A stretch of 64,000 nt of DNA from a bacterium (GCA_003576755.1 QEVT01000001.1:641-64640); one strand, 5' to 3'. Positions 1 through 64,000 are shown, counted from the first letter of the stretch. Translations and numbers: made by a program. Notes: generated by a model from the letters alone, not told the origin.

Positions 1-73
1 GCGGCGCGCACGCCGACCGCCGTTCACGCGAGGCGTGCTCCGGAGCCGGCCGACGGCATCGCCACGGCCCGGC

Positions 74-1093
74 TCACCCCCCGACCGGCACCACCAGGCC
101 CATCCGCGCCTTGAGCGCCGCCAGCTTGGGCTCGGCGACGGCGGCCGCCTGAGCCGCGCCGCGCGCCAGGCAGCGCTCGAGCTCGGCCGGGTCCGCCCGG
201 TACTGCGCGTAGCGGGCCTGCAGCGGCGCGAGCTCGGCGACGACGACGTCCGCCACGCGCTGCTTGAGGTCGCCATAGCCGCGCGCCGTCGCGAAGTCGT
301 CCTCGACCTCCGCGGCGCTGCGGCCGGTGATCGCCTTGTAGATCGCCAGCAGGTTGTTGACGCCCGCCTTCTCGGGCGCGTCGCTGAACCGGATCTCTCG
401 CCCCGAGTCGGTCACGGCGCGCTTGAGCGCCCGCTCGATGGCCTTGGGGGGGTCGAGCAGCCGGATGGCATGGCCCTCGACGTGCGCCAGGCTCTTCGAC
501 ATCTTCGCCGTCGGGTCGTCGAGGCCCATGATGCGCGCGCCGATCTCGGGGATGACCGCCCGTGGAAGGGTGAAGAAGTCGCCGTGGTGGTGGTTGAACC
601 GCCCCGCGATGTCGCGCGCCAGCTCGACGTGCTGCTTCTGGTCCTCGCCCACCGGCACCTCGTCGGTGTCGTAGAGCAGGATGTCGCCTGCCATCAACAC
701 GGGATAGTCGAGCAGCCCCGTCAGCACGGTCTCGTGCCTGGCGGACTTGTCCTTGTACTGGGTCATGCGCTGCAGCCACCCGAGCGGCGTGATGCAGTTG
801 AGCAGCCAGCATGCCTCGGCATGGGCACGGACGTGGCTCTGGACGAACAGCGTGCAGCGCGCGGGGTCGAGGCCCGCGGCGAGCAGCAGCGCCGTCATCA
901 TCCAGACCTGCTCGCGCAGCGCGGCGGGATCCTGCGGCACCGTCAGCGCGTGCAGGTCGACGATGCAGAAGTAGTTCTCCTTCTCGTCTTGCCGGGCCAC
1001 CCAGCCCTTGATCGCGCCGAGGTAGTTGCCGATGTGGATGCCCCCGGTCGGCTGGATGCCGCTGAAGACACGGGGACGGGCGTGGGTGCTCAT
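74..1093 (-). CDS. trpS: Tryptophan--tRNA ligase (class I aaRS)
   Basis: Translation contains the class I 'HIGN' signature (FSGIQPTGGIHIGNYLGAI) and the KMSKS motif. The six-frame ORF 74..1192 is trimmed to the internal start MSTHARP. Confidence 0.9.
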   Translation of the reverse strand: MSTHARPRVFSGIQPTGGIHIGNYLGAIKGWVARQDEKENYFCIVDLHALTVPQDPAALREQVWMMTALLLAAGLDPARCTLFVQSHVRAHAEACWLLNCITPLGWLQRMTQYKDKSARHETVLTGLLDYPVLMAGDILLYDTDEVPVGEDQKQHVELARDIAGRFNHHHGDFFTLPRAVIPEIGARIMGLDDPTAKMSKSLAHVEGHAIRLLDPPKAIERALKRAVTDSGREIRFSDAPEKAGVNNLLAIYKAITGRSAAEVEDDFATARGYGDLKQRVADVVVAELAPLQARYAQYRADPAELERCLARGAAQAAAVAEPKLAALKARMGLVVPVGG

Positions 1094-1195
1094 GGATCGC
1101 CTCGAATGGATGCGCTGGGTGTGGGCCTGCGTGTGCGCGGCGCGCCGCGGCCGGTCCAAGTATCGCCACCGGTCACGCGAGTGCAAAGTCACGCC

Positions 1196-1225
1196 GCGGG
1201 CGCGGCGCGGGAACTTTTCTGCGCC
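1196..1225 (-). promoter_or_regulatory. Hairpin in the trpS 5' leader (9-bp GC stem gcgcggcgc / gcgccgcgc, 12-nt loop)
   Basis: Inverted repeat read directly; it lies about 100 nt upstream of the trpS start, in the divergent trpS-prsW intergenic region. Confidence 0.3.
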
Positions 1226-1411
1226 GCGCGTGTATTCTCAAGCGTTGACGCCGATGTCGTCGTCTGGAGTCCACTTGCCGACAAGATCGCCGATGCGTGC
1301 CATCGAGTGCCGACGCGCCGGTCGTCGCGGGTCCCGCGCGCCGCGGGCGGCGACAGGCATCCCTGCGGGGGTGCCTGTTCGTCGTGCGCCGGCGCGAAGG
1401 TTCGGCGCGGC

Positions 1412-2593
1412 ATGACCTGGCTGACGGCGTCGTTCCTGGTGCCCGTGGCCGTCAGCGTCGGCGTCCCGGCGGCGTTCCTGTACTTCGTCCGACGGCTGGA
1501 CCTTTACGCGTCCGGCGGGTTCGCGCTCGTCGTCGGGTGCTTCGTCGCCGGGCTCCTGGCCTTTCCGCTGTCGTTCGCCGCCAACACCGGCGCCCTGCGG
1601 CTCATGACGCTGGGCTGGGGCCTCAGCACGGCCGTCGCCCTCCTCGCGGTCAAGACCAGCGTGGCGCCGCTCGTCGAGGAGGTCGCCAAGTCGCTCGGGC
1701 TGGTCTACGCGGTCCGGCGACCCGACTTCACGTACTTCGTCGACGGCGCCATCTTCGGCTTTGCCGCCGGGACGGCCTTCGCCATCATCGAGAACCTCTT
1801 CTACCTCGGCAACGCGCGCGATCCCCTCGGCATGGCCGTCAACCGGGCCTTCAGCACGTCGCTGATGCACGGCACGGCGAGCGCCCTGGTCGGCGTCGCG
1901 CTCGGCCGGCTGCGGTTCGGGCACGGGCGGCAGCGTTTCGCGGCCCTCCTCGTCGGCTGGGCGTCGGCGATGGCGCTGCACATGGCGTTCAACCGGCTGG
2001 TCAACAGCGGGCCGCTGACGCCGGCCCACCTCGCGGGGGCCATCGCCATCGGGATCGGCGGGGTGGTCTTGACCGCCGCCTGCATCTTCTGGGGCCTGCG
2101 CGAGGAGCGCGCGTGGCTGCGCGAGACGCTGGGGCTCGGCGTCGGCGTGTCGGCCGGCGAGGCCAACGTCGTCCACCGCATGGCCGACATCGACACGCTG
2201 CTGGCCCCGATCGAACAGCACTTCGGCGCCGAGCGGCGCAAGCAGGTGCAGCGCTTCCTGCAGCTCCAGGCCCAGCTCGGCCTGAAGACCAAGGGGGCGG
2301 CGCTGGCCGCCGACCCCAAGCTGCGGGCCGCGCTCGAGGCCCAGGTCGCCGACCTGCAGGCGCAAACCGACGCCCTGCGCCGCGCCGTCGGGCTATACTG
2401 CATGTCGTACGTCCGATCGATCCTGCCGGACGAGGGCGAGCCGCTGTGGGATCGCCTCAACACCGCGCTGGCCCAGGCGGGCACCGCCGAGCCGAGCATG
2501 AACCTGTGGCAGTCCCTGGCGGACCGGACCGGCTCCGGCGCGACCGACGCCGGATCGGGGCCAACCCTGCCCGACCCGCGGCCCGAAGCCTGA
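1412..2593 (+). CDS. PrsW-family intramembrane protease with a C-terminal coiled-coil extension
   Basis: Multi-TM N-terminal half with PrsW-like motifs (FAAGTAFAIIENLFY, HGTASALVG). It is the 3' portion of the long 35..2593 ORF, starting at MTWLTASF. Confidence 0.7.
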   Translation: MTWLTASFLVPVAVSVGVPAAFLYFVRRLDLYASGGFALVVGCFVAGLLAFPLSFAANTGALRLMTLGWGLSTAVALLAVKTSVAPLVEEVAKSLGLVYAVRRPDFTYFVDGAIFGFAAGTAFAIIENLFYLGNARDPLGMAVNRAFSTSLMHGTASALVGVALGRLRFGHGRQRFAALLVGWASAMALHMAFNRLVNSGPLTPAHLAGAIAIGIGGVVLTAACIFWGLREERAWLRETLGLGVGVSAGEANVVHRMADIDTLLAPIEQHFGAERRKQVQRFLQLQAQLGLKTKGAALAADPKLRAALEAQVADLQAQTDALRRAVGLYCMSYVRSILPDEGEPLWDRLNTALAQAGTAEPSMNLWQSLADRTGSGATDAGSGPTLPDPRPEA

Positions 2594-2631
2594 CCACGGG
2601 CGCACACCGAAACAGCGAGGAGCACACCGCC

Positions 2632-3387
2632 ATGGCGCGCATCGTCTCGGTCCACTCGTTCCGCGGGGGGACCGGCAAGTCCAACATCACCGCCAGCCTG
2701 GCCACCGACGTGGCCAGGCGCGGCCACCGGGTCGGGATCGTCGACACCGACATCCAGTCGCCGGGCATCCACGTCCTCTTCGGCATGGAGGAGCAGCGCA
2801 TCACCCACGCCCTCAACGACTACCTGTGGGGGCGGTGCGCGATCGAGCAGGCCGCCTACCCCGTCGACCTCGAGGCGGTGGCGGGCAAGCTGTACCTCAT
2901 CCCGTCGAGCCTCAAGACCGGCGAGATCGCGCGCGTCCTGCGGGAGGGGTACGACGTCACGCTGCTCAACGACGGGTTCCGCGACCTCATCGACCGCCTC
3001 GCGCTGGACTACCTGTTCATCGACACGCATCCCGGCCTCAACGAGGAGACGCTGCTCTCGATCGCCATCAGCGACGTCCTGTTCATCGTCATGCGGCCGG
3101 ACCGGCAGGACTACCAGGGCACCGGCGTGACCGTCGAGGTGGCGCGCAAGCTCGACGTGCCGCACCTCTACGTCGTCGTCAACAAGGTGTTGCCGTCCTT
3201 CGACTTCGACGCGGTCCGCCGGGAGGTCGGGCAGACCTACCAGGCCGAGGTGATCGCCGTGCTGCCGCAATGCGACGAGATGATGCAGCTGGCCAGCGCC
3301 GGGGTCTTCGTGTTGGCCTACCCGGATCACCCGCTGACCCGCTCGTTGGCCACGATGGCCGACGCCGTGGTCGCCCTTCGCGACTGA
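2632..3387 (+). CDS. MinD/ParA-family P-loop ATPase
   Basis: Deviant Walker A motif SFRGGTGKS near the N-terminus and a MinD-like fold. GAGGAG RBS at 2617-2622. ATG at 2632 lies in the 1297..3387 frame. Confidence 0.8.
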   Translation: MARIVSVHSFRGGTGKSNITASLATDVARRGHRVGIVDTDIQSPGIHVLFGMEEQRITHALNDYLWGRCAIEQAAYPVDLEAVAGKLYLIPSSLKTGEIARVLREGYDVTLLNDGFRDLIDRLALDYLFIDTHPGLNEETLLSIAISDVLFIVMRPDRQDYQGTGVTVEVARKLDVPHLYVVVNKVLPSFDFDAVRREVGQTYQAEVIAVLPQCDEMMQLASAGVFVLAYPDHPLTRSLATMADAVVALRD

Positions 3388-3479
3388 GCCGCCGGCGGCG
3401 CCCGGCCGGCGGGCGCGGCGGGGCGCGCCCGCGACGGTTCGCCGCACCGTTCGTTCGCACGCTGATTGGGAGGCGATGC

Positions 3480-3692
3480 ATGCGCTGTCACAAATGCCGG
3501 GGCGAGCCGATCGGCATCTGCCAGTTCTGTGGCCGGGCCGTGTGCGAGCGCTGCCACGGGCCCCTGCCCTTCATCCTCACGATCTTCGTCGGCAAGGACC
3601 AGATCCCCAAGGCGGTCGTGGTCGCCGACGCGCTGTGGTGCGGCGCCTGCCGGCCGCAGCCCGAGCCGCTGCCCATGCCCGAGATGGCGTGA
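3480..3692 (+). CDS. Small 4xCxxC zinc-ribbon protein (70 aa), hypothetical
   Basis: MRCHKCRG...CQFCGRAVCERCHG...CGAC gives four CxxC pairs. GGGAGG RBS at 3468-3473. It is the 3' tail of ORF 2826..3692 and sits 92 nt after the MinD-like gene. Confidence 0.5.
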   Translation: MRCHKCRGEPIGICQFCGRAVCERCHGPLPFILTIFVGKDQIPKAVVVADALWCGACRPQPEPLPMPEMA

Positions 3693-3716
3693 CGGCGCGC
3701 CAGCGAGGAGTTGACC

Positions 3717-4097
3717 ATGCCCGGCCTGTTCGACCGATTGCAGACCGAGATCGACCAGCGCGAGCGATCCGCCGGCTACTCGCCGGCCGATCTGCTGACG
3801 CTGTCCCCCGAGCTGCGCAAGCTGATCCAGACGCTGACCCGCAAGGGCGCGTCGACCACCGACGTCCTGGCGGCGGAGATCGACATGCCCGCCGCCGAGC
3901 TCGGCCCGCTCCTCGACGCGCTGATCGAGAAGGGCTTCGTCGCGGCCGTCGACGTCGCCGGCACGACGTGGTACAAGGCCGTGCTGGCCCGCCGCCGGGG
4001 ACGCGAGGTGCCGTTCAACATCTGGGAGGCGCTCCAGGAGAAGACGTCCGCCGACCCGGCGCCGCCCGATCCGCCCGCCGCGCCCGAGGGAGGCTGA
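3717..4097 (+). CDS. Hypothetical protein, possible winged-helix/HTH
   Basis: GAGGAG RBS at 3705-3710 precedes the ATG at 3717. The 'TDVLAAEIDMPAAELGPLLDALIEKGFV' segment looks HTH-like. It lies 24 nt after the previous gene. Confidence 0.5.
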   Translation: MPGLFDRLQTEIDQRERSAGYSPADLLTLSPELRKLIQTLTRKGASTTDVLAAEIDMPAAELGPLLDALIEKGFVAAVDVAGTTWYKAVLARRRGREVPFNIWEALQEKTSADPAPPDPPAAPEGG

Positions 4098-4104
4098 GGT
4101 CGCC

Positions 4105-4827
4105 ATGGACACCGATCGCCAGCGGATGCACGACCAAGTCCTCGCCCTGCCGGCGCTCGACGGCTGCTGGCAGACCATCGACCTGCCCGCCGACGCGCAC
4201 GTGTTCCACCGGGGCGACCCGGGCGACGCCCTGTACGCCGTCGTCTCCGGCACGCTCGAGGTGTATACCGCCGACGCCAACGGCCGGCGCGTCGTCCTCG
4301 AGCGGATCGGCCCCGGGCAGACCGTCGGCGAGCTGGCGCTGCTCGACGGCGGCGTGCGGTCGGCGAGCCTCGTCGCGGTGGCGCCGAGCTGCCTCAAGGT
4401 GCTGCGCCGGGACGACTTCCTGGCCACGCTGCGGCGGTCGCCCGAGCTGGCGGAGCTGACGATCGACCTGCTCAGCGCCCGGATGCGCCGCTCCGCCGAG
4501 TACCTGGCGCTCGTCACCCGTTGGTCCCGCCAGGTGGCGCGCGGCGAGTACCGCGCCGCGGAGACCGGCATCCAGGCCGCCGGCGCGGCGGCGGACGACC
4601 CGAACCTGGCGCGGTTCATCGAGACGTTCACCGAGATGGTCAGCGCGGTCCGGGCGCGCGAAGCCGAGCTGAAGCGCGAGCTGCACGAGCTGCGCATCGA
4701 GATCGACGGCCAGAAGTACCAGCGTCAGCTGAGCGAGATCACCGAGACCGAGTTCTTCCAGGACTTGCAGGTCAATGCCCGCAGAATGCGTCGGCGGGCC
4801 CACGGCGAGGCCGACCGAGACGCGTGA
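4105..4827 (+). CDS. Cyclic nucleotide-binding domain protein with C-terminal coiled coil
   Basis: cNMP-binding signature (FHRGDPGDALYAVVSGTLEV...IGPGQTVGELALLDGGVRSASLVA), followed by a heptad-rich region (ELKRELHELRIEIDGQKYQRQL). Lies 7 nt after the previous gene. Confidence 0.8.
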   Translation: MDTDRQRMHDQVLALPALDGCWQTIDLPADAHVFHRGDPGDALYAVVSGTLEVYTADANGRRVVLERIGPGQTVGELALLDGGVRSASLVAVAPSCLKVLRRDDFLATLRRSPELAELTIDLLSARMRRSAEYLALVTRWSRQVARGEYRAAETGIQAAGAAADDPNLARFIETFTEMVSAVRAREAELKRELHELRIEIDGQKYQRQLSEITETEFFQDLQVNARRMRRRAHGEADRDA

Positions 4828-4989
4828 GCGGCGGGAACTTTCGCCGCCGGCAAGGGGTATCTCCTACGCACGCGATCGCCGGCGGGCGCCGCACCGGAGC
4901 CGATCGTGGTCCGGTGCGCCAACACCGCGCAGCCCGTGATTCGCCCATCTCGAAGCGGCCCGCACGTCATTCGCCCAGGGACGGCACAC

Positions 4990-5745
4990 ATGAGCGCGAA
5001 CGAAGACAACGCCCTCACATGGCTTGAACAGCTCATGAGCGACACCACGCCGGCGTCGCGCCGGGCCGAGATCGAGGCGCGGCTGGCCGGCACGGAAGCC
5101 GGCCGACGGGCCTTGGCACGGGTGCAGATGCTGCGGCTGGAGCCGCCTGCCGACGACGTCGACGTCGAGACCACCGTCATGGCGCGCCTGCCGGACGGCC
5201 CCCTGGCCTTGTATCGCGACATGGCGGCGGTGGTGGTCCGTGCCTGGGCCGACCCGGCGTTCCGCGAGGTGTTGCGCCGCGATCCGCGGGCCACGCTGGC
5301 CGCCGAAGGCGTGGCCCTGCCCCCCGGCGTCGCGATCCGTGTCGTCGGCGCGACCGAGGCCGGGCTGCCCGGGCCCGCGGAGGTCACCCTCCCGCTCCCG
5401 GCGGCCGCGCAGCGCGCCATCGCGGCCGACGAGGCCGTCCGCCGGTTGCGCCGCACGCCCTTCGGCTGGATCTGGGGAGTGCCGTGGGCCGCTCCGGCGC
5501 CCACCGAAGCCGGTGCGTCGTTTGCGGATCGGGTGCGGGCATGGCTTGCCAGGCCCAGGGGCGTGGCGCTGGCCTTGGCCGGCACGGCGGCGGCCATCGC
5601 CATCTGGGTCGCGACGCGGACCCCGGGGGCGGGACCGGTGTCTGGCACGGCGGCGGGCGACGGCGCGCTTGGCCCGGCCGCCGCCGCGGCCGTCGTGCTC
5701 GCCCTCGTCGCCGGGGCGGCGTACTGGGCCCACCGCCGGGGATAG
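4990..5745 (+). CDS. Membrane protein containing an NHLP (nitrile-hydratase-leader-peptide)-like domain
   Basis: Internal segment MAAVVVRAWADPAFREVLRRDPRATLAAEGVALPPGVAIRVV matches the NHLP/Nif11 leader family pattern. C-terminus has two hydrophobic helices. Start chosen at MSANEDN (ATG 4990); an alternative ATG is at 5179. Confidence 0.55.
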   Translation: MSANEDNALTWLEQLMSDTTPASRRAEIEARLAGTEAGRRALARVQMLRLEPPADDVDVETTVMARLPDGPLALYRDMAAVVVRAWADPAFREVLRRDPRATLAAEGVALPPGVAIRVVGATEAGLPGPAEVTLPLPAAAQRAIAADEAVRRLRRTPFGWIWGVPWAAPAPTEAGASFADRVRAWLARPRGVALALAGTAAAIAIWVATRTPGAGPVSGTAAGDGALGPAAAAAVVLALVAGAAYWAHRRG

Positions 5746-5845
5746 CCGCGCAGGGCGCGGCGAGCCGCCGCGACGGCGGCCGACCCTGCCGACGGCGGCC
5801 CCGGCCGGCTTGCCGTCGGGCCCACATTGTGGGACACTCTGCGCG

Positions 5846-6412
5846 ATGAAGGGCGAGGACCCAACCGACCAGGCGGTGGTGTCGGCGGTGATGGCGGGGG
5901 ATCGCGACGTTTTCGCCGTGCTGGTGCAGCGCCATCAACGACGGATCTACCACGCGCTTTGGCGCATGTGCGGCGACGCCGAGGAGGCCGAGGAGCTGAC
6001 TCAGGGCGCGTTCGTGCGCGCGTACTTCGCCTTGGGCAGCTACAAGCCCGAGTACCCGTTCTCGACGTGGTTGTTCCGGATCGCCTACCACCTGTTTCTC
6101 AACGAACGGCGCGACCACCGCCGCGAGGTCGGGTTCGACGACGGTGGGGACGCCGACGACGACCCCGCGCAGCGGGTCGAAGACCCCGCCGCGCCGCCGC
6201 ACGCCCTGGTCGAGGCACGCGACCTGCGCCGAACCGTCTGGCAAGCCGTGACGGCGCTGCCCGAGGACTACCGAACGGTCATCGTCCTGCGGCACATGCA
6301 GGAGCTGTCGTACGCCGAGATCTGCGAGATCACCGGGCTGCCGGTGGGCACCGTCAAGAGCCGCCTGGCGCGGGCCCGGCACCAGCTCGCGGGGCTGCTG
6401 GAAGCGGACTGA
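5846..6412 (+). CDS. ECF-type RNA polymerase sigma-70 factor
   Basis: Sigma-70 region 2 (YHALWRMCGDAEEAEELTQGAFVRAY) and region 4 (LSYAEICEITGLPVGTVKSRLARARHQL). ATG at 5846. Confidence 0.85.
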   Translation: MKGEDPTDQAVVSAVMAGDRDVFAVLVQRHQRRIYHALWRMCGDAEEAEELTQGAFVRAYFALGSYKPEYPFSTWLFRIAYHLFLNERRDHRREVGFDDGGDADDDPAQRVEDPAAPPHALVEARDLRRTVWQAVTALPEDYRTVIVLRHMQELSYAEICEITGLPVGTVKSRLARARHQLAGLLEAD

Positions 6413-6579
6413 AGCGGGTAGACCCTGCGCGCCGCGTCAGAATTTGACAATACATGGACAGATGGGTACCTTTGGGCGCGGTCAGGGAGTAGTCAGCCGC
6501 ACCGAGCGGATCGATCGGCCGTCAATCCGGGGCCTGGGCCTCCGGTCGATCGGCAACGCGTCGCCTGCGACGCATGCGT

Positions 6580-6630
6580 GACGAGACTGCCACGGAGCAA
6601 GGCTTCCGTACGGCGTCTCGTCTTTTGTTG
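6580..6630 (+). terminator. Intrinsic-terminator-like hairpin (gacgagac...gtctcgtc) followed by TTTTGTTG
   Basis: 8-bp stem followed by a U-rich tract on the + strand. It sits between the sigma-factor stop (6412) and the P-type ATPase start (6723). Confidence 0.45.
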
Positions 6631-6722
6631 TCGAGCGCCGGAGCCATGCGGCCGGTCGATCCCGATCCGCCACGGGCTGCGCCAGGCGGCCCGCCACGCC
6701 CCATGACGCGAGGCACACCCAG

Positions 6723-9560
<2,838 letters not shown>

Positions 9561-9569
9561 GGACCCCGA

Positions 9570-10934
9570 TCAGTCGGGCTCCCCGCCCTCGGCCGCCACA
9601 TGGTGGTAGACCTCGTAGACGCTGGCGTTCTGGAAACGATAGCCCTGCCCGCGCAGGCTCTCGATGTGCTGGAACGACGAGCTCGGCGCATCGACCTCCT
9701 TGCGCAGCCGGCTGATCGTCTTCTGGATCATGGCGTCGGTCACCCCGAGGGTGTCGAGCGCGTACTCCGGCCAGACGGCAGCGGCGATGTCGTCCTTGCT
9801 GACGACCTCGCCCGACTTCGTGAGCAGGAAGCGCAGGAGCGCGAACTCCTTCGGAGGCAGCTCGACGGCCTGGCGCTCGATGCGCACGGCGCCGGTGTCG
9901 GGGTTGAGCTCGATGCGCGGGATCTGGCGGCGTACGTAGTCCGCGAACGCGCTCGAGAAGACGCGCCCGGCGACGAGGTAGCCGCGCCGCTCGAGCACGG
10001 GCCGCGCCTGGTTGAACGCCAGGGCGTCGCGCCCTTCCGGCGCGGCGCCCACCGCCAGCCAGGCCAGCGCGTCGCGCTCGGCCACCGGCAGCTTGTGCCA
10101 CGTGTCCTCGAAGTGCGGCGCGTTGCGGACCGCGAAGGCGCGGCCGGCTTCTTCCACCTGGTCCGCGCTGCCGGTCAGCGGCTCGCGCTGTGCGATCTCG
10201 TGGAAGATGGCGGCGGCGACCTGGAGGTAGAACGGGAACCGCCCGGCGAGGTCGTCGATGGCGGCGCGGACCGGCGTGAAGTCCACACCGGCGATCTCGC
10301 CGGTCCGCGCCAGGAAGGCGTTGACCTCTGCGGCGGTGAACGAGCCGATATAGATGTTGCGGAACATGTTGAAGAACGGTGATCCCGTGCCCCACTCTTC
10401 GCGGAACTCTCCGAGCTCCACTCGGGTGGCGACCACGATCGACAGGTCGTACTCGATGATCAGGCCGCGGTACCACTCCCAGAAGCTCGCCTTGAAGTCC
10501 GCCAGCACCTCGAACTCGTCCATCAGCATCACCAGCCGCAGGCCACGCCCGCCGAGGTCCTCGAGGTAGTCCTCGATGCCGAACTGGTCGACGTCGTCCT
10601 CGATGTCGATCTCGGCCTCGGGGTCCGCGCGTTTGATGGCGCGGGCCACGCGGCGGAAGAAGGCGTCCGGTCCCTCGGCGGCCAATTGGGCGTTGACGAA
10701 GGCGAAGACCAGGCGCGCGTCCTCGGCGGCCGGCAGGTGCCGCGCCCGCACGTCGGGGTGCATGAGCTGGTAGAGCAGGCTGGTGTTGCCGCAGCGGTGC
10801 TCACCGACCAGGGCAACCGGCTGCATGTTGGCGATGGACTCGAACAGCTCGCGCAGGGCGTCTCCCCGGCCGTGGAAGTCCGCGGGATCCTTGATCGGTT
10901 TGCCGAGCACGAACGGGTTGCGGCGAGCGGTCAT
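9570..10934 (-). CDS. P-loop (AAA-type) ATPase fused to a C-terminal OmpR/PhoB-type winged-helix DNA-binding domain
   Basis: N-terminal ATPase with Walker-A-like VALVGEHRCGNTSLLY and Walker B VMLMDEFE. C-terminus has a trans_reg_C-like region (ELPPKEFALLRFLLTKSGEVVSKDDI...RLRKEV...GYRF). GAGGAG RBS 8 nt upstream. Confidence 0.8.
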   Translation of the reverse strand: MTARRNPFVLGKPIKDPADFHGRGDALRELFESIANMQPVALVGEHRCGNTSLLYQLMHPDVRARHLPAAEDARLVFAFVNAQLAAEGPDAFFRRVARAIKRADPEAEIDIEDDVDQFGIEDYLEDLGGRGLRLVMLMDEFEVLADFKASFWEWYRGLIIEYDLSIVVATRVELGEFREEWGTGSPFFNMFRNIYIGSFTAAEVNAFLARTGEIAGVDFTPVRAAIDDLAGRFPFYLQVAAAIFHEIAQREPLTGSADQVEEAGRAFAVRNAPHFEDTWHKLPVAERDALAWLAVGAAPEGRDALAFNQARPVLERRGYLVAGRVFSSAFADYVRRQIPRIELNPDTGAVRIERQAVELPPKEFALLRFLLTKSGEVVSKDDIAAAVWPEYALDTLGVTDAMIQKTISRLRKEVDAPSSSFQHIESLRGQGYRFQNASVYEVYHHVAAEGGEPD

Positions 10935-10962
10935 CCGCCTGGCTCCTCGGGTGGCGTGTGGG

Positions 10963-13900
10963 TCAGCTTGGTGCCTGCATCAGCAGGCGCGAGTACTCGT
11001 CGTTCTGTTCCAGCCAGATGCGCACCAGGTCCATGGCGAACCCGTACTGCCGGCCCGCGCTGTCGCCCCCGCGCTCCAGGATGAAGTCGCGGGCCTTCAG
11101 CCCGGGCATGAGCTCCTGAAGGTCCAGAAGCGTCAGCGTCATGTCGTCCTGCCCCAACGTCTCCGACACGTCCTCGAGGCTGACGAACGGGCGGCCGTCG
11201 TCGGTGATCCGCGCCATCGCCGCCAGCGCGAGCTGCTCGTCGCGCGAGAGCGACATGTACCCGTGGCGGATGATGCCCGTGGTCTCCTGGACCGTGGTCT
11301 GGAGCGCCCGGTCGACGTCGCGCAGCGTGACGAAGTTCTTCTGGTCGCGGCGGGCCAGGTTGACGATCTCATGGCAGATGTACTGGATGAAGTACGGCTG
11401 CCCGGCCGTCACGCGCAGGATCTTCTCCACCGCGAGATCATCGTACCACAGCACGTCCGCCACGGGCTCGCGGATCAGCCGCTCGGCCTCGTCGCGCTCG
11501 AGGAAGCTCACCTTGCGCCGCAGCGCCGTGTTGAACAGGATCGACCGCGGGTCCTTGAGCATCGCGGTCACGGCGTGCGCCCCGGCGAAGATGAACGACA
11601 GCCCGTCCTGATGCTGCATCAGCCCGCGGATGCAGTCGAACACGTAGGCGTTGACGTTCCCCTTGTCGACCGCCTCGATCAGGAGGTCGAACTCGTCGGC
11701 GATCAGCACGGCCCGTCGTCCGAGCTGGATCGCCATGTCGCCGATCGTCTCGCCGAGGATCTGGAACTGTTCGATGGGGCGTTCGGTGTACTCCTCGCGC
11801 TCCGGACGCGGCAAGTCGAACCCTGCCCGGCGCAGCCCGTTCACGGCCTTGCGCGCCATCGCGTACAGGAGGTCGGACGTCGACTCCAGTGCGTACGCGA
11901 TCGACTGCAGGTCGATCAGCACGAACGCGTAGAGCTCCGGGAGGTGGTACTGGAGCTGGTAGAGGACGCTGGTCTTGCCGGTGCGCCGCTCGCCGTACAG
12001 CACGAGCACGTTGTCCTGGTAGGTGCCCGACACGTTCTCCTGGATCCAGTTGAAGACCGACTGGCGGCCGTAGAACATCTGCGGGGTCTTGACCGGCGGG
12101 CCGGCGATGTAGGGGCTCGGGCCGATGTCGCGGTACTCGGCCTGCTCGACGAAGAAGCGCACCTCGCGGTTGAAGACCTTGGACTGGTTCTCCTTCTGCG
12201 GGTCGTCGTAGCGCACCTCCACCGTGACCGGCACCACGCCGGCGCCCTGGCGGCGGACGGTGTACTCGGTCGAGATGCGGTCGCCCTGACCGAGCGGTGG
12301 GAGGTAGTGCGTGGGGGGCGACTCGAGCTGCAGCGCGTCGGGCTCGACGTTGAGGGTCAGGCGCACGTTGGAGGCCAGGCCTTCGCGTCGGTTGAGGAGC
12401 TCGAACACCAGCACCGCGGCGGCGTCGACGTCGCGGATCCTGACGTGCTCGGTGCGGATGTCGAGGTCGAGGTCCGCCCGCCCCTGGAGCTCGCGGATGG
12501 CGTGGTTGATGAGCCCGTTCCAGTGCTCGGCCACCGCGTGGAACACCCGTGTGTGCGGCTCGCCCATCTCGCCGATCAGCGTGCGGAGCGTGTTGAGCCG
12601 GTCGGCGGCCGCCAGAAGCCCCTTCTCCTTGGAGCGCCGGGTGGCGCCGCGGTTGTAGTACTGCACGGCCTGCGAGATCATCCGCAGCTGGCGGAACACC
12701 CGGCGGGCGGCGGGGCGCAGCCACTCCTCGACCTCGTCGACCCATTCCAGCCCCGCCTCGGCGGCTCCGATCCCGCCCAACGTGGTGTACTGCAGGAACT
12801 GCCGGGCCGTGACGAAGGTGCGGTGCAGCTCGACGGCCGGCGGCCACCATTCGATGGTCGTCGTCAGATACACCAGCTCGTCGACGTCGAGCGGCTCGAC
12901 CAGCAGCCGGTGGTAGGCGCGTGCGAGGTTGGCCGGCGCGCGGCCGTCGGCGCGCGCCGCCGCGCCGGCCTGTTCGAGCACGCGCAGCGCGCCCTCGAGG
13001 TCGATCTCGGCCGGCCGGGCGTTCAGTCCCACCACCAGCGGCACCACAGCCGGCTCGCCGATGCCCCCCAGGAGCGCGGCGGCCTCGTGTCGGATGTCGC
13101 GGTTGTCGGACGCCAGCGCGTCGATCAACGTCGGGATGGCGTCCGACGGCGCGATTTCGGCGAGGGCGTTGAGGATCGCCAGCGCCGTGTCGTGATCGGT
13201 CTCGACCGCCCACTGGCGGATCAACGCGTTGGCCGCCGTAGGGTCGTCCATCCCGCCGAGCCGCGCCACGGCGTTGCGTCGCACCATCGGGTCGGCGTCG
13301 CCGCTGGCCTGCTCGAGCAGGGCGCGGACGTCGGGGCCGGTCAGCTCGCCGAGGGCGCCGACGGCGCGCCGCCGCACGGCGACGTCTTGCACGCCGAGCA
13401 TGTCGCGGAACACGGCCAGGAGCGGCGCCATCGGCGGCGACGGCAGCGCCATCACCACCTGGGCGAGCTCCCACCGCAGGTTCGGGTCGGGGCTGTGGTC
13501 GAGGGCATCGAGGAGCGCCGCCGTCGCCGCTCCGCCCAGACGCCGGAGGCTGCGGCGGGTCTCCCATCGCACTTCGAAGCGCGCGTCGGCCAGCGCTCGG
13601 ACGAGGAACGGGGCGGCCTGCTCGCCGGCGTCGTCGAACTCGCCGAGCAGCGCGGCGGCCGTGGTGGCCAGCGGGTAGTCCGGCGTGTCGAGGGCGGCGC
13701 CCAGCGCGGCGATGGCATCCGGTCCGATCGACTTGAGGATCGCGACCACCTGGCGCGCGGTGACCGGGCCGGCCGTGGCATGCAGCGCGATCAGCGCCGT
13801 CACCGACGTCCGGCCGATGCGCGCCAACGCGTCGGCGGCCCCGTCGACCTGTTCGGGCGTGCGGTCACCCTGGGGCGGTGCGCCGCCGAGCACCTCGATC

Positions 13901-15693
13901 AGCATCGGCACGGCCTCGGGCCCGATCAGGGCCAGCGCTTCGGCCGCCTCGTGGCGGACCACGTTCGCGCTGGCGTCGAGGAGCGCCACCAGCGGTGCGA
14001 CCGCCTTGGGCCCCTGCCGCGCCAGCGCGTGCATCGCGGCGCGGCGCACGGCCTCGTTCGGCACGTTGAGCTGCCGCACCAGCGGCTGGAGCGTGCGGTC
14101 GCCGAACGTCGCCAACGCGTCGGCGGCCGCGATGCGCACGCCCTCGTCGGCGTCGCCGAGCGCGGTCAACAGCGACGCGATCGCGCTGGGGTCTCCAAGC
14201 CGGGCCAGGGCCTCGGCGGCGGCGCGCTGGACGGCCGGCTGCGGCTCGGCCAGCGCGGCGAGCACCGGCGCCACGATGCCGGTGCGCTTGACGGTCTCGC
14301 TGCCCAGGAGGCCCGCCAAGGGGATGGCGACCTTTCGATCGGTGTCGCGGTCCTTGCGGCCGAGGTAGTCGAGAAGCGCCAGGAGCGCCTGCTCGCGCAG
14401 ATCGGTCGGCACCGGGCGGACCTCGGCCAGCGCCAGCGTGGCCAGGACAGGGTGCCCGGCGGCGAGCAGCGACGCGATGAGCGCGCGCGGATCGCGGCTC
14501 TGCCCGGCCGAGAACACGATGACCGGGTCCCACCATGGGTCCCCGGCATGGCCGACCAGCGTGGGGATGTCGTCGGACATGGCGCGGGCCGCGAAGAGCA
14601 CCTGCACGGCCGGGTGGACGAAGCGGAACGTGTCGCTCGAGAGCCACTGCAGGAGCCCCGAGGACTGTCGCTCGGGCGGCACCAGGCTGGCCGCGCCGAC
14701 CCGGGTCTTGCCCTCGTGCAGCGCGCGCGCGATCGGCGGCCAGATCGCGTCGGGCTCGCCGTCGAGCTGCCGGACGAAGCCGTCGACGATGTCGTGGGTC
14801 CGGATGGGCTCGGACTGGCGGGCGACGCCGGCCAGGGCCGTGGCGAGCCAGCCCGGGCGCGCCACGAGCGAACGCACCAGCGACGAGCGCTCCATCACCT
14901 GCATGAAGCCGCTGGTGTTGGCGACCTGTCCGTATCCCCAGCGGCCGGCAAGGGTCTCCACCCGGCTGGGGTCGACGCCGGCCACCTCGACGACCACGAA
15001 GTCCGAGAGCCAGACGCGGTCGGCGAAGTCGCGCGTGGCCACCACCACGCGGTTGGCGGGGTAGCGCGCCACCAGGTCGGCGATCCGCTCGGCAGCCGCC
15101 TGCCGCTCCGTCGGCGGGAGCGTGTCGAGGTCGTCGAACAGGAGCACGGTGCGGCCACTGGACAGGTGCGTGTCGAGGAAGGCGCCGGCCCCCTCGAAGC
15201 CGGCGCGGCCGAGGATCGCCTCGGCATAGGCCTCGATGGACTGGTGTGCCGGGATCGCGGTCAACGGGACGTAGACCGGGAGCGGCGGCGGGCCGCCCTC
15301 GGCCAGGAGCACGCGCCGGCCGGCTTCGACGACGGCGCGCGCGGACTGGATCGCGTGCCAGCGCAAGAGCGCGCTCTTGCCGGTGCCAGCCGGGCCGATC
15401 AGGAGGACGTGCGCGTTCTCCGCCAGGGCTTCGGCCAGCGTGAGCGGCCGGACCCCCGTGGCGCCGTCGTCGGCGCCCGGCGCGCTCTCCTCGCTCCAGC
15501 GCTGGAGCTCGATCGGCACGTACGAGTCGTCGAGCCGCAGCTCGCCGAGGGCCGGCAGGTGCATGGCGCCGAGCTGCCGATCGATGGTTTCCAGGTAGTT
15601 GACGTACGCGCTCCAGTGGGTGGCGACCTGCCACCAACGGCTGCCCGGTCGACCGAGCCGCCGCGAGACATTGGATGTGAGCTGCGTGGCCAT
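10963..15693 (-). CDS. STAND NTPase: NACHT-like ATPase + HEAT/PBS-lyase repeats + second C-terminal P-loop ATPase module (1576 aa)
   Basis: N-terminal Walker A VLLIGPAGTGKSALL and Walker B VLLFDDLD. Central repeats (LARLGDPSAIASLLTALGDADEGVRIAAADAL...). Second Walker A VLVLYGERRTGKTSVLYQL with Walker B VLIADEFD. Start trimmed to MATQLTS (ATG 15693, AGGAG RBS). Confidence 0.8.
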   Translation of the reverse strand: MATQLTSNVSRRLGRPGSRWWQVATHWSAYVNYLETIDRQLGAMHLPALGELRLDDSYVPIELQRWSEESAPGADDGATGVRPLTLAEALAENAHVLLIGPAGTGKSALLRWHAIQSARAVVEAGRRVLLAEGGPPPLPVYVPLTAIPAHQSIEAYAEAILGRAGFEGAGAFLDTHLSSGRTVLLFDDLDTLPPTERQAAAERIADLVARYPANRVVVATRDFADRVWLSDFVVVEVAGVDPSRVETLAGRWGYGQVANTSGFMQVMERSSLVRSLVARPGWLATALAGVARQSEPIRTHDIVDGFVRQLDGEPDAIWPPIARALHEGKTRVGAASLVPPERQSSGLLQWLSSDTFRFVHPAVQVLFAARAMSDDIPTLVGHAGDPWWDPVIVFSAGQSRDPRALIASLLAAGHPVLATLALAEVRPVPTDLREQALLALLDYLGRKDRDTDRKVAIPLAGLLGSETVKRTGIVAPVLAALAEPQPAVQRAAAEALARLGDPSAIASLLTALGDADEGVRIAAADALATFGDRTLQPLVRQLNVPNEAVRRAAMHALARQGPKAVAPLVALLDASANVVRHEAAEALALIGPEAVPMLIEVLGGAPPQGDRTPEQVDGAADALARIGRTSVTALIALHATAGPVTARQVVAILKSIGPDAIAALGAALDTPDYPLATTAAALLGEFDDAGEQAAPFLVRALADARFEVRWETRRSLRRLGGAATAALLDALDHSPDPNLRWELAQVVMALPSPPMAPLLAVFRDMLGVQDVAVRRRAVGALGELTGPDVRALLEQASGDADPMVRRNAVARLGGMDDPTAANALIRQWAVETDHDTALAILNALAEIAPSDAIPTLIDALASDNRDIRHEAAALLGGIGEPAVVPLVVGLNARPAEIDLEGALRVLEQAGAAARADGRAPANLARAYHRLLVEPLDVDELVYLTTTIEWWPPAVELHRTFVTARQFLQYTTLGGIGAAEAGLEWVDEVEEWLRPAARRVFRQLRMISQAVQYYNRGATRRSKEKGLLAAADRLNTLRTLIGEMGEPHTRVFHAVAEHWNGLINHAIRELQGRADLDLDIRTEHVRIRDVDAAAVLVFELLNRREGLASNVRLTLNVEPDALQLESPPTHYLPPLGQGDRISTEYTVRRQGAGVVPVTVEVRYDDPQKENQSKVFNREVRFFVEQAEYRDIGPSPYIAGPPVKTPQMFYGRQSVFNWIQENVSGTYQDNVLVLYGERRTGKTSVLYQLQYHLPELYAFVLIDLQSIAYALESTSDLLYAMARKAVNGLRRAGFDLPRPEREEYTERPIEQFQILGETIGDMAIQLGRRAVLIADEFDLLIEAVDKGNVNAYVFDCIRGLMQHQDGLSFIFAGAHAVTAMLKDPRSILFNTALRRKVSFLERDEAERLIREPVADVLWYDDLAVEKILRVTAGQPYFIQYICHEIVNLARRDQKNFVTLRDVDRALQTTVQETTGIIRHGYMSLSRDEQLALAAMARITDDGRPFVSLEDVSETLGQDDMTLTLLDLQELMPGLKARDFILERGGDSAGRQYGFAMDLVRIWLEQNDEYSRLLMQAPS

Positions 15694-15971
15694 CGGCGTT
15701 GCTCCTGTGCCAGCCGGCCCGCGGGATTGCCGCCGGGCAGGGTGTCCGCGTGGTCCCAAACAAAACAAACCTGACAAGACGGACATTCGGGCACCCCGCT
15801 TCAGGCGGGCTTGCACGATCGTGGGATGTAATATAACCTAGCCGAGTGCCGGAAGCAATCGCCGTTCGGCACGCCGGCACGCTCTCTGTAGTCAGCGTTC
15901 TGTCAGGGATTGGTAAGGCGGCGGTCAGGGGGCAGTCAAGCGTTGCGCTGGCGCGCGATGCTACCATAGCT

Positions 15972-15977
15972 GATAAT
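15972..15977 (+). promoter_or_regulatory. Candidate -10 element (GATAAT) in an AT-rich patch of the STAND/tad divergent region
   Basis: gctaccatagctGATAATtcgg read directly; about 255 nt upstream of tadZ. The -35 element is weak. Confidence 0.25.
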
Positions 15978-16194
15978 TCGGGGACGGAGACTCCCGAATC
16001 TCCCAGCCGCCATGTCAGGGCGGCGGCGCTCGACGGCCCGATCGGCGATCCGCCCGAGCGTCTCCCGGTGTTGAACGCCGCCGTGTCGGGTGAGGGTTGG
16101 TATGCCGTGGTCGGATCGGCCGACGCTGCGTCGTCGGCGGAGGTCCGAGCCATGGTCCCGCGCGTCGCCGCGGCGATGTCTGAAGTCGTCATCA

Positions 16195-16218
16195 TCTCAA
16201 GAGGAATCTCAAGAGGAA
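16195..16218 (+). repeat. Perfect 12-bp tandem duplication (tctcaagaggaa x2) overlapping the tadZ RBS region
   Basis: Direct read: atcaTCTCAAGAGGAATCTCAAGAGGAAgaggtgccgccccGTG. Confidence 0.7.
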
Positions 16219-16231
16219 GAGGTGCCGCCCC

Positions 16232-17209
16232 GTGAAAGTTCTTGTCGCAACCAAGGATCTGGCCGTATTTGACGCGCTTCAGGGGCTGACGGGCCTCGAG
16301 TACTCCGAGGCCTTGTTCACCGGCCAGATCTACGAGAGCCTGCCAGGCGCGCGGTTGGTGATCGTCGACTTCGACGATCTCGTCGAGCATCCGTACAGCG
16401 TCAACATGCTGCGCGGCATCCTGTCGGACAGCGACGTGCCGTTCGTGTCGAGCGAGGAGTTTCTCGCCGAGCCCGAGGCGTGGCTCAACGAGGCTCGCCG
16501 GCTGGGCGGCGACACCACGGAGCTGCCGACCAAGCGGACCGTCGCGTTCGTGTCGTACTCGGGCGGCGTGGGCAAGACGGTGCTCGCGATGGACACCGCG
16601 GTGCACTTTGCCCGGCGCGCCAAGCTGCCGGTGGCGCTTCTGGAGTTCACATACGGCGAGTCTGCCGTCGGCGCGCTGGTCGGAGCACAGATCCCGGCCC
16701 TCTTCGAGCTCGCCACCCAGCCCGACGTCGATCCCGTCGTCTGGAACGGTGTCACGCTGGTGCCGATGGACTACGACAACAGCCGAGACCTTTCGATTCA
16801 GCTCCTCGGCAAGTACCTCAAGGACGTCATGCGCGAGCACGTGCTCACCGTCATCGACGCCCACTGGCCGCATGCCTTGATCGGCGCGGTGCGCGACGAG
16901 ATCGACCGATGGTACGTCGTGGCCACGCCGCGGCCGGACGCGGTCGAGAACGCCGAGAAGCTCGCCGCCGAGCTGGGGCCCAAGGCCGCCATCGTGCTCA
17001 ACCAGAAGGGCGGCATGGTGGACTCGCTGGCGCTGTCGGGGGTCGAGCGGGCGGTCGAGCTGCCTACCGTGCGCGAGGCCGACCGCTGGAACGGCGAGCT
17101 CGGCAAGCGCATCTTGCTGCACACCTACGGCCAGGGCACGTGGGGCCAATACGAGCCGAAGAAGATGTTCGCCGACCTTCGCAAGCGGTTCTCGCGGTCC
17201 AAGGACTGA
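16232..17209 (+). CDS. tadZ: Flp pilus assembly ATPase-like protein TadZ/CpaE (receiver-like N-terminus + ParA/MinD-like domain)
   Basis: VAFVSYSGGVGKTVLAMDTA deviant Walker A. GTG start follows the AAGAGGAAGAGG RBS. First gene of the tad operon. Confidence 0.75.
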   Translation: MKVLVATKDLAVFDALQGLTGLEYSEALFTGQIYESLPGARLVIVDFDDLVEHPYSVNMLRGILSDSDVPFVSSEEFLAEPEAWLNEARRLGGDTTELPTKRTVAFVSYSGGVGKTVLAMDTAVHFARRAKLPVALLEFTYGESAVGALVGAQIPALFELATQPDVDPVVWNGVTLVPMDYDNSRDLSIQLLGKYLKDVMREHVLTVIDAHWPHALIGAVRDEIDRWYVVATPRPDAVENAEKLAAELGPKAAIVLNQKGGMVDSLALSGVERAVELPTVREADRWNGELGKRILLHTYGQGTWGQYEPKKMFADLRKRFSRSKD

Positions 17210-17275
17210 GCCTCTCCGGCTCGCCCCTTCCTGCGTGAAGCGCTCGTCTAATCATACATGTGACTGGGAGAGGAC

Positions 17276-18124
17276 ATGAATCCACGATCGCTCGTCCTGT
17301 TGCTGGCCGTGCTCTTGTTCGGGGTCGGCGTGATCTCGCTGATCTCCGGCTTGTTCGCCGAGGCCCCGCCGAGCCGCACCCTGGTGCCGGCCGTGGCCGC
17401 GATGCAAGTCAAGCCCTATACCGTGATCACGCAGGATATGGTGCGGGCCGGCAATCCCGTCCCGGCCGACGAGTTCGTGGAGAAGGGCATGTACCCGTTC
17501 GACAGCGTGGTCGGCCTGATGTCGACGGACCAGCTGCTGCCGGGCGCGACGCTGACCGGCGTCAACGCCAAGCCGGTCGAGGAGGTTCGCTTCGTCGAGG
17601 ACCTCGGCCTGGAAGTGATCTCGTTCACCACCGGCGTCGACCGGGCGGTGGGCGGCCAGCTCAGGCCCGGCCACATCGTCAACCTCTACGGCTTCGGCCG
17701 CGACCGCGAGACCAACGAGCCGTTCACCAGGATCATCGAGCCGCGGCTGTGGGTCGTCAAGGTGGCCGCCGGCAGCTCGGCGATCTCGAACGCGACGCCG
17801 CGTCCGGACCCCGAGACCGGTGAGTACCAGGTCGAGGGCGGCGATCGCGAGGGCCAGGCCACGCTCATCACGGTGGCGGTCCAGCCTCAGCAAGCCTACA
17901 ACATCGTCAACACGCTCGGCGCCGACGGCCTGCAGGCTTGGGTGACGCTGGCCGCCAACCAGACCGCCGACGCGGCGCTGGCCACCCCGGTGGCCACCGC
18001 GGCGCCGCCGCCGACGGCCGGCCTCTCGGCGGAGCTCTCGCTCACCGCGACCGCCTTGTGGAACCTGGTCAACGCCACGCGCCCGGCCAGCGCACCGCGG
18101 ACCGGCTACGGGGGCGTGCGATGA
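17276..18124 (+). CDS. cpaB: Flp pilus assembly protein CpaB/RcpC (SAF domain)
   Basis: N-terminal TM helix followed by a SAF-like domain. Position between tadZ and tadA. Confidence 0.7.
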   Translation: MNPRSLVLLLAVLLFGVGVISLISGLFAEAPPSRTLVPAVAAMQVKPYTVITQDMVRAGNPVPADEFVEKGMYPFDSVVGLMSTDQLLPGATLTGVNAKPVEEVRFVEDLGLEVISFTTGVDRAVGGQLRPGHIVNLYGFGRDRETNEPFTRIIEPRLWVVKVAAGSSAISNATPRPDPETGEYQVEGGDREGQATLITVAVQPQQAYNIVNTLGADGLQAWVTLAANQTADAALATPVATAAPPPTAGLSAELSLTATALWNLVNATRPASAPRTGYGGVR

Positions 18125-19329
18125 GCGCTGTCGCCCGGTACGACTACAACGAGCTCGTCAGACGGGTGCAGGACTACTGCGTCCAGCGCGAGATCCCGGT
18201 TCCGCGCTGGCGGCGCAACGTCAACCAGGAAGAGGAGCTGGCGTTTCACGCCAACGTCCTGCGGGCCATGAAGGACCTCGGCTTCCAGATCGCCGAGGAG
18301 GATCGCCAGGCCGTGGCGCGCGAGGTGGCCAACCGTATCACGGGCCTAGGCGTGCTGCAGCCCTATCTCGAGCAAGAGGGCATCGAGGAGATCATCGTCC
18401 GCAAGGGGTTCGTCCAGGTCGAGCGAAACGGCCAGATCCACGACGTGGGCGACCTGGCGCCGGACGTCTACTTCTACCGCCTGACGCGGCGCATCGCCGA
18501 CCTCGAAGGCAAGGAGATCGGCGCCGAGGACCCGCAGATCAAGCTCGGTCTCCCGGACGGAAGCCGCTTCACGGCGGCCATCCCGCCGCTGTCGCGCGAG
18601 GGCACGGCGATCAACATCCGCCGCTTCAGCCGCAAGAAGCTGACGTTCGAGGATCTCATCTCGTACGGTGCGATCGACGAAGAGGCGGCCGAGTTTCTCA
18701 AGGACGTGTCGCGGGCGATGGCCAAGAGCGTGATCTTCAGCGGCCGCCCGGGTGCCGGCAAGACCACGATCCTCAACGCATTCACGCAGTACCTGCCGCC
18801 GCACTGCCAGCTTTCGCTGGTCGAGACGTTCCAGGAGGTGCAGCCGCAGCTCGGGCACTACAACCACCTGGTGGTGGACGAGGGCCTGGGCGAGGTCGGC
18901 CGCGTCGTCAACGTGGTGTTCCTCCGGATGCGCCCGGACGTCATGATCATCGGCGAGACGGTGTCGGAAGAGGCGATCGAGTTCATCATGGGCCTCAACC
19001 TCGGCATCACCGCGTTCACGACCACCCACGCGCACTCGGCGCGCCTCGCGATGACGCGCATCGAGACGCTGTCCCGCGGGTCCGGAATCCCGCTGGACGA
19101 GCGCCGCGAGATCATCGGCTCGGGATTGGGGCTGGCGGTGCACATCCACAAGGGCTACGACCCCGACTCCCAGACGTATCGCCGCTACATGCGCGAGATG
19201 ATCGCGGTGCACGGGGTCAAGCGCTCGGCGGAGGGTGGCGTGGAGTATGACTACGAGGTGATCAAGGAGTTCGACCCGCGCCGCAAGACATGGACGCCGC
19301 TGCGCGAACCGAAGAACTGGTTGGACTGA
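18121..19329 (+). CDS. tadA: Type II/IV secretion system ATPase TadA/CpaF
   Basis: Walker A FSGRPGAGKTT plus the secretion-ATPase His/Asp boxes. Its ATG overlaps the cpaB stop (ATGA). Confidence 0.9.
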   Translation: MSAVARYDYNELVRRVQDYCVQREIPVPRWRRNVNQEEELAFHANVLRAMKDLGFQIAEEDRQAVAREVANRITGLGVLQPYLEQEGIEEIIVRKGFVQVERNGQIHDVGDLAPDVYFYRLTRRIADLEGKEIGAEDPQIKLGLPDGSRFTAAIPPLSREGTAINIRRFSRKKLTFEDLISYGAIDEEAAEFLKDVSRAMAKSVIFSGRPGAGKTTILNAFTQYLPPHCQLSLVETFQEVQPQLGHYNHLVVDEGLGEVGRVVNVVFLRMRPDVMIIGETVSEEAIEFIMGLNLGITAFTTTHAHSARLAMTRIETLSRGSGIPLDERREIIGSGLGLAVHIHKGYDPDSQTYRRYMREMIAVHGVKRSAEGGVEYDYEVIKEFDPRRKTWTPLREPKNWLD

Positions 19330-19363
19330 TGAGCCCGCGCATTCCGAAAGTCGAGGTGGCGGT

Positions 19364-20251
19364 GTGAGCGGTGGCATGATGATCCTGATCGGCGGCGGAG
19401 GGCTGCTGGCCTACTTGATCTATGACTGGCTGCAGTACCGCATGCGGTCACGTTTGCGCCGTGAGTCCAAGGAAAAGGGCGTGGCCAAGCGGGTGAGCTA
19501 CGACTGGCGGGTCTACTTCATGGTCGGGTTCACCGTGCTGCTCACCTATCTCTTCGCCAGGCCGATCGAACGCGAGATCCCGGTGGCGCGCGGCCTTCCG
19601 CCGGACATCATCATCGGGCGCTGCCTGTTGGTGGCAGGCTACATCCTGCTGATCGGCCTGATCTGGGCCTACCGCCAAGCCGGCAAGGAGGCGGTGTCCG
19701 AGCGCCGCCTGATCAACGAGCAGGTGGCCGAGCTCGTGGCCGCGTTCCGCAGCGTGTTCCGGATTCGCCCGACGGTGTTCAGCGCCCTCGAGGAGTCCAA
19801 CAAGAAGATCGACCCTCCCACCGGCACCGCGGTGGCGCACGCCGTGACCACGTTCTACGTGACGGCGCTGCCCCGCCGGGCGCTCGAGGAGCTGCAGGCG
19901 CGCATCCAGAACGCGTACATGGACCAGTTCATCTACATCCTGGAGCGCGGCGAGGACGCCAAGCACGAGGACATCATGACGGCGCTCGACGGCTTGCTGA
20001 TCCGTCTCCGGCGCGCCCGTGAGCTGCGCGACCAGTCCGAGGTCAACATGACGGTCGTGTCGGGGCAGACGCGGGTCATCCAGGGCATCGCCATCACGAT
20101 GGTGCTGGTGGTCGGCATCTTCGAACGCCTGCGGGTGGCCTACGAGTCGGTGCCGGGCCAGCTCGTCTTCGTGTTCTTCGCGACCATCGGCGTCGTCACG
20201 AGCTGGTACATCGACAGCCAGGCCCAGAAGCTCAAAGAGAAGGTTCTCTGA
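19364..20251 (+). CDS. tadB: Flp pilus assembly membrane protein TadB (T2SS F-like)
   Basis: Polytopic membrane protein immediately after tadA. GAGGTG RBS 6 nt before the GTG start. Confidence 0.75.
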   Translation: MSGGMMILIGGGGLLAYLIYDWLQYRMRSRLRRESKEKGVAKRVSYDWRVYFMVGFTVLLTYLFARPIEREIPVARGLPPDIIIGRCLLVAGYILLIGLIWAYRQAGKEAVSERRLINEQVAELVAAFRSVFRIRPTVFSALEESNKKIDPPTGTAVAHAVTTFYVTALPRRALEELQARIQNAYMDQFIYILERGEDAKHEDIMTALDGLLIRLRRARELRDQSEVNMTVVSGQTRVIQGIAITMVLVVGIFERLRVAYESVPGQLVFVFFATIGVVTSWYIDSQAQKLKEKVL

Positions 20252-20252
20252 C

Positions 20253-20900
20253 ATGCTGCAACAGCTGCTGCTCCTGCTGGCCTTGATGGGAGGGTTCCTC
20301 CTCCTCTTGATCCTCTTCGGGGGCGAGATCTGGACCCGGGTGTGGCGCTTTCAGCGCAAGCGCCGCATGGCGCGGCTCGAGCGCTACCGCCCGCGCAACA
20401 TGTGGCGCCGGTTGCGCAAGAAACCGGTGTACGAGGTCGACCTGACGACCATCCGCGACTTCGTGCTGACGCTGCAGCTCTCGCTTTCGCTGGCCGAGAC
20501 ACTGGCCGGCGCGCTCGTGCAGGCCTCGCGGCAGTTCGGCGAGCGCGGCACCTTCGGCGAGCGCCTGACGGTGCGCGTCCGCAGCCAGTTGCAGGTCGAG
20601 CCCGAAGCCGTCATCCGTGCCCTGGCCGAGGACTTCAGCTCGCCGCACATGCACGAGCTGGCGGATCGCCTGGACCTGGCGCACGAGGGCGGCCTGTCGT
20701 ACAGCGAGGCGGTCAACACCACCCTCGACGACATCGAGGAGGAGATCCGCATCGGGGTCGAGAAGGAGATCGAGCGGGCACCGGTCATGTTGACCATCCC
20801 GATGATCATGGGCGTGTTCTTCGCGGCGCTGGCGCTCCTGGGCTACCCCCTGATCATCCTGATGTTCGACGCCGCGGGCGCCGCTCAAGGCGGGCGCTGA
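20253..20900 (+). CDS. tadC: Flp pilus assembly membrane protein TadC
   Basis: Second T2SS-F-like membrane protein; starts 1 nt after the tadB stop. Confidence 0.75.
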   Translation: MLQQLLLLLALMGGFLLLLILFGGEIWTRVWRFQRKRRMARLERYRPRNMWRRLRKKPVYEVDLTTIRDFVLTLQLSLSLAETLAGALVQASRQFGERGTFGERLTVRVRSQLQVEPEAVIRALAEDFSSPHMHELADRLDLAHEGGLSYSEAVNTTLDDIEEEIRIGVEKEIERAPVMLTIPMIMGVFFAALALLGYPLIILMFDAAGAAQGGR

Positions 20901-21185
20901 GCCCGAGCGGCTCGAGCGCCGGCGCGGACGGCGGACGCCGGGGCGTGGACGATCGGCCGAGCGGCGCGAGTCAACCGAAACCCACCGGAAGGAACCCGGC
21001 CGGGCCAGCGCCCGGCCGGGTTTTCTGTTGCCGAGGCCGGCTCGGTCGTGCGCCAAGGGCAGGGGATCTCACAGGTCTGCCGGCGGTCACCGTGATCCGT
21101 GGCGTGTCGCGTCCGGCGACCGGCCGCGCTAGCTGACGTCTTGCTGACAATTGCCCGCGACAAGCCTGACAACGGCGCCTGGCAC

Positions 21186-21214
21186 TTGCCAAGCTTGCCG
21201 CTTCGTGATAGAAT
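21186..21214 (+). promoter_or_regulatory. Sigma-70-like promoter upstream of flp1 (TTGCCA - 17 nt - TAGAAT)
   Basis: Hexamers and spacer read directly. The element ends 43 nt before the flp1 ATG at 21258. Confidence 0.45.
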
Positions 21215-21257
21215 GGTGGCTAGTTCATCCGTTTTCACTCGAGGAGGTACCTTCCCA

Positions 21258-21518
21258 ATGGTTAATTCCCTGAAGCGCTTCTGGAACGACGAGAGCGGTC
21301 CGGAGCTGGTGGAGTGGGCGGTCGTGACCATCATCCTGTTGGTGGCGGCGATCGTGCTCTACATCGCGGTGGGCAAGCTTCTCGGCAACGTGATCTGCGG
21401 CATTCAGTGCTGGCTGAGCAAGGCCGCGTCGTCCGAGGGCCACAAGGCCGCTGCCGGCACGGGCATGGGCACGTGCGACAAGGCCGAGCGCAACGACGAC
21501 GGCAGCTGCAACTTCTAG
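21258..21518 (+). CDS. flp: Flp-family prepilin (Flp1) with a C-terminal Cys-containing extension
   Basis: GAGGAGG RBS. The Flp-type motif G-PELVEWAVVTIILLV (G/xxxxEY-like cleavage region) is followed by a hydrophobic segment. Confidence 0.7.
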   Translation: MVNSLKRFWNDESGPELVEWAVVTIILLVAAIVLYIAVGKLLGNVICGIQCWLSKAASSEGHKAAAGTGMGTCDKAERNDDGSCNF

Positions 21519-21606
21519 TCTGAATGCGGCGCTTCACGGCGCCGGACAACGCGCCCACGGCGGGTTTCGCTCGCGAGACCGCCAGGCGTCGACACACAGC
21601 AGCAAA

Positions 21607-21638
21607 CCGGGCAGGGCTGGCATCACGGCCCTGCCCGG
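21607..21638 (+). terminator. Hairpin (11-bp stem ccgggcagggc / gccctgcccgg, 10-nt loop) followed by tctgtatct
   Basis: Perfect inverted repeat 89 nt after the flp1 stop. Typical position for a pilin-gene attenuator/terminator. Confidence 0.5.
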
Positions 21639-21830
21639 TCTGTATCTGGCGGACGGAGCACCCTCCGCGGGTCGCTTGAGCCTGCCGGCTGCGGGGACAC
21701 CGGTCTGCGGCGAGAGGCGGCGCTTCGGCGGTCCGGAGCGGCCCGCGACCACCGTGGCATCATTCTTGCTATATCGATCTTGCGGGTGCCGGCGCCGGCC
21801 GGCGCACCACCGATGGGAGGTGACCTAATC

Positions 21831-22061
21831 ATGCGTGCATCATTCGCTTTCAGGCGGTTCTGGGACGACGACCGCGGCGCCGAGATGGTCGAGTGGGCGC
21901 TGGTGACGCTCATCCTGCTCATCGCCACGTCCAGCGTGATCATCGGGCTGCGCGAGATGATCGTCGACGCGCTCAAGTCGATCTTCGCCGCCCTGCAGGA
22001 GGACCCGGCGGACGCGTGGACGACTGGCTCGGTGGCGCCGCCGCCGACCCCGAACCCGTGA
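21831..22061 (+). CDS. flp: Flp-family prepilin (Flp2)
   Basis: GGGAGG RBS. MRASFAFRRFWDDDRGAEMVEWALVTLILLIA is paralogous to Flp1. Confidence 0.65.
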   Translation: MRASFAFRRFWDDDRGAEMVEWALVTLILLIATSSVIIGLREMIVDALKSIFAALQEDPADAWTTGSVAPPPTPNP

Positions 22062-22101
22062 CCCTGGCCGCCCTTCGTCACGGCCACGACAGGCGCGCCC
22101 C

Positions 22102-22626
22102 ATGCCGCAATGGCTGAATCCCGAGGCCACCCTGTGGATCGTCAAGATCGTCATCACGCTGTGGATGGTCGCGGTGTCCGTGCTGGACCATCGCGACGGA
22201 CGCATCCCCAACCGCCTGACGGGGCCGGTCTTTCTGGGTGTGGGGGCGTATCGGATCCTCTGGGAGGGGTTGTGGCAGGGCGAACATGTCCGCCTGTGGT
22301 TGCTGGCGGCATGGGCCGTCGTCTACGGGCTGTGGATGCTGCACTTCATCGGGGGCGGCGACGGCAAGTTCCTGATGGCGCAGCTCGCGCTGTTCCCGAG
22401 CATGGAGTACGTGGCGGTGTTGGCCCTGGTCCTGCTGGTGCTGACGGTGCCGTTGCTGGTGTGGACGATGCGGGGCCGCTCGCCGGGCGCTTTGCTGCGC
22501 GGGGTTTGGGCCCGGCTGCAAACCGGCGAGGTGCTGCCGACGGAAGAAGAGCTCCAAACGCACGGCAAGCGCTACGCGTGGACCTATGCCGTGCCGGGGA
22601 TCGTGTACACGTGGGTGTACTGGTGA
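22102..22626 (+). CDS. tadV: Prepilin peptidase TadV/CpaA (A24 family)
   Basis: Catalytic-Asp-containing segments (DHRDGRIPN, GGGDGKF) and a multi-TM protein. Confidence 0.75.
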   Translation: MPQWLNPEATLWIVKIVITLWMVAVSVLDHRDGRIPNRLTGPVFLGVGAYRILWEGLWQGEHVRLWLLAAWAVVYGLWMLHFIGGGDGKFLMAQLALFPSMEYVAVLALVLLVLTVPLLVWTMRGRSPGALLRGVWARLQTGEVLPTEEELQTHGKRYAWTYAVPGIVYTWVYW

Positions 22627-22686
22627 CGGACCGTGGGCGGGGTCGTGTCCGCATCGGTGTCCGTTGAGCGAACAGGTGGTGTGGAG

Positions 22687-23223
22687 ATGAGGCATCCGAT
22701 GACACGGTTTTCAAGATACCGTGACGGGGTTCGGGCGGTGTGCCGCCGAGCCTGGGGGTCGGCCGCGCGATTCGGCGGCGATCGCCAGGGTGGCACCGCC
22801 GTGCAGGCGATCATGTTCCTGCCGGTCATCGCGGTGGCCATGTTCGGCCTGATCCGCGTGTGGCAGGTGATCCAGGTCCGCGACTCGCTGCACACCGGCA
22901 CGTACCTCGCCACGCGCTACATGTCGCTGTACACGCCGGAGACGTCGGATCCGGTGTTCTGGGAGGACATCGCTTACAAGTTCATCCTCGCCGAGCTCGA
23001 GGCCAACCCGTGGGTGGACAAGATGCGCCTCATCCCGGGCAGCCCGACGATCGGGGTGACGGTCGTGCTGACCGACGGCGGCTACGAGTGCACCAACGAC
23101 TTTACGGTCGAAGCCAAGTACACGATGAACGTCATGGGCGGCGATCCCGGCCAGAACGGCCTGCCCGGGCTGTCCGACATCACGCTCGTCGACCTTCGGA
23201 AGGGTGAGGTCCTGTGCAAATGA
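22687..23223 (+). CDS. tadE: TadE/TadG-like pseudopilin 1
   Basis: TadE-like N-terminus (GGTAVQAIMFLPVIAVAMFGLI). Start trimmed to MRHPMTRF. Confidence 0.6.
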   Translation: MRHPMTRFSRYRDGVRAVCRRAWGSAARFGGDRQGGTAVQAIMFLPVIAVAMFGLIRVWQVIQVRDSLHTGTYLATRYMSLYTPETSDPVFWEDIAYKFILAELEANPWVDKMRLIPGSPTIGVTVVLTDGGYECTNDFTVEAKYTMNVMGGDPGQNGLPGLSDITLVDLRKGEVLCK

Positions 23224-23942
23224 ACGCCTATCTCGAGCGCTTGCGGTCCAGGGTGGCCGGCGCGGTGGCGTCGCGCTGGGCGATGGCGCGGGCCGAAACG
23301 CGGCGCTGGCATGGCGACCGGAGTGGCGCGACGCTCGTCCAGTTCATCGTCGTCCTCCCGGTCTTCATCATGGTCGTCATCGGCATGTACGGCGTGTTCA
23401 CGGTCATGTCGTCACGTGACATGCTGTGTCAGGCGGCGTGGGAGGCCTCGCGCTACCTGCAGGTCGAGGGCCCGTTCTTCCCCGACAATGATCCGGCCTA
23501 CAACTACCCCGATGGTTGGGAGAGCATCGCCCGGCAGATCGTCGACCAGCAGCTCGCGTCGCGCACATACACCCTGCTGTACCCCGTCGACAAGGTCGAC
23601 ATCACGCCCGACATCATCCGGACGTCGCCGAAAGACTCGCTGGCGGTCAGCCCGGCCGAGGTCGACAACGGACGTTTCGAGATCCAAGTGTCCAAGGCCA
23701 TCACCAACCCGATGGGCGTCATGCTGGGGGTGGACCCCGGGCTCGAGAAGATCAACCTGACGTGCAAGGTCGGCGGGTTCTACGAGGGGCCGCCGGTCGG
23801 GCCGACCGACACCGGCCGTGGCCAGGCGGGCTGCCCGCGGGTATCGGTGCAGTGCCCGCCCAACCGGGGCGAGACCAACACGCCGACGCCGCGCCGGGGC
23901 GACCCGACGCAGTGCCCGGTCTGCGCGACGGCGCGGCCGTAG
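23214..23942 (+). CDS. tadE: TadE/TadG-like pseudopilin 2
   Basis: SGATLVQFIVVLPVFIMVVIGMYGVF TadE-like motif. GGAAGGGTGAGG RBS. Confidence 0.6.
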   Translation: MQMNAYLERLRSRVAGAVASRWAMARAETRRWHGDRSGATLVQFIVVLPVFIMVVIGMYGVFTVMSSRDMLCQAAWEASRYLQVEGPFFPDNDPAYNYPDGWESIARQIVDQQLASRTYTLLYPVDKVDITPDIIRTSPKDSLAVSPAEVDNGRFEIQVSKAITNPMGVMLGVDPGLEKINLTCKVGGFYEGPPVGPTDTGRGQAGCPRVSVQCPPNRGETNTPTPRRGDPTQCPVCATARP

Positions 23943-23955
23943 CGGCGAAGGAGGC

Positions 23956-24795
23956 ATGATGAACATGTGGCAGCGATGCAAGGCCGCCGGGCGGCACTGG
24001 ACGGCCGACTGGCACGACGACGAGCGCGGCACCTCGATGATCACCACCGTGGTCACCCTGCCGTTGTTCCTCGTCATCCTGCTCGGCATCTTCGGCCTGT
24101 TCCGGGTGCTGGCGGTCAAGTGGGTGATGAACCGCGGCGTCCAGGAGGCGGCACAGTACCTCAGCGAGGACGGACGTTACTGGGAGCTGAACCAGACGGT
24201 CGGGGGCACGGCGGGCGTCTCCAACACACTCCTGCCGGCCGACTACTACGACATCGAAGCCAGGCGCATCGTCATCAGCCGGTTGCGCGATGTCTTCAAC
24301 GATGACCAGATCTACAACTTCGTCACCGATACGCTCGTGGTCAACGTCACCGAGCCGATCCTGGCCGAGGTTCCCGGTGCCACGCCCGACCCCGACCGGA
24401 TCGAGATCGGCCAGATCGACGACATCTGCGACAAGCCGCGGATCTACAAGGCCGAGGAGCCCGGCGAGTTCCGCCACTGGAACAACATCCGTTTCCGGGT
24501 GTACGCCGAGCTCGAGATGCCGCTGCCGTGGATGCCGTTCATCCCGTTTACGACACAGATCACGCCGACGCTGAAGTTCCAGAATCGTGCCGTGGGCTAC
24601 GTGCAGTGCCCGCGCTGGAACGGGACACGCGAGGGCATGGAAATCGACAAGTCGAAGGAGCTGGCACGCGAGGGTCCGGGCCTCAAGTACCGCAACATGG
24701 CCACGCCGTGGTTCCCGACCGTCACGCCGCTGCCGGCGCCGACCAACCCGATCACACCGACCGTTACGGTGCCGACGATCACGCCGCCCCCGTAA
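23956..24795 (+). CDS. tadE: TadE/TadG-like pseudopilin 3
   Basis: AAGGAGG RBS. RGTSMITTVVTLPLFLVILLGIFGLF TadE-like N-terminus. C-terminal PT-rich tail. Confidence 0.6.
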   Translation: MMNMWQRCKAAGRHWTADWHDDERGTSMITTVVTLPLFLVILLGIFGLFRVLAVKWVMNRGVQEAAQYLSEDGRYWELNQTVGGTAGVSNTLLPADYYDIEARRIVISRLRDVFNDDQIYNFVTDTLVVNVTEPILAEVPGATPDPDRIEIGQIDDICDKPRIYKAEEPGEFRHWNNIRFRVYAELEMPLPWMPFIPFTTQITPTLKFQNRAVGYVQCPRWNGTREGMEIDKSKELAREGPGLKYRNMATPWFPTVTPLPAPTNPITPTVTVPTITPPP

Positions 24796-24882
24796 CGGGG
24801 ATGTACCGGCTGCTCTCGGCAGGTCGCTTCTGATGTCGCAGCCGGCCCTTTGCCGAGCGTGAGGCATGCTACTTCGCAGGGA

Positions 24883-24909
24883 CAGGCTCCCCGGTTGTCG
24901 GGGAGCCTG
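24883..24909 (+). terminator. Hairpin (11-bp stem caggctccccg / cggggagcctg, loop gttgt) after the tad operon
   Basis: Perfect inverted repeat between the tadE3 stop (24795) and the next gene's start (24927). Confidence 0.5.
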
Positions 24910-24926
24910 CTGCGTGGCGGCGCCGC

Positions 24927-25712
24927 ATGGCGCGGCCGCCGGTAGCCGCTGAGCCCATGGCCGCCTTTCCACCCTTCCCTCCCGACACCGATGCTGGCGG
25001 CGTCGCCGGGCGCCTCGCGGCGGTCCCGTTCTTCGCGGCGCTCTCGGCGACCGAGCTCGCCGCCATCGCGCCGTGCTTCGCGTACCGTGCATGCGCCGCG
25101 CACGACGTGCTCTTCTTCGAAGGCGAGCCGCCGCACCGGCTGTACGTCGTCCTCGACGGGTTCTTCAAGCAGGTCAAGCACGCCGACGACGGCCGCGATG
25201 TCATCCTGCACATCGCCATGGCAGGCGACCTCGTCGGCGGGGTGGCCGCCTTCGGCCGGCGCCCCCATCCGTTTACGGCGCGGGCCATGACGCCGAGCGC
25301 GGTGCTCGCGGTGGCCGGCGCAGCGTTCGCGCAGATCATGGAGCGGCACCCCAGCGTGGCGCGGCGTACCGTCGACGACCTGAGCGCGCGCCTCATCGAC
25401 GCCCACGAAGACCTCAAGAGCCTTGCCGTCGAGCGGGTCGACCGCCGGATCGCCCGCCACCTGCTTCGCCTGGCGGCGCAGGCCGGGCGGCCGGTGCCGG
25501 GCGGCACCGCCATCGGGATGCCACTCACCCGCCAGGACGTGGCCGACATGGCGGGCACGACCGTCGAGACAGCCATCCGCGTGCTGAGCCGCTGGCGCCG
25601 GGAAGGGATGGTCGTCACGGCCGGCGGCTGCCTGGTCATCGCCGACCGCGCCGCGCTGGAGGCCGCCGCGGACATGACCGCCGTCATGGCGGCCGGCCGC
25701 CCGGCCGGCTAG
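24927..25712 (+). CDS. Crp/Fnr-family transcriptional regulator
   Basis: N-terminal cNMP-binding-like beta-roll (LFFEGEPPHRLYVVLDGFFK) and a C-terminal HTH (LTRQDVADMAGTTVETAIRVLSRW). Confidence 0.75.
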   Translation: MARPPVAAEPMAAFPPFPPDTDAGGVAGRLAAVPFFAALSATELAAIAPCFAYRACAAHDVLFFEGEPPHRLYVVLDGFFKQVKHADDGRDVILHIAMAGDLVGGVAAFGRRPHPFTARAMTPSAVLAVAGAAFAQIMERHPSVARRTVDDLSARLIDAHEDLKSLAVERVDRRIARHLLRLAAQAGRPVPGGTAIGMPLTRQDVADMAGTTVETAIRVLSRWRREGMVVTAGGCLVIADRAALEAAADMTAVMAAGRPAG

Positions 25713-25817
25713 AATGGAATCGATGTGGGCGAGCCGCCGCCGCGCCGAGGTGCACCGGTATCTCTGAGCGTGGCGCCCCACGCCTGCCACCGCCGATCCG
25801 AACGAGGAACACGAGCC

Positions 25818-26114
25818 ATGACCCACGTCATCACCCAACTCTGCACCCGCGAAGCCGACTGTGTCGATGTGTGCCCCGTGAACTGCATCGTGCCCGGCCA
25901 CCCCGAGGCCGAATGGCCGCTCTTCTACATCGACCCGGACATCTGCATCGACTGCGGCGCGTGTGTGCCGGTGTGCCCACCCGAGGCGATCTTCCCGGAG
26001 ATGGACGTGCCCGCTCAGTACGCGGCCGACACGGCGCTCAACGCCCGCTTCTTCACCGAAGGCCCAGGGTACGCGGCCGGCGTCGCGCTCTACGAGCTCG
26101 GGCGCCACAAGTAA
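25818..26114 (+). CDS. Ferredoxin (4Fe-4S, 7Fe-type)
   Basis: MTHVITQLCTREADCVDVCPVNCI...CIDCGACVPVCP cysteine clusters. GAGGAA RBS. Confidence 0.85.
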   Translation: MTHVITQLCTREADCVDVCPVNCIVPGHPEAEWPLFYIDPDICIDCGACVPVCPPEAIFPEMDVPAQYAADTALNARFFTEGPGYAAGVALYELGRHK

Positions 26115-26164
26115 GCGCACCCGCCGGCATCCGGGGCGCGGGCTCCGGCCCTCTCCGCGGGCTG

Positions 26165-26193
26165 TTGACAGCCCCGACACGCGTGTTTATACT
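26165..26193 (+). promoter_or_regulatory. Near-consensus sigma-70 promoter (TTGACA - 17 nt - TATACT) upstream of phzF
   Basis: Hexamers read directly at 26165-26170 and 26188-26193. Confidence 0.5.
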
Positions 26194-26276
26194 GCGCAGC
26201 CGGCGGCCGATTCTCGGCGTGCCGGCGTGCCGTGCGCGATCGGCCCGGTGCCGCCGCCCAGCGTAGGAGACCGTGT

Positions 26277-27185
26277 GTGCGCAAAGTGCACTTCATCCAG
26301 GCGGATGTGTTCAGCGACAGCCCGTTCGGCGGCAACCCCGTGGTGGTGGTGCCGGACGCCCGGGGCATGACGGCGGACGAGATGCAGGCGTTGGTCCGCG
26401 GCATGAGCTTCGCCGAGACCGCGTTCGTCGTGCCCCCGAGCCGACCGGATGCCGCGTTCGCGCTGCGCTGCTTCACGCCGACCACCGAGGTGGCGTACTC
26501 CGGCCACCAGCTCCTCGGCGCGACGTTCGTGATGGCCGGGCGCGGCCCGTTGCCGCTTGCCGACGGCCGATCTCAGGTGATGGTCCAGATCGCGGACGAT
26601 GTCGTGCCCGTGACGATCGGGCACGGACCGGACGGACGCATCCTGCGGGTGGCCGCCCTCGACCAGCCCGCGCAGTTCGTCCGGGTCGTCGACGACTTCA
26701 GCACGACCGCCGCCGCGTTGTCCACCGATCCCCTGGAGATCCTCCACACGGGGTTGCCGATCCAGGTGGTGCAGACGGGCCTGTCGTGCCTCATCGTGCC
26801 GATGCGGTCGTTGCGCACGGTGCGGGCCGTCATGCCGATGCGCCAGGCCCTCGACGCGGTGCTGCAGGACGTCGGCGCGGTGTGTGCGCTGGTGTTCACC
26901 ACCGAGACCCTGGCGGCGCGCAACGACGTTCACGTTCGGGTGTTCGCGCCGCCGCTCGGTGTCGACGAGGACCCTGCCACGGGCAGCGCGAATGGTGCGC
27001 TTGCGGCCTACCTGTGGCGGCACGGCGTCAAGACGGCCCCGCGGGCCCGGTTGCGGTGCGAGCAGGGAAGCGAGATCGGTCGCCCGAGCGTCGTCGAGAT
27101 CGAGGTCGATGCCGCGGCGCAGCCCATGTCGATCCTTGTCGGCGGCCGGGTGGCACGCAGCGTCGAAGGCAGCGTGTTCTTCTAG
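26277..27185 (+). CDS. PhzF-family isomerase (phenazine biosynthesis-like protein)
   Basis: PhzF/DapF-fold hallmarks (FIQADVFSDSPFGGNPVVVV...). AGGAGA RBS 6 nt before the GTG at 26277. Confidence 0.75.
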   Translation: MRKVHFIQADVFSDSPFGGNPVVVVPDARGMTADEMQALVRGMSFAETAFVVPPSRPDAAFALRCFTPTTEVAYSGHQLLGATFVMAGRGPLPLADGRSQVMVQIADDVVPVTIGHGPDGRILRVAALDQPAQFVRVVDDFSTTAAALSTDPLEILHTGLPIQVVQTGLSCLIVPMRSLRTVRAVMPMRQALDAVLQDVGAVCALVFTTETLAARNDVHVRVFAPPLGVDEDPATGSANGALAAYLWRHGVKTAPRARLRCEQGSEIGRPSVVEIEVDAAAQPMSILVGGRVARSVEGSVFF

Positions 27186-27232
27186 GTGCGCCCGCCCGAT
27201 CGCCAACCGTCGACCATCCGGGCCGGCCGGGC

Positions 27233-28546
27233 ATGTCGGTGGCGGCCGAACGCCGGCTCGGCATGATCGCCGACCTCGTCATCGAGCACGCCACGCTCGT
27301 CACGGTGGCGGGGGGCACCGGGCCACTGCGGGGAGCGCGCCAGGCGGACCTCGGCGTCGTCCCCGACGGCGCCGTGGCCGTGGCGGATGGGCGCATCGCG
27401 GCGGTTGGGCCGCGTGCGGCGGTGCTGCGCGCGCTGTCGGGGGTGCCTGCCGCGGTGTTCGACGCCGGAGGGCGCGTGGTGTTGCCGGGCTTCGTCGACG
27501 CGCACACCCATCCGGTGTGGGCGGGCAGCCGTGCGGAGGAGCTCGAGCAGCGGATCGCCGGCGCCACGTACGTCGAGATCATGGCCGGCGGCGGCGGCAT
27601 CGGCAGCACCGTGCGCGCCACGCGCGCCGCGTCGGAGACCCGGCTGCTGGCAGACCTTCTCGGCCGTCTGGACCGCCTGCTCGCCTTCGGGGTGACCACG
27701 GTCGAGGCCAAGACCGGCTACGGTTTGTCGACCGAGGAGGAGCTGCGCCACTTGGCGCTGCTGGCCGAGGCCGATCGCCGGCATCCGGTGCGCATCGTTC
27801 CGACCTTTCTCGGCGCCCATGCCGTGCCCGACGGGTTCCGCGGCCGTCCGGATGCCTACGTGGACCTGGTCGTCGACGAGATGCTGCCGGCCGTGGCGAC
27901 GGCGTGGCCCGGCGTGTTCTGTGACGTGTTCTGCGACGACGGCGCGTTCACGCTCGCCCAAGCCGAGCGCATCCTCCGGCGTGCGGCGGCGCTCGGGCTG
28001 GGGCTGAAAGCGCATGCCGACGAGTTCGCCAACCTCGGCTGCACGGCGCTGGCGGCCGGGCTCGGGGCCACGAGCGTCGATCACCTGGTGGCGACCACGG
28101 CGGAAGACGTTGCCGTCCTCGCTGCTCGCGGCAGCGTGGCGGTCCTCCTGCCGGGGACGACGTTCGGGCTCGGCTCGACACGCTTTGCTCCGGCGCGCGC
28201 CATGGTGGCGTCCGGTGTGCCGGTGGCGCTCGGCACCGACCTCAACCCCGGCACGTGCCCCAGCGAGAGCATGCCGCTCATGCTGGCGCTCGCCACGCGC
28301 TACCTCCGCCTGTCCACCGCCGAAGCCATCGTCGCCGCCACGCGCAACGCGGCCTACGCGTCGGGCCGCGGCGAGATGGCCGGACGGCTGGAGCCGGGGT
28401 TCGCCGCCGACGTGATCGTGATCGACGGCGACGACTACCGTGACCTTGCCTACCGCTTCGGCGGCAACCCGGTCGTGCGGGTGATGGTCGGGGGCCGGTG
28501 GGTGGCCGGCGACGGCGTGCCCAATGCCGAGCGGCGCGCTAGTTGA
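27233..28546 (+). CDS. hutI: Imidazolonepropionase (amidohydrolase superfamily)
   Basis: LPGFVDAHTHPVW metal-binding motif plus the HutI-like C-terminus (DLNPGTCPSESMPLMLALA). Tail of ORF 26273..28546. Confidence 0.8.
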   Translation: MSVAAERRLGMIADLVIEHATLVTVAGGTGPLRGARQADLGVVPDGAVAVADGRIAAVGPRAAVLRALSGVPAAVFDAGGRVVLPGFVDAHTHPVWAGSRAEELEQRIAGATYVEIMAGGGGIGSTVRATRAASETRLLADLLGRLDRLLAFGVTTVEAKTGYGLSTEEELRHLALLAEADRRHPVRIVPTFLGAHAVPDGFRGRPDAYVDLVVDEMLPAVATAWPGVFCDVFCDDGAFTLAQAERILRRAAALGLGLKAHADEFANLGCTALAAGLGATSVDHLVATTAEDVAVLAARGSVAVLLPGTTFGLGSTRFAPARAMVASGVPVALGTDLNPGTCPSESMPLMLALATRYLRLSTAEAIVAATRNAAYASGRGEMAGRLEPGFAADVIVIDGDDYRDLAYRFGGNPVVRVMVGGRWVAGDGVPNAERRAS

Positions 28547-28655
28547 GCATCACCGCGAAGCCGCTGATCACCATGCTGATCGCGACGAGGATGCCGACGA
28601 CGATCAGGATCTTCTCGTTGCGGGTGCGCTTGGTCGCACGGCGCTTGCGGGCCAT
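28539..28655 (-). CDS. Possible small membrane protein (38 aa; MARKRRATKRTRNEKILIVVGILVAISMVISGFAVMLN)
   Basis: Hand-translated. GGAG RBS upstream, basic N-terminus plus one TM helix. Converges on and overlaps the hutI stop by 8 nt. Absent from the ORF track because it is under 60 aa. Confidence 0.25.
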   Translation of the reverse strand: MARKRRATKRTRNEKILIVVGILVAISMVISGFAVMLN

Positions 28656-28812
28656 GTCCGTTCACTCCCCCGGCCGCGGTCGCGCGGCCGTCCAATGGTC
28701 TGGCGATATCGGTGGACCGCTGCAGCGGTCTGTGTTCGGCCCACAATCATAGCCACGGCGAAGCGCGGCAGGCAACCTGCACGGCGCCCCGAGGGTGCCG
28801 TACGGTCGTCCG

Positions 28813-29895
28813 TCACGGCAAGATCGGGCGCAGCGGCGATGGGGGGGGGCCGATGAGGGGCACGGGCTGTTCCGGCACCGTGGTGCTGTCCGTCCCCGCC
28901 AGGTCGGACCACGGGTCGAACGGGCGCAGCGGGGAGGGAGGATAGAGGATGACCGGGACGCGCGGGATACCCATCGCGTCCACCAGCCCGAACTCGAGCT
29001 CGGTGGAGTAGGCTTCGGGTGCGAAGTCTCCGGCCGTGTCCAGCACCGATGTCGGCTCCGGGGTGGCGGCGATGCCGGCGACGATCATGGCCAGAGCCAC
29101 CAGGGCGACGGAGCCGAACTCCGCGGCCACCGATCGGTTCAGGCGTCCGGCGAGGTGCTGCTGCGTCAGGCCCGTGAGCGTGTAGAACGCGAGCAGGATC
29201 AACGCCCCGCCGTAGAGCGCGCTCAGGCCAAGCGCGTTCAACGGCCAGCTGACCTGGCCGGCGACGATGGCGATGACGAACGCGTACAGCCACGTGGTCT
29301 CGAGGTTCTCCTCGGTGCTGCGCAGGAGCTCGAGCGCGAGCGGAAACGTGACGACGATCACCGCCGTCGACGAGATCAGGCTGCGTGCCTGAAGGCTGTA
29401 GATGAACGCGTAGAGGGCAAGGGCCGCGCCGTAGGTGGCGATGTTGAGCCCGAGGCGCGCCGTGCGGTACCACGGTGTGTCGAGGCGGACCGTCCCGCAT
29501 TCGCCCACGACGACCAGCGACAACAGGACTCCGAGGAGGACGATGTCGCCCAGCCAGACGCTGGGGCTGCCGAACTGCCGGGGGACGACGGTGGCCGCGG
29601 CAAGCGTGACCAGCCCGGGCAAGATCCAGAACGTGGTGGAATAGCGCAGGTCGATGCGCCGATGGCCGGAGATGTGGCGGACCAGCCCATCCATCCCGAA
29701 CGCGACGAGCAGGATCAGGAGGCCGGCCAGCGTCCAGCGAGCGCTGACGTCGATGCCCAGCGGTGAGCCGAGCACGTGGAACGCGATCGTGCGGGTCGGG
29801 AACACCGCGGCCGACGACAGCACCACGCCGGACATGACGAGGCACACCAGGAGCATGATCCGGTCTTCGGGGAACGCGCGCGGTTCGTCCGTCAT
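28813..29895 (-). CDS. Polytopic integral membrane protein, hypothetical
   Basis: About eight hydrophobic helices and a Pro-rich C-terminal tail. No recognisable family. Confidence 0.5.
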   Translation of the reverse strand: MTDEPRAFPEDRIMLLVCLVMSGVVLSSAAVFPTRTIAFHVLGSPLGIDVSARWTLAGLLILLVAFGMDGLVRHISGHRRIDLRYSTTFWILPGLVTLAAATVVPRQFGSPSVWLGDIVLLGVLLSLVVVGECGTVRLDTPWYRTARLGLNIATYGAALALYAFIYSLQARSLISSTAVIVVTFPLALELLRSTEENLETTWLYAFVIAIVAGQVSWPLNALGLSALYGGALILLAFYTLTGLTQQHLAGRLNRSVAAEFGSVALVALAMIVAGIAATPEPTSVLDTAGDFAPEAYSTELEFGLVDAMGIPRVPVILYPPSPLRPFDPWSDLAGTDSTTVPEQPVPLIGPPPSPLRPILP

Positions 29896-29986
29896 GGCTA
29901 CAATCCTACCGCGACGCGCCGCAATCGCTAAACACGAACCAGCCGTGGATGTGCCCTGGCTGCCGGCGCGGCCCTCAGAGACGGGC

Positions 29987-30634
29987 CTACGACGTGGGCG
30001 GCCCCGGCGGGACCACCGAGCGCCAATCGGGGATCTTCATCGTGAACGGGTCGCGCGTGCGGCTGTACATCGGGCCGCCCATGCGCGCGATCGCGCCGAG
30101 CGCGGCCTGATCGACTTTGAGCTCGGCATCGACGAGGTCGGCGCGGATGTGCCACATCACGATGCGCGCCACGAACAGCGCGCTGACGCGCGGCGGCTCG
30201 CCGAGGTGCAGGGTGTGCATCACACGGCACTCGATGTGGATCGGCGATTCGGCGATGCGCGGCGGCCGGACGACGGCTGACGGCAGCGGTGTGAGCCCCG
30301 CGACCGCAAGCTCGTCGATGCCGGGAGGGAAGTCGGCCGCCGTGAGGTTCATGCGCTCGGCGAGGTCCTCGGTGACCATGTTGACGACGAGCTCGCCGGT
30401 GGCCTCGATGTTGGCACGCGTGTCCTTGGGCTGCCCTCCCCGGCTGCCGATGCTGATCGCCAGCGCCGGCACGTAGGAGTGGCAGCCCATGAAGTAGCTG
30501 AACGGCGCGAGGTTCACGCGCCCGTCGGCGTCCACGCTCGTGGTCCAGGCGATGGGCCGGGGCACGATGGTGCCGATCGTGAGCTTGTGCCTCTGTTCGG
30601 GCGTCAGGCGGGTGGGGTCGAGCGCGACGTGCAT
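29987..30634 (-). CDS. Flavin reductase-like (FMN-binding split-barrel) protein
   Basis: LTIGTIVPRPIAWTTSVDADGRVNLAPFSYF motif. Start trimmed to MHVALDP, with a GAGGA RBS. Confidence 0.7.
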   Translation of the reverse strand: MHVALDPTRLTPEQRHKLTIGTIVPRPIAWTTSVDADGRVNLAPFSYFMGCHSYVPALAISIGSRGGQPKDTRANIEATGELVVNMVTEDLAERMNLTAADFPPGIDELAVAGLTPLPSAVVRPPRIAESPIHIECRVMHTLHLGEPPRVSALFVARIVMWHIRADLVDAELKVDQAALGAIARMGGPMYSRTRDPFTMKIPDWRSVVPPGPPTS

Positions 30635-30644
30635 GCGGGTGTCC

Positions 30645-31628
30645 TCAAACGGCCGGCGCGGGCACGAGACGTGCCGCGCCACCGGCGTGGTTGTGGAGCC
30701 ATGATTCGACATAATCGAGCTGGCGCAGGCAGCCCTCGACGTCGCCTGCCGCCGCCCCATCGCAGATCAGGTGGACGTTGGGACCGGCATCCAGTGTGAA
30801 CCACACCGGCAGGCCGGCGTCGCGCCACGCGTGGACCTGGTGAAGCAGGGCCACGGTCGCGGGCGCCCAGTAGAGCAGCGCCGGCCGGCCGGTCAGCGCG
30901 ATGGCGTGCAGCGCCAGTGCCTCGGCCTCGATGGCCGGGCCGAGCACCGCCATGTCGCGGTCGAGGATGGCCTGGCGCACCCGCGGCACCTCGGCCTGCA
31001 GCCCGGCGATGCGTGCCGCGAAGAACGGGCTGGCCAGCGCGGCGCCGTGGCCGTCGGTCGAGCCCGTGCGTTTGTGGTCTCGGCTGACCACGGCGACGAT
31101 GTCGCGCAGATCCCAATGTTCGGGCGGGGCGAACGATGCGGCGAACGAGGCCGCGTGGTCGCCGGCGGCGTGCCACTCGACAAAGCCGGGCGGCACCGAG
31201 CGCGCCGCCGATCCCGATCCTCGGCGCGCGAGCGCCGAGAGCTCCGGTTCCGGCAGCGACAGGCCGGCGGCTGCCGTCGCCGCCAGCGAGAGCGCGGCGA
31301 AGGCCGAGGCCGACGAGGCGATCCCCGTGCCCATGGGGAAGCTGTTGGACGACTCGACCGCCGCGTGGGTGCCGATGCCGGCCCGCGCACGGACGAGGTC
31401 GAGGTGGTGCGCCACACGATCGCGCGGCGCGCCAGCACGCGCCTCGCCGTCGATCACCACGTGGTCCGACGCCAGGCCAGGGTCGAACCGTACCGTCGTG
31501 GTGGTGGTGGCGGCGCTGAGGTTCATCGACAAGCTGCTGTTGAAGGGCAGCCGCAGGTCGGGGGACAGGTTGCCCCAGTATTTCACGAAGGCGATGTTCG
31601 CACACGCAACGGCGGTGGCAGAGGTCAT
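30645..31628 (-). CDS. Mevalonate (di)phosphate decarboxylase family (GHMP kinase fold), possibly a phosphomevalonate decarboxylase
   Basis: ANIAFVKYWGN N-terminal motif plus the GHMP motif PMGTGIASSAS. Confidence 0.8.
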   Translation of the reverse strand: MTSATAVACANIAFVKYWGNLSPDLRLPFNSSLSMNLSAATTTTTVRFDPGLASDHVVIDGEARAGAPRDRVAHHLDLVRARAGIGTHAAVESSNSFPMGTGIASSASAFAALSLAATAAAGLSLPEPELSALARRGSGSAARSVPPGFVEWHAAGDHAASFAASFAPPEHWDLRDIVAVVSRDHKRTGSTDGHGAALASPFFAARIAGLQAEVPRVRQAILDRDMAVLGPAIEAEALALHAIALTGRPALLYWAPATVALLHQVHAWRDAGLPVWFTLDAGPNVHLICDGAAAGDVEGCLRQLDYVESWLHNHAGGAARLVPAPAV

Positions 31629-31668
31629 GAGGCAAGACCGGCGCTGGTGACGGGCGGGACGGGCGCGG

Positions 31669-31926
31669 TCAACGGATGAGGCGGGCGACGAGCAGCAGCA
31701 CGACGGCGCCGATGAACGCCACGACGACGTCGCCCACCATGCCGGCGGGCGCGATCGCCAGGTTCAGCTGGCGCAACAGCCAGCCGCCGACGAACGAGCC
31801 GATGATGCCGGTGAGCACCGTGGCGAGCAGCCCGCCGCGGATGCCCCCGACGACGAGGTTGGCCAGCCAGCCGGCGACGGCGCCGATGATGATCCAGATC
31901 ACGATGGTCTCGACCGAGAGCGTCAT
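31669..31926 (-). CDS. GlsB/YeaQ/YmgE-family transglycosylase-associated membrane protein
   Basis: IIIGAVAGWLANLVVGG...GIIGSFVGGWL glycine-zipper helices. AAGGAG RBS. Confidence 0.7.
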   Translation of the reverse strand: MTLSVETIVIWIIIGAVAGWLANLVVGGIRGGLLATVLTGIIGSFVGGWLLRQLNLAIAPAGMVGDVVVAFIGAVVLLLVARLIR

Positions 31927-32129
31927 GGGAGGGCTCCTTTCGTGGGGTGCGTTGCGACGGGCACGCGACCACGGGGCCGGCATGCGGTCGCGTGCAGGCG
32001 CCGGGCGCCTCGTCTGCGCGGGGCACAGGCCCGCATGGGCTCAGTGTATCGCGGTGGGGCAGGATGGTCCAGTCGTGCGCGTCGTGCCGTGCGTGCGTCA
32101 CTCCGCGCGTGCCGCGCGAGCGGGCGGCG

Positions 32130-32936
32130 TCATGCGCGGATCGTCGTCCCGCCGGCGGCGCGGTCGCCGGCCAGCGCCGCGGCGACGGCGCCGGGCCGCA
32201 ACCCCGAGACGATGTGGACGACGAGCCCGGGATGACGTTGCACGGCGTCGAGCATCGCGCCGACCTTGGACGCCATGCCCCCGGTCACGTCGACCACACC
32301 GGCGCGGGCGCCCGAGAGGGCGGCGGCCAGGGCCTCGCGGTCGCGCGGCGTCACCTGGTCGAATCGGCGTGCGCCCGGGTGGGCATGGGGGTCGGCGTCG
32401 AACACGCCGTCGACGTCGGTGGCCAGCACGATGCGCGTGGGGCGGAGGGCATCGGCCAATGCGGCCAGGAGGGGCTCGGTGCTGACGATGGTGCCGCCTC
32501 GCGCGCGGTCGAGCGCGGCGTCGCCGTACGTCACCGGCACCAGGCGCGCCGCCAGACGCTCGGCGATCAGCGCGCCGCGGACGGCGACGACCCGGCCGGC
32601 GTCGCACGTGGCCACCAACCCGCCCGGCACGGCCACCGCCGGCAGGTCGGCGGCGATGAGGGCGTCGACGACGGCGGCGTTCAGGCGACCGGCGGCGGCG
32701 GCCACGCGCGCGAGCGCCATGGCGTCCGCGGGGCGGTCGAGGAAGCCGGTCTCTCGCGCCGCCACGTGCCCGAACGAGCCGCTGCCGTGAGCCACCACGA
32801 GCCGGCCGTCACGCGCGCCGGGCCATGCGGCCACCTCGCCCGCCAGGCGCACCAGCACCGCGCCGCGCACGGCCTCGTGCCCGTGCTTCTCGGTCAGGAG
32901 CGCGCCGCCGAGCTTCAGGAAGACGGTACCGGTCAC
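32130..32936 (-). CDS. Isopentenyl phosphate kinase (amino-acid kinase family)
   Basis: VFLKLGGALLT...VVAHGSGSFGH motifs. Start placed at the GTG 17 nt after the mvk stop; the start is uncertain. Confidence 0.7.
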   Translation of the reverse strand: MTGTVFLKLGGALLTEKHGHEAVRGAVLVRLAGEVAAWPGARDGRLVVAHGSGSFGHVAARETGFLDRPADAMALARVAAAAGRLNAAVVDALIAADLPAVAVPGGLVATCDAGRVVAVRGALIAERLAARLVPVTYGDAALDRARGGTIVSTEPLLAALADALRPTRIVLATDVDGVFDADPHAHPGARRFDQVTPRDREALAAALSGARAGVVDVTGGMASKVGAMLDAVQRHPGLVVHIVSGLRPGAVAAALAGDRAAGGTTIRA

Positions 32937-32955
32937 GCCCGTGGTCCCGCCGTCG

Positions 32956-33927
32956 TCAGCGATCGTCAGCCACGCGCCAGACGGCGGCTGCGTCGGCTTG
33001 GCGCAGCGCAGACGTGACCGCAGCCTCGGTTCCCGGCGCTGCGAGCGCGACGACGACGCCACCGCCGCCCGCGCCGCTGAGCTTGGCCCCAAAGGCGCCC
33101 GCCCCTCGCGCGGCGCCGACGAGCGCGTCGAGGCGCGGCGTCGAAACCCCCATCGCCTGGAGCACGAGGTGGTTCTGGTTCATCAGCCAGCCCACACGGT
33201 GGAGCGATCCCTCGGCGAGCGCTGCCACGGCTTCGTCGACGAGCTTGCCGATGCGGCGGAACCAGTCGTCGTACACGTCGGGATGGGCCTGTCGCCGGGC
33301 GCGCACGCCCGCCACGACCTCGCGGGTGAGGCCAGCCGTGCCGGAATCGGCGGCCAGCACGCACCACGGGGCCCCGAAGCCGATCGGCGTCGCGCGACCC
33401 TGCTGGAAGCGGATGGGCCGACCGAATGCGATGACGGTGTTGTCGATGCCGCTGGGGGTGCCGTGCGCGTGCTTCTCGGCCACATAGGCCAGCGATGCCA
33501 CGGTCGCGTCGTCCCAATCCTCGCCGGCGGCCTCGCCGATCGCCCGGACGAGCGCCACCGCCACCGCGGCGCTCGAGCCCATTCCCCGGCCGGTCGGGAT
33601 GCTGCTGGTGACCTCGACGTGCCACGGCGTGCGCGGGGTGCGCCCAGCGTGCTCGAGCGCCGCGCGCGCCGCCGCGGCCAGGGGGCTGTCGGCCGGCGCC
33701 GAGGCGACGTCGATCTCGAGCGGCGGCCGCTGGTCGGCGGGCGGGTGGTGCGCGGTGATCGACAGCGGCCCGCCCGATGGGAACACCGTGGCGCGCGCGC
33801 CGACGGCGTGGCACGCCACGGCGATCGCCGGATGGCCGTACACCACCGCGTGCTCGCCCAGCAAGATGAGCTTGCCGGGCGCGGTTGCCGTGGCGAGGGG
33901 GGCCGGGTCGGTGTCGTGGGCGGCCAC
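32956..33927 (-). CDS. mvk: Mevalonate kinase (GHMP)
   Basis: APGKLILLGEHAVVYG and GMGSSAAVAVALV GHMP motifs. Confidence 0.85.
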   Translation of the reverse strand: MAAHDTDPAPLATATAPGKLILLGEHAVVYGHPAIAVACHAVGARATVFPSGGPLSITAHHPPADQRPPLEIDVASAPADSPLAAAARAALEHAGRTPRTPWHVEVTSSIPTGRGMGSSAAVAVALVRAIGEAAGEDWDDATVASLAYVAEKHAHGTPSGIDNTVIAFGRPIRFQQGRATPIGFGAPWCVLAADSGTAGLTREVVAGVRARRQAHPDVYDDWFRRIGKLVDEAVAALAEGSLHRVGWLMNQNHLVLQAMGVSTPRLDALVGAARGAGAFGAKLSGAGGGGVVVALAAPGTEAAVTSALRQADAAAVWRVADDR

Positions 33928-33931
33928 GGCT

Positions 33932-36049
33932 TCAGTACGCCAACAGCGTGGCCATCCGGTCCCGCATCTGGGCCACCGAAGGCACCACCCCGTTCATCAT
34001 CCGCACGTTGTACGGCACCGGGCAGTCCGCGCCGCCGACGCGCAGCACCGGTGCGTCGAGGTGCTCGAAGGCCTCGGCGGTCACGCGCGCCACGACCTCG
34101 GCACCGAAGCCGGCCGTCACGTGGTCCTCGTGAATCACGAGGCAACGCCCGGTCCGGCGCACGCTGGTCAGGACGGACTCGGCGTCCCACGGAACCAGGG
34201 TCCGCAGGTCGATCACCTCGACTGCGCCGCCGAAGGCGTCGGCCGCCTCGATCGCCCGGTGCACCATCGCGCCCCACGTCACCACCGTCAGGTCCGTGCC
34301 TGGCCGACGGACCGCCGCCTGGCCGAAGGGGATCATGTAGCCGTCGCCAGGGTATGGGCGGCGCGCCTCGGCGCCGAAGTACAGCGCGCGATGCTCGAGG
34401 AAGTAGACGGGGTCGTCGGATCGCAGGGCCGTCCGCAGCAGCCCGGCCGCGTCCTCCGCGTCCGACGGGAACACGACCTTCCAGCCCACGCTGTGCGCGA
34501 ACACGACCTCGTCGCACACGCTGTGCCATGGGTCGCCGGTGGCCGGTGAGAAGCCGACCGGGATGCGTACGACGATCGGGGCCGCGAAGCGGTTGTGGGT
34601 CCGCCAGCGAATCGTCCCGCAGTCGTTGAGCTGTTCGGTGGCGGGGTCGGCGTACTTGCGGAACTGGAGCTCGGGCACCGGCACCAGGCCCGCCAGGGCC
34701 AGGCCCACCGCTCGGCCGATGATCCCCTCCTCGCAGAGCGCCGTGTCCGAGACCCGGTCGGCCCCGAAGCGCAGCTGCATGTCGCGCGTGGCGCCGTGCA
34801 CACCGCCCTTGGCGCCGACATCCTCGCCGAACACCAGCACGCGCTGTGTGGCGCGCATCTCGGCCTCGAGCGTCATCCGCACGGTGTCGACGAGGTTGAG
34901 CCGCACGGGCTCGGGCGGGTTCGGACGCGCGCCGAAGTCGACGGACAGCCCGGCCCCTTCGGGACGCGTGCCGCCGACCGTCTGGGGGTGGGCGGCATCC
35001 GAGAAGACGAACGCGTGGGCGTCGTCGGGTCGGCCCTCGGCCTGCGCCGCCGCTCGGTCGCGCGCGGCAGCGACCTCGGCCTCGGCCTCGGCCTCGACCG
35101 CCGCCCAGTCGGCGGCCGTCAGCACTTCGGGCACGAGAAAGTCGCGCAGCCTGGGCAGCGGGTCGCGCGCGGCCTCGCGGGCGCGCAGCTCGGCCGGCTT
35201 GTAGGCCTGGTTGTCTTGCACCGAGTGGCCGAGCAGCCGCGGCACCACGAGACGCAGGAGCGCCGGGCCGCTGCCGCCCCGGATGTGCCCAATGGCGCGG
35301 TCTACCAGAGCGGCGCACGCCGCCGGATCGGTGCCGTCGCCGTCGAGCACGAGGAGGTTGCGGAAGCTGGCCAGGTTGGCGGCGATGTTGGCGCCGGGGG
35401 TCTGGAACGACGACGCCACCGAGATCGCGTAGCCGTTGTCCTCGATGAAGAAGAGATACGGCAGGCGGGCGGTGGTGGCCATGTTCAGCGCAGCCCAGAA
35501 GCCCGGCGTGGCGCAGGCACCGTCGCCGCCGAGCGCGACGGCCACCGCCCCATCCCAATCGGCCTCGCCCATCACGGTGGTTCGGTAGCGGATGGCGTGG
35601 GCCCAGCCCAACGCCGGCGTGAACTGCGCGCCGACATCCCCCGACATCGGGAGGATCGTCGCGCGCTCGCGCCGGGGCAGGTTGAAGACCACGCCGATGT
35701 CGCGCCCGCCGTTGGGCGAGCCGACGCGCCCCATCGTGGCGGCCAGGCCCTCTTCGGGGGTGAGGCCGTTGGTCAGCATGAACGGCCGCGACCGGTAATA
35801 GACCGCGGCGGCGTCGCGCGGGTGGTCGAGCGCCAGGCCGAGCAGGACCTGGCCGAGCTCGTGGCCCCCGGCCGAGAACTGGTACTTGACCAGGCCCGCC
35901 GGCACGAGGTCGTCGACCTCGACGCGGTCCAGCGCGCGGCTGGTCAGCATGATCCGCGCGACGGTCCGCCAGTCCACGTCCGGCGGGGGCGTGGCCGCCG
36001 CAGGCTTGCGGGAGCGGGTGGCACGGGGCGCGGCGGCTTGTACGGTCAC
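33932..36049 (-). CDS. 2-oxoacid dehydrogenase E1 component, fused alpha+beta subunits (TPP-dependent)
   Basis: E1-alpha TPP motif region (GGDGACATPGFWAALNMA) followed by E1-beta transketolase-like C-terminal domains. GTG start with a GGAGGA RBS. Confidence 0.8.
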   Translation of the reverse strand: MTVQAAAPRATRSRKPAAATPPPDVDWRTVARIMLTSRALDRVEVDDLVPAGLVKYQFSAGGHELGQVLLGLALDHPRDAAAVYYRSRPFMLTNGLTPEEGLAATMGRVGSPNGGRDIGVVFNLPRRERATILPMSGDVGAQFTPALGWAHAIRYRTTVMGEADWDGAVAVALGGDGACATPGFWAALNMATTARLPYLFFIEDNGYAISVASSFQTPGANIAANLASFRNLLVLDGDGTDPAACAALVDRAIGHIRGGSGPALLRLVVPRLLGHSVQDNQAYKPAELRAREAARDPLPRLRDFLVPEVLTAADWAAVEAEAEAEVAAARDRAAAQAEGRPDDAHAFVFSDAAHPQTVGGTRPEGAGLSVDFGARPNPPEPVRLNLVDTVRMTLEAEMRATQRVLVFGEDVGAKGGVHGATRDMQLRFGADRVSDTALCEEGIIGRAVGLALAGLVPVPELQFRKYADPATEQLNDCGTIRWRTHNRFAAPIVVRIPVGFSPATGDPWHSVCDEVVFAHSVGWKVVFPSDAEDAAGLLRTALRSDDPVYFLEHRALYFGAEARRPYPGDGYMIPFGQAAVRRPGTDLTVVTWGAMVHRAIEAADAFGGAVEVIDLRTLVPWDAESVLTSVRRTGRCLVIHEDHVTAGFGAEVVARVTAEAFEHLDAPVLRVGGADCPVPYNVRMMNGVVPSVAQMRDRMATLLAY

Positions 36050-36264
36050 GGGTGAGGTTCCTCCGTGGCGTGGTCTTGGCGGTCAACGGCGCTGCACCCG
36101 AGCGGAACGCGCCGGGCCTTGGCGATGCGCCGAGGGATTATAGCGGGGGGAGGGAAAGAGGGAAGCGGCACGACGTGCGCGGGAAACGTCGAGGGCGGGA
36201 GGCGTTCTCGACGTGTCATCAAGCCGCGCTGCCCGCCCCCGCCCTCGTCCCACTGCTGCCGACC

Positions 36265-38787
36265 TCAGGTCGTCGAGGCCACGCCCTCCGACGCCGACTC
36301 CGAGCGGTCCGATTCCTGGATCACGTCGCCGAGCGGGATCGGCTCGGCCTCGTGGCGCTCGAACGCCAGCCCCTCGCCCGACGCGTCGAGCTTGACCACC
36401 ACGGTGTCGCCGATCTCGAAGCCGTTGGCGATGATCTGCCGCGACAACGGCGTCTCGATCTGGCGCTGCACCAGCCGGCGCAATGGCCGGGCGCCGTACT
36501 GCGGGTCGAAGCCCTTGTCGGCCAACCACGCCCGGGCCGCGTCATCGAGGGTGAGCTTGAGCCCGTGGTCCGCCAACCGTGCGGTGACCTTGGCCAGCTG
36601 CAGGTCGACGATGCGGAGGATGTGGTCGCGGTCCAGCGGGTGGAACACGATCACCTCGTCGATGCGGTTGAGGAACTCCGGGCGGAAGGCGCGCTTGAGC
36701 GCGTCGCGCACATCGCCGGCGAAGCGGTCGTCGATGCCGGCCTCGCCCCCGCCGAACCCCAGCCGGCCGCCACGCACGCTGAGCTCGGTGCCGATGTTCG
36801 ACGTCATGATGATGACGGTGTTGCGGAAGTCGACCACGTGGCCTTGGGCATCGGTGAGCCGGCCCTCGTCGAGCACCTGCAGGAGGATGTTCCACACCTC
36901 GGGGTGTGCCTTCTCGATCTCGTCGAACAGGACCACCTGGTACGGCCGGCGGCGGACCGCCTCGGTCAGCTGGCCGCCCTCGTCGTAGCCCACGTACCCG
37001 GGCGGCGCGCCGACCAGGCGGCTGACGGTGTGGCGCTCGCGGTACTCGCTCATGTCGAGCCGCACCAGCGCCTCGTCGCTCTGGAACATGAACGCGGCCA
37101 GCGCCTTGGCGAGCTCGGTCTTGCCGACGCCCGTGGAGCCGAGGAAGATGAAGCTCCCGATGGGCCGAGCGGGATCCTTGAGCCCGCTTCGGCTGCGGCG
37201 GATGGCGTCGGCGACCGCGCGGATGGCCTCGTCCTGGCCGATGACGCGCTGGTGGAGCGCCTCCTCCATGCCGAGCAGGCGCTCGGCCTCGGTCTGGATC
37301 ATGCGGACCACGGGGATGCCGGTCCAGGTCTGGACCACCTCGGCGATGTCCTCTTCGTCCACGACGTCGTCGACGGCGTTCTCGGCGCGCCACGCCGCCA
37401 CCTCGGCGTCGTGCTCGGTCTTGAGCTGGATCCGCTTGCTCTTGACGCGCGCCGCACGCTCGTAGTCGCGGGCCTGCCACGCCTTCTCTTCCTCTTCGAG
37501 CAGGCTGCCGATCCGGGCCGCTTCGCGCCGCAGCGGCGGCGGCATCTGGAACATGTCCATGCGCAGCTTGGCGGCCGCCTCGTCCATGAGGTCGATGGCC
37601 TTGTCGGGCAGGGCGCGGCTGGTGACGTAACGGTGCGACAGCTCGACGGCGGCCCGCAGGGCTTCGTCCGTGATGCGCACCTGGTGGTGCTTCTCGTAGC
37701 GCTCGCGCAGCCCCTTGAGCATCTCCATCGACTGGTCGAGGCTCGGCTGCTCGACGAACACCGGCGCGAACCGGCGTTCGAGCGCACGGTCCTTCTCGAT
37801 GTGCTGGCGGTACTCGTCGAGGGTGGTCGCGCCGATGCACTGCAGCTCGCCGCGCGCGAGCGCCGGCTTCATCAGGTTGCTCGCATCCATCGCGCCTTGC
37901 GCCGAGCCGGCGCCGACCACGTTGTGGAGCTCGTCGATGAACACGATGGCCTGGCCCTCGGCGTTGCGGATCTCGTCGAGCACGGCCTTGAGGCGCTCTT
38001 CGAACTCACCGCGAAACTTCGAGCCCGCGACCATGGCGCCGAGGTCGAGCTCGATGACGCGCTTGCCGGCCAGCGACTCGGGCACGTCACCGTTGGCGAT
38101 CATCTGGGCCAGCCCTTCGACGACCGCGGTCTTGCCGACGCCCGGGTCGCCGATGAGCACGGGGTTGTTCTTCGAACGGCGCATGAGCACGCGCATCAGC
38201 CGCACGAGCTCGGTCTCGCGCCCCACCACCGGATCCAGCTTCCCCTCGCGCGCCAGCGCCGTCAGGTCGCGCCCGTACTTCTCGAGCACGCGGTAGCGCG
38301 TCTCGGCGCGCGGGTCGGTGACCCGCTGGCCGGCCCGCAGCTCGTCGATGGCCAGGCGGGCGTCTTCCTTGTCGATGCCGGCCTCGGCCAAGAGGCGCGT
38401 GGCATGCCCGCGCTCCTCGCTGATGATGGCCAACAGCAGGTGTTCGGTGGAGATGTAATCGTCGCCCATCGACTGCGCTTCGCTCAGCGCCACCTGGCTG
38501 AGGCGCTGGATGCGGGGCGTGACGTAGATCTGGCCGCTGCCGGAACGCCCGGGCACGTTGAGCTTGCGGTTGTTGGCGAGGTACTCGTCGAGCTGCATCG
38601 CGAGCAGCTCGCTGTTGACCCCGAGCATGTCCTCGAGAACCACGGTGGCGATCCCGTCGGGCTGCTCGAGAAGCGCCAGGAACACGTGCTCGGTGTCCAT
38701 CTGGTTGTGGGCGTAGCGCAAGAGCAGCTCTTGTGATCGGGCGATGACGTCCTGGGCACGTTCGGTGAAGCGGTCGAACGGTATCAT
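36265..38787 (-). CDS. clpB: ATP-dependent chaperone ClpB
   Basis: Two AAA modules ([18 protein letters not shown]), a long middle coiled-coil domain and Clp-N repeats. Start trimmed to MIPFDRF, with a GGGGGAG RBS. Confidence 0.9.
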
Positions 38788-39014
38788 CTGATGCTGTTGC
38801 TCCCCCACGCCGGCGGGCGTACCGACCGGCGCGCGTGCCGCCCGTTGCAACCAGGGCGGCGTGGTGGTCTCCCGAAGCACGGGAGTCGGACGACATTATA
38901 CCGTTCTGCCGGGAGCCTTCGCAAGCCCCTGGCGCGAGCCGCGCTAGTATCGTGTTAGAACGCCGGCGACATCCTGGCCGTAACAAGCTCGCGGCCCGTG
39001 CGTCTTAAGCCGAC

Positions 39015-41564
39015 GTGATGCAAACGGGCGATCCGCGCTGGCGGCCCTACCTGCCCCTGACGCTCTTGGTGTTCGTCGTGGTCGTGCTCGGCCTCGCCGC
39101 CCAAGGCGGTGCGCCGGTTCACGCCCAGGCCTGCCCGCCGTATTGCCAGACCCCCGTCATCACGCCGGCCTGGCACCTGCACATGTGCGACGAGCCCTAT
39201 CAGGAGCAGCTCGACGACAACCACTGCATGCGCGGGCCGGGTGTCACCGAGTTCCCGGCCGGCACCAGCCGGGTCTACATCATCTACTGCCACCAGCTGT
39301 CCGACACCGTCGTCGTGCAGGTCAAGGATTCCGGCGGGGGGCTGCAGTTCGTCAACCACCCCGACGGCATCACGTACAGTGGGAACGGCTGCGAGACGCT
39401 GATCTACCAGCACCCCAACCAGATCCCGCCGGCCGGAAGCCCGTACTACACGTCGGCGTGGTGGCCGGAGGGCCCGTTCACCGGCGTCGGGGCCGGCATC
39501 GAGTGGTACATCGGCCTGTTCCTGGCCTTCGACCACGAGACGTACTACGGCAACAGCGCCGAGGCCTATCTGACGGCACGCGATCCCGCCGCGAACGCGG
39601 ACCCGACGGTCCGCGAGGTCATCACCGTGCAGGTCTCGAGCACGAGTGACCCGACCGGCATCGCCATGGCGCTCCGCGAGCAGTCGCCGGGGTCGAGCGT
39701 GTTCAAGTCCGACACGCCGCTGCGCTTCTCGCAGTTCGCGTCCAACGCGGCGCAGGGCGTGATCCGGGTGGCCAACCGCGACGTCATCACGGCCCGCTAC
39801 TGCCCGCGGAGCTGCACCACGCCGTACGTCGACACCGCCACGTGGTACCAGCTAGAGGTGACCATCACGCCCACGCCGCTGCCGACGTGGGAGGGTCCGC
39901 CCCCCACGCCGACCAACACGCCGCCGCCGGACCTGCCCGTGCAGTACATGACGCTCCGCCCGGCGCCTGCGGACGTGGGCTATGCCCCTCAGATCGGCTC
40001 GAACAAGGACCGCCCCAACCATCTCGGATACCCCACGATCTACGCCGGCATGTGGACGCACGGCCGCAACCTGCACCACGGCATGGTGCAGTTCGACCTG
40101 TCGGATCTGCCGCCGGGCGCCATCGTCCGCGAGGGGCGCCTCGACCTCGTGGGGCGCGAGAGCCGATACACCAAGCCGGGCGCATGGGCCATCCAGCTCC
40201 TCGACGCCAGCATCGACGCCGGCTGGCGCGACGCGTCGTACGAGCGCGTCCACAGCACCACGGTGCTCGAGCGGCTCGAACCGGTGCTGCAGGACCACGA
40301 CCTCGGCGTGGGTCGGCGCAACAGCTTCGGCTTGTCGGCCGCTGCGGTCGGCCACCTCAACGCGCGCCTGGCCACCACGCGCCGCGCGAGCTTCCGGGCC
40401 GACGGCCCGGCCGGCGAGGACAACAACCTGTTCGCCTGGGAGTCGGGCGTCGACGTGTACAACCGCGCGACCGAGCCTCCCGATCCGGCGCTCGGCCCGG
40501 CGCTGCACCTGGCGTACGTGGTGGTGCCCGAGACGACTCCGACACCGCTCGCGACGACCCCCCTCGCGTCGCCGGGCACGACCGCGAGCGCCACGCCGAC
40601 GGCGCCGACTCCGATCCTGCCGACCGCCGGCGCGAGCACCTCGCCGACGGCCACGCGCACCCCGACGGTCGGCGCTTCGGGCACTCCCGCGGCGCCGCCC
40701 ACCCCCGGCCCCGGCACGCCGTCGGCCTCGCCGACGCCGGCATCCACCGCTGCCGTGGTGGCCACGCCGACGGCGACCGGCCCCGCCAACCAGCGGCAGG
40801 TGTGCGTGGTGGCGTTCGACGACCGCGACGGGGATGGCCGGCTCGGGCCCGGCGAGCGTTTCCTGGCAGGCGTGACGTTGCGGTTGACGCATGTCCGCAC
40901 CGGCGTGTTCGACAGCTGGACGACCGACGGCGCGAACGACCCCGACTATTGCTGGAACGGTCTCATCGACGGGCCGTACACGTTGAAGGCCGTCTCGCTG
41001 CCGCGTGGCCATGTCGGAAGCGGCGTGCTCGAGCACGCGTTCGAGGTGCCGTTCCCCGGCGCCCCGGCCCGCTACACCTTCGGTGCCCGGCGCCCCGAGG
41101 TGCCGACGCCGACGCCGACGCCGATGCCGACGCGTCCGCCCACCCCTACGCCGTCGCCGACCCTGTCGCCGACACCGTCGCCCGAGCCGACCGTGGACGG
41201 GCCGAGCGGCGAGATCTGCCTGGGGGTGTTCGACGACCGCAATCACGACGGCGCGCGGGCAGCGGGCGAGCCGTGGCTCGAGGGCATGCGGGTGCGCGTG
41301 CTGGCCGAGGACCGCCAGGAGGTGCGGGTGCTGGCCTCGCGCTCGGATGGGCCGCGGTGCACGCGCCTGGCGGCCGGCGTCTACTACGCGGGGATCGCTG
41401 CGCCCGAAGGATGGATCGTGATCACGCCCCGCGAGGAAGCGGTGCTCCTCACCGACGGCGTGCGCCGGACCGTGGTGTTCGGGGTGTACCGCCCGGGCGG
41501 CGTGTGGCGTGCCTTCATGCCGTGGGCTCGCCGCGACGTCCTCCGCCCGCGCGGTGGCCGATAG
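39015..41564 (+). CDS. Secreted multi-domain protein (signal peptide, PT-rich linkers, two SdrD-B/carboxypeptidase-regulatory-like domains, one copy of an unassigned 'QFDL...LPxGA' module)
   Basis: N-terminal TM/signal. VCVVAFDDRDGDGRLGPGE and CLGVFDDRNHDGARAAGE Ca-binding-like repeats. The module VQFDLSDLPPGAIV is shared with the S8 protease at 47183-50914. Confidence 0.6.
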   Translation: MMQTGDPRWRPYLPLTLLVFVVVVLGLAAQGGAPVHAQACPPYCQTPVITPAWHLHMCDEPYQEQLDDNHCMRGPGVTEFPAGTSRVYIIYCHQLSDTVVVQVKDSGGGLQFVNHPDGITYSGNGCETLIYQHPNQIPPAGSPYYTSAWWPEGPFTGVGAGIEWYIGLFLAFDHETYYGNSAEAYLTARDPAANADPTVREVITVQVSSTSDPTGIAMALREQSPGSSVFKSDTPLRFSQFASNAAQGVIRVANRDVITARYCPRSCTTPYVDTATWYQLEVTITPTPLPTWEGPPPTPTNTPPPDLPVQYMTLRPAPADVGYAPQIGSNKDRPNHLGYPTIYAGMWTHGRNLHHGMVQFDLSDLPPGAIVREGRLDLVGRESRYTKPGAWAIQLLDASIDAGWRDASYERVHSTTVLERLEPVLQDHDLGVGRRNSFGLSAAAVGHLNARLATTRRASFRADGPAGEDNNLFAWESGVDVYNRATEPPDPALGPALHLAYVVVPETTPTPLATTPLASPGTTASATPTAPTPILPTAGASTSPTATRTPTVGASGTPAAPPTPGPGTPSASPTPASTAAVVATPTATGPANQRQVCVVAFDDRDGDGRLGPGERFLAGVTLRLTHVRTGVFDSWTTDGANDPDYCWNGLIDGPYTLKAVSLPRGHVGSGVLEHAFEVPFPGAPARYTFGARRPEVPTPTPTPMPTRPPTPTPSPTLSPTPSPEPTVDGPSGEICLGVFDDRNHDGARAAGEPWLEGMRVRVLAEDRQEVRVLASRSDGPRCTRLAAGVYYAGIAAPEGWIVITPREEAVLLTDGVRRTVVFGVYRPGGVWRAFMPWARRDVLRPRGGR

Positions 41565-41743
41565 CCGTGCGCCTCGGTGTCCGGGGCACCTCGCGAGCGG
41601 GCGGCCGATGGTCCCCACCAGGCCGATGTGCTATGCTCTTGGACTCGATGCGCAACCCTACCGCGGGCGATCGCCGGGTTGGCTCCGCCCGCCGCCGTGC
41701 CCCAGCCGCCTACCGTAAGCCCGCTTGCAGGAGGTAGACCCGC

Positions 41744-42589
41744 ATGAAGTCGCTTCGCATCGCGTTGCTCGCCCTCGGGTTGACGCTGACGTGCCAGCCC
41801 GCCGCGGCCCGCCCCGGGGCAGGCCCCGACGACGAGAAGGTCCGCATCTCCGACCTTCGCCTGGCGCGCACGCCCGACGCGGCCCAGGGCAGCGTGATCT
41901 TCCCGGAAGACACCCGCGAGCTCTTTGTCAGCTTCGCGTATGCCGGCGGCACCAGCGAGCCCGTGACGTTCATCGTCATCGGCCCGGGCGGCGTCGAGGC
42001 CGCCCGCTTGACCGGCCGTTACCGCGGCGACGGCACGGCCACCCTCAAGATCAGCGGTGCCGACATGCTCCGTCGGCTGTCGCAGGCGCTCGACGAGGCC
42101 GTGCGTGCCGGACAGGCCAACGCGCGCGACGCCGCGGCGCAAGCCGTCGGCCCGCGCGAGTACCTTCTGACGACCCAGTACCACGTGCACCGCGCCATCC
42201 AGACCCTTGACCTTCTGAACCACGCCCAGCTCGGACCCGACCTCGACCCACCGCTGCGCCTTGTCGGCGATCGGTTGTCGGTGCTCTCCGCCTTGGTGGG
42301 CGATGCCCTGCGTCTGCCGCCCGACGAGATCCAGGCGATGCGCGCCGCCGCCCAGAAGATGTCCGCACCGTTCGCGCAGGCCGTCGGCGCGTCGGGCAGC
42401 GTGGTCACCGGAGCCACGCCGGTCAAGGATGCGGTGCTGCCCAGCACGGGCACCGATGCTCGCCGTGCCTACACCCTGAACGTCGAGATCAGCGGCGACC
42501 CGTCGAACAGCCTGGAGTTTTGGGTGCAGCGCACCACCAAGCTCTACCTGCCCAACACCCGCCTGCGTCACGTCGAGCCCGGCCGCTGA
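41744..42589 (+). CDS. Secreted hypothetical protein, paralog family member A
   Basis: GGAGG RBS and a signal peptide. The N-terminal domain motifs (DLRL..., FVSFAYAGG, GDGTAT) are shared with the next three genes. Confidence 0.5.
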   Translation: MKSLRIALLALGLTLTCQPAAARPGAGPDDEKVRISDLRLARTPDAAQGSVIFPEDTRELFVSFAYAGGTSEPVTFIVIGPGGVEAARLTGRYRGDGTATLKISGADMLRRLSQALDEAVRAGQANARDAAAQAVGPREYLLTTQYHVHRAIQTLDLLNHAQLGPDLDPPLRLVGDRLSVLSALVGDALRLPPDEIQAMRAAAQKMSAPFAQAVGASGSVVTGATPVKDAVLPSTGTDARRAYTLNVEISGDPSNSLEFWVQRTTKLYLPNTRLRHVEPGR

Positions 42590-42930
42590 GCCCTTGAGCC
42601 GTGATCGTCCATTTGGCCTTCGGCGCTCGCACGCCTAACATTGAGCGACCGACACGGCCTCGCACCACGGCGCTCACCAACGGTGCGGGGCCGTTGCTTG
42701 GGCCGGGCTCCGCGCCAAGGGGCGGCGCCTGCTCACAGCCACCTAAGCCGCCTTTCATCCGAAGCTTAGCTGGAACCTCGAAACTGCCACCGACGACGGC
42801 GCGCGCCATGCCCCGGAGCGCGCCGCGCGGCCGCCACAGCGGCCAGGCCGGCTCACCGGCACCGCCCGTTCCGGCGCTGGCCTTCCATGGCCCCGCCCGG
42901 CGCCGTGGCCGAGAGTCCAGGGAGGAGGGA

Positions 42931-43575
42931 ATGTTCAGCATGAAGACGCATCGGCCGCTCGCCGCCGTGGCGCTGGCCGTCGCCGTGATCGCCATGTGGG
43001 TGCCTCGGCCCGCCGCCGGCCAGGCCACCGTAGCCGACCTTCGTCTGGTGGCCGACGCGAGCGGCACGCCGATCGAACCCGCGCCGGCGCCACCCGGCGA
43101 GAAGCTCTACCACTTCGACACCGGCGTCGACAAGATCCACGTGGCCTTCGACATCGACGGCGCCGAGCCCACCGAGGTCGAGATCCGCATCACCGGCCTC
43201 ATGGGCGCGATCCTGTACCAGGAACCGTTCTCGTACGACAGCCCCGGCACCAAGATCGTGACCTTCGACAACAAGGGTGTGGCGCTCGAGGACAACGAGT
43301 ACGTCGTCAACGCGTATGTCGGCGCCGATCGTTACCTCGCCGACAGCCTCCAGCTCACCATCGGTCAGGCGGTGATCCCGACGTCGCAAGTCGGCGCCCA
43401 GGCGCCGTCCGTGCCCACGCCGCAGGCGACGCTGGGGGCCACCAGCGGCCCGACGACGGGTTCCGCAGGCACGGGCCCGCTGTCCGGATGGACGCTCGTG
43501 GCGGCCGTCGCCGGGATGCTGGCGCTCTTCGGCGTGGTGGTCTGGGCCGGCTGGTCGGCGATGAGGCGCGGGTGA
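42931..43575 (+). CDS. Secreted hypothetical protein, paralog B, with C-terminal TM anchor
   Basis: GGAGGAGG RBS, a signal peptide, ADLRLV...KLYHFDTG, and a C-terminal hydrophobic helix plus an RRG tail. Confidence 0.5.
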   Translation: MFSMKTHRPLAAVALAVAVIAMWVPRPAAGQATVADLRLVADASGTPIEPAPAPPGEKLYHFDTGVDKIHVAFDIDGAEPTEVEIRITGLMGAILYQEPFSYDSPGTKIVTFDNKGVALEDNEYVVNAYVGADRYLADSLQLTIGQAVIPTSQVGAQAPSVPTPQATLGATSGPTTGSAGTGPLSGWTLVAAVAGMLALFGVVVWAGWSAMRRG

Positions 43576-43604
43576 GGCCCGCCCGTGAAGGAGGACTGCT
43601 AGCC

Positions 43605-44921
43605 ATGCACAAGCCCGCGTTCACCGTTGCTGCCGCCGCGGCCGCCATATGGCTGGCCGGAGCCACCTCGGCGCAGGCGCTCGCCAAGGTCGACCAGGTG
43701 CGTGCCAGCCTCACCGAAGGCGCGTCCGACGCGTTCCCGTTCCCGGTCGGCGGCACGGCGTCGATTCCGAGCGGATCCGAGAAGCTGTACGTCACCTTCG
43801 ACTACACGGCGGCGGCGCGCGACGACATCGGCGTCGAGATGAAGTCCGGGGGTCTCCTGGTCTTCCGATCGACCAAGCGCTACACCGGCAGCGGCACGGC
43901 AACCGTGGAGGTGACGGGGCTGGCGGTGTTCCAGGAGTTGACCGACCAGATCGCCGACTACGCCGACGCCTGCCAGGACAACATCGACAACGCGCGCAAG
44001 AGCGGCAACCGCGAGTACGTGCAGAACACCATCGGGCTCGTCAACTCCATTCGGACGGCGCTTCAAATCGTGGACCGTGCGGGCCTGGGCGGCGATTTCA
44101 AGACCAGCCGCGACAGCTTGGATGCCGCGCTCGGCAAGCTCGAAGACCTGTCCAACGACCTGCCCGGCGGCGCCAACACCGATGCCATCAAGGCGTTGGC
44201 GGCTCAGATGGAGCCTTATGTGGCCCAGGCCTCGGAGGCCGCCATCAGCCTGGACAAGGCGGGCCAGTCGGCCACGGCGGTCGCCCTGCCGGACACCGGC
44301 ACCGACCGTGGTGCCGCGTGGACCATCAACGTGACCGTCGGCGGCTCGCCGGCCTACTCCGGCGAGCTGTGGATCACCAGCCAGGCAGTCGCCCAGCCGT
44401 CGGCGACGGTTGCCAGCGGCGCCACCGCCGTCCCCGGCCAGGCCACCCGCACCAGCGCGCCTGCCGCTGGCAACGCCCCCACGGCCACGCCAGCGCCGGG
44501 AGCCACCGCGGCGGGTGGGCGCAACCCGTCGTCCGACCAGGGCCGGACCGCTTCTTCGGGGAGCGCCGCGACGTCGGCGGCGGGTCGGGCGACCGCCCCG
44601 GCCGGCGGTGCGGGGACCGGCTTCGCGACCCTCGACCAGCCCTCCGCCCCCGCGGCCGCCATCGAGCCGACGGTGCCATCGGTGTCGGACGCGCCCACCG
44701 GGGGCGACGAACCGGCCGCGTCGACGCTGGAGGCACCCGCGCCCGTCGCCACGTGGACGCTGCCGGCGGGCGCCGCTGCCGCGGGAGACACGCGCCCGGC
44801 GGCGCCGACGGACGAGGACACGCCGGTGGCGCCGGGCGGCGCCGGCCCCAGCCTCGCCGTGCTCGGCCTCGGCGTGATGGCCTTGATGGCCATCGGGCTC
44901 TGGCTGCGCCGACGGATGTGA
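43605..44921 (+). CDS. Secreted hypothetical protein, paralog C, with low-complexity Ala/Thr/Pro region and C-terminal TM anchor
   Basis: GAAGGAGG RBS, a signal peptide, KLYVTFDY...GSGTATVEV, and a C-terminal LAVLGLGVMALMAIGLWLRRRM. Confidence 0.5.
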   Translation: MHKPAFTVAAAAAAIWLAGATSAQALAKVDQVRASLTEGASDAFPFPVGGTASIPSGSEKLYVTFDYTAAARDDIGVEMKSGGLLVFRSTKRYTGSGTATVEVTGLAVFQELTDQIADYADACQDNIDNARKSGNREYVQNTIGLVNSIRTALQIVDRAGLGGDFKTSRDSLDAALGKLEDLSNDLPGGANTDAIKALAAQMEPYVAQASEAAISLDKAGQSATAVALPDTGTDRGAAWTINVTVGGSPAYSGELWITSQAVAQPSATVASGATAVPGQATRTSAPAAGNAPTATPAPGATAAGGRNPSSDQGRTASSGSAATSAAGRATAPAGGAGTGFATLDQPSAPAAAIEPTVPSVSDAPTGGDEPAASTLEAPAPVATWTLPAGAAAAGDTRPAAPTDEDTPVAPGGAGPSLAVLGLGVMALMAIGLWLRRRM

Positions 44922-45135
44922 TGTCGGCGCCCCTGCCGGCCGTCGCGGCAGCGATGGCGGGCAGGCGGTCCGCGGCGGCGCCGGCATCGACGTGCCGGCG
45001 GCCCCGCGTCTCGAACGTCGGTCGCAGCCATCGCGCCGCGCGATGGCTGCGAATGGCCCCGCTCGGCCTGCTTTCTGCGGCGACCTTCAGCCTGCACACC
45101 TGACACGACCCATGCAAACCAGTAAGGAGTCTTCC

Positions 45136-46971
45136 ATGCACCGCCTCTCCCCTGCCCTCGTGGCGGCACTGGCGCTGACGACGGCGCTGGCCGGCATGTC
45201 GTGGGCCTCGCGCGCCGCTGCATCGGCGCCGGCTCCCGGCACGGACGGCACGGCCCAGCAGACCAGCCTCGAGGTCTTCATGAGCGACGCCGCGGACGGT
45301 CCGCGCCGGCACAGCTTCGCCAGCACCACCGGCAGTGTCTTCGCCGTGGTGGCGCACACCAATGCCGCCGGCGAGCGTTACCGGATTCGCATCCGAGACC
45401 TGTCGGGCATCACCGTCAAGGTCCACGACACCGACGCCTTGCGCGGGGACGGGCGCGCCACCGTCAGTGTCGGCGCCGCCGACTTCGTGGCGAGCTACAA
45501 GGGTGCGGTGGCCACGGCCGGCACCTTGCTTCGCGAGAACGGCACCAAGCTCACCGCCAAGTGCGCCAGCATCCCCTCGGGCAGCGAGTTCGAGGAATGG
45601 CGCAAGGACATGCTCAGCACGGTGGAGTCGTCGCGCACGGCCACGACCGAGGTGACCAAGACGCTGCAGGCGGTGTTGGTGATGCCGGACGCGGGGGCGA
45701 TCGAGGGCATCCAAGCGGCCGTCGGTCAGTCGAGCGCCACGTTGGGCGAGGGCCATGCCAAGCTTGGCGACGCCAAGCTGAAGCTCCAGCCGGCCACGGG
45801 CCGACCGGACGCGCCAGCCGCGTGCACGCTGCTCGGCGAGGCCAACGCCAAGACGATCGCCGGGCTCGACCAGGGCGATTCGGCCCTCGCCCTGTTGCCG
45901 GCCGACACGTCCGGCTGGCGGCTGCCCAAGACACAGGCGATCTACAACGGCACGCAGTTCCGCTTCTGCACGCAGTACACGACCGACATCGCGGCGATCA
46001 AGAACAACCAGGCGGGCGACACCGCCGCGTCGAGCTCGTGGTCGGTCGGCGATGCCGGACCGCCGGCGCTGATGTTCCAGAGCCCGCGCGACGTCGGCGA
46101 GGCTGGCAAGCTTCGCCTCAGCTACGATGGTGACGCCGACGCCATGTATGCCCAGACGGTCACGGTGCCCGGTGTGAACCGCTCGGCGAGCGTGACGGCC
46201 TTCGTCACCGATGCGCAGTGCATCCCTGTCGACGGGGTCGACGTCACGTTAAGCGTCGAGCCCTCGACGGCGGGGTCGGTGACGCCCGCCCGGGTCACCG
46301 CGTCCGACGGCGTGGTGCAGGCGACCGTCGCCAGCGGCAACGAGGCCGCGCTGGCCAAGGTCAATGCCGTGGTGTGCGTCGGGCCGTGCGGCGAGGGCGG
46401 CAACGACGTCAAGGGCAGCGCGTCGTTCGACGTGATCGGCACCACGAAGAACCCGGACCTCAAGATCATCCCGCATACTCGGCTCAACCCGCTCAGCAGC
46501 GTCGTCGCCTACCGCAAGGGCATGATCTCGGCGTTCCCGAAGGACGCGTTCAGCCGATCGGTGGCGCCGGGCACGACCATGGTGGTGCGGATTCAGTCCG
46601 GCCCTGGTGAGCTGGCGTACAACCGCACGCGCATCGTGAACGGGCGCCCGGTCGGCGACGAGCAGGTCATCGTCTTGGGCAAGAAGGCCGACCTCTTGGT
46701 CATGGACAACGGCACGACGCGCATCCCGCCGGGCGAGCCGGGGTACAGCTACGGCAACCTCTACCTCCAGAAGGGCAGCGACGGCGAGGGCAAGCTGGTG
46801 TTGTCGGCCGAGGCGGACGGTGTCTCCCAGACACTCGAGTACGAGATCGCCAGCCGGATGTCGATCTACCTTCCGATCGCTGCCAAGTCGTACGACATCC
46901 GCATCCCTTTACCCACGCCGACCCGTCGGCCGCCGCTGCCGACTGAGACGCCCGGCGCTCAGTCGCGATAG
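45136..46971 (+). CDS. Secreted hypothetical protein, paralog D, with Ig-like (Big) region
   Basis: AAGGAG RBS and a signal peptide. RIRIRDLSG...GDGRATVSV N-terminal domain and a later Big-like beta region. Confidence 0.5.
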   Translation: MHRLSPALVAALALTTALAGMSWASRAAASAPAPGTDGTAQQTSLEVFMSDAADGPRRHSFASTTGSVFAVVAHTNAAGERYRIRIRDLSGITVKVHDTDALRGDGRATVSVGAADFVASYKGAVATAGTLLRENGTKLTAKCASIPSGSEFEEWRKDMLSTVESSRTATTEVTKTLQAVLVMPDAGAIEGIQAAVGQSSATLGEGHAKLGDAKLKLQPATGRPDAPAACTLLGEANAKTIAGLDQGDSALALLPADTSGWRLPKTQAIYNGTQFRFCTQYTTDIAAIKNNQAGDTAASSSWSVGDAGPPALMFQSPRDVGEAGKLRLSYDGDADAMYAQTVTVPGVNRSASVTAFVTDAQCIPVDGVDVTLSVEPSTAGSVTPARVTASDGVVQATVASGNEAALAKVNAVVCVGPCGEGGNDVKGSASFDVIGTTKNPDLKIIPHTRLNPLSSVVAYRKGMISAFPKDAFSRSVAPGTTMVVRIQSGPGELAYNRTRIVNGRPVGDEQVIVLGKKADLLVMDNGTTRIPPGEPGYSYGNLYLQKGSDGEGKLVLSAEADGVSQTLEYEIASRMSIYLPIAAKSYDIRIPLPTPTRRPPLPTETPGAQSR

Positions 46972-47061
46972 TCGGCGCCCCTCACGGGTCCTGGGGGTGC
47001 GGCGGCCCGCCGCCGCATCCCCTCTCCGCCGGGGCAACCCGGACCGCTTCACTCAAGTGCA

Positions 47062-47099
47062 CAGCGCCCCCGGGCCGGTCCTCCGGCCCGGGGGCGCTG
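47062..47099. terminator. Bidirectional terminator hairpin (17-bp perfect stem, loop TCCT) between convergent genes
   Basis: cagcgcccccgggccgg-tcct-ccggcccgggggcgctg read directly. It sits between the 45136..46971 (+) stop and the 47183..50914 (-) stop. Confidence 0.6.
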
Positions 47100-47182
47100 T
47101 CGTCACTGCGCGTGTGCGCGAGGATCGCCGGAGGGTGGTCCGCGTCGCCGTCCCCACGCGCCCGCGCCGGGCGCGGATGCGC

Positions 47183-50100
47183 CTACGGCGCCGCGGCTGC
47201 CAGGTCCACCGTCCAGTAGTGGCCGAGCGGCGAGCCCGGCGCGTGGTCGTAGAACGCCCCGATGTGCGTCATCTGCCGGCTCAGGATGCGGTCGCGGTGC
47301 GCCGCCGAGCCCATCCAGGCGGCCACGACCAGCTCGGCGCTGCCGCTGTTGCCGGCGATGAGCTGTTCGACGGCCGAGGCCCGGAAGCCCGCGCGCGCCA
47401 CGCGCTCGGCCGGCGTGGAGCCGTCGCTGCCGATGTGGTCGAAGAAGCGGTGTGACGTCATGTCCCAAGTGTGCTGTTCGGCCGCGCGGCGGAGCGCTGC
47501 GCTCAGGGCCAGGCCCGGCAGCCCTGCCTTGGCCCGCTCGGCGTTGATGCCGTCGACGATGGCCTGGATGCGCTGCTCGTCGGTGGGCACGTTCGGCAGC
47601 GGCTGGTCGCTGCGCGGCGGGCCGTAGACGATCGACAGGCGGGGTGGCGTGCCGCTGGGACCGGCGTCCCAGCTGAAGATGTTGCTCGGCCCCACGCGCG
47701 GCCCGTCGAAACGGAAGCTGACCTTGCCCGTCGTGGCAGCCCGCCACTCGACCTCGCGCACCTCGCTCTCGCGCAGGGCGAACACGTTGGCCCGACCGGC
47801 GTCGAGGTCGCTCTGTCGCAGCACCGGCAGGAGCGTGGCCAGCTCGTCGGCGTCCGAGATGCGGTCGAAGCCGTGGAGCTGCCACCCTGGATCGACGTCG
47901 GCGGCGAGCAGGCGGATCTCCCACTGGCCGTTCCCGTACGGCGACAGCCGTTCGGCATAGTTGCCGGTGAGGATCAGGTGGACTTCCTGGATGCTTGCCC
48001 CGGGCGGGACCGCCGAGAGGTCGAACTGCGTCATGCCGTGGTACACCGTGCGTTGGTAGACGCCGGTGTAGGTGTTGGGGTCGCCGAGGTGGTTGCCGAC
48101 CTCGAACTGCCGGACCCAGCCGGTGTCGGACGGCAGCGCCGGGATGTCGATGGCGTTGAAGCCCGGCGTGGGCGGCGTGACGAGCGGCGGGATCAGGGTC
48201 GCCGTCGGCAGGGCGGTGGGCAGCGGCGGGGGCGCCGTGGCCGTGGCCGTCGGCGGCGGGCTGGTCTCGGTGGGGGTGGGCGACGGGCCCGCGGTGGGCG
48301 GCAGCGGTGTGGCGCTGGGCGGGAGCGGCTCCGTCGCGGTCGCGGTCGGCACGGCCTGCGGCGTGCCGATGGTGTAGTTGATCCAGAGCTCCGGCGCGAG
48401 GTCGATCTGGCTGTCCGGCCCGTAGCCGGTGTGCCACGAGGCCAAGTTGGCGAAGTCGCCCCCCGTGGGGCCGTCCATGCGCAGCGAAAGACGCCGCGAG
48501 CCGGCCAGGCGCGCTTGCAGCACGGCCAGCTGCGACGGGCTCAGGCTGAACACGTTGCGCACCCCGTTGTCGATGTCGTCGGCGTTGAGCAGCGGCAAGA
48601 GCTTGGCATCCACGACGGCGCCGTGGATCCGCGGGTAGGCGTGGGCCTCGAAGCCGGCGTCGACATCGGTCTCGAGCACGTTGACCGACCACGTGCCAAG
48701 CTTGTTGACACGGTCGGAGGGCTGGCCGGTCAGGGTAAGGCGCGCGAAGTGGATGTACGCGCCGGCCGGCAGCTCCCCGAGGTCGAACTGCATGGCGCCG
48801 TGGTAGTACCGGTCGTTCCACGTGCCGGTGTAGGTGTACGAGCTGTCGAAGTGGTTGCCGGTGGGCTCGCTGCTCACGACCCAGCCGATGCGATTGCGCG
48901 CCGGCCGGAGGACGACGTCGACGTGGCCCGGGATCGACGTCGGGATGGCCGTGGGCGGCGGCGGGGTCGGGCTCGCCGCGGGCTTGGTGGGGGTGGGCGT
49001 GCCCGATGGTCGGGGTGGGAGCGTCGGCGACGGGGCCGTGACCCGCGCCGAGCCGAAGTTCACCGCCCAGTAGAAGCGGTAGCCGTCGCTGGTGGTGCGG
49101 CAGCCGGCCCCCACCTCGGTGCAGCGCGGGCACAGGATGATGGCACGGTGCCCGGCGCTGTTCATCCAGGCCTGGACGGCGGCATCCGGTGAGGTCTGCC
49201 CGCAGGCCACGATCTCGCCGTACGGCGAGGCGTAGCCCTGCTCGGTCATGCGGTCGAACGGGTCGCTGCCGTTGGACCCGGTGTGCGTGCAGCGGCGCAT
49301 GATCGCCATGTCGAGGGCGTGGCCGTCGGCGGCGCGGCGCAGCGCCGGGTTGCTGGCCAGTGGGCCGAGGTTGAAGTTCGCCCGCTGACGGTTGATCAGC
49401 CCCTCTACCTGGGCGCTGCAGTCGCCGTTGGGCGGCGGCACCGCCGACGGTGGAGGCGTCGGGGCACCCGGCGTGGCGGTGGACCCGACCGGATTGGGAT
49501 CGGACGTCGCAACCGGCGTCCCCGGGCCGCCGCAGGGGTTCGTCTGCAGCGCAAGGGCCTTGCCGGCGTTGATGCGGCCGGCGCCGAAGTACTGGTCGGG
49601 CCCGCGCGTGCCGATGTCGTCGGCGGTTTGCTCGAGGATCTCCTCGACCTGCTTGGGGGTGCGGCATGGCCCCTGGGCCATCAGCAGGCCGGCCACGCCG
49701 GCCACCACCGGCGACGCCATGCTCGTGCCGCTCCACGCCTGGTAGCTGCCGCCGCGCACGGTCGAGAGGATGCCGACGCCGGGGGCCGCGACGTCGACGT
49801 ACGACCCGTAGTTCGAGAAGCTGGCGCGGGTGTCGGACTGCGTGGTCGCCGCCACGCCGACGACGCCGGTGTACGAGGCCGGGTACGTCGGGTTCGAGGT
49901 CGACTCGTTGCCGGCGGCCGCGATCACCGGCACGTTGCGCCCGATGGCGTAGGCGACCGCGTCCTGCAGCGCGCGCGACGTGAAGAAGCCGCCGAGGCTC
50001 ATGTTGATCACGTCGGCCTCGTGGTCGGCGGCCCAGACGACGGCGTTGCCGATCGCGGCAAGGCCCCCGTTGCCCGAAGACCCGAGGGCCTTGACCGGCA

Positions 50101-50914
50101 TGATCCTGGCGTTCCAGCCCGTCGCGGCACCGCCGATGGCGTTGTTGGTCAGCGAGGCCGCGATCCCCGCGACGTGGGTGCCGTGCCCGTGATCGTCGCG
50201 GGGGTCGGGGTCGTTGTTGAAGTGGTCGTAGCCGGCGACGCACTTGCCGCGGAGGTCCGGATGGTCGCAATCCACGCCGGTGTCGATGATGGCGATCGTG
50301 ACCCCGTCGCCGTGACTGAAGTCCCACGCTCGGCTGCTGTCGATCTTGGCATGGTGCCACTGCTGGGCATACAGCGGGTCGTTGGGCACTTCCTGCGGGC
50401 CGGCGGGCCCGTCGCCGCGTGGGCCCGCCGCCTCGGAAGGCGCGATCGGCGGCCCGTCCGGCCAGCCGAACACCGACGCCAGGTAGTCCGGTTCGGCGTA
50501 CCGCACCACCTTCTCGTTGGCGTACACGTTGGCCATCGCCAGCGCGTCCGCCGAGAGCTTGAGGACCTGCACGCCGATCTGCGGGATCTCCCGGATGACC
50601 TGGGCACCGTACTGCTCGTGCAGTGCCTGCTTCACCGAGTCGCTGACGCCGGGCTCAAACCGCACGATGAGGTGATCCGGGATGTAGCCCGGATCGGCCG
50701 GCGGGGTGGGGTCGTCGTCGCGTCGAGCCGCAGACGGGTCGGCCGGTGGGATCCCCAAGGGCGCCGGCGGCACGACCCACGGTCCGGGCAAGGGGGCTGC
50801 GGGGCCTGTCGGCGGCTCTTGGCCGTGCACCTGGCCCGGCAGCGGCCGACCCATCGGCATTCCCAGGCCGACCAACATGCTTGCGACGACGACGACTTTC
50901 CGGCACATTATCAT
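47183..50914 (-). CDS. Secreted subtilisin-like S8 peptidase fused to two CAP/SCP(PR-1-like) domains and two copies of the 'QFDL...LPxGA' module
   Basis: Catalytic triad motifs DTGVDCDHPDL, HGTHVAG and GTSMASP. Two CAP-like segments (...MNSAGHRAIIL... and ...WMGSAAHRDRIL...). PT-rich linkers. Start trimmed to MIMCRK, with an AAGGGGG RBS. Confidence 0.8.
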   Translation of the reverse strand: MIMCRKVVVVASMLVGLGMPMGRPLPGQVHGQEPPTGPAAPLPGPWVVPPAPLGIPPADPSAARRDDDPTPPADPGYIPDHLIVRFEPGVSDSVKQALHEQYGAQVIREIPQIGVQVLKLSADALAMANVYANEKVVRYAEPDYLASVFGWPDGPPIAPSEAAGPRGDGPAGPQEVPNDPLYAQQWHHAKIDSSRAWDFSHGDGVTIAIIDTGVDCDHPDLRGKCVAGYDHFNNDPDPRDDHGHGTHVAGIAASLTNNAIGGAATGWNARIMPVKALGSSGNGGLAAIGNAVVWAADHEADVINMSLGGFFTSRALQDAVAYAIGRNVPVIAAAGNESTSNPTYPASYTGVVGVAATTQSDTRASFSNYGSYVDVAAPGVGILSTVRGGSYQAWSGTSMASPVVAGVAGLLMAQGPCRTPKQVEEILEQTADDIGTRGPDQYFGAGRINAGKALALQTNPCGGPGTPVATSDPNPVGSTATPGAPTPPPSAVPPPNGDCSAQVEGLINRQRANFNLGPLASNPALRRAADGHALDMAIMRRCTHTGSNGSDPFDRMTEQGYASPYGEIVACGQTSPDAAVQAWMNSAGHRAIILCPRCTEVGAGCRTTSDGYRFYWAVNFGSARVTAPSPTLPPRPSGTPTPTKPAASPTPPPPTAIPTSIPGHVDVVLRPARNRIGWVVSSEPTGNHFDSSYTYTGTWNDRYYHGAMQFDLGELPAGAYIHFARLTLTGQPSDRVNKLGTWSVNVLETDVDAGFEAHAYPRIHGAVVDAKLLPLLNADDIDNGVRNVFSLSPSQLAVLQARLAGSRRLSLRMDGPTGGDFANLASWHTGYGPDSQIDLAPELWINYTIGTPQAVPTATATEPLPPSATPLPPTAGPSPTPTETSPPPTATATAPPPLPTALPTATLIPPLVTPPTPGFNAIDIPALPSDTGWVRQFEVGNHLGDPNTYTGVYQRTVYHGMTQFDLSAVPPGASIQEVHLILTGNYAERLSPYGNGQWEIRLLAADVDPGWQLHGFDRISDADELATLLPVLRQSDLDAGRANVFALRESEVREVEWRAATTGKVSFRFDGPRVGPSNIFSWDAGPSGTPPRLSIVYGPPRSDQPLPNVPTDEQRIQAIVDGINAERAKAGLPGLALSAALRRAAEQHTWDMTSHRFFDHIGSDGSTPAERVARAGFRASAVEQLIAGNSGSAELVVAAWMGSAAHRDRILSRQMTHIGAFYDHAPGSPLGHYWTVDLAAAAP

Positions 50915-51475
50915 GACCCCCTTCGTGGGTACGGCGCGCACCGCCCGAGCACCCGGCGCCACCACGGCCGCCCAAACGGGCGTAACGACCGGGCGTGCGG
51001 CGCCGTTACGTCTTCCCGAGAGACACCCGCGCGGATCAGGTCCCTCCAAGAGCTCGGGCAGGGGCAGACCTGGGACCCTTCAGCGAGGGTGTCTCTCGCT
51101 TTGTTTACCTCTTGCGTCGCCGGCCCGATCGCGCGACTGCCGCGCGGGGTGTCCTCGCCCCGCGAACAACACGACCGATCCCGCCTCGCGAAGAGGCTGG
51201 CAGCCCTGGATTGCGCGGACGGCCCGACTCGCGGTCGGTGCCCGCGCGGCTTGCTGGCGGCTGTGGGGTGGGGTGCGCCGCCTCGCTGCCCGGCGTACGG
51301 GCGACCGGAGCGGCGAGCGACGTGGGGTGTTACGACGTTCATAATAATAGCACGCCCGCGATTCTGCGTGACGCCCGCCCCGTCGCGTGCCGACGGCCTA
51401 CCGACGCCCGTCCGACGGCCTGCCGGCGAAGCCAGTCGGGTCGTGGCCGGCCCAGGCGTCGGCTATACTCTAGCC

Positions 51476-54241
51476 ATGACCGCGTCCCCCGCTTTCCGGC
51501 GCGTCTGCGCCGCTGCGGCCGTGCTCGCCGTCGCGTTCCTCGGAGGGGGGAGCGAGACGGAGGTCGGCGCACAGTCCCCCTCCGCCGACGAGGCGATCGC
51601 CCGTGCCGTTGACGAGGCGGCCCGAGCGATGTCGCCCGAGCAGCGCGTCGGGCAGCTCTTCCTGGTGTCGTTCGACGGTTCGGACGCCGGCGATGGCACC
51701 GCGGTGGCCGCGCTGATCGACGAGCAGGCGGTTGGAGGCGTGGTCCTCGATCCGGCGCGCGACAACTTCAGCAACGCGCCCGACGCCCCCGTGCAGGTGG
51801 CCCGACTTGCCAACGCGCTCCAGTCACGGGCCGCGCGGCGAGGGGCACCCCACGTCCCGCTCTTCATCGCGCTGCCGCAGGTCGGCGACGCCTTTCCGGA
51901 CAGCCCGCTCTATGGCGGCATGACGCCGCTGCCCAGCCCGATGGCGCTCGGCGCGACGTGGCGCGTCGACCATGCCGAGATCGTCGGTGCTCGCCTCGGC
52001 GTCGAGCTGGCCGCTGTCGGGGTCAACCTGCTCCTGGCGCCGAACGTCGACGTGATCGCCGTGCCGCGCTCGTCGACGTCCGGCGATCTCGGCGTGCGGG
52101 CGTTCGGCGGCTCGCCGGCCTGGGTGGGGCAGATGGCCCGCGCGTACATCGCCGGCGTGCACCGGGGCAGCGAGGGACGGGTGGCGACCGCGGCCGGCAG
52201 CTTCCCCGGCACCGGCGCCGCCGACCGCAGCCCATCCGACGAGTTCGCGGTGGTCGAGGGTGCGTTCGAGCAGCTGGCGGCGGTCGAGCTGCCGCCGTTC
52301 GTCGCCATCGCCCGCAAGGATGGCGACGGCACGACCGACGCCATCGTGACGAGCCACGTGCGATACCGCAACATCCAGCAGCAAGCGGATCGGCCGTTCT
52401 CGCTGGACAGCGGCGGCCTGCGTTACCTGCTCGGCCAGCTTCCGGAGCTCGACGCGTGGCGCCATCCGGCCGCCGATTCGGGCGCGGTGGGCGGGGTCTT
52501 CGTCAGCCCCGGCTTGGGGCAGGCCGTCGTGCGGCGTTACATCGACCCGGAGCAGGCGGTGTTCAGCCCCCGGCGACTGGTGCGTGAGGCCCTCCTGGCC
52601 GGCAACGACGTGCTGGTGGTGACGGGCTTCGGCCCGCCGGGGCAGGTCACGGATGACCGCGCCAACATCGCCGACGCCGTGGGCTGGCTCGTCGGCGAGT
52701 ACCACGCCGACGAGGCCGTGCGGTCGCGGGTCGACGACGCGGTGCGGCGGATCCTGGCGCTCAAGTATCGCCTCTACGGCGGCCTGCCGGCCGAGCCGGT
52801 GACCGTCGATGCCGAGGGGGCGGTTGGGCAGACTGGGCTGGGCGGCGACGAAGTGGCGGCGGTGGCGCGGGACGCGGTGACCCTGATCTCGCCGGCAGAC
52901 GGCGCGGCCGTCCGATCGCCCCAGCCCGGCGACCAGATCCTCTTCGTGGTCGACGCGCGCCCGATCCGAGAGTGCGCCACGTGCGACGTCCGGCTGTCGC
53001 CCGACCCCGAGCAGGTGCTCGGCATCGTGCGGCGGGCGTACGGGCCGGAAGGCAGTGGCACGGCCCGGCTGCGGCGCAACGAGGACGTGGCGGCCATCAC
53101 GTTCCGCGATCTCAAGCTGTGGTTGCAGGCGACCGGCAGCGTGCGGGCCGAGGACACGACCGCGCTGGTCGAACGCACCGCGGACGACACCCCGGCCGCG
53201 GCCATCGCCGAGCGTATCGCCGCCGCCGATTGGCTGGTGTTCGCGATGCGCGACGTGCGGCCCGCCGACGCGCCTGCTTCGGACGCGCTGCGGCTCTTCC
53301 TCAAGGCCGAGGTGTCGCAGGCCGAAGGCCGACGCCTGGTGGCGTTCGCCCTCGGCGCACCCTATCACCTCGACACCACCGAGATCGCCAACCTGTCGGC
53401 CTACCATGCGGTCTACGCGAGGACGGCACCGTTCATCGAGACCATGGTTCGCACCCTGTTCGGCGACGTGTCGCCGCATGCGGCCAGCCCGGTCTCGGTG
53501 CCCGGCATCAGCTACGACCTGACCGACCGACTCGAGCCGGCGCTCGACCAGCGCGTGAGCCTCGAAGCAGTGGGATGGGACGGCGAACGGCCGATCGAGC
53601 TCGGCGGGACGTTCCGGATGCGGACCAGCCCGATCCACGATACCAACGGCAACATCATCGCCGACGGCACGGGCATCACCTTCCGGCGCTACGACCGCGT
53701 CGACGACGTTTACCTGGCCGACGTGACCGCCCACACCCTCGCCGGGCGAGCGATGGTCACGCTGCGGGCCGAGCGCCCGGGGGAGATCGAGGTCACGGTG
53801 GCGCGCGACAACACGCTGCTCAGCGAGCCGCGTGTGGTTCGGATCGTCGGAGACCTGGGTGCCGTCGGGAGCACGCCTCCAGGTGACACCGATGGGCCAT
53901 CCGCGCTGCTCCGCCCGCGCGTGGCGGTGGATTGGGGCATCCTGTTCCTGAGCCTGAGCCTCGTCCTGCTGGCCGGCGTGCTCGTGTACGGGGCCGACGC
54001 GGAGGCCGCGCGCTCCCCGACCCGCCTCGTGCGGCTGTTCCTGATCAGCGTCGCGTGGGGGCTCGCCGGCTACCTCCTGGTGGCGGCCGGCGGCGTGCAG
54101 CTCGGCGCGCTGCCGCTCGGCGCTGACCTGTGGCCCAACGGCTGGAACGTGGCCTATCAGGCGCCGATCGCAAGCTTCGTCTTCGGGCTTCTCCCGGTGG
54201 TTCCGACGCTCGGGCGGGCGCTGCGGCGCGGACGCCCGTGA
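51476..54241 (+). CDS. Glycoside hydrolase family 3 protein (NagZ/beta-glucosidase-like) with extra domains and C-terminal TM helices
   Basis: A signal-peptide-like N-terminus, a GH3 N-terminal domain (EQRVGQLFLVSF...VGGVVL), and three C-terminal hydrophobic helices. It is the 3' portion of the huge 49283..54241 ORF, whose N-terminal part is antisense to the S8 gene. Confidence 0.75.
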   Translation: MTASPAFRRVCAAAAVLAVAFLGGGSETEVGAQSPSADEAIARAVDEAARAMSPEQRVGQLFLVSFDGSDAGDGTAVAALIDEQAVGGVVLDPARDNFSNAPDAPVQVARLANALQSRAARRGAPHVPLFIALPQVGDAFPDSPLYGGMTPLPSPMALGATWRVDHAEIVGARLGVELAAVGVNLLLAPNVDVIAVPRSSTSGDLGVRAFGGSPAWVGQMARAYIAGVHRGSEGRVATAAGSFPGTGAADRSPSDEFAVVEGAFEQLAAVELPPFVAIARKDGDGTTDAIVTSHVRYRNIQQQADRPFSLDSGGLRYLLGQLPELDAWRHPAADSGAVGGVFVSPGLGQAVVRRYIDPEQAVFSPRRLVREALLAGNDVLVVTGFGPPGQVTDDRANIADAVGWLVGEYHADEAVRSRVDDAVRRILALKYRLYGGLPAEPVTVDAEGAVGQTGLGGDEVAAVARDAVTLISPADGAAVRSPQPGDQILFVVDARPIRECATCDVRLSPDPEQVLGIVRRAYGPEGSGTARLRRNEDVAAITFRDLKLWLQATGSVRAEDTTALVERTADDTPAAAIAERIAAADWLVFAMRDVRPADAPASDALRLFLKAEVSQAEGRRLVAFALGAPYHLDTTEIANLSAYHAVYARTAPFIETMVRTLFGDVSPHAASPVSVPGISYDLTDRLEPALDQRVSLEAVGWDGERPIELGGTFRMRTSPIHDTNGNIIADGTGITFRRYDRVDDVYLADVTAHTLAGRAMVTLRAERPGEIEVTVARDNTLLSEPRVVRIVGDLGAVGSTPPGDTDGPSALLRPRVAVDWGILFLSLSLVLLAGVLVYGADAEAARSPTRLVRLFLISVAWGLAGYLLVAAGGVQLGALPLGADLWPNGWNVAYQAPIASFVFGLLPVVPTLGRALRRGRP

Positions 54242-54292
54242 ACGGCGACGCCTGGCGAAAGGATGCGCGCTGCGCGAGCGTCGGCGCGGGGC

Positions 54293-55345
54293 TTACGGTC
54301 CGGCTTCGGCGGTGCCCGTGGCCTGCACGGCGCCCTCGAGCAGAACGCCGCGCTGGCGCTCCGCCTGCCACGTCGTCAAGATGGTGAGGAGCAGCAGGAG
54401 TCCGACGAGCGCGAACAGCGCCGCGTTCTCCCACAGAGCCGCACGCCAGGCTGCCGGCGCCGTGCCGAGGTCGATATCCGCTTCGATGGGGGCGCTGCCG
54501 ACGAGCAGGCCGCGCAGCGCTTCGACGTTGGCCGGGCGTTTCTCGGGGTGCAGGGCCATGGCGGCGAGGATGGCGCCCTCGACGCGGCCGGAGATGTCGG
54601 GGTTAAGCCTTCGCGGGCGCACCAGCGCGTTGGGGAGGAGAAACCGTTCCTGGGCGGTGGCGGGCGGCCGTCCGGTCAGCAGGTGGTAGAGGGTGGCCCC
54701 GACGCCGTAGATGTCGGCCCGGTGGTCGGTATGCCCGTTGTCGCCGGCGTACTGCTCGAGCGGCGTGTACGGCAGCGAGCCCACCCCGCGGGCGACGGTG
54801 AGCGTGCGTGGATCTTGCGGGTCGAGCGGTTTGACGAGCCCGAAGTCGACGAGCTTGATCCGGTCGCCTTCCATCAGCTTGATGTTGGCCGGCTTGATGT
54901 CACGGTGGAGCACCGGGGGGTCCTGGCGGTGCAGGTACCCGACGACGTCGAGGATCTGCTCGGCCCACTGGAGCACGCGCGCCTCCGGGAGCATCTCGTT
55001 CTCGGCCCGGGTATCGTCCACGACTTGACGCAAATCGGGACCGGCCACAAAATCCATCACCAAGTAGTCGAACTCATCGCGCTCGAAGTAGTCCGACACC
55101 TTCGGCAACGCCGGGTGATCCAATCGGGCCAGCACGCTGGCCTCGCGCCGGAACTGCTCTTGCGACTCCTTGAGCATGTCGTCCGATTCGTAGGCATCCG
55201 GCCGGATCTCCTTGACGGCCGTGACGCGGCCTGGCAGCCTCAGGTCGTCGGCGCGGTAGACCGCACCGGCGCCGCCTTGGCCGACGAGCTCGACGATACG
55301 ATAGCGCCCGCGCAGCACGGTGCCGCCGGGCAGCGGAGTTCTCAC
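54293..55345 (-). CDS. Hanks-type Ser/Thr protein kinase with C-terminal TM helix
   Basis: ELVGQGGAGAVY glycine loop, VAVK-like lysine (VTAVKEI), HRDIKPANI catalytic loop and a DFG motif. The start is uncertain; I used the GTG at 55345. Confidence 0.7.
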   Translation of the reverse strand: MRTPLPGGTVLRGRYRIVELVGQGGAGAVYRADDLRLPGRVTAVKEIRPDAYESDDMLKESQEQFRREASVLARLDHPALPKVSDYFERDEFDYLVMDFVAGPDLRQVVDDTRAENEMLPEARVLQWAEQILDVVGYLHRQDPPVLHRDIKPANIKLMEGDRIKLVDFGLVKPLDPQDPRTLTVARGVGSLPYTPLEQYAGDNGHTDHRADIYGVGATLYHLLTGRPPATAQERFLLPNALVRPRRLNPDISGRVEGAILAAMALHPEKRPANVEALRGLLVGSAPIEADIDLGTAPAAWRAALWENAALFALVGLLLLLTILTTWQAERQRGVLLEGAVQATGTAEAGP

Positions 55346-55457
55346 GGAGCCAACCTTACGGTCGTCCCGGGCGGGTGTCAAGTCCACCCGGACGCGACGC
55401 AAACACCCACGAGCGGCGCGATGCCGCCTCCGCCGATGATGCGCCCGGCGGAGGGTC

Positions 55458-57008
55458 ATGGATGCAAGGAACACACCGGTGAAACAGAAGCACGGTCGCG
55501 GTGATGCGCGACTGGCCCGCGCGCGGGAGCTGATCGAGCTCGGTCGGCCCGAGGGCGCCCTGCCGCTGCTCGACGCCTGCCTGGCCGGCCCGGGGCGGGG
55601 CGAGGCTTTGGCGTGGCTGCTGCGCGCCGAGGCCCGGCGCCTGGTCGGCCAGGCGGCCGCCGCCGTGGAGGATTACGAGGCCGTGTTGGCCCATGCCTCC
55701 GACCTGCCGGCTGAGCACTGGCCCGTTTGGGTGCGCGGCCTGGCCCGCATGCCGGCACCTGCCGCGTGGTGGGCGGGGACCGGCCGGATGGCGGCCGAGC
55801 TCGATGCGGCCGTCGAGCGGGAGCCGGAGCAGCCGGCGCTGTACCGCGCGCGCGGCGAGTGGCTGCGTGCGCGCGGCATGCTCGAGAGCGCACTGAGCGA
55901 GTTCGTCTACGCCGCCGAGATCGACGACGACGATCTCGAGGCCTGGCTCGGCCAGGCCGACTGCGCCCTCGCCCTCGCCCAGATGGACATCGTGGTGGAC
56001 GCGTTGGACCGGGCCGTCGACCTCGACCCCAACAACATCGACCTGTTCGTGCGGTTGGCGGAGGCCCGCCTGGCGTACGGCGACGCCAGCGGGGCCATCG
56101 CGGCGTGCGAGGAGGGCATGGAGCTGGCGCCCGACCACGTCGACCTTCGCCTGAGCCGTGCCCGCGCGGCCTTGGCCCTCGATCTGCCGGCCGATGCCGT
56201 GGAGGACTGCCGGGCGGTTCTGGCGCGGGCGCCGCGACGGCTGCCGGCGTTGTTCCTGCTGGCCCAGGGCCTGTTCCATGTCGGTGACGACGACGCCGCG
56301 CTGGCGGCGGTGGAGGAGGTGGTGGCGCGTGCGCCGGACCATGTCGCGGCGCTGCGCCTCCGGGGAGGCGTAAGGGCGGCGCGTGGCGATATCACCGGCG
56401 CGGAAGAGGACTTCGAGCGGGTGCTCACCCTTGCTCCCGGTGACCTGGAGGCCCAGATCAGCCTGGTCGAGACACGGCTGGCCCGCGGCGATCGCCACGG
56501 CGCCGCGACCGCGGCGCTCGACCTGGTGGCCCGCCACCCGGATCGGCCCGACGTGTGGCTCGTCGCGGCCGACGCCCAGGCCGCGCTCGACGCCCCGGCC
56601 GCCGTTCGCGACCTCCTGGATCGAGGCATCGACCGCCACCCGGACGTGCCGGAGCTGTACGCCGAGCGGGCCGAGTGGCTCTTGGGCGTGGGGCTGAATC
56701 AGCTCGCGATGCGCGATGCGCGGTGGGCGGTGGAGCTCGATCCCGACGACGTCGAGGCCCATGTGCTGGCGGCGCGGGCGGCGATCGAGGTGGGAGACGG
56801 CACCGAGGCGCTCGCGGACCTCGACATGGCCCTCGAGATGCAGCCGGAACACGGCCAGGCCCTGGCGTGGCGCGGGCGGGCGCTGGCCGTCGAAGGCGAT
56901 CGCGAGGCGGCCGAGGCGAGCTGGGCGCGGGCCGAGGCCGTGTTGCCGGCAGACGACCCGTTGCGGGACGCGATCGCAACTTGGCGGCGCCAGGCGCGGC
57001 GTCGCTGA
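55458..57008 (+). CDS. TPR-repeat protein
   Basis: Repeated about 34-aa Ala/Leu/Asp-rich TPR-like units throughout the protein. Confidence 0.65.
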   Translation: MDARNTPVKQKHGRGDARLARARELIELGRPEGALPLLDACLAGPGRGEALAWLLRAEARRLVGQAAAAVEDYEAVLAHASDLPAEHWPVWVRGLARMPAPAAWWAGTGRMAAELDAAVEREPEQPALYRARGEWLRARGMLESALSEFVYAAEIDDDDLEAWLGQADCALALAQMDIVVDALDRAVDLDPNNIDLFVRLAEARLAYGDASGAIAACEEGMELAPDHVDLRLSRARAALALDLPADAVEDCRAVLARAPRRLPALFLLAQGLFHVGDDDAALAAVEEVVARAPDHVAALRLRGGVRAARGDITGAEEDFERVLTLAPGDLEAQISLVETRLARGDRHGAATAALDLVARHPDRPDVWLVAADAQAALDAPAAVRDLLDRGIDRHPDVPELYAERAEWLLGVGLNQLAMRDARWAVELDPDDVEAHVLAARAAIEVGDGTEALADLDMALEMQPEHGQALAWRGRALAVEGDREAAEASWARAEAVLPADDPLRDAIATWRRQARRR

Positions 57009-57691
57009 TGGCCCGGATCCTTGTCGTCGACGACGATGTCGACATCGTCGATCTGGCCGAGCTCTACCTGCGTGGCGAGGGCTTCGACGTCGTGCGCGCG
57101 GCCACCGGCCCCGAGGCGCTGGCGCGCGCCGCGAGCGATCGGCCGGACCTCGTGATCCTCGACCTCATGCTGCCCGGCCTCGACGGGTGGGAGGTGTGCC
57201 GACGGCTGCGGGCCGAGAGCCGGGTTCCGATCATCATCGTGACGGCCCGCGGCGACCCTGTCGACCGGGTGGTCGGCCTCGAGCTCGGCGCCGACGATTA
57301 CATGGTCAAACCGTTCTTCGGGCGCGAGCTCGTGGCGCGCGTCAAGGCAGTGCTGCGGCGCAGCGACGTCGCGCCGGTTGGCGACGGCACGGTGCGCGTG
57401 GGCAAGGTGGTCATCGACCCCGCTCGGCGCACCGTGATGGTCGAGGACGAGCCCGTGACGCTGCGGGCCCGCGAGTTCGACCTCTTGCACTACCTGGCGC
57501 GCAACGAGGGGTTGGTCCTCTCGCGCGACCAGCTGCTCGACAACGTCTGGGGCTTCGATTTCCTCGGCGACAGTCGGACGGTCGACGTGCACATCGCCCA
57601 CCTGCGCAGTCGGATCGACGGGACCCGATCGGTGGCGATCGAGACGGTGTGGGGTGTGGGGTACAAGCTGGTGGTGAAGGGCGACGGTTGA
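57008..57691 (+). CDS. OmpR-family response regulator
   Basis: Receiver domain (ILVVDDD...DLMLPGLDG) plus a trans_reg_C wHTH domain. The ATG overlaps the upstream stop (TGATG). Confidence 0.9.
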   Translation: MARILVVDDDVDIVDLAELYLRGEGFDVVRAATGPEALARAASDRPDLVILDLMLPGLDGWEVCRRLRAESRVPIIIVTARGDPVDRVVGLELGADDYMVKPFFGRELVARVKAVLRRSDVAPVGDGTVRVGKVVIDPARRTVMVEDEPVTLRAREFDLLHYLARNEGLVLSRDQLLDNVWGFDFLGDSRTVDVHIAHLRSRIDGTRSVAIETVWGVGYKLVVKGDG

Positions 57692-57872
57692 GCGTGCCGA
57701 CCGGCACGGGCGGCATCCCCGTGACCGGCACGCCCCGGCGCCCGACGGTTGCGCTACAATCACGGGCATCGACCATGCGCAGGCGCCAGACGAGCCGCGT
57801 CCGGCGTTGTCTGCCGCCGGATGTGCAACGCGCCCGGGTGCTCGTTGCCGGCCGCACGCTCAGGCTCCGGAC

Positions 57873-59570
57873 ATGCCCATTCCATCCCGTCGGTCGCCAT
57901 CCTCCATCCGCCGGCGTCTCTTCGTCTCGTACGCCGTGTTGTCGTCTTTGCTCGTCACGGTCGCCACCGGCGTGCCGTTGGCGCTGTACGCGGCCCGGAT
58001 GATCCAGGCGGCCCGGTCCGAGATGATCGACCGGGGCACGACGCTCGAGAACGTTGTCGCCGCGGTCCACGATCCCACGCACCCGATCTCGCCGTCGATG
58101 CTGGCCCGGTTGGTGTACGCCGACCCGCGCATGCGCGGCCGCTCCCGCCCGCTGCTCATCGTCGACAACATCGGCCGCCCGATCTTCGCCCTGTACGCGC
58201 CTCCGCAGCGCACGGGACGCCAGTCGACCACGCTCGCCGTGGTGGGGCAGCCGACCGCCCCGGCCGCCCCGGACGCCGACGCCGGCATGGCGGTCGGAAC
58301 CACGGGGCAGGCCCTGCTCCGCCGACCGACCTACCCCCCCGGCAGCCGCCTGCCGCCGCTGCCGCGCGACCGGGCGGGGCGACCGCGCATCGGCGACATC
58401 CAGACCGCCGACGGCGTGCGACTGTCGTACGTCACCGTGCCGTTGCCGGTGAACATCGACACGACATCCGTCGATCCGTCGTGGCTGGCCGCACCGCCTG
58501 AGCCGCCGTTGCACCTGGCCTACGTCCGGCCGCGGGCCGAGATGCGCGACCTGTGGTGGCCGTTGGTGCCGTCGGCCGCGCTGACCGGGTCGTTCGCCCT
58601 GGTGCTCGCCGGGTTGCTGGCCTACGTGCTGGCGCGGTCGATCACCCGTCCGATCGAGGCCGTCACGCGCGCCAGCGAGCGGGTGGCCGCAGGGGACTAC
58701 GGCGCGCGCGTCGCGACGGGTGGCACCGACGAGCTTGACCGCCTCGCCGCGGCGTTCAACCGCATGGCGGCCGACGTGGGTGACGCTCACGAACGCCAGC
58801 GGGAGTTCGTCGTCAACGTCAGCCACGATCTGCGAACGCCGTTGACGACGCTCCGAGGGTTTGCCCGCTCGCTGGCGGACGGGACGGTGCGGACCGAGGC
58901 CCAGCGCGCCCGGGCGGTCGAGGCCATCGAGAGCGCCGGCGCGCGGATGCACGAGATGGTCGAGTCGCTCATCGACCTGGCGCGCCTCGACGCACAGCGC
59001 GGCGGGATGCGGCAGCAGGCGGTGCCCGCGACACACCTGCTCGAACGGGTGCGGGCCGCCCACGCAGCCGCCGCCGAGGAGGCCGGGGTCACCGTGACGG
59101 TCGACGCTTCGGACGACGCGGTGCTCTGGGTCGACCCGGTGTGGATGGAGCGGGCCGTCGGCAACCTTCTGGACAACGCCGTCAGGCACAGCGTGCCGCG
59201 GTCCACCGTCGAGCTGTCGGTGACCCGCGCCGGCGACACCGGTGCCGAGATCCGGGTTTCCGACCATGGCTCCGGGATCCCGCCGGAAGACCTGCCGCGC
59301 GTGTTCGACCGCTTCTTCCGCGGTGATCGCGCGCGGGCGACGAACGGCAGCGGTCTGGGGATGGCGATTGCCCGGGAGATCGCCGAGGGCCACGGCGGGA
59401 GCATTGCGGTCGAGAGCGCACCCGGCGTGGGCACGCGGGTGACGATCGGCCTGCCGTTGCCGTCAGGCGCCGCGGCCGTCCTGGCGCGCCACGACGGCGA
59501 TCACGCTCCCGTGCCCGGTGCGGTTGATCGCCCAGAACAGCGGCTCGACGGCGAAACGCAGGCCGGGTAG
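57873..59570 (+). CDS. Sensor histidine kinase (HAMP + HisKA + HATPase_c)
   Basis: H-box VSHDLRTPL, N-box DNAVRHS, and G boxes DHGSGI / GSGLGMAI. Two TM segments. Start trimmed to MPIPSRR. Confidence 0.85.
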   Translation: MPIPSRRSPSSIRRRLFVSYAVLSSLLVTVATGVPLALYAARMIQAARSEMIDRGTTLENVVAAVHDPTHPISPSMLARLVYADPRMRGRSRPLLIVDNIGRPIFALYAPPQRTGRQSTTLAVVGQPTAPAAPDADAGMAVGTTGQALLRRPTYPPGSRLPPLPRDRAGRPRIGDIQTADGVRLSYVTVPLPVNIDTTSVDPSWLAAPPEPPLHLAYVRPRAEMRDLWWPLVPSAALTGSFALVLAGLLAYVLARSITRPIEAVTRASERVAAGDYGARVATGGTDELDRLAAAFNRMAADVGDAHERQREFVVNVSHDLRTPLTTLRGFARSLADGTVRTEAQRARAVEAIESAGARMHEMVESLIDLARLDAQRGGMRQQAVPATHLLERVRAAHAAAAEEAGVTVTVDASDDAVLWVDPVWMERAVGNLLDNAVRHSVPRSTVELSVTRAGDTGAEIRVSDHGSGIPPEDLPRVFDRFFRGDRARATNGSGLGMAIAREIAEGHGGSIAVESAPGVGTRVTIGLPLPSGAAAVLARHDGDHAPVPGAVDRPEQRLDGETQAG

Positions 59571-60422
59571 CCGCAGCACGCGCATCAACGGACCGGCGGC
59601 GCGAGGCGCCGTCGCGCGCAGCCAGCGCTCGATGCTCAGGATGAACGTGAAGTACGACGGCATGATGCAGCGCCACGCCACCGGTGTCAGCCCGGCGCCG
59701 CGGAGCAGCGCCTCGAGCGTGGTTCGGTCGAAGACGTAGAGGTGGCGGGGGGGGTCCCAACCCTGCCAGTGGCGGCCGAACAGCCGACGGTCCGGGCTGT
59801 CCCAGTTGGGGATGTTGACCACCACGACGCCGCCGGAAGCGAGCAGCGCCGCCGCCCGTGCCAGCGCGTCGGCCGGGCTGTAGACGTGTTCGAGGACATC
59901 CCAGAACGTCACGGCGTCGAACGCGCCGTCTTCCAGCGGCGCGTCCTCGAGCCGGCCCTGGAACACGTCCAACCCGAACCGGTCGCGCGCGTAACGTGCC
60001 GCGCTCGGCGCGAGCTCGATGCCCCGCGTGTCCCATCCGGCGAGGGCCATCTCGTGCAGGAAGAGACCCGTGCTGCAGCCCACGTCCAGCACGGCGCGGC
60101 GCCCGGCACGCACGTGGTGCTCGACCAGCCGGCGCCGGTGGGCCAGCTTGCGCCGGCGCAGCCATCGCAGCACGGCCCACCGTTCGTCCTCGATGGCCGG
60201 GCGGAACGGGGCGTAGTCGGGGGGGTAGAACCGCCCGATCGCCGCGGGGGTCGGTCGCGGCCGCAGGTACATCAGGCCGCACCGCCGGCATCGGACCATC
60301 GCCGTGCCGTCGGGCGCATCGTGCGGCCAGTCGCGGTGCGTGTGGAGCGTGGCGGCGTCGTCTGCCCCGCACAGGTCGCACACCGGCGACTCGAGCTCGA
60401 GGTCCGTCGTGTTCATCGGCAT
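59463..60422 (-). CDS. Class I SAM-dependent methyltransferase with N-terminal Cys4 zinc ribbon
   Basis: CDLCG...CRRCG zinc-ribbon motifs and a SAM motif I (VLDVGCSTGLF). Start trimmed to MPMNTTD. Confidence 0.7.
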   Translation of the reverse strand: MPMNTTDLELESPVCDLCGADDAATLHTHRDWPHDAPDGTAMVRCRRCGLMYLRPRPTPAAIGRFYPPDYAPFRPAIEDERWAVLRWLRRRKLAHRRRLVEHHVRAGRRAVLDVGCSTGLFLHEMALAGWDTRGIELAPSAARYARDRFGLDVFQGRLEDAPLEDGAFDAVTFWDVLEHVYSPADALARAAALLASGGVVVVNIPNWDSPDRRLFGRHWQGWDPPRHLYVFDRTTLEALLRGAGLTPVAWRCIMPSYFTFILSIERWLRATAPRAAGPLMRVLRLPGLRFAVEPLFWAINRTGHGSVIAVVARQDGRGA

Positions 60423-60498
60423 GGCATCCTGTGGCAGGTCGCCCTCTTCGGGCCGGGCCGGTTTAGCATTCCCACCGGCGCGCGGTAATATTGCACGT

Positions 60499-61269
60499 GT
60501 GACGGGCGAAACCACAACTGCGTTGCGGGCGGACGGCCGCTCGGCCGACGCCCTGCGGCCGGTGGAGATGCTTCCCGGCTGGACCTCGACGGCGGCGGGC
60601 AGCGTGTTGATGAAGCAAGGGCGAACGTGGGTGCTGGCCACCGTGAGCGTCGAGCCACGCGTGCCGCGCTGGCGGGTTCGATCGGGCCGTGGGTGGCTGA
60701 CTGCGAGCTACAACCTGCTGCCCGGGGCGACCGCCGTCTGGACGCCCCGCGATCGCGGCGGAGCCAACGGTCGCACCCACGAGATCGAGCGCCTCGTCGG
60801 GCGCAGCTTGCGTGCGGCCATCGACGTCGATCGGTTGCCCGAGCTGACGCTCCACGTGGACTGCGACGTCCTGCAGGCCGACGGCGGAACCCGGACCGCC
60901 GCCGTCACCGCCGGTTGGCTGGCATTGGCGCTGGCCCTCGGACCGCTCGGCGCGGCGGGCCGCGTGCCAGCCGACCTGCTGTGCCAGCAGGTCGCCGCCG
61001 TCAGCGTCGGCATCGTCGATGGCCGGCCGATGCTCGACCTGTCGTACGACGAAGATGTGCGCGCAGAGACCGACATGAACGCCGTCATGACGCACGACGG
61101 GGGTTTCGTCGAGCTTCAGGGCACCGCCGAACGCCGTGTCGCGTTCTCCCGGGCGGATCTCGACGCGCTGGTGGCGCTGGCCGACGCCGGCGCGCGGTCG
61201 TTGATGGCGGTACAGACGGAGGTGCTGGATGGCGTTGAACCCTCGCCCGTCCGCGCGGCGCTGCCCTAG
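60499..61269 (+). CDS. rph: Ribonuclease PH
   Basis: ADGRSADALRPV...GSVL...GTRTAAVTAGWLALA...AVSVGIV...ETDMNAVMT; collinear with the Rph family. GTG start. Confidence 0.85.
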   Translation: MTGETTTALRADGRSADALRPVEMLPGWTSTAAGSVLMKQGRTWVLATVSVEPRVPRWRVRSGRGWLTASYNLLPGATAVWTPRDRGGANGRTHEIERLVGRSLRAAIDVDRLPELTLHVDCDVLQADGGTRTAAVTAGWLALALALGPLGAAGRVPADLLCQQVAAVSVGIVDGRPMLDLSYDEDVRAETDMNAVMTHDGGFVELQGTAERRVAFSRADLDALVALADAGARSLMAVQTEVLDGVEPSPVRAALP

Positions 61270-62542
61270 CTGCGGCTCGCGTTTGGAGGCCGAAGCGCGC
61301 GTCTGCGCGATCTGCGGCACGGCCGTGCCTTGGCGAATGACGCCGCGCGGGGTCGTGGTGGAGAGCCTGCTGGCGGTGGGCCTCGCGGCGGTGATCGTCG
61401 GCGGCCTCCTGTGGGTCCGTCGCTGGCGTGCCGTCCCGGTCTCGCCGCAAGAGGCGGTCGTGGGCGAGCTCGTCGGCGTGACGCCCACGGACATGCCGAC
61501 GCTGACGCCGGCGATCGCCGCCATCGGGACCGCTCCGGCCGCCGATCCTGGGCCGCCGGGCCATCTTGCCGCCGCCCCCGGCGACGCGGGCGTTGGATCG
61601 GCCACCCTGCCGCCGCCCGGCGAGACGCCGGCGGCGGTGGAGGCACCGCCTTCGCCGTCAGCAGCGCCTGGCGTCACCACCCACGTCATCGAGAGCGGCG
61701 ACTCGCTGTACGCGATCGCCATCGCGAACGGTATCACGCTCGACGACCTGCTGGCCGCCAACCCCGGCATGACCACCGACAGCTTCCTGGCGATTGGCCA
61801 GAGCATCAACGTTCCCGCCGATGCGGCGGAGGTCGATTCGGGCGCCGCACCACCGACCGCGTCGCCGGCGCCGACCACCGTGCTCCCCGCAGCCACGGGG
61901 TTGCCGGCCGTGCCCGTGACGCACACCATTGCCGCAGGCGACACGCTCGTGGCCCTCGCCGCCGGGAACGGTGCGACCGTCGATGACCTCGTGGCATGGA
62001 ACGGCTTGAGCGGGCCGGACGCCGTGTTGCGGGTCGGCGACGCCCTCGTGGTGCGCCCCGCCGCCACCGGGGGCGCCGTGTCGGCCAGCCCGATCGGCGG
62101 CGCGGCTGGCCTGAGACCCGAACTGGGTGAGCCGTCGGCCCTGGTCGGGGACTACCCGGCGCCCGACCTCCTCGCGCCGGGGGTGGCTGCCGTGGTCACC
62201 GACGAGGCGCCTTACCTGCGCTGGGCTTCGGTCGGGGTGCTGCCCGAAGACGTGTACTACGTGGTGATGGCGCGTGCGGTGCCCGACGACGTCGATGCCG
62301 CCGGTGCCAACCCGCCGCCGCCCGTCGACCTCGACGACGTCGAGGTGATCTGGGCGCTCAACAACATCACGGCGGTTCGCGTGCCATCGCGGTTCCGCCC
62401 GGCGTTTGGCGCCGAAGAGCGGATCCAGTGGGCGGTGTCGATCCGTCGGCGGGCCGACGGGCTCCTCGCCGATGGTGTCGGCAAGGCGCTGAGCGTGTAC
62501 TCCCCGTGGCGGACGTTCACGTGGGCGCCCGGCGGCGGGTGA
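61229..62542 (+). CDS. LysM-domain membrane-anchored protein with N-terminal zinc ribbon
   Basis: CPSCGS...CAICGT motifs, one TM helix, and two LysM domains (HVIESGDSLYAIAIANGITLDDL; HTIAAGDTLVALAAGNGATVDDL). GGAGG RBS. The start overlaps the rph 3' end by 41 nt. Confidence 0.7.
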   Translation: MALNPRPSARRCPSCGSRLEAEARVCAICGTAVPWRMTPRGVVVESLLAVGLAAVIVGGLLWVRRWRAVPVSPQEAVVGELVGVTPTDMPTLTPAIAAIGTAPAADPGPPGHLAAAPGDAGVGSATLPPPGETPAAVEAPPSPSAAPGVTTHVIESGDSLYAIAIANGITLDDLLAANPGMTTDSFLAIGQSINVPADAAEVDSGAAPPTASPAPTTVLPAATGLPAVPVTHTIAAGDTLVALAAGNGATVDDLVAWNGLSGPDAVLRVGDALVVRPAATGGAVSASPIGGAAGLRPELGEPSALVGDYPAPDLLAPGVAAVVTDEAPYLRWASVGVLPEDVYYVVMARAVPDDVDAAGANPPPPVDLDDVEVIWALNNITAVRVPSRFRPAFGAEERIQWAVSIRRRADGLLADGVGKALSVYSPWRTFTWAPGGG

Positions 62543-62595
62543 CGCGGCGCGGTTCGCGCCCGCGAAACGGCGCGCCTCCGGCGGGTGGCGGCCTC

Positions 62596-63003
62596 TCAGC
62601 CGTCGCGCAGCCAGGCCCCCAAGGCGTCCCACCGCGACGGCGGCGACGGCGACGGGGCCGGTGACGGCGTCGGCGTCGCGGCGACGCCGACGATCACGCG
62701 ATCGCCCGGCCTTGCCCACCCGTGATCGCGGGCCCACCGCTCGGCGGCTGCGTTCCCCGCGGCGTCGGCGCGCGCCGTCTCGACGGCGTCGACCTCGGCG
62801 TGCAAGGCGGCCACGTCGGTCGCCAGCCGGTCGGCGGTGACAGCGCTCTGGCGGACCGACCAGGCCAGGCTGGCCAACCGGACGACGTAGACGCCGGCCA
62901 GCGTGAGGACAACGACGGCCACGATGCGGTGCCGACCCCGGCGTCGGGGCGCGGAACGGTCGGCGGGGCCCGCCGGCGGCCGTGGATCGGGGGAGCGGTT
63001 CAT
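62596..63003 (-). CDS. Septum formation initiator (FtsB/DivIC-like) protein
   Basis: A TM helix, a coiled-coil segment, and a C-terminal ...RWARDHGWARPGDRVIV resembling the FtsB family tail. ATGA overlap with the upstream gene. Confidence 0.5.
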   Translation of the reverse strand: MNRSPDPRPPAGPADRSAPRRRGRHRIVAVVVLTLAGVYVVRLASLAWSVRQSAVTADRLATDVAALHAEVDAVETARADAAGNAAAERWARDHGWARPGDRVIVGVAATPTPSPAPSPSPPSRWDALGAWLRDG

Positions 63004-64000
63004 CGACGGTCGCTGGCTTCGCCGAAGACCCGTTCGACCCGTACGAACCAGCTCGGCAGCGTCGCGAATCGATCGGCCGGTTCCACCACGAGCGCCGGCA
63101 GCTGGATGCCGCCGACGTTGTCGTCCACCACCGCGTAGTTGTACACCGGATGCCAAAGCACCAATGCCGGCTGCTCCGCGGCGAAGATGCGCTGGAACTC
63201 CGCGTAGAGCTGGCGGCGCCGCTCGTGATCGTTGACCGGGTGGGCCTGGCGGGCCTCGACGAGAATGCGGTCGGCGTCGGTGTTCTTGAATCCGGCGTAG
63301 TTCTGGCCCGGGAAGTCGGCCTGGGAGGAATGCCACAGCGCGTAGGGATCGGGGTCGTAGTCGCGCAGGTCCCAGCTGAACAGCAGGGCGGAGTACGACC
63401 GGTTGCGCAGCGTCGATGCGAGGTCGGACGGCCCGATCGGAAGGATCTCCGCCGCCACGCCGATCTGCTGCCAGTCTTCCCGGAGGCGCTCGGCGATGGC
63501 CAGCATCACCGGATCGTCGCCCTTGACGCTCAACCCGAAGCTGAGCGGCTGCCCGTCGCGATCGCGGACGCCGTCGCCCTCGCTGTCGATCCAGCCGGCC
63601 TCGTCGAGCATGCGCCGGGCCTGCTCGGGGTCGTGGATGGGCGTGCCGAGCCCGGCGAAGTACGCCCATGATCCCGGTGCGATGGGGCCGGCGGCGGGGA
63701 CGGCCTGCCCGTCGAGCAAGGCGGGGTCGTCGATGATGCGCTGGCGGTCGAGCGCCATGGCCAGCGCCTGCCGCACCGTCTTGTTGGTGAACGGCTCGAC
63801 CGGGCTGAGGTAAACCAGCGTGTAGCCGGTCTTGATCGCAGAGAAGAACTGGATCGGCGTCTCGCTTCCCAGCCGTGACAGCACCTTGGTCGGCACCCAG
63901 CCCAGCCCTTGGGCCGAGCGCTGTCCGAGCGCCTCGAGGGCCAGCTCGCGATTCGGATAGTGCTGGAACACGATGCTGTCGAGGTAGGGCTGCCCCTCGG
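63000..64000 (-). CDS. ABC transporter substrate-binding protein, family 5 (C-terminal part; gene continues beyond the window end)
   Basis: SBP family-5-like C-terminal region. The ORF is open to the window edge. Confidence 0.65.
   Translation of the reverse strand, partial: EGQPYLDSIVFQHYPNRELALEALGQRSAQGLGWVPTKVLSRLGSETPIQFFSAIKTGYTLVYLSPVEPFTNKTVRQALAMALDRQRIIDDPALLDGQAVPAAGPIAPGSWAYFAGLGTPIHDPEQARRMLDEAGWIDSEGDGVRDRDGQPLSFGLSVKGDDPVMLAIAERLREDWQQIGVAAEILPIGPSDLASTLRNRSYSALLFSWDLRDYDPDPYALWHSSQADFPGQNYAGFKNTDADRILVEARQAHPVNDHERRRQLYAEFQRIFAAEQPALVLWHPVYNYAVVDDNVGGIQLPALVVEPADRFATLPSWFVRVERVFGEASDRR

Follow-up and report, generated by a model that had tools for sequence, protein, structure and literature searches.

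We find that the 64,000-nucleotide stretch of bacterial DNA analysed here (the window) carries, at 39015-46971, an operon of five genes, BIG-G1-G2-G3-G4, that is conserved among filamentous Chloroflexota in the Anaerolineae/Caldilineae/Ardenticatenia group, and that the five encoded proteins are paralogs, exported by the Sec route, with an Ig-like beta-sandwich as their common core. The domain common to the secreted proteins of this array is previously undescribed. A surface or envelope role, which had been proposed at first reading together with substrate capture, is the most economical reading of the paralogs, signal peptides, anchors and Ig-type domains (with SdrD_B domains among the latter evidence); the substrate-capture half of that proposal is not supported, no carbohydrate-, peptide- or substrate-binding module being recognisable in G1-G4 by Pfam or NCBIfam. 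We further propose, with slightly less than even confidence, that the array products build a surface assembly of several subunits, anchored in the membrane, which may belong to the protein layer seen on filamentous Chloroflexota.

Gene calling in the window places four intact, co-directional plus-strand genes exactly where the sequence-only reading had put them (41744-46971): G1 (41744-42589, 281 aa), G2 (42931-43575, 214 aa; orthologs suggest a start at the ATG at 42940), G3 (43605-44921, 438 aa) and G4 (45136-46971, 611 aa). Each has, as that reading had also said, an RBS (GGAGG-like, 5-10 nt 5′ of its start) and a signal peptide (Sec-type: N-terminal Lys/Arg, hydrophobic stretch, AxA-type motif), and the source MAG (GCA_021463285.1) is publicly annotated with the same four products. 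The four are indeed paralogs, but the array is not one of four: its first gene lies upstream on the same strand, BIG (39015-41564), encoding an 849-aa secreted protein recognised as a fifth member by HMM and by hhalign.

Direct pairwise BLASTP is significant only between G1 and G3 (30% identity, 214 aa, E 1e-20), and neither G2 nor G4 significantly matches any other array gene; taken alone, this would suit chance similarity of motifs, or G1-G4 being pseudogenised fragments of one ancestral gene, the two objections that had been foreseen from the start. Both are refuted by profile statistics and by the state of the genes themselves. Against an HMM trained on 110 domains of the family, G4 reaches 35.0 bits (E 1.3e-9) and G2 22.0 bits (E 1.1e-5), where the best of 2000 shuffled decoys reaches 10 bits; the family HMM also matches the N-terminal region of BIG in the window (E 1e-4) and at four related loci (L013, L017, L018, L020). 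Aligned by hhalign to the G1/G3 family, the ortholog families of G2 (96.5%, E 9e-10) and G4 (97.6%, E 3.6e-12, 218 columns) and the BIG family (89.8%, E 1.8e-6) all match; profile-profile probabilities for the N-terminal eight-strand sandwich common to G1-G4 are 96.5-99%, which upholds the shared N-terminal domain, and the motifs by which it was first noticed, DLRL, KLYVTFDY and G(D/S)GTATV, correspond to strands A, C and F in the sandwich as predicted. Full-length orthologs of each gene, every one with an RBS, a signal peptide and a stop codon to itself, occur in many lineages, and a GC3 in frame of 0.86-0.89 (G1, G2, G4) and a dN/dS of 0.15-0.21 (against a relative ~80-88% identical) likewise argue against decay.

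The same dN/dS values show that the array genes are under purifying selection (G1 0.18, G2 0.15, G4 0.16; within G3, 0.08-0.13 for the core and 0.35-0.5 for the stalk), and the diversifying selection that had been suspected does not appear gene-wide. Since every paralog is matched by separate orthologs in other orders, the duplications are ancient, and the array cannot be called rapidly diverging.

G1, G3 and G4 have in common a ~240-aa module in which a four- or five-helix bundle, ~120-140 aa long, is inserted into the sandwich, G2 being a bare sandwich without the helical insertion. The helical region, first taken for a divergent C-terminal part, thus sits inside a common module. The AF2 model of G1 (pLDDT 90.5, pTM 0.83) has strands at 34-104, helices at 105-224 and strands at 243-262, with the eight-strand sandwich complete in the monomer, and the same strand-helix-strand order recurs in the model of G4 (pLDDT 70.5 overall, 72-93 in the module region). 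Despite the confident G1 model, the module has no match in Pfam, NCBIfam or the PDB: Foldseek of G1 against 350,542 PDB chains gave nothing at E <= 1e-3, and the matches listed were no more than four-helix bundles and Ig sandwiches of a generic kind. MAGs or metagenomes are the source of every family member found.

Long helical bundles in secreted paralogs encoded by one operon are typical of tripartite alpha-PFTs (Hbl/Nhe/Ahl type). By analogy, the array, with such a bundle in each of G1, G3 and G4, might encode a secreted toxin or membrane-active system of several components, in which the inserts do the work. We regard this as very remote: no PDB match of ClyA/Hbl/Nhe type was obtained at E <= 1e-3, nor did any ClyA-family protein stand among the 50 Foldseek matches listed for G1; G3 appears to be anchored to the producer's own membrane; and the housekeeping synteny and low dN/dS of the array are unlike mobile or fast-evolving toxin loci.

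The C-terminal class of each protein follows gene position strictly in every lineage examined. G2 and G3 terminate in a conserved TM helix and basic tail, and are the two members in which a hydrophobic helix of this kind had been noted. The helix of G2 (aa ~187-208, nt 43489-43554) precedes a cytoplasmic tail, SAMRRG, with LWAG[WR]SAM[RK]R[GS] kept across orders; that of G3 (GPSLAVLGLG..., nt 44853-44906) precedes an RRRM end, and the ortholog alignment gives the anchor consensus GP..A.LG.G..L.A..WLRRR. By these sequence features, G2 and G3 are predicted to have type-I anchoring in the cytoplasmic membrane. BIG, G1 and G4 have no anchor; just past the last beta-strand they carry a conserved hydrophobic-[YFW]-[LMI]-P-x3-4-[KR] ('YLP') peptide, AFMPWARR in BIG, LYLPNTR in G1 (aa 267-273, nt 42542-42562) and IYLPIAAK in G4 (aa 577-584, nt 46864-46887), the last followed by a Pro-rich end. 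G1 and G4 are thus not simply unanchored, a conserved peptide of this type ending both. Across the G1/G3 family, 48 of 104 representatives (median 438 aa) have a TM helix and basic tail, and 32 (median 281 aa) have [YF]LP 7-16 residues from the end. The YLP-type C-terminal motif is confined to array proteins among 594 six-frame ORFs of >=150 aa from the window and ten loci, and a literature search found no described counterpart of the peptide.

Such ends could be substrates of sortase-, exosortase- or rhombosortase-like processing, the tails of G2/G3 and/or the YLP tails being cleaved and the proteins attached covalently to wall or lipid. Immediately ahead of the TM helix, within it and in the terminal basic cluster, the patterns G-P-N-L-A-V-L-G-x-G ... 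W-L-R-R-R-M/V in G3 and LWAG[WR]SAMRR[GS] in G2 are unusually conserved, like known sorting signals; YLP lies at its fixed distance from the end in G1-type proteins; and within the module, 48 of 85 aligned members keep an LPXTG-like [LI]P.[TS]G motif (LPSTG at aa 232 of G1, LPDTG at aa 228 of G3). An LPXTG sorting signal, however, lies within ~35-40 residues of the C-terminus and is followed by a hydrophobic helix and a positive tail, whereas the motif here is internal: the C-terminus is 45 aa away in G1 and ~206 aa away in G3. The motif falls in a confidently modelled segment (block-mean pLDDT 94-97), and what follows it is two sandwich strands and not a TM helix; G1 and G3 were rejected as LPXTG sortase substrates on these grounds, and a TM helix is lacking altogether from G1 and G4. 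The YLP tail also lacks a hydrophobic helix, and in the G1 model it is disordered (block-mean pLDDT 56-75). One array end does share with PEP-CTERM, GlyGly-CTERM, PGF-CTERM and LPXTG signals the form of motif, TM helix and terminal Arg cluster, but despite this form GPNLAVLG of G3 and LWAGWSAMRRG of G2 fit no known exosortase, archaeosortase or rhombosortase signal class. No NCBIfam family or sorting-signal model matched G1-G4 at E <= 1, and no cognate enzyme (sortase, exosortase or rhomboid) was seen among the neighbours scanned in the 64-kb window and related loci. We consider C-terminal processing of this kind decidedly unlikely. The array resembles 'choice-of-anchor' families in joining one homology module to alternative C-terminal ends.

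The individual proteins differ in what accompanies the sandwich. BIG carries a signal anchor, a CPPYC motif, the sandwich (ORF residues ~77-130, nt ~39237-39398), a DNRLRE-like domain, Pro/Thr linkers and two SdrD_B domains (PF17210; 41.6 bits over two stretches, passing the Pfam gathering threshold of 29.7, in BIG only and not in G1-G4); it is 56-70% identical across orders over ~468 aa. In G1, with orthologs at six related loci (L008, L009, L016, L022, L023, L024), a signal peptide (aa 1-22) is followed by the module (aa ~31-262) with a five-helix bundle inserted, while in G2 the sandwich (aa ~31-148, nt 43021-43374) is joined to the TM helix by a short Pro/Thr/Gly linker. G3 has a signal peptide, the module (aa ~26-262, nt 43680-44390) and then a stalk (nt 44391-44840) of ~150 residues, mainly Ala/Pro/Thr/Gly/Ser (43 A, 21 P, 20 T, 19 G and 13 S of 150), with a conserved TWT motif that is invariant in the ortholog alignment; this stalk is long enough to span the wall. 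In G4 the signal peptide and module (aa ~44-313, nt 45265-46074) precede a Big_1-like Ig domain (aa ~350-445, nt 46183-46470) and a second beta domain (aa ~462-571, nt 46519-46848). The Ig domain matches Big_1 (PF02369) at 22.3 bits (E 1.4e-4), under the Pfam gathering threshold of 34.9, and is probably a divergent member of that family: the G4-like relative P0096 scores above threshold for Big_1 (59.2 bits) and Invasin_D3 (62 bits), with P0105 below. Orthologs of G4 across orders are 31-47% identical and have four invariant Cys in common.

About ten lineages (Anaerolineales, Caldilineae, Anaerolineae and Ardenticatenia MAGs) retain the order BIG-(G1)-G2-G3-G4, so the array is present in relatives, as had been left to be checked, and the operon stands in a housekeeping synteny (ClpB, GH3) conserved across orders. 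A perfect inverted repeat (47061-47100; 18-bp arms, 100% complementary, 4-nt loop) lies between G4 and a convergent gene, and this hairpin is likely a bidirectional terminator that marks the end of the array. The convergent gene (47183-50854, minus strand) encodes an S8 subtilase with a fervidolysin-like prodomain, two CAP domains and two DNRLRE-like domains (S8-CAP; Pfam Peptidase_S8 1e-56, CAP 4e-34, Fervidolysin_NPro-like 1.6e-16, DNRLRE_dom 6.6e-6).

The protease/hydrolase block beside the array, to which the sequence-only reading had given weight, stands for one large subclade, S8-CAP being the convergent neighbour in seven lineages (the window, L007, L008/9, L016, L018, L023, L024), but not for Ardenticatenia-type loci (L013/14/15, L020, L025, L026), where no protease or GH3 adjoins the array and an MBL-fold gene comes after it instead. 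In the light of this neighbourhood the array proteins could be independent adhesins or polymer binders, with no common structure, that present substrates to the S8-CAP protease and GH3. The convergent protease, the DNRLRE-like domain that it has in common with BIG (31-37% identity over ~165 aa), and the frequency of Ig-like, SdrD_B and Big_1 domains in adhesins would all fit this; the Ardenticatenia-type loci would not, nor would the lack of a recognisable binding module in G1-G4. The Pfam match of the GH3 neighbour is limited to the Glyco_hydro_3 N-terminal domain and its ORF ends in hydrophobic stretches; it looks NagZ-like, which would make it a wall-recycling enzyme and not one secreted to degrade polymers. 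Nor would independent binding account for a gene order that is fixed and C-terminal classes that complement each other, and we consider it unlikely.

Chloroflexota of this group are regarded as monoderm. In the surface assembly that we favour, the five proteins would form one envelope-associated structure, tethered to the membrane by G2 and G3, its exposed part built by the unanchored subunits BIG (with SdrD_B), G4 (Ig-like) and G1, and with the YLP peptide as an attachment or assembly signal. We infer co-assembly from two observations, the conserved operon and the fold in common; the surface-type domains, SdrD_B in BIG and Big_1/Invasin_D3 above threshold in G4-like relatives, are consistent with it. 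Three homologs of BIG also match one and the same 135-aa part of the Kustd1514 S-layer glycoprotein model NF052345 (E 4.5e-4, 1.8e-3 and 1.6e-6), though only locally, at 16-26 bits where the family cut-off is 1400 bits. The structure may be part of a lattice-like protein layer on such filaments: those of Litorilinea aerophila (class Caldilineae) are surrounded by a lattice-like putative protein layer, the components of which are unidentified (PMC13319060).

Several known systems offer partial parallels to such an assembly. The SlaA/SlaB layers of Sulfolobales are two-component, membrane-anchored S-layers, and archaeal S-layer glycoproteins are also TM-anchored at the C-terminus. By analogy, the array too would place a TM-anchored stalk subunit with beta-sandwich domains beside unanchored, layer-forming subunits, and has Thr/Pro-rich segments resembling glycosylated stalks and what appear to be co-transcribed neighbouring genes. 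There is, however, no sequence or fold match to either, and the array has five paralogous subunits with one domain in common and belongs to a bacterium with peptidoglycan; any lattice that it forms is putative. Among bacterial multi-Ig surface proteins, the G4 model aligns as a string of Ig-like domains with the Bacillus S-layer proteins Sap and SbsC and with intimin D0-D1, its best PDB matches along with MG-domain proteins, but as generic Ig strings with TM-scores < 0.25; the domains of G4-like relatives and of BIG recall intimin/invasin and SdrD-type CNA-B/SdrD_B adhesins respectively. The array differs from all of these in having no SLH, LysM, beta-barrel or LPXTG anchoring (nor, by Pfam, any other recognised wall-binding or S-layer domain in any array protein), in its sandwich with a helical insertion without PDB counterpart at E <= 1e-3, and in a G4 that falls under the Big_1 cut-off.

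Type V (FimA/Mfa) and chaperone-usher pili are encoded in operons of paralogous beta-sandwich subunits that assemble by strand donation. The array could be likened to them in its paralogs of one sandwich fold, some of them anchor subunits and others with a short, strand-like terminal peptide, and in the secreted protease encoded beside it in many lineages; no homology was detected, however, the monomer sandwich is complete in the model, and any donor-acceptor interaction would be hypothetical. As a speculation that we hold quite improbable, the YLP peptide of BIG, G1 and G4 might bind the shared sandwich (or helical insert) of another subunit, so that head-to-tail chains would terminate at the membrane-anchored, YLP-less G2 and G3, with the S8-CAP protease perhaps as a maturation factor. 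A surface polymer or lattice would then be built in a new way that needs neither sortase nor SLH domains, and the outcome would be the lattice-like protein layer on filaments of Anaerolineae and Caldilineae.

Our analysis shows that five consecutive genes in this window, whose G+C content is 72%, encode Sec-exported paralogs which are built on one fold, held together in a conserved operon and kept under purifying selection. The four noticed in the sequence-only reading, G1 (41744-42589, +, 281 aa), G2 (42931-43575, +, 214 aa), G3 (43605-44921, +, 438 aa) and G4 (45136-46971, +, 611 aa), lie exactly at the positions noted there, and the same four products appear in the public gene calls for contig JAJTXP010000001.1 (MAG GCA_021463285.1). 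The gene upstream of G1, here called BIG (39015-41564, 849 aa), is a fifth array member. The strong ribosome-binding site and signal peptide claimed for each of the four genes were found in every one: the RBS is GGAGG-like, and the N-terminal signal peptide has the basic/hydrophobic/AxA pattern; the in-frame GC3 of G1, G2 and G4 is 0.86-0.89. The ATG at 42940 may be the true start of G2, since the orthologs of G2 start there. The 214-nt spacer between G3 and G4 includes a 22-nt imperfect hairpin (44925-44972) and a perfect inverted repeat of 15 nt whose arms are 1 nt apart (45022-45052); a role in attenuation or internal termination is possible for both. Rfam and promoter/terminator scans for non-coding features across 38-48 kb of the window were uninformative.

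Pairwise BLASTP relates G1 to G3 (30% identity over 214 aa, E 1e-20) and gave no significant match of G2 or G4 to the other paralogs. Word-indexed homolog searches returned only 2-6 relatives per gene; the family surfaced when the G1/G3 core was used as a profile in an exhaustive search: 104 cluster representatives passed E <= 1e-3, and 82 of these E <= 1e-10. A family HMM rebuilt from 110 domains among these matches scored G4 (aa 51-135) at 35.0 bits (E 1.3e-9) and G2 (aa 58-113) at 22.0 bits (E 1.1e-5), against a top score of 10 bits among 2000 shuffled decoys. Compared by BLASTP with family members, G2 and G4 gave many in-register matches (E 1e-9 to 1e-4), and in hhalign their ortholog families, taken from other lineages, aligned with the G1/G3 family (G2: 96.5%, E 9e-10, 58 columns; G4: 97.6%, E 3.6e-12, 218 columns). 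Thus the profile, decoy, BLASTP-to-family and profile-profile results together bear out the N-terminal domain which had been proposed as common to the four paralogs. The N-terminal part of BIG is matched by the HMM too (E 1e-4 for the window copy), as is that of BIG orthologs at related loci L013, L017, L018 and L020; the profile-profile probability is 89.8%.

The AlphaFold2 model of G1 (74-sequence alignment; mean pLDDT 90.5, pTM 0.83) runs from six strands (aa 34-104) through a bundle of five helices (105-224) to two strands (243-262) and a low-confidence tail; as strands stand both before and after the bundle, the helices are predicted to be an insertion in an eight-strand sandwich. The motifs by which the domain had been recognised, DLRL, KLYVTFDY and G(D/S)GTATV, correspond to strands A, C and F of this sandwich. 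The G4 model, from a shallow alignment of only 6 sequences (pLDDT 70.5; 72-93 in the module), repeats the order of G1 with strands at 44-113, helices at 114-251 and strands at 268-313, and continues into an Ig-like domain (350-445) and a further beta domain (462-571). G2 has eight strand-like segments and a 9-residue loop at the bundle position. Four cysteines (C143, C230, C278, C362) are invariant in G4 orthologs and likely form disulfides.

No Pfam or NCBIfam model reached its threshold on any of G1-G4: G1-G3 are covered by no family, and G4 has a Big_1 match that falls short of the cut-off. In the PDB, neither the profiles of G1/G3 and of G2 nor the G4 and BIG sequences retrieved a relative by sequence search. 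Foldseek searches of the PDB with the confident G1 model gave no match at E <= 1e-3, the weaker ones being to Ig/CBM-like sandwiches of ~80 residues and to generic four-helix bundles. We considered whether exported proteins bearing such bundles might form a toxin-like system; a pore-forming toxin was rejected, on the lack of any ClyA-type fold match and on the housekeeping synteny of the array. The G4 model matched Ig-like strings (Sap and SbsC S-layer proteins, intimin, complement/A2M MG domains) at E down to 2e-7, yet with TM-scores < 0.25, as generic Ig strings. As a kind, Ig-like surface proteins that are anchored at the C-terminus are familiar; the sandwich with inserted bundle, and the terminal peptide described below, both appear to be undescribed.

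The C-termini of the array proteins are of different types. By sequence, G2 and G3 look membrane-anchored, G3 by way of a long stalk: the G2-type end is a TM helix followed by 'LWAG[WR]SAM[RK]R[GS]', and in the G3 type a stalk rich in Ala, Pro, Thr and Gly, in which a TWT motif is invariant, leads to 'G-P-N/S-L-A-V-L-G-x-G ... W-L-R-R-R-M/V'. Within the low complexity of the G3 stalk (44391-44840) stand invariant short islands, 'R-A/M-T' and 'P..(V/A)(P/A)TWT', which suggest binding or modification sites and not pure spacer. BIG, G1 and G4 share a conserved terminal peptide (the YLP peptide), ending in every lineage in hydrophobic-[YFW]-[LMI]-P-x3-4-[KR] a few residues past the last strand (for example AFMPWARR, LYLPNTR and IYLPIAAK). 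In the G1/G3 family, 48 of the 104 representatives carry a TM helix and basic tail (median 438 aa) and in 32 (median 281 aa) [YF]LP stands 7-16 residues before the C-terminus; the remainder are fragments or degenerate variants. Of 594 six-frame ORFs that are 150 aa or longer in the window and ten loci, only those of array proteins carry the terminal motif, and a literature search for it gave no relevant match. One G1 ortholog, in an Anaerolineales MAG (L016, 3-674), has the peptide doubled in tandem, 'AIFLPTAMLR ... AIYLPSARLR'.

The two alternative signals at the C-terminus may be a sign of a novel attachment mechanism. A rival reading makes the proteins substrates of an undescribed sorting enzyme. 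Between the bundle and the final two strands, 48 of 85 family members have an [LI]P.[TS]G motif with a nearly invariant Pro (LPSTG at G1 aa 232-236, 42437-42451; LPDTG at G3 aa 228-232, 44286-44300). This LPXTG-like motif is followed by beta-strands and no TM helix; being internal, it fails the definition of a sortase signal, and sortase substrates were rejected. Known sorting-signal models found no match in G1-G4, and a literature search on Chloroflexi sorting signals gave nothing specific.

The order BIG-(G1)-G2-G3-G4, sought in relatives, is kept in the close relatives L008 and L009, in MAGs named Ardenticatenia (L013), Anaerolineales (L016, L017), Caldilineae (L018) and Anaerolineae (L020), and on metagenome contigs L022-L026. 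G1 is present in the window, L008, L009, L016, L022, L023 and L024, and missing in L013-type loci, L017 and L018. A further locus, L007 (ENA contig_60279), is apparently chimeric, its positions 1-9900 being unrelated low-GC sequence that meets the high-GC array at ~9.9 kb; the join cuts the 5′ end of its G3-like gene, and it was left out for G1 and G2. Cross-order identity is 73-79% for ClpB, 56-70% for BIG, 38-52% for G2, 31-42% for G4 and 23-34% for G3, and G1-G4 are therefore faster-evolving than their neighbours. The diversifying selection for which a dN/dS check had been proposed was rejected gene-wide: against L009 (~80-88% identical), omega is 0.18 for G1, 0.15 for G2, 0.21 for G3 and 0.16 for G4, a purifying range, compared with 0.09 for the protease and 0.13 for GH3, and it is relaxed only in the G3 stalk (0.35-0.5). 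Pseudogene fragments of one ancestral gene were likewise rejected; G1-G4 are ancient, functional paralogs.

The synteny ClpB(-)-array-S8/CAP(-)-GH3 is whole in L023, runs to the contig end in L024 and is incomplete in L016 and L018; L013-type loci keep the array order within flanks that differ from this arrangement. We favour a single envelope-associated assembly of the five proteins, in which G2 and G3 would tether the exposed subunits; a rival reading takes the proteins as independent adhesins serving the neighbouring protease.

Activated sludge, sediments and hot springs harbour filamentous Chloroflexota in abundance, and the envelope of these bacteria is atypical and under debate. A role in a surface layer is weakly suggested by the adhesin/S-layer-like domain types (BIG has two SdrD_B domains) and by local matches of three BIG homologs (E 4.5e-4, 1.8e-3 and 1.6e-6, far below the family cut-off) to one 135-aa part of the model of Kustd1514, the anammox S-layer glycoprotein (positions ~1171-1304 of 1596), the stretch lying at window ~39520-39930 (BIG aa ~170-305) and also in L017 and L018. 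A third pointer is the lattice-like protein layer, its components unidentified, seen by cryo-ET on filaments of Litorilinea aerophila (Caldilineae; PMC13319060), together with the S-layers that other filamentous Chloroflexota bear (PMC7332563). This operon of two membrane-anchored and three unanchored paralogs is a concrete candidate for the Caldilineae layer. That the proteins assemble head-to-tail via the YLP peptide into a Chloroflexota protein layer we consider improbable. Even if the operon does not account for the Caldilineae layer, its protein family, which makes up about 100 clusters at the 50% identity level, merits family definition.

Directly after its signal peptide (N-terminus ~39130) BIG has a 'CPPYC' motif, present in L020 too. 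BIG also shares with the convergent S8-CAP protease (47183-50854, -) a ~165-aa domain (31-37% identity; weak NCBIfam DNRLRE_dom match), of which the protease has two copies, together with two CAP domains and a fervidolysin-like prodomain. Elsewhere in the window are a Tad/Flp pilus locus (~16200-24800; RcpC/CpaB-like, T2SSE ATPase, A24 prepilin peptidase, TadE-like), Tad pili having been reported on L. aerophila (PMC13319060), and two STAND NTPase genes (9570-15816, -), encoding proteins of 454 aa (nSTAND2 + Trans_reg_C) and 1617 aa (nSTAND1/NACHT, HEAT repeats, second AAA domain). Mevalonate-pathway genes (30645-33927, -; diphosphomevalonate decarboxylase-like and GHMP kinase) adjoin an E1 dehydrogenase/transketolase-like gene and ClpB.
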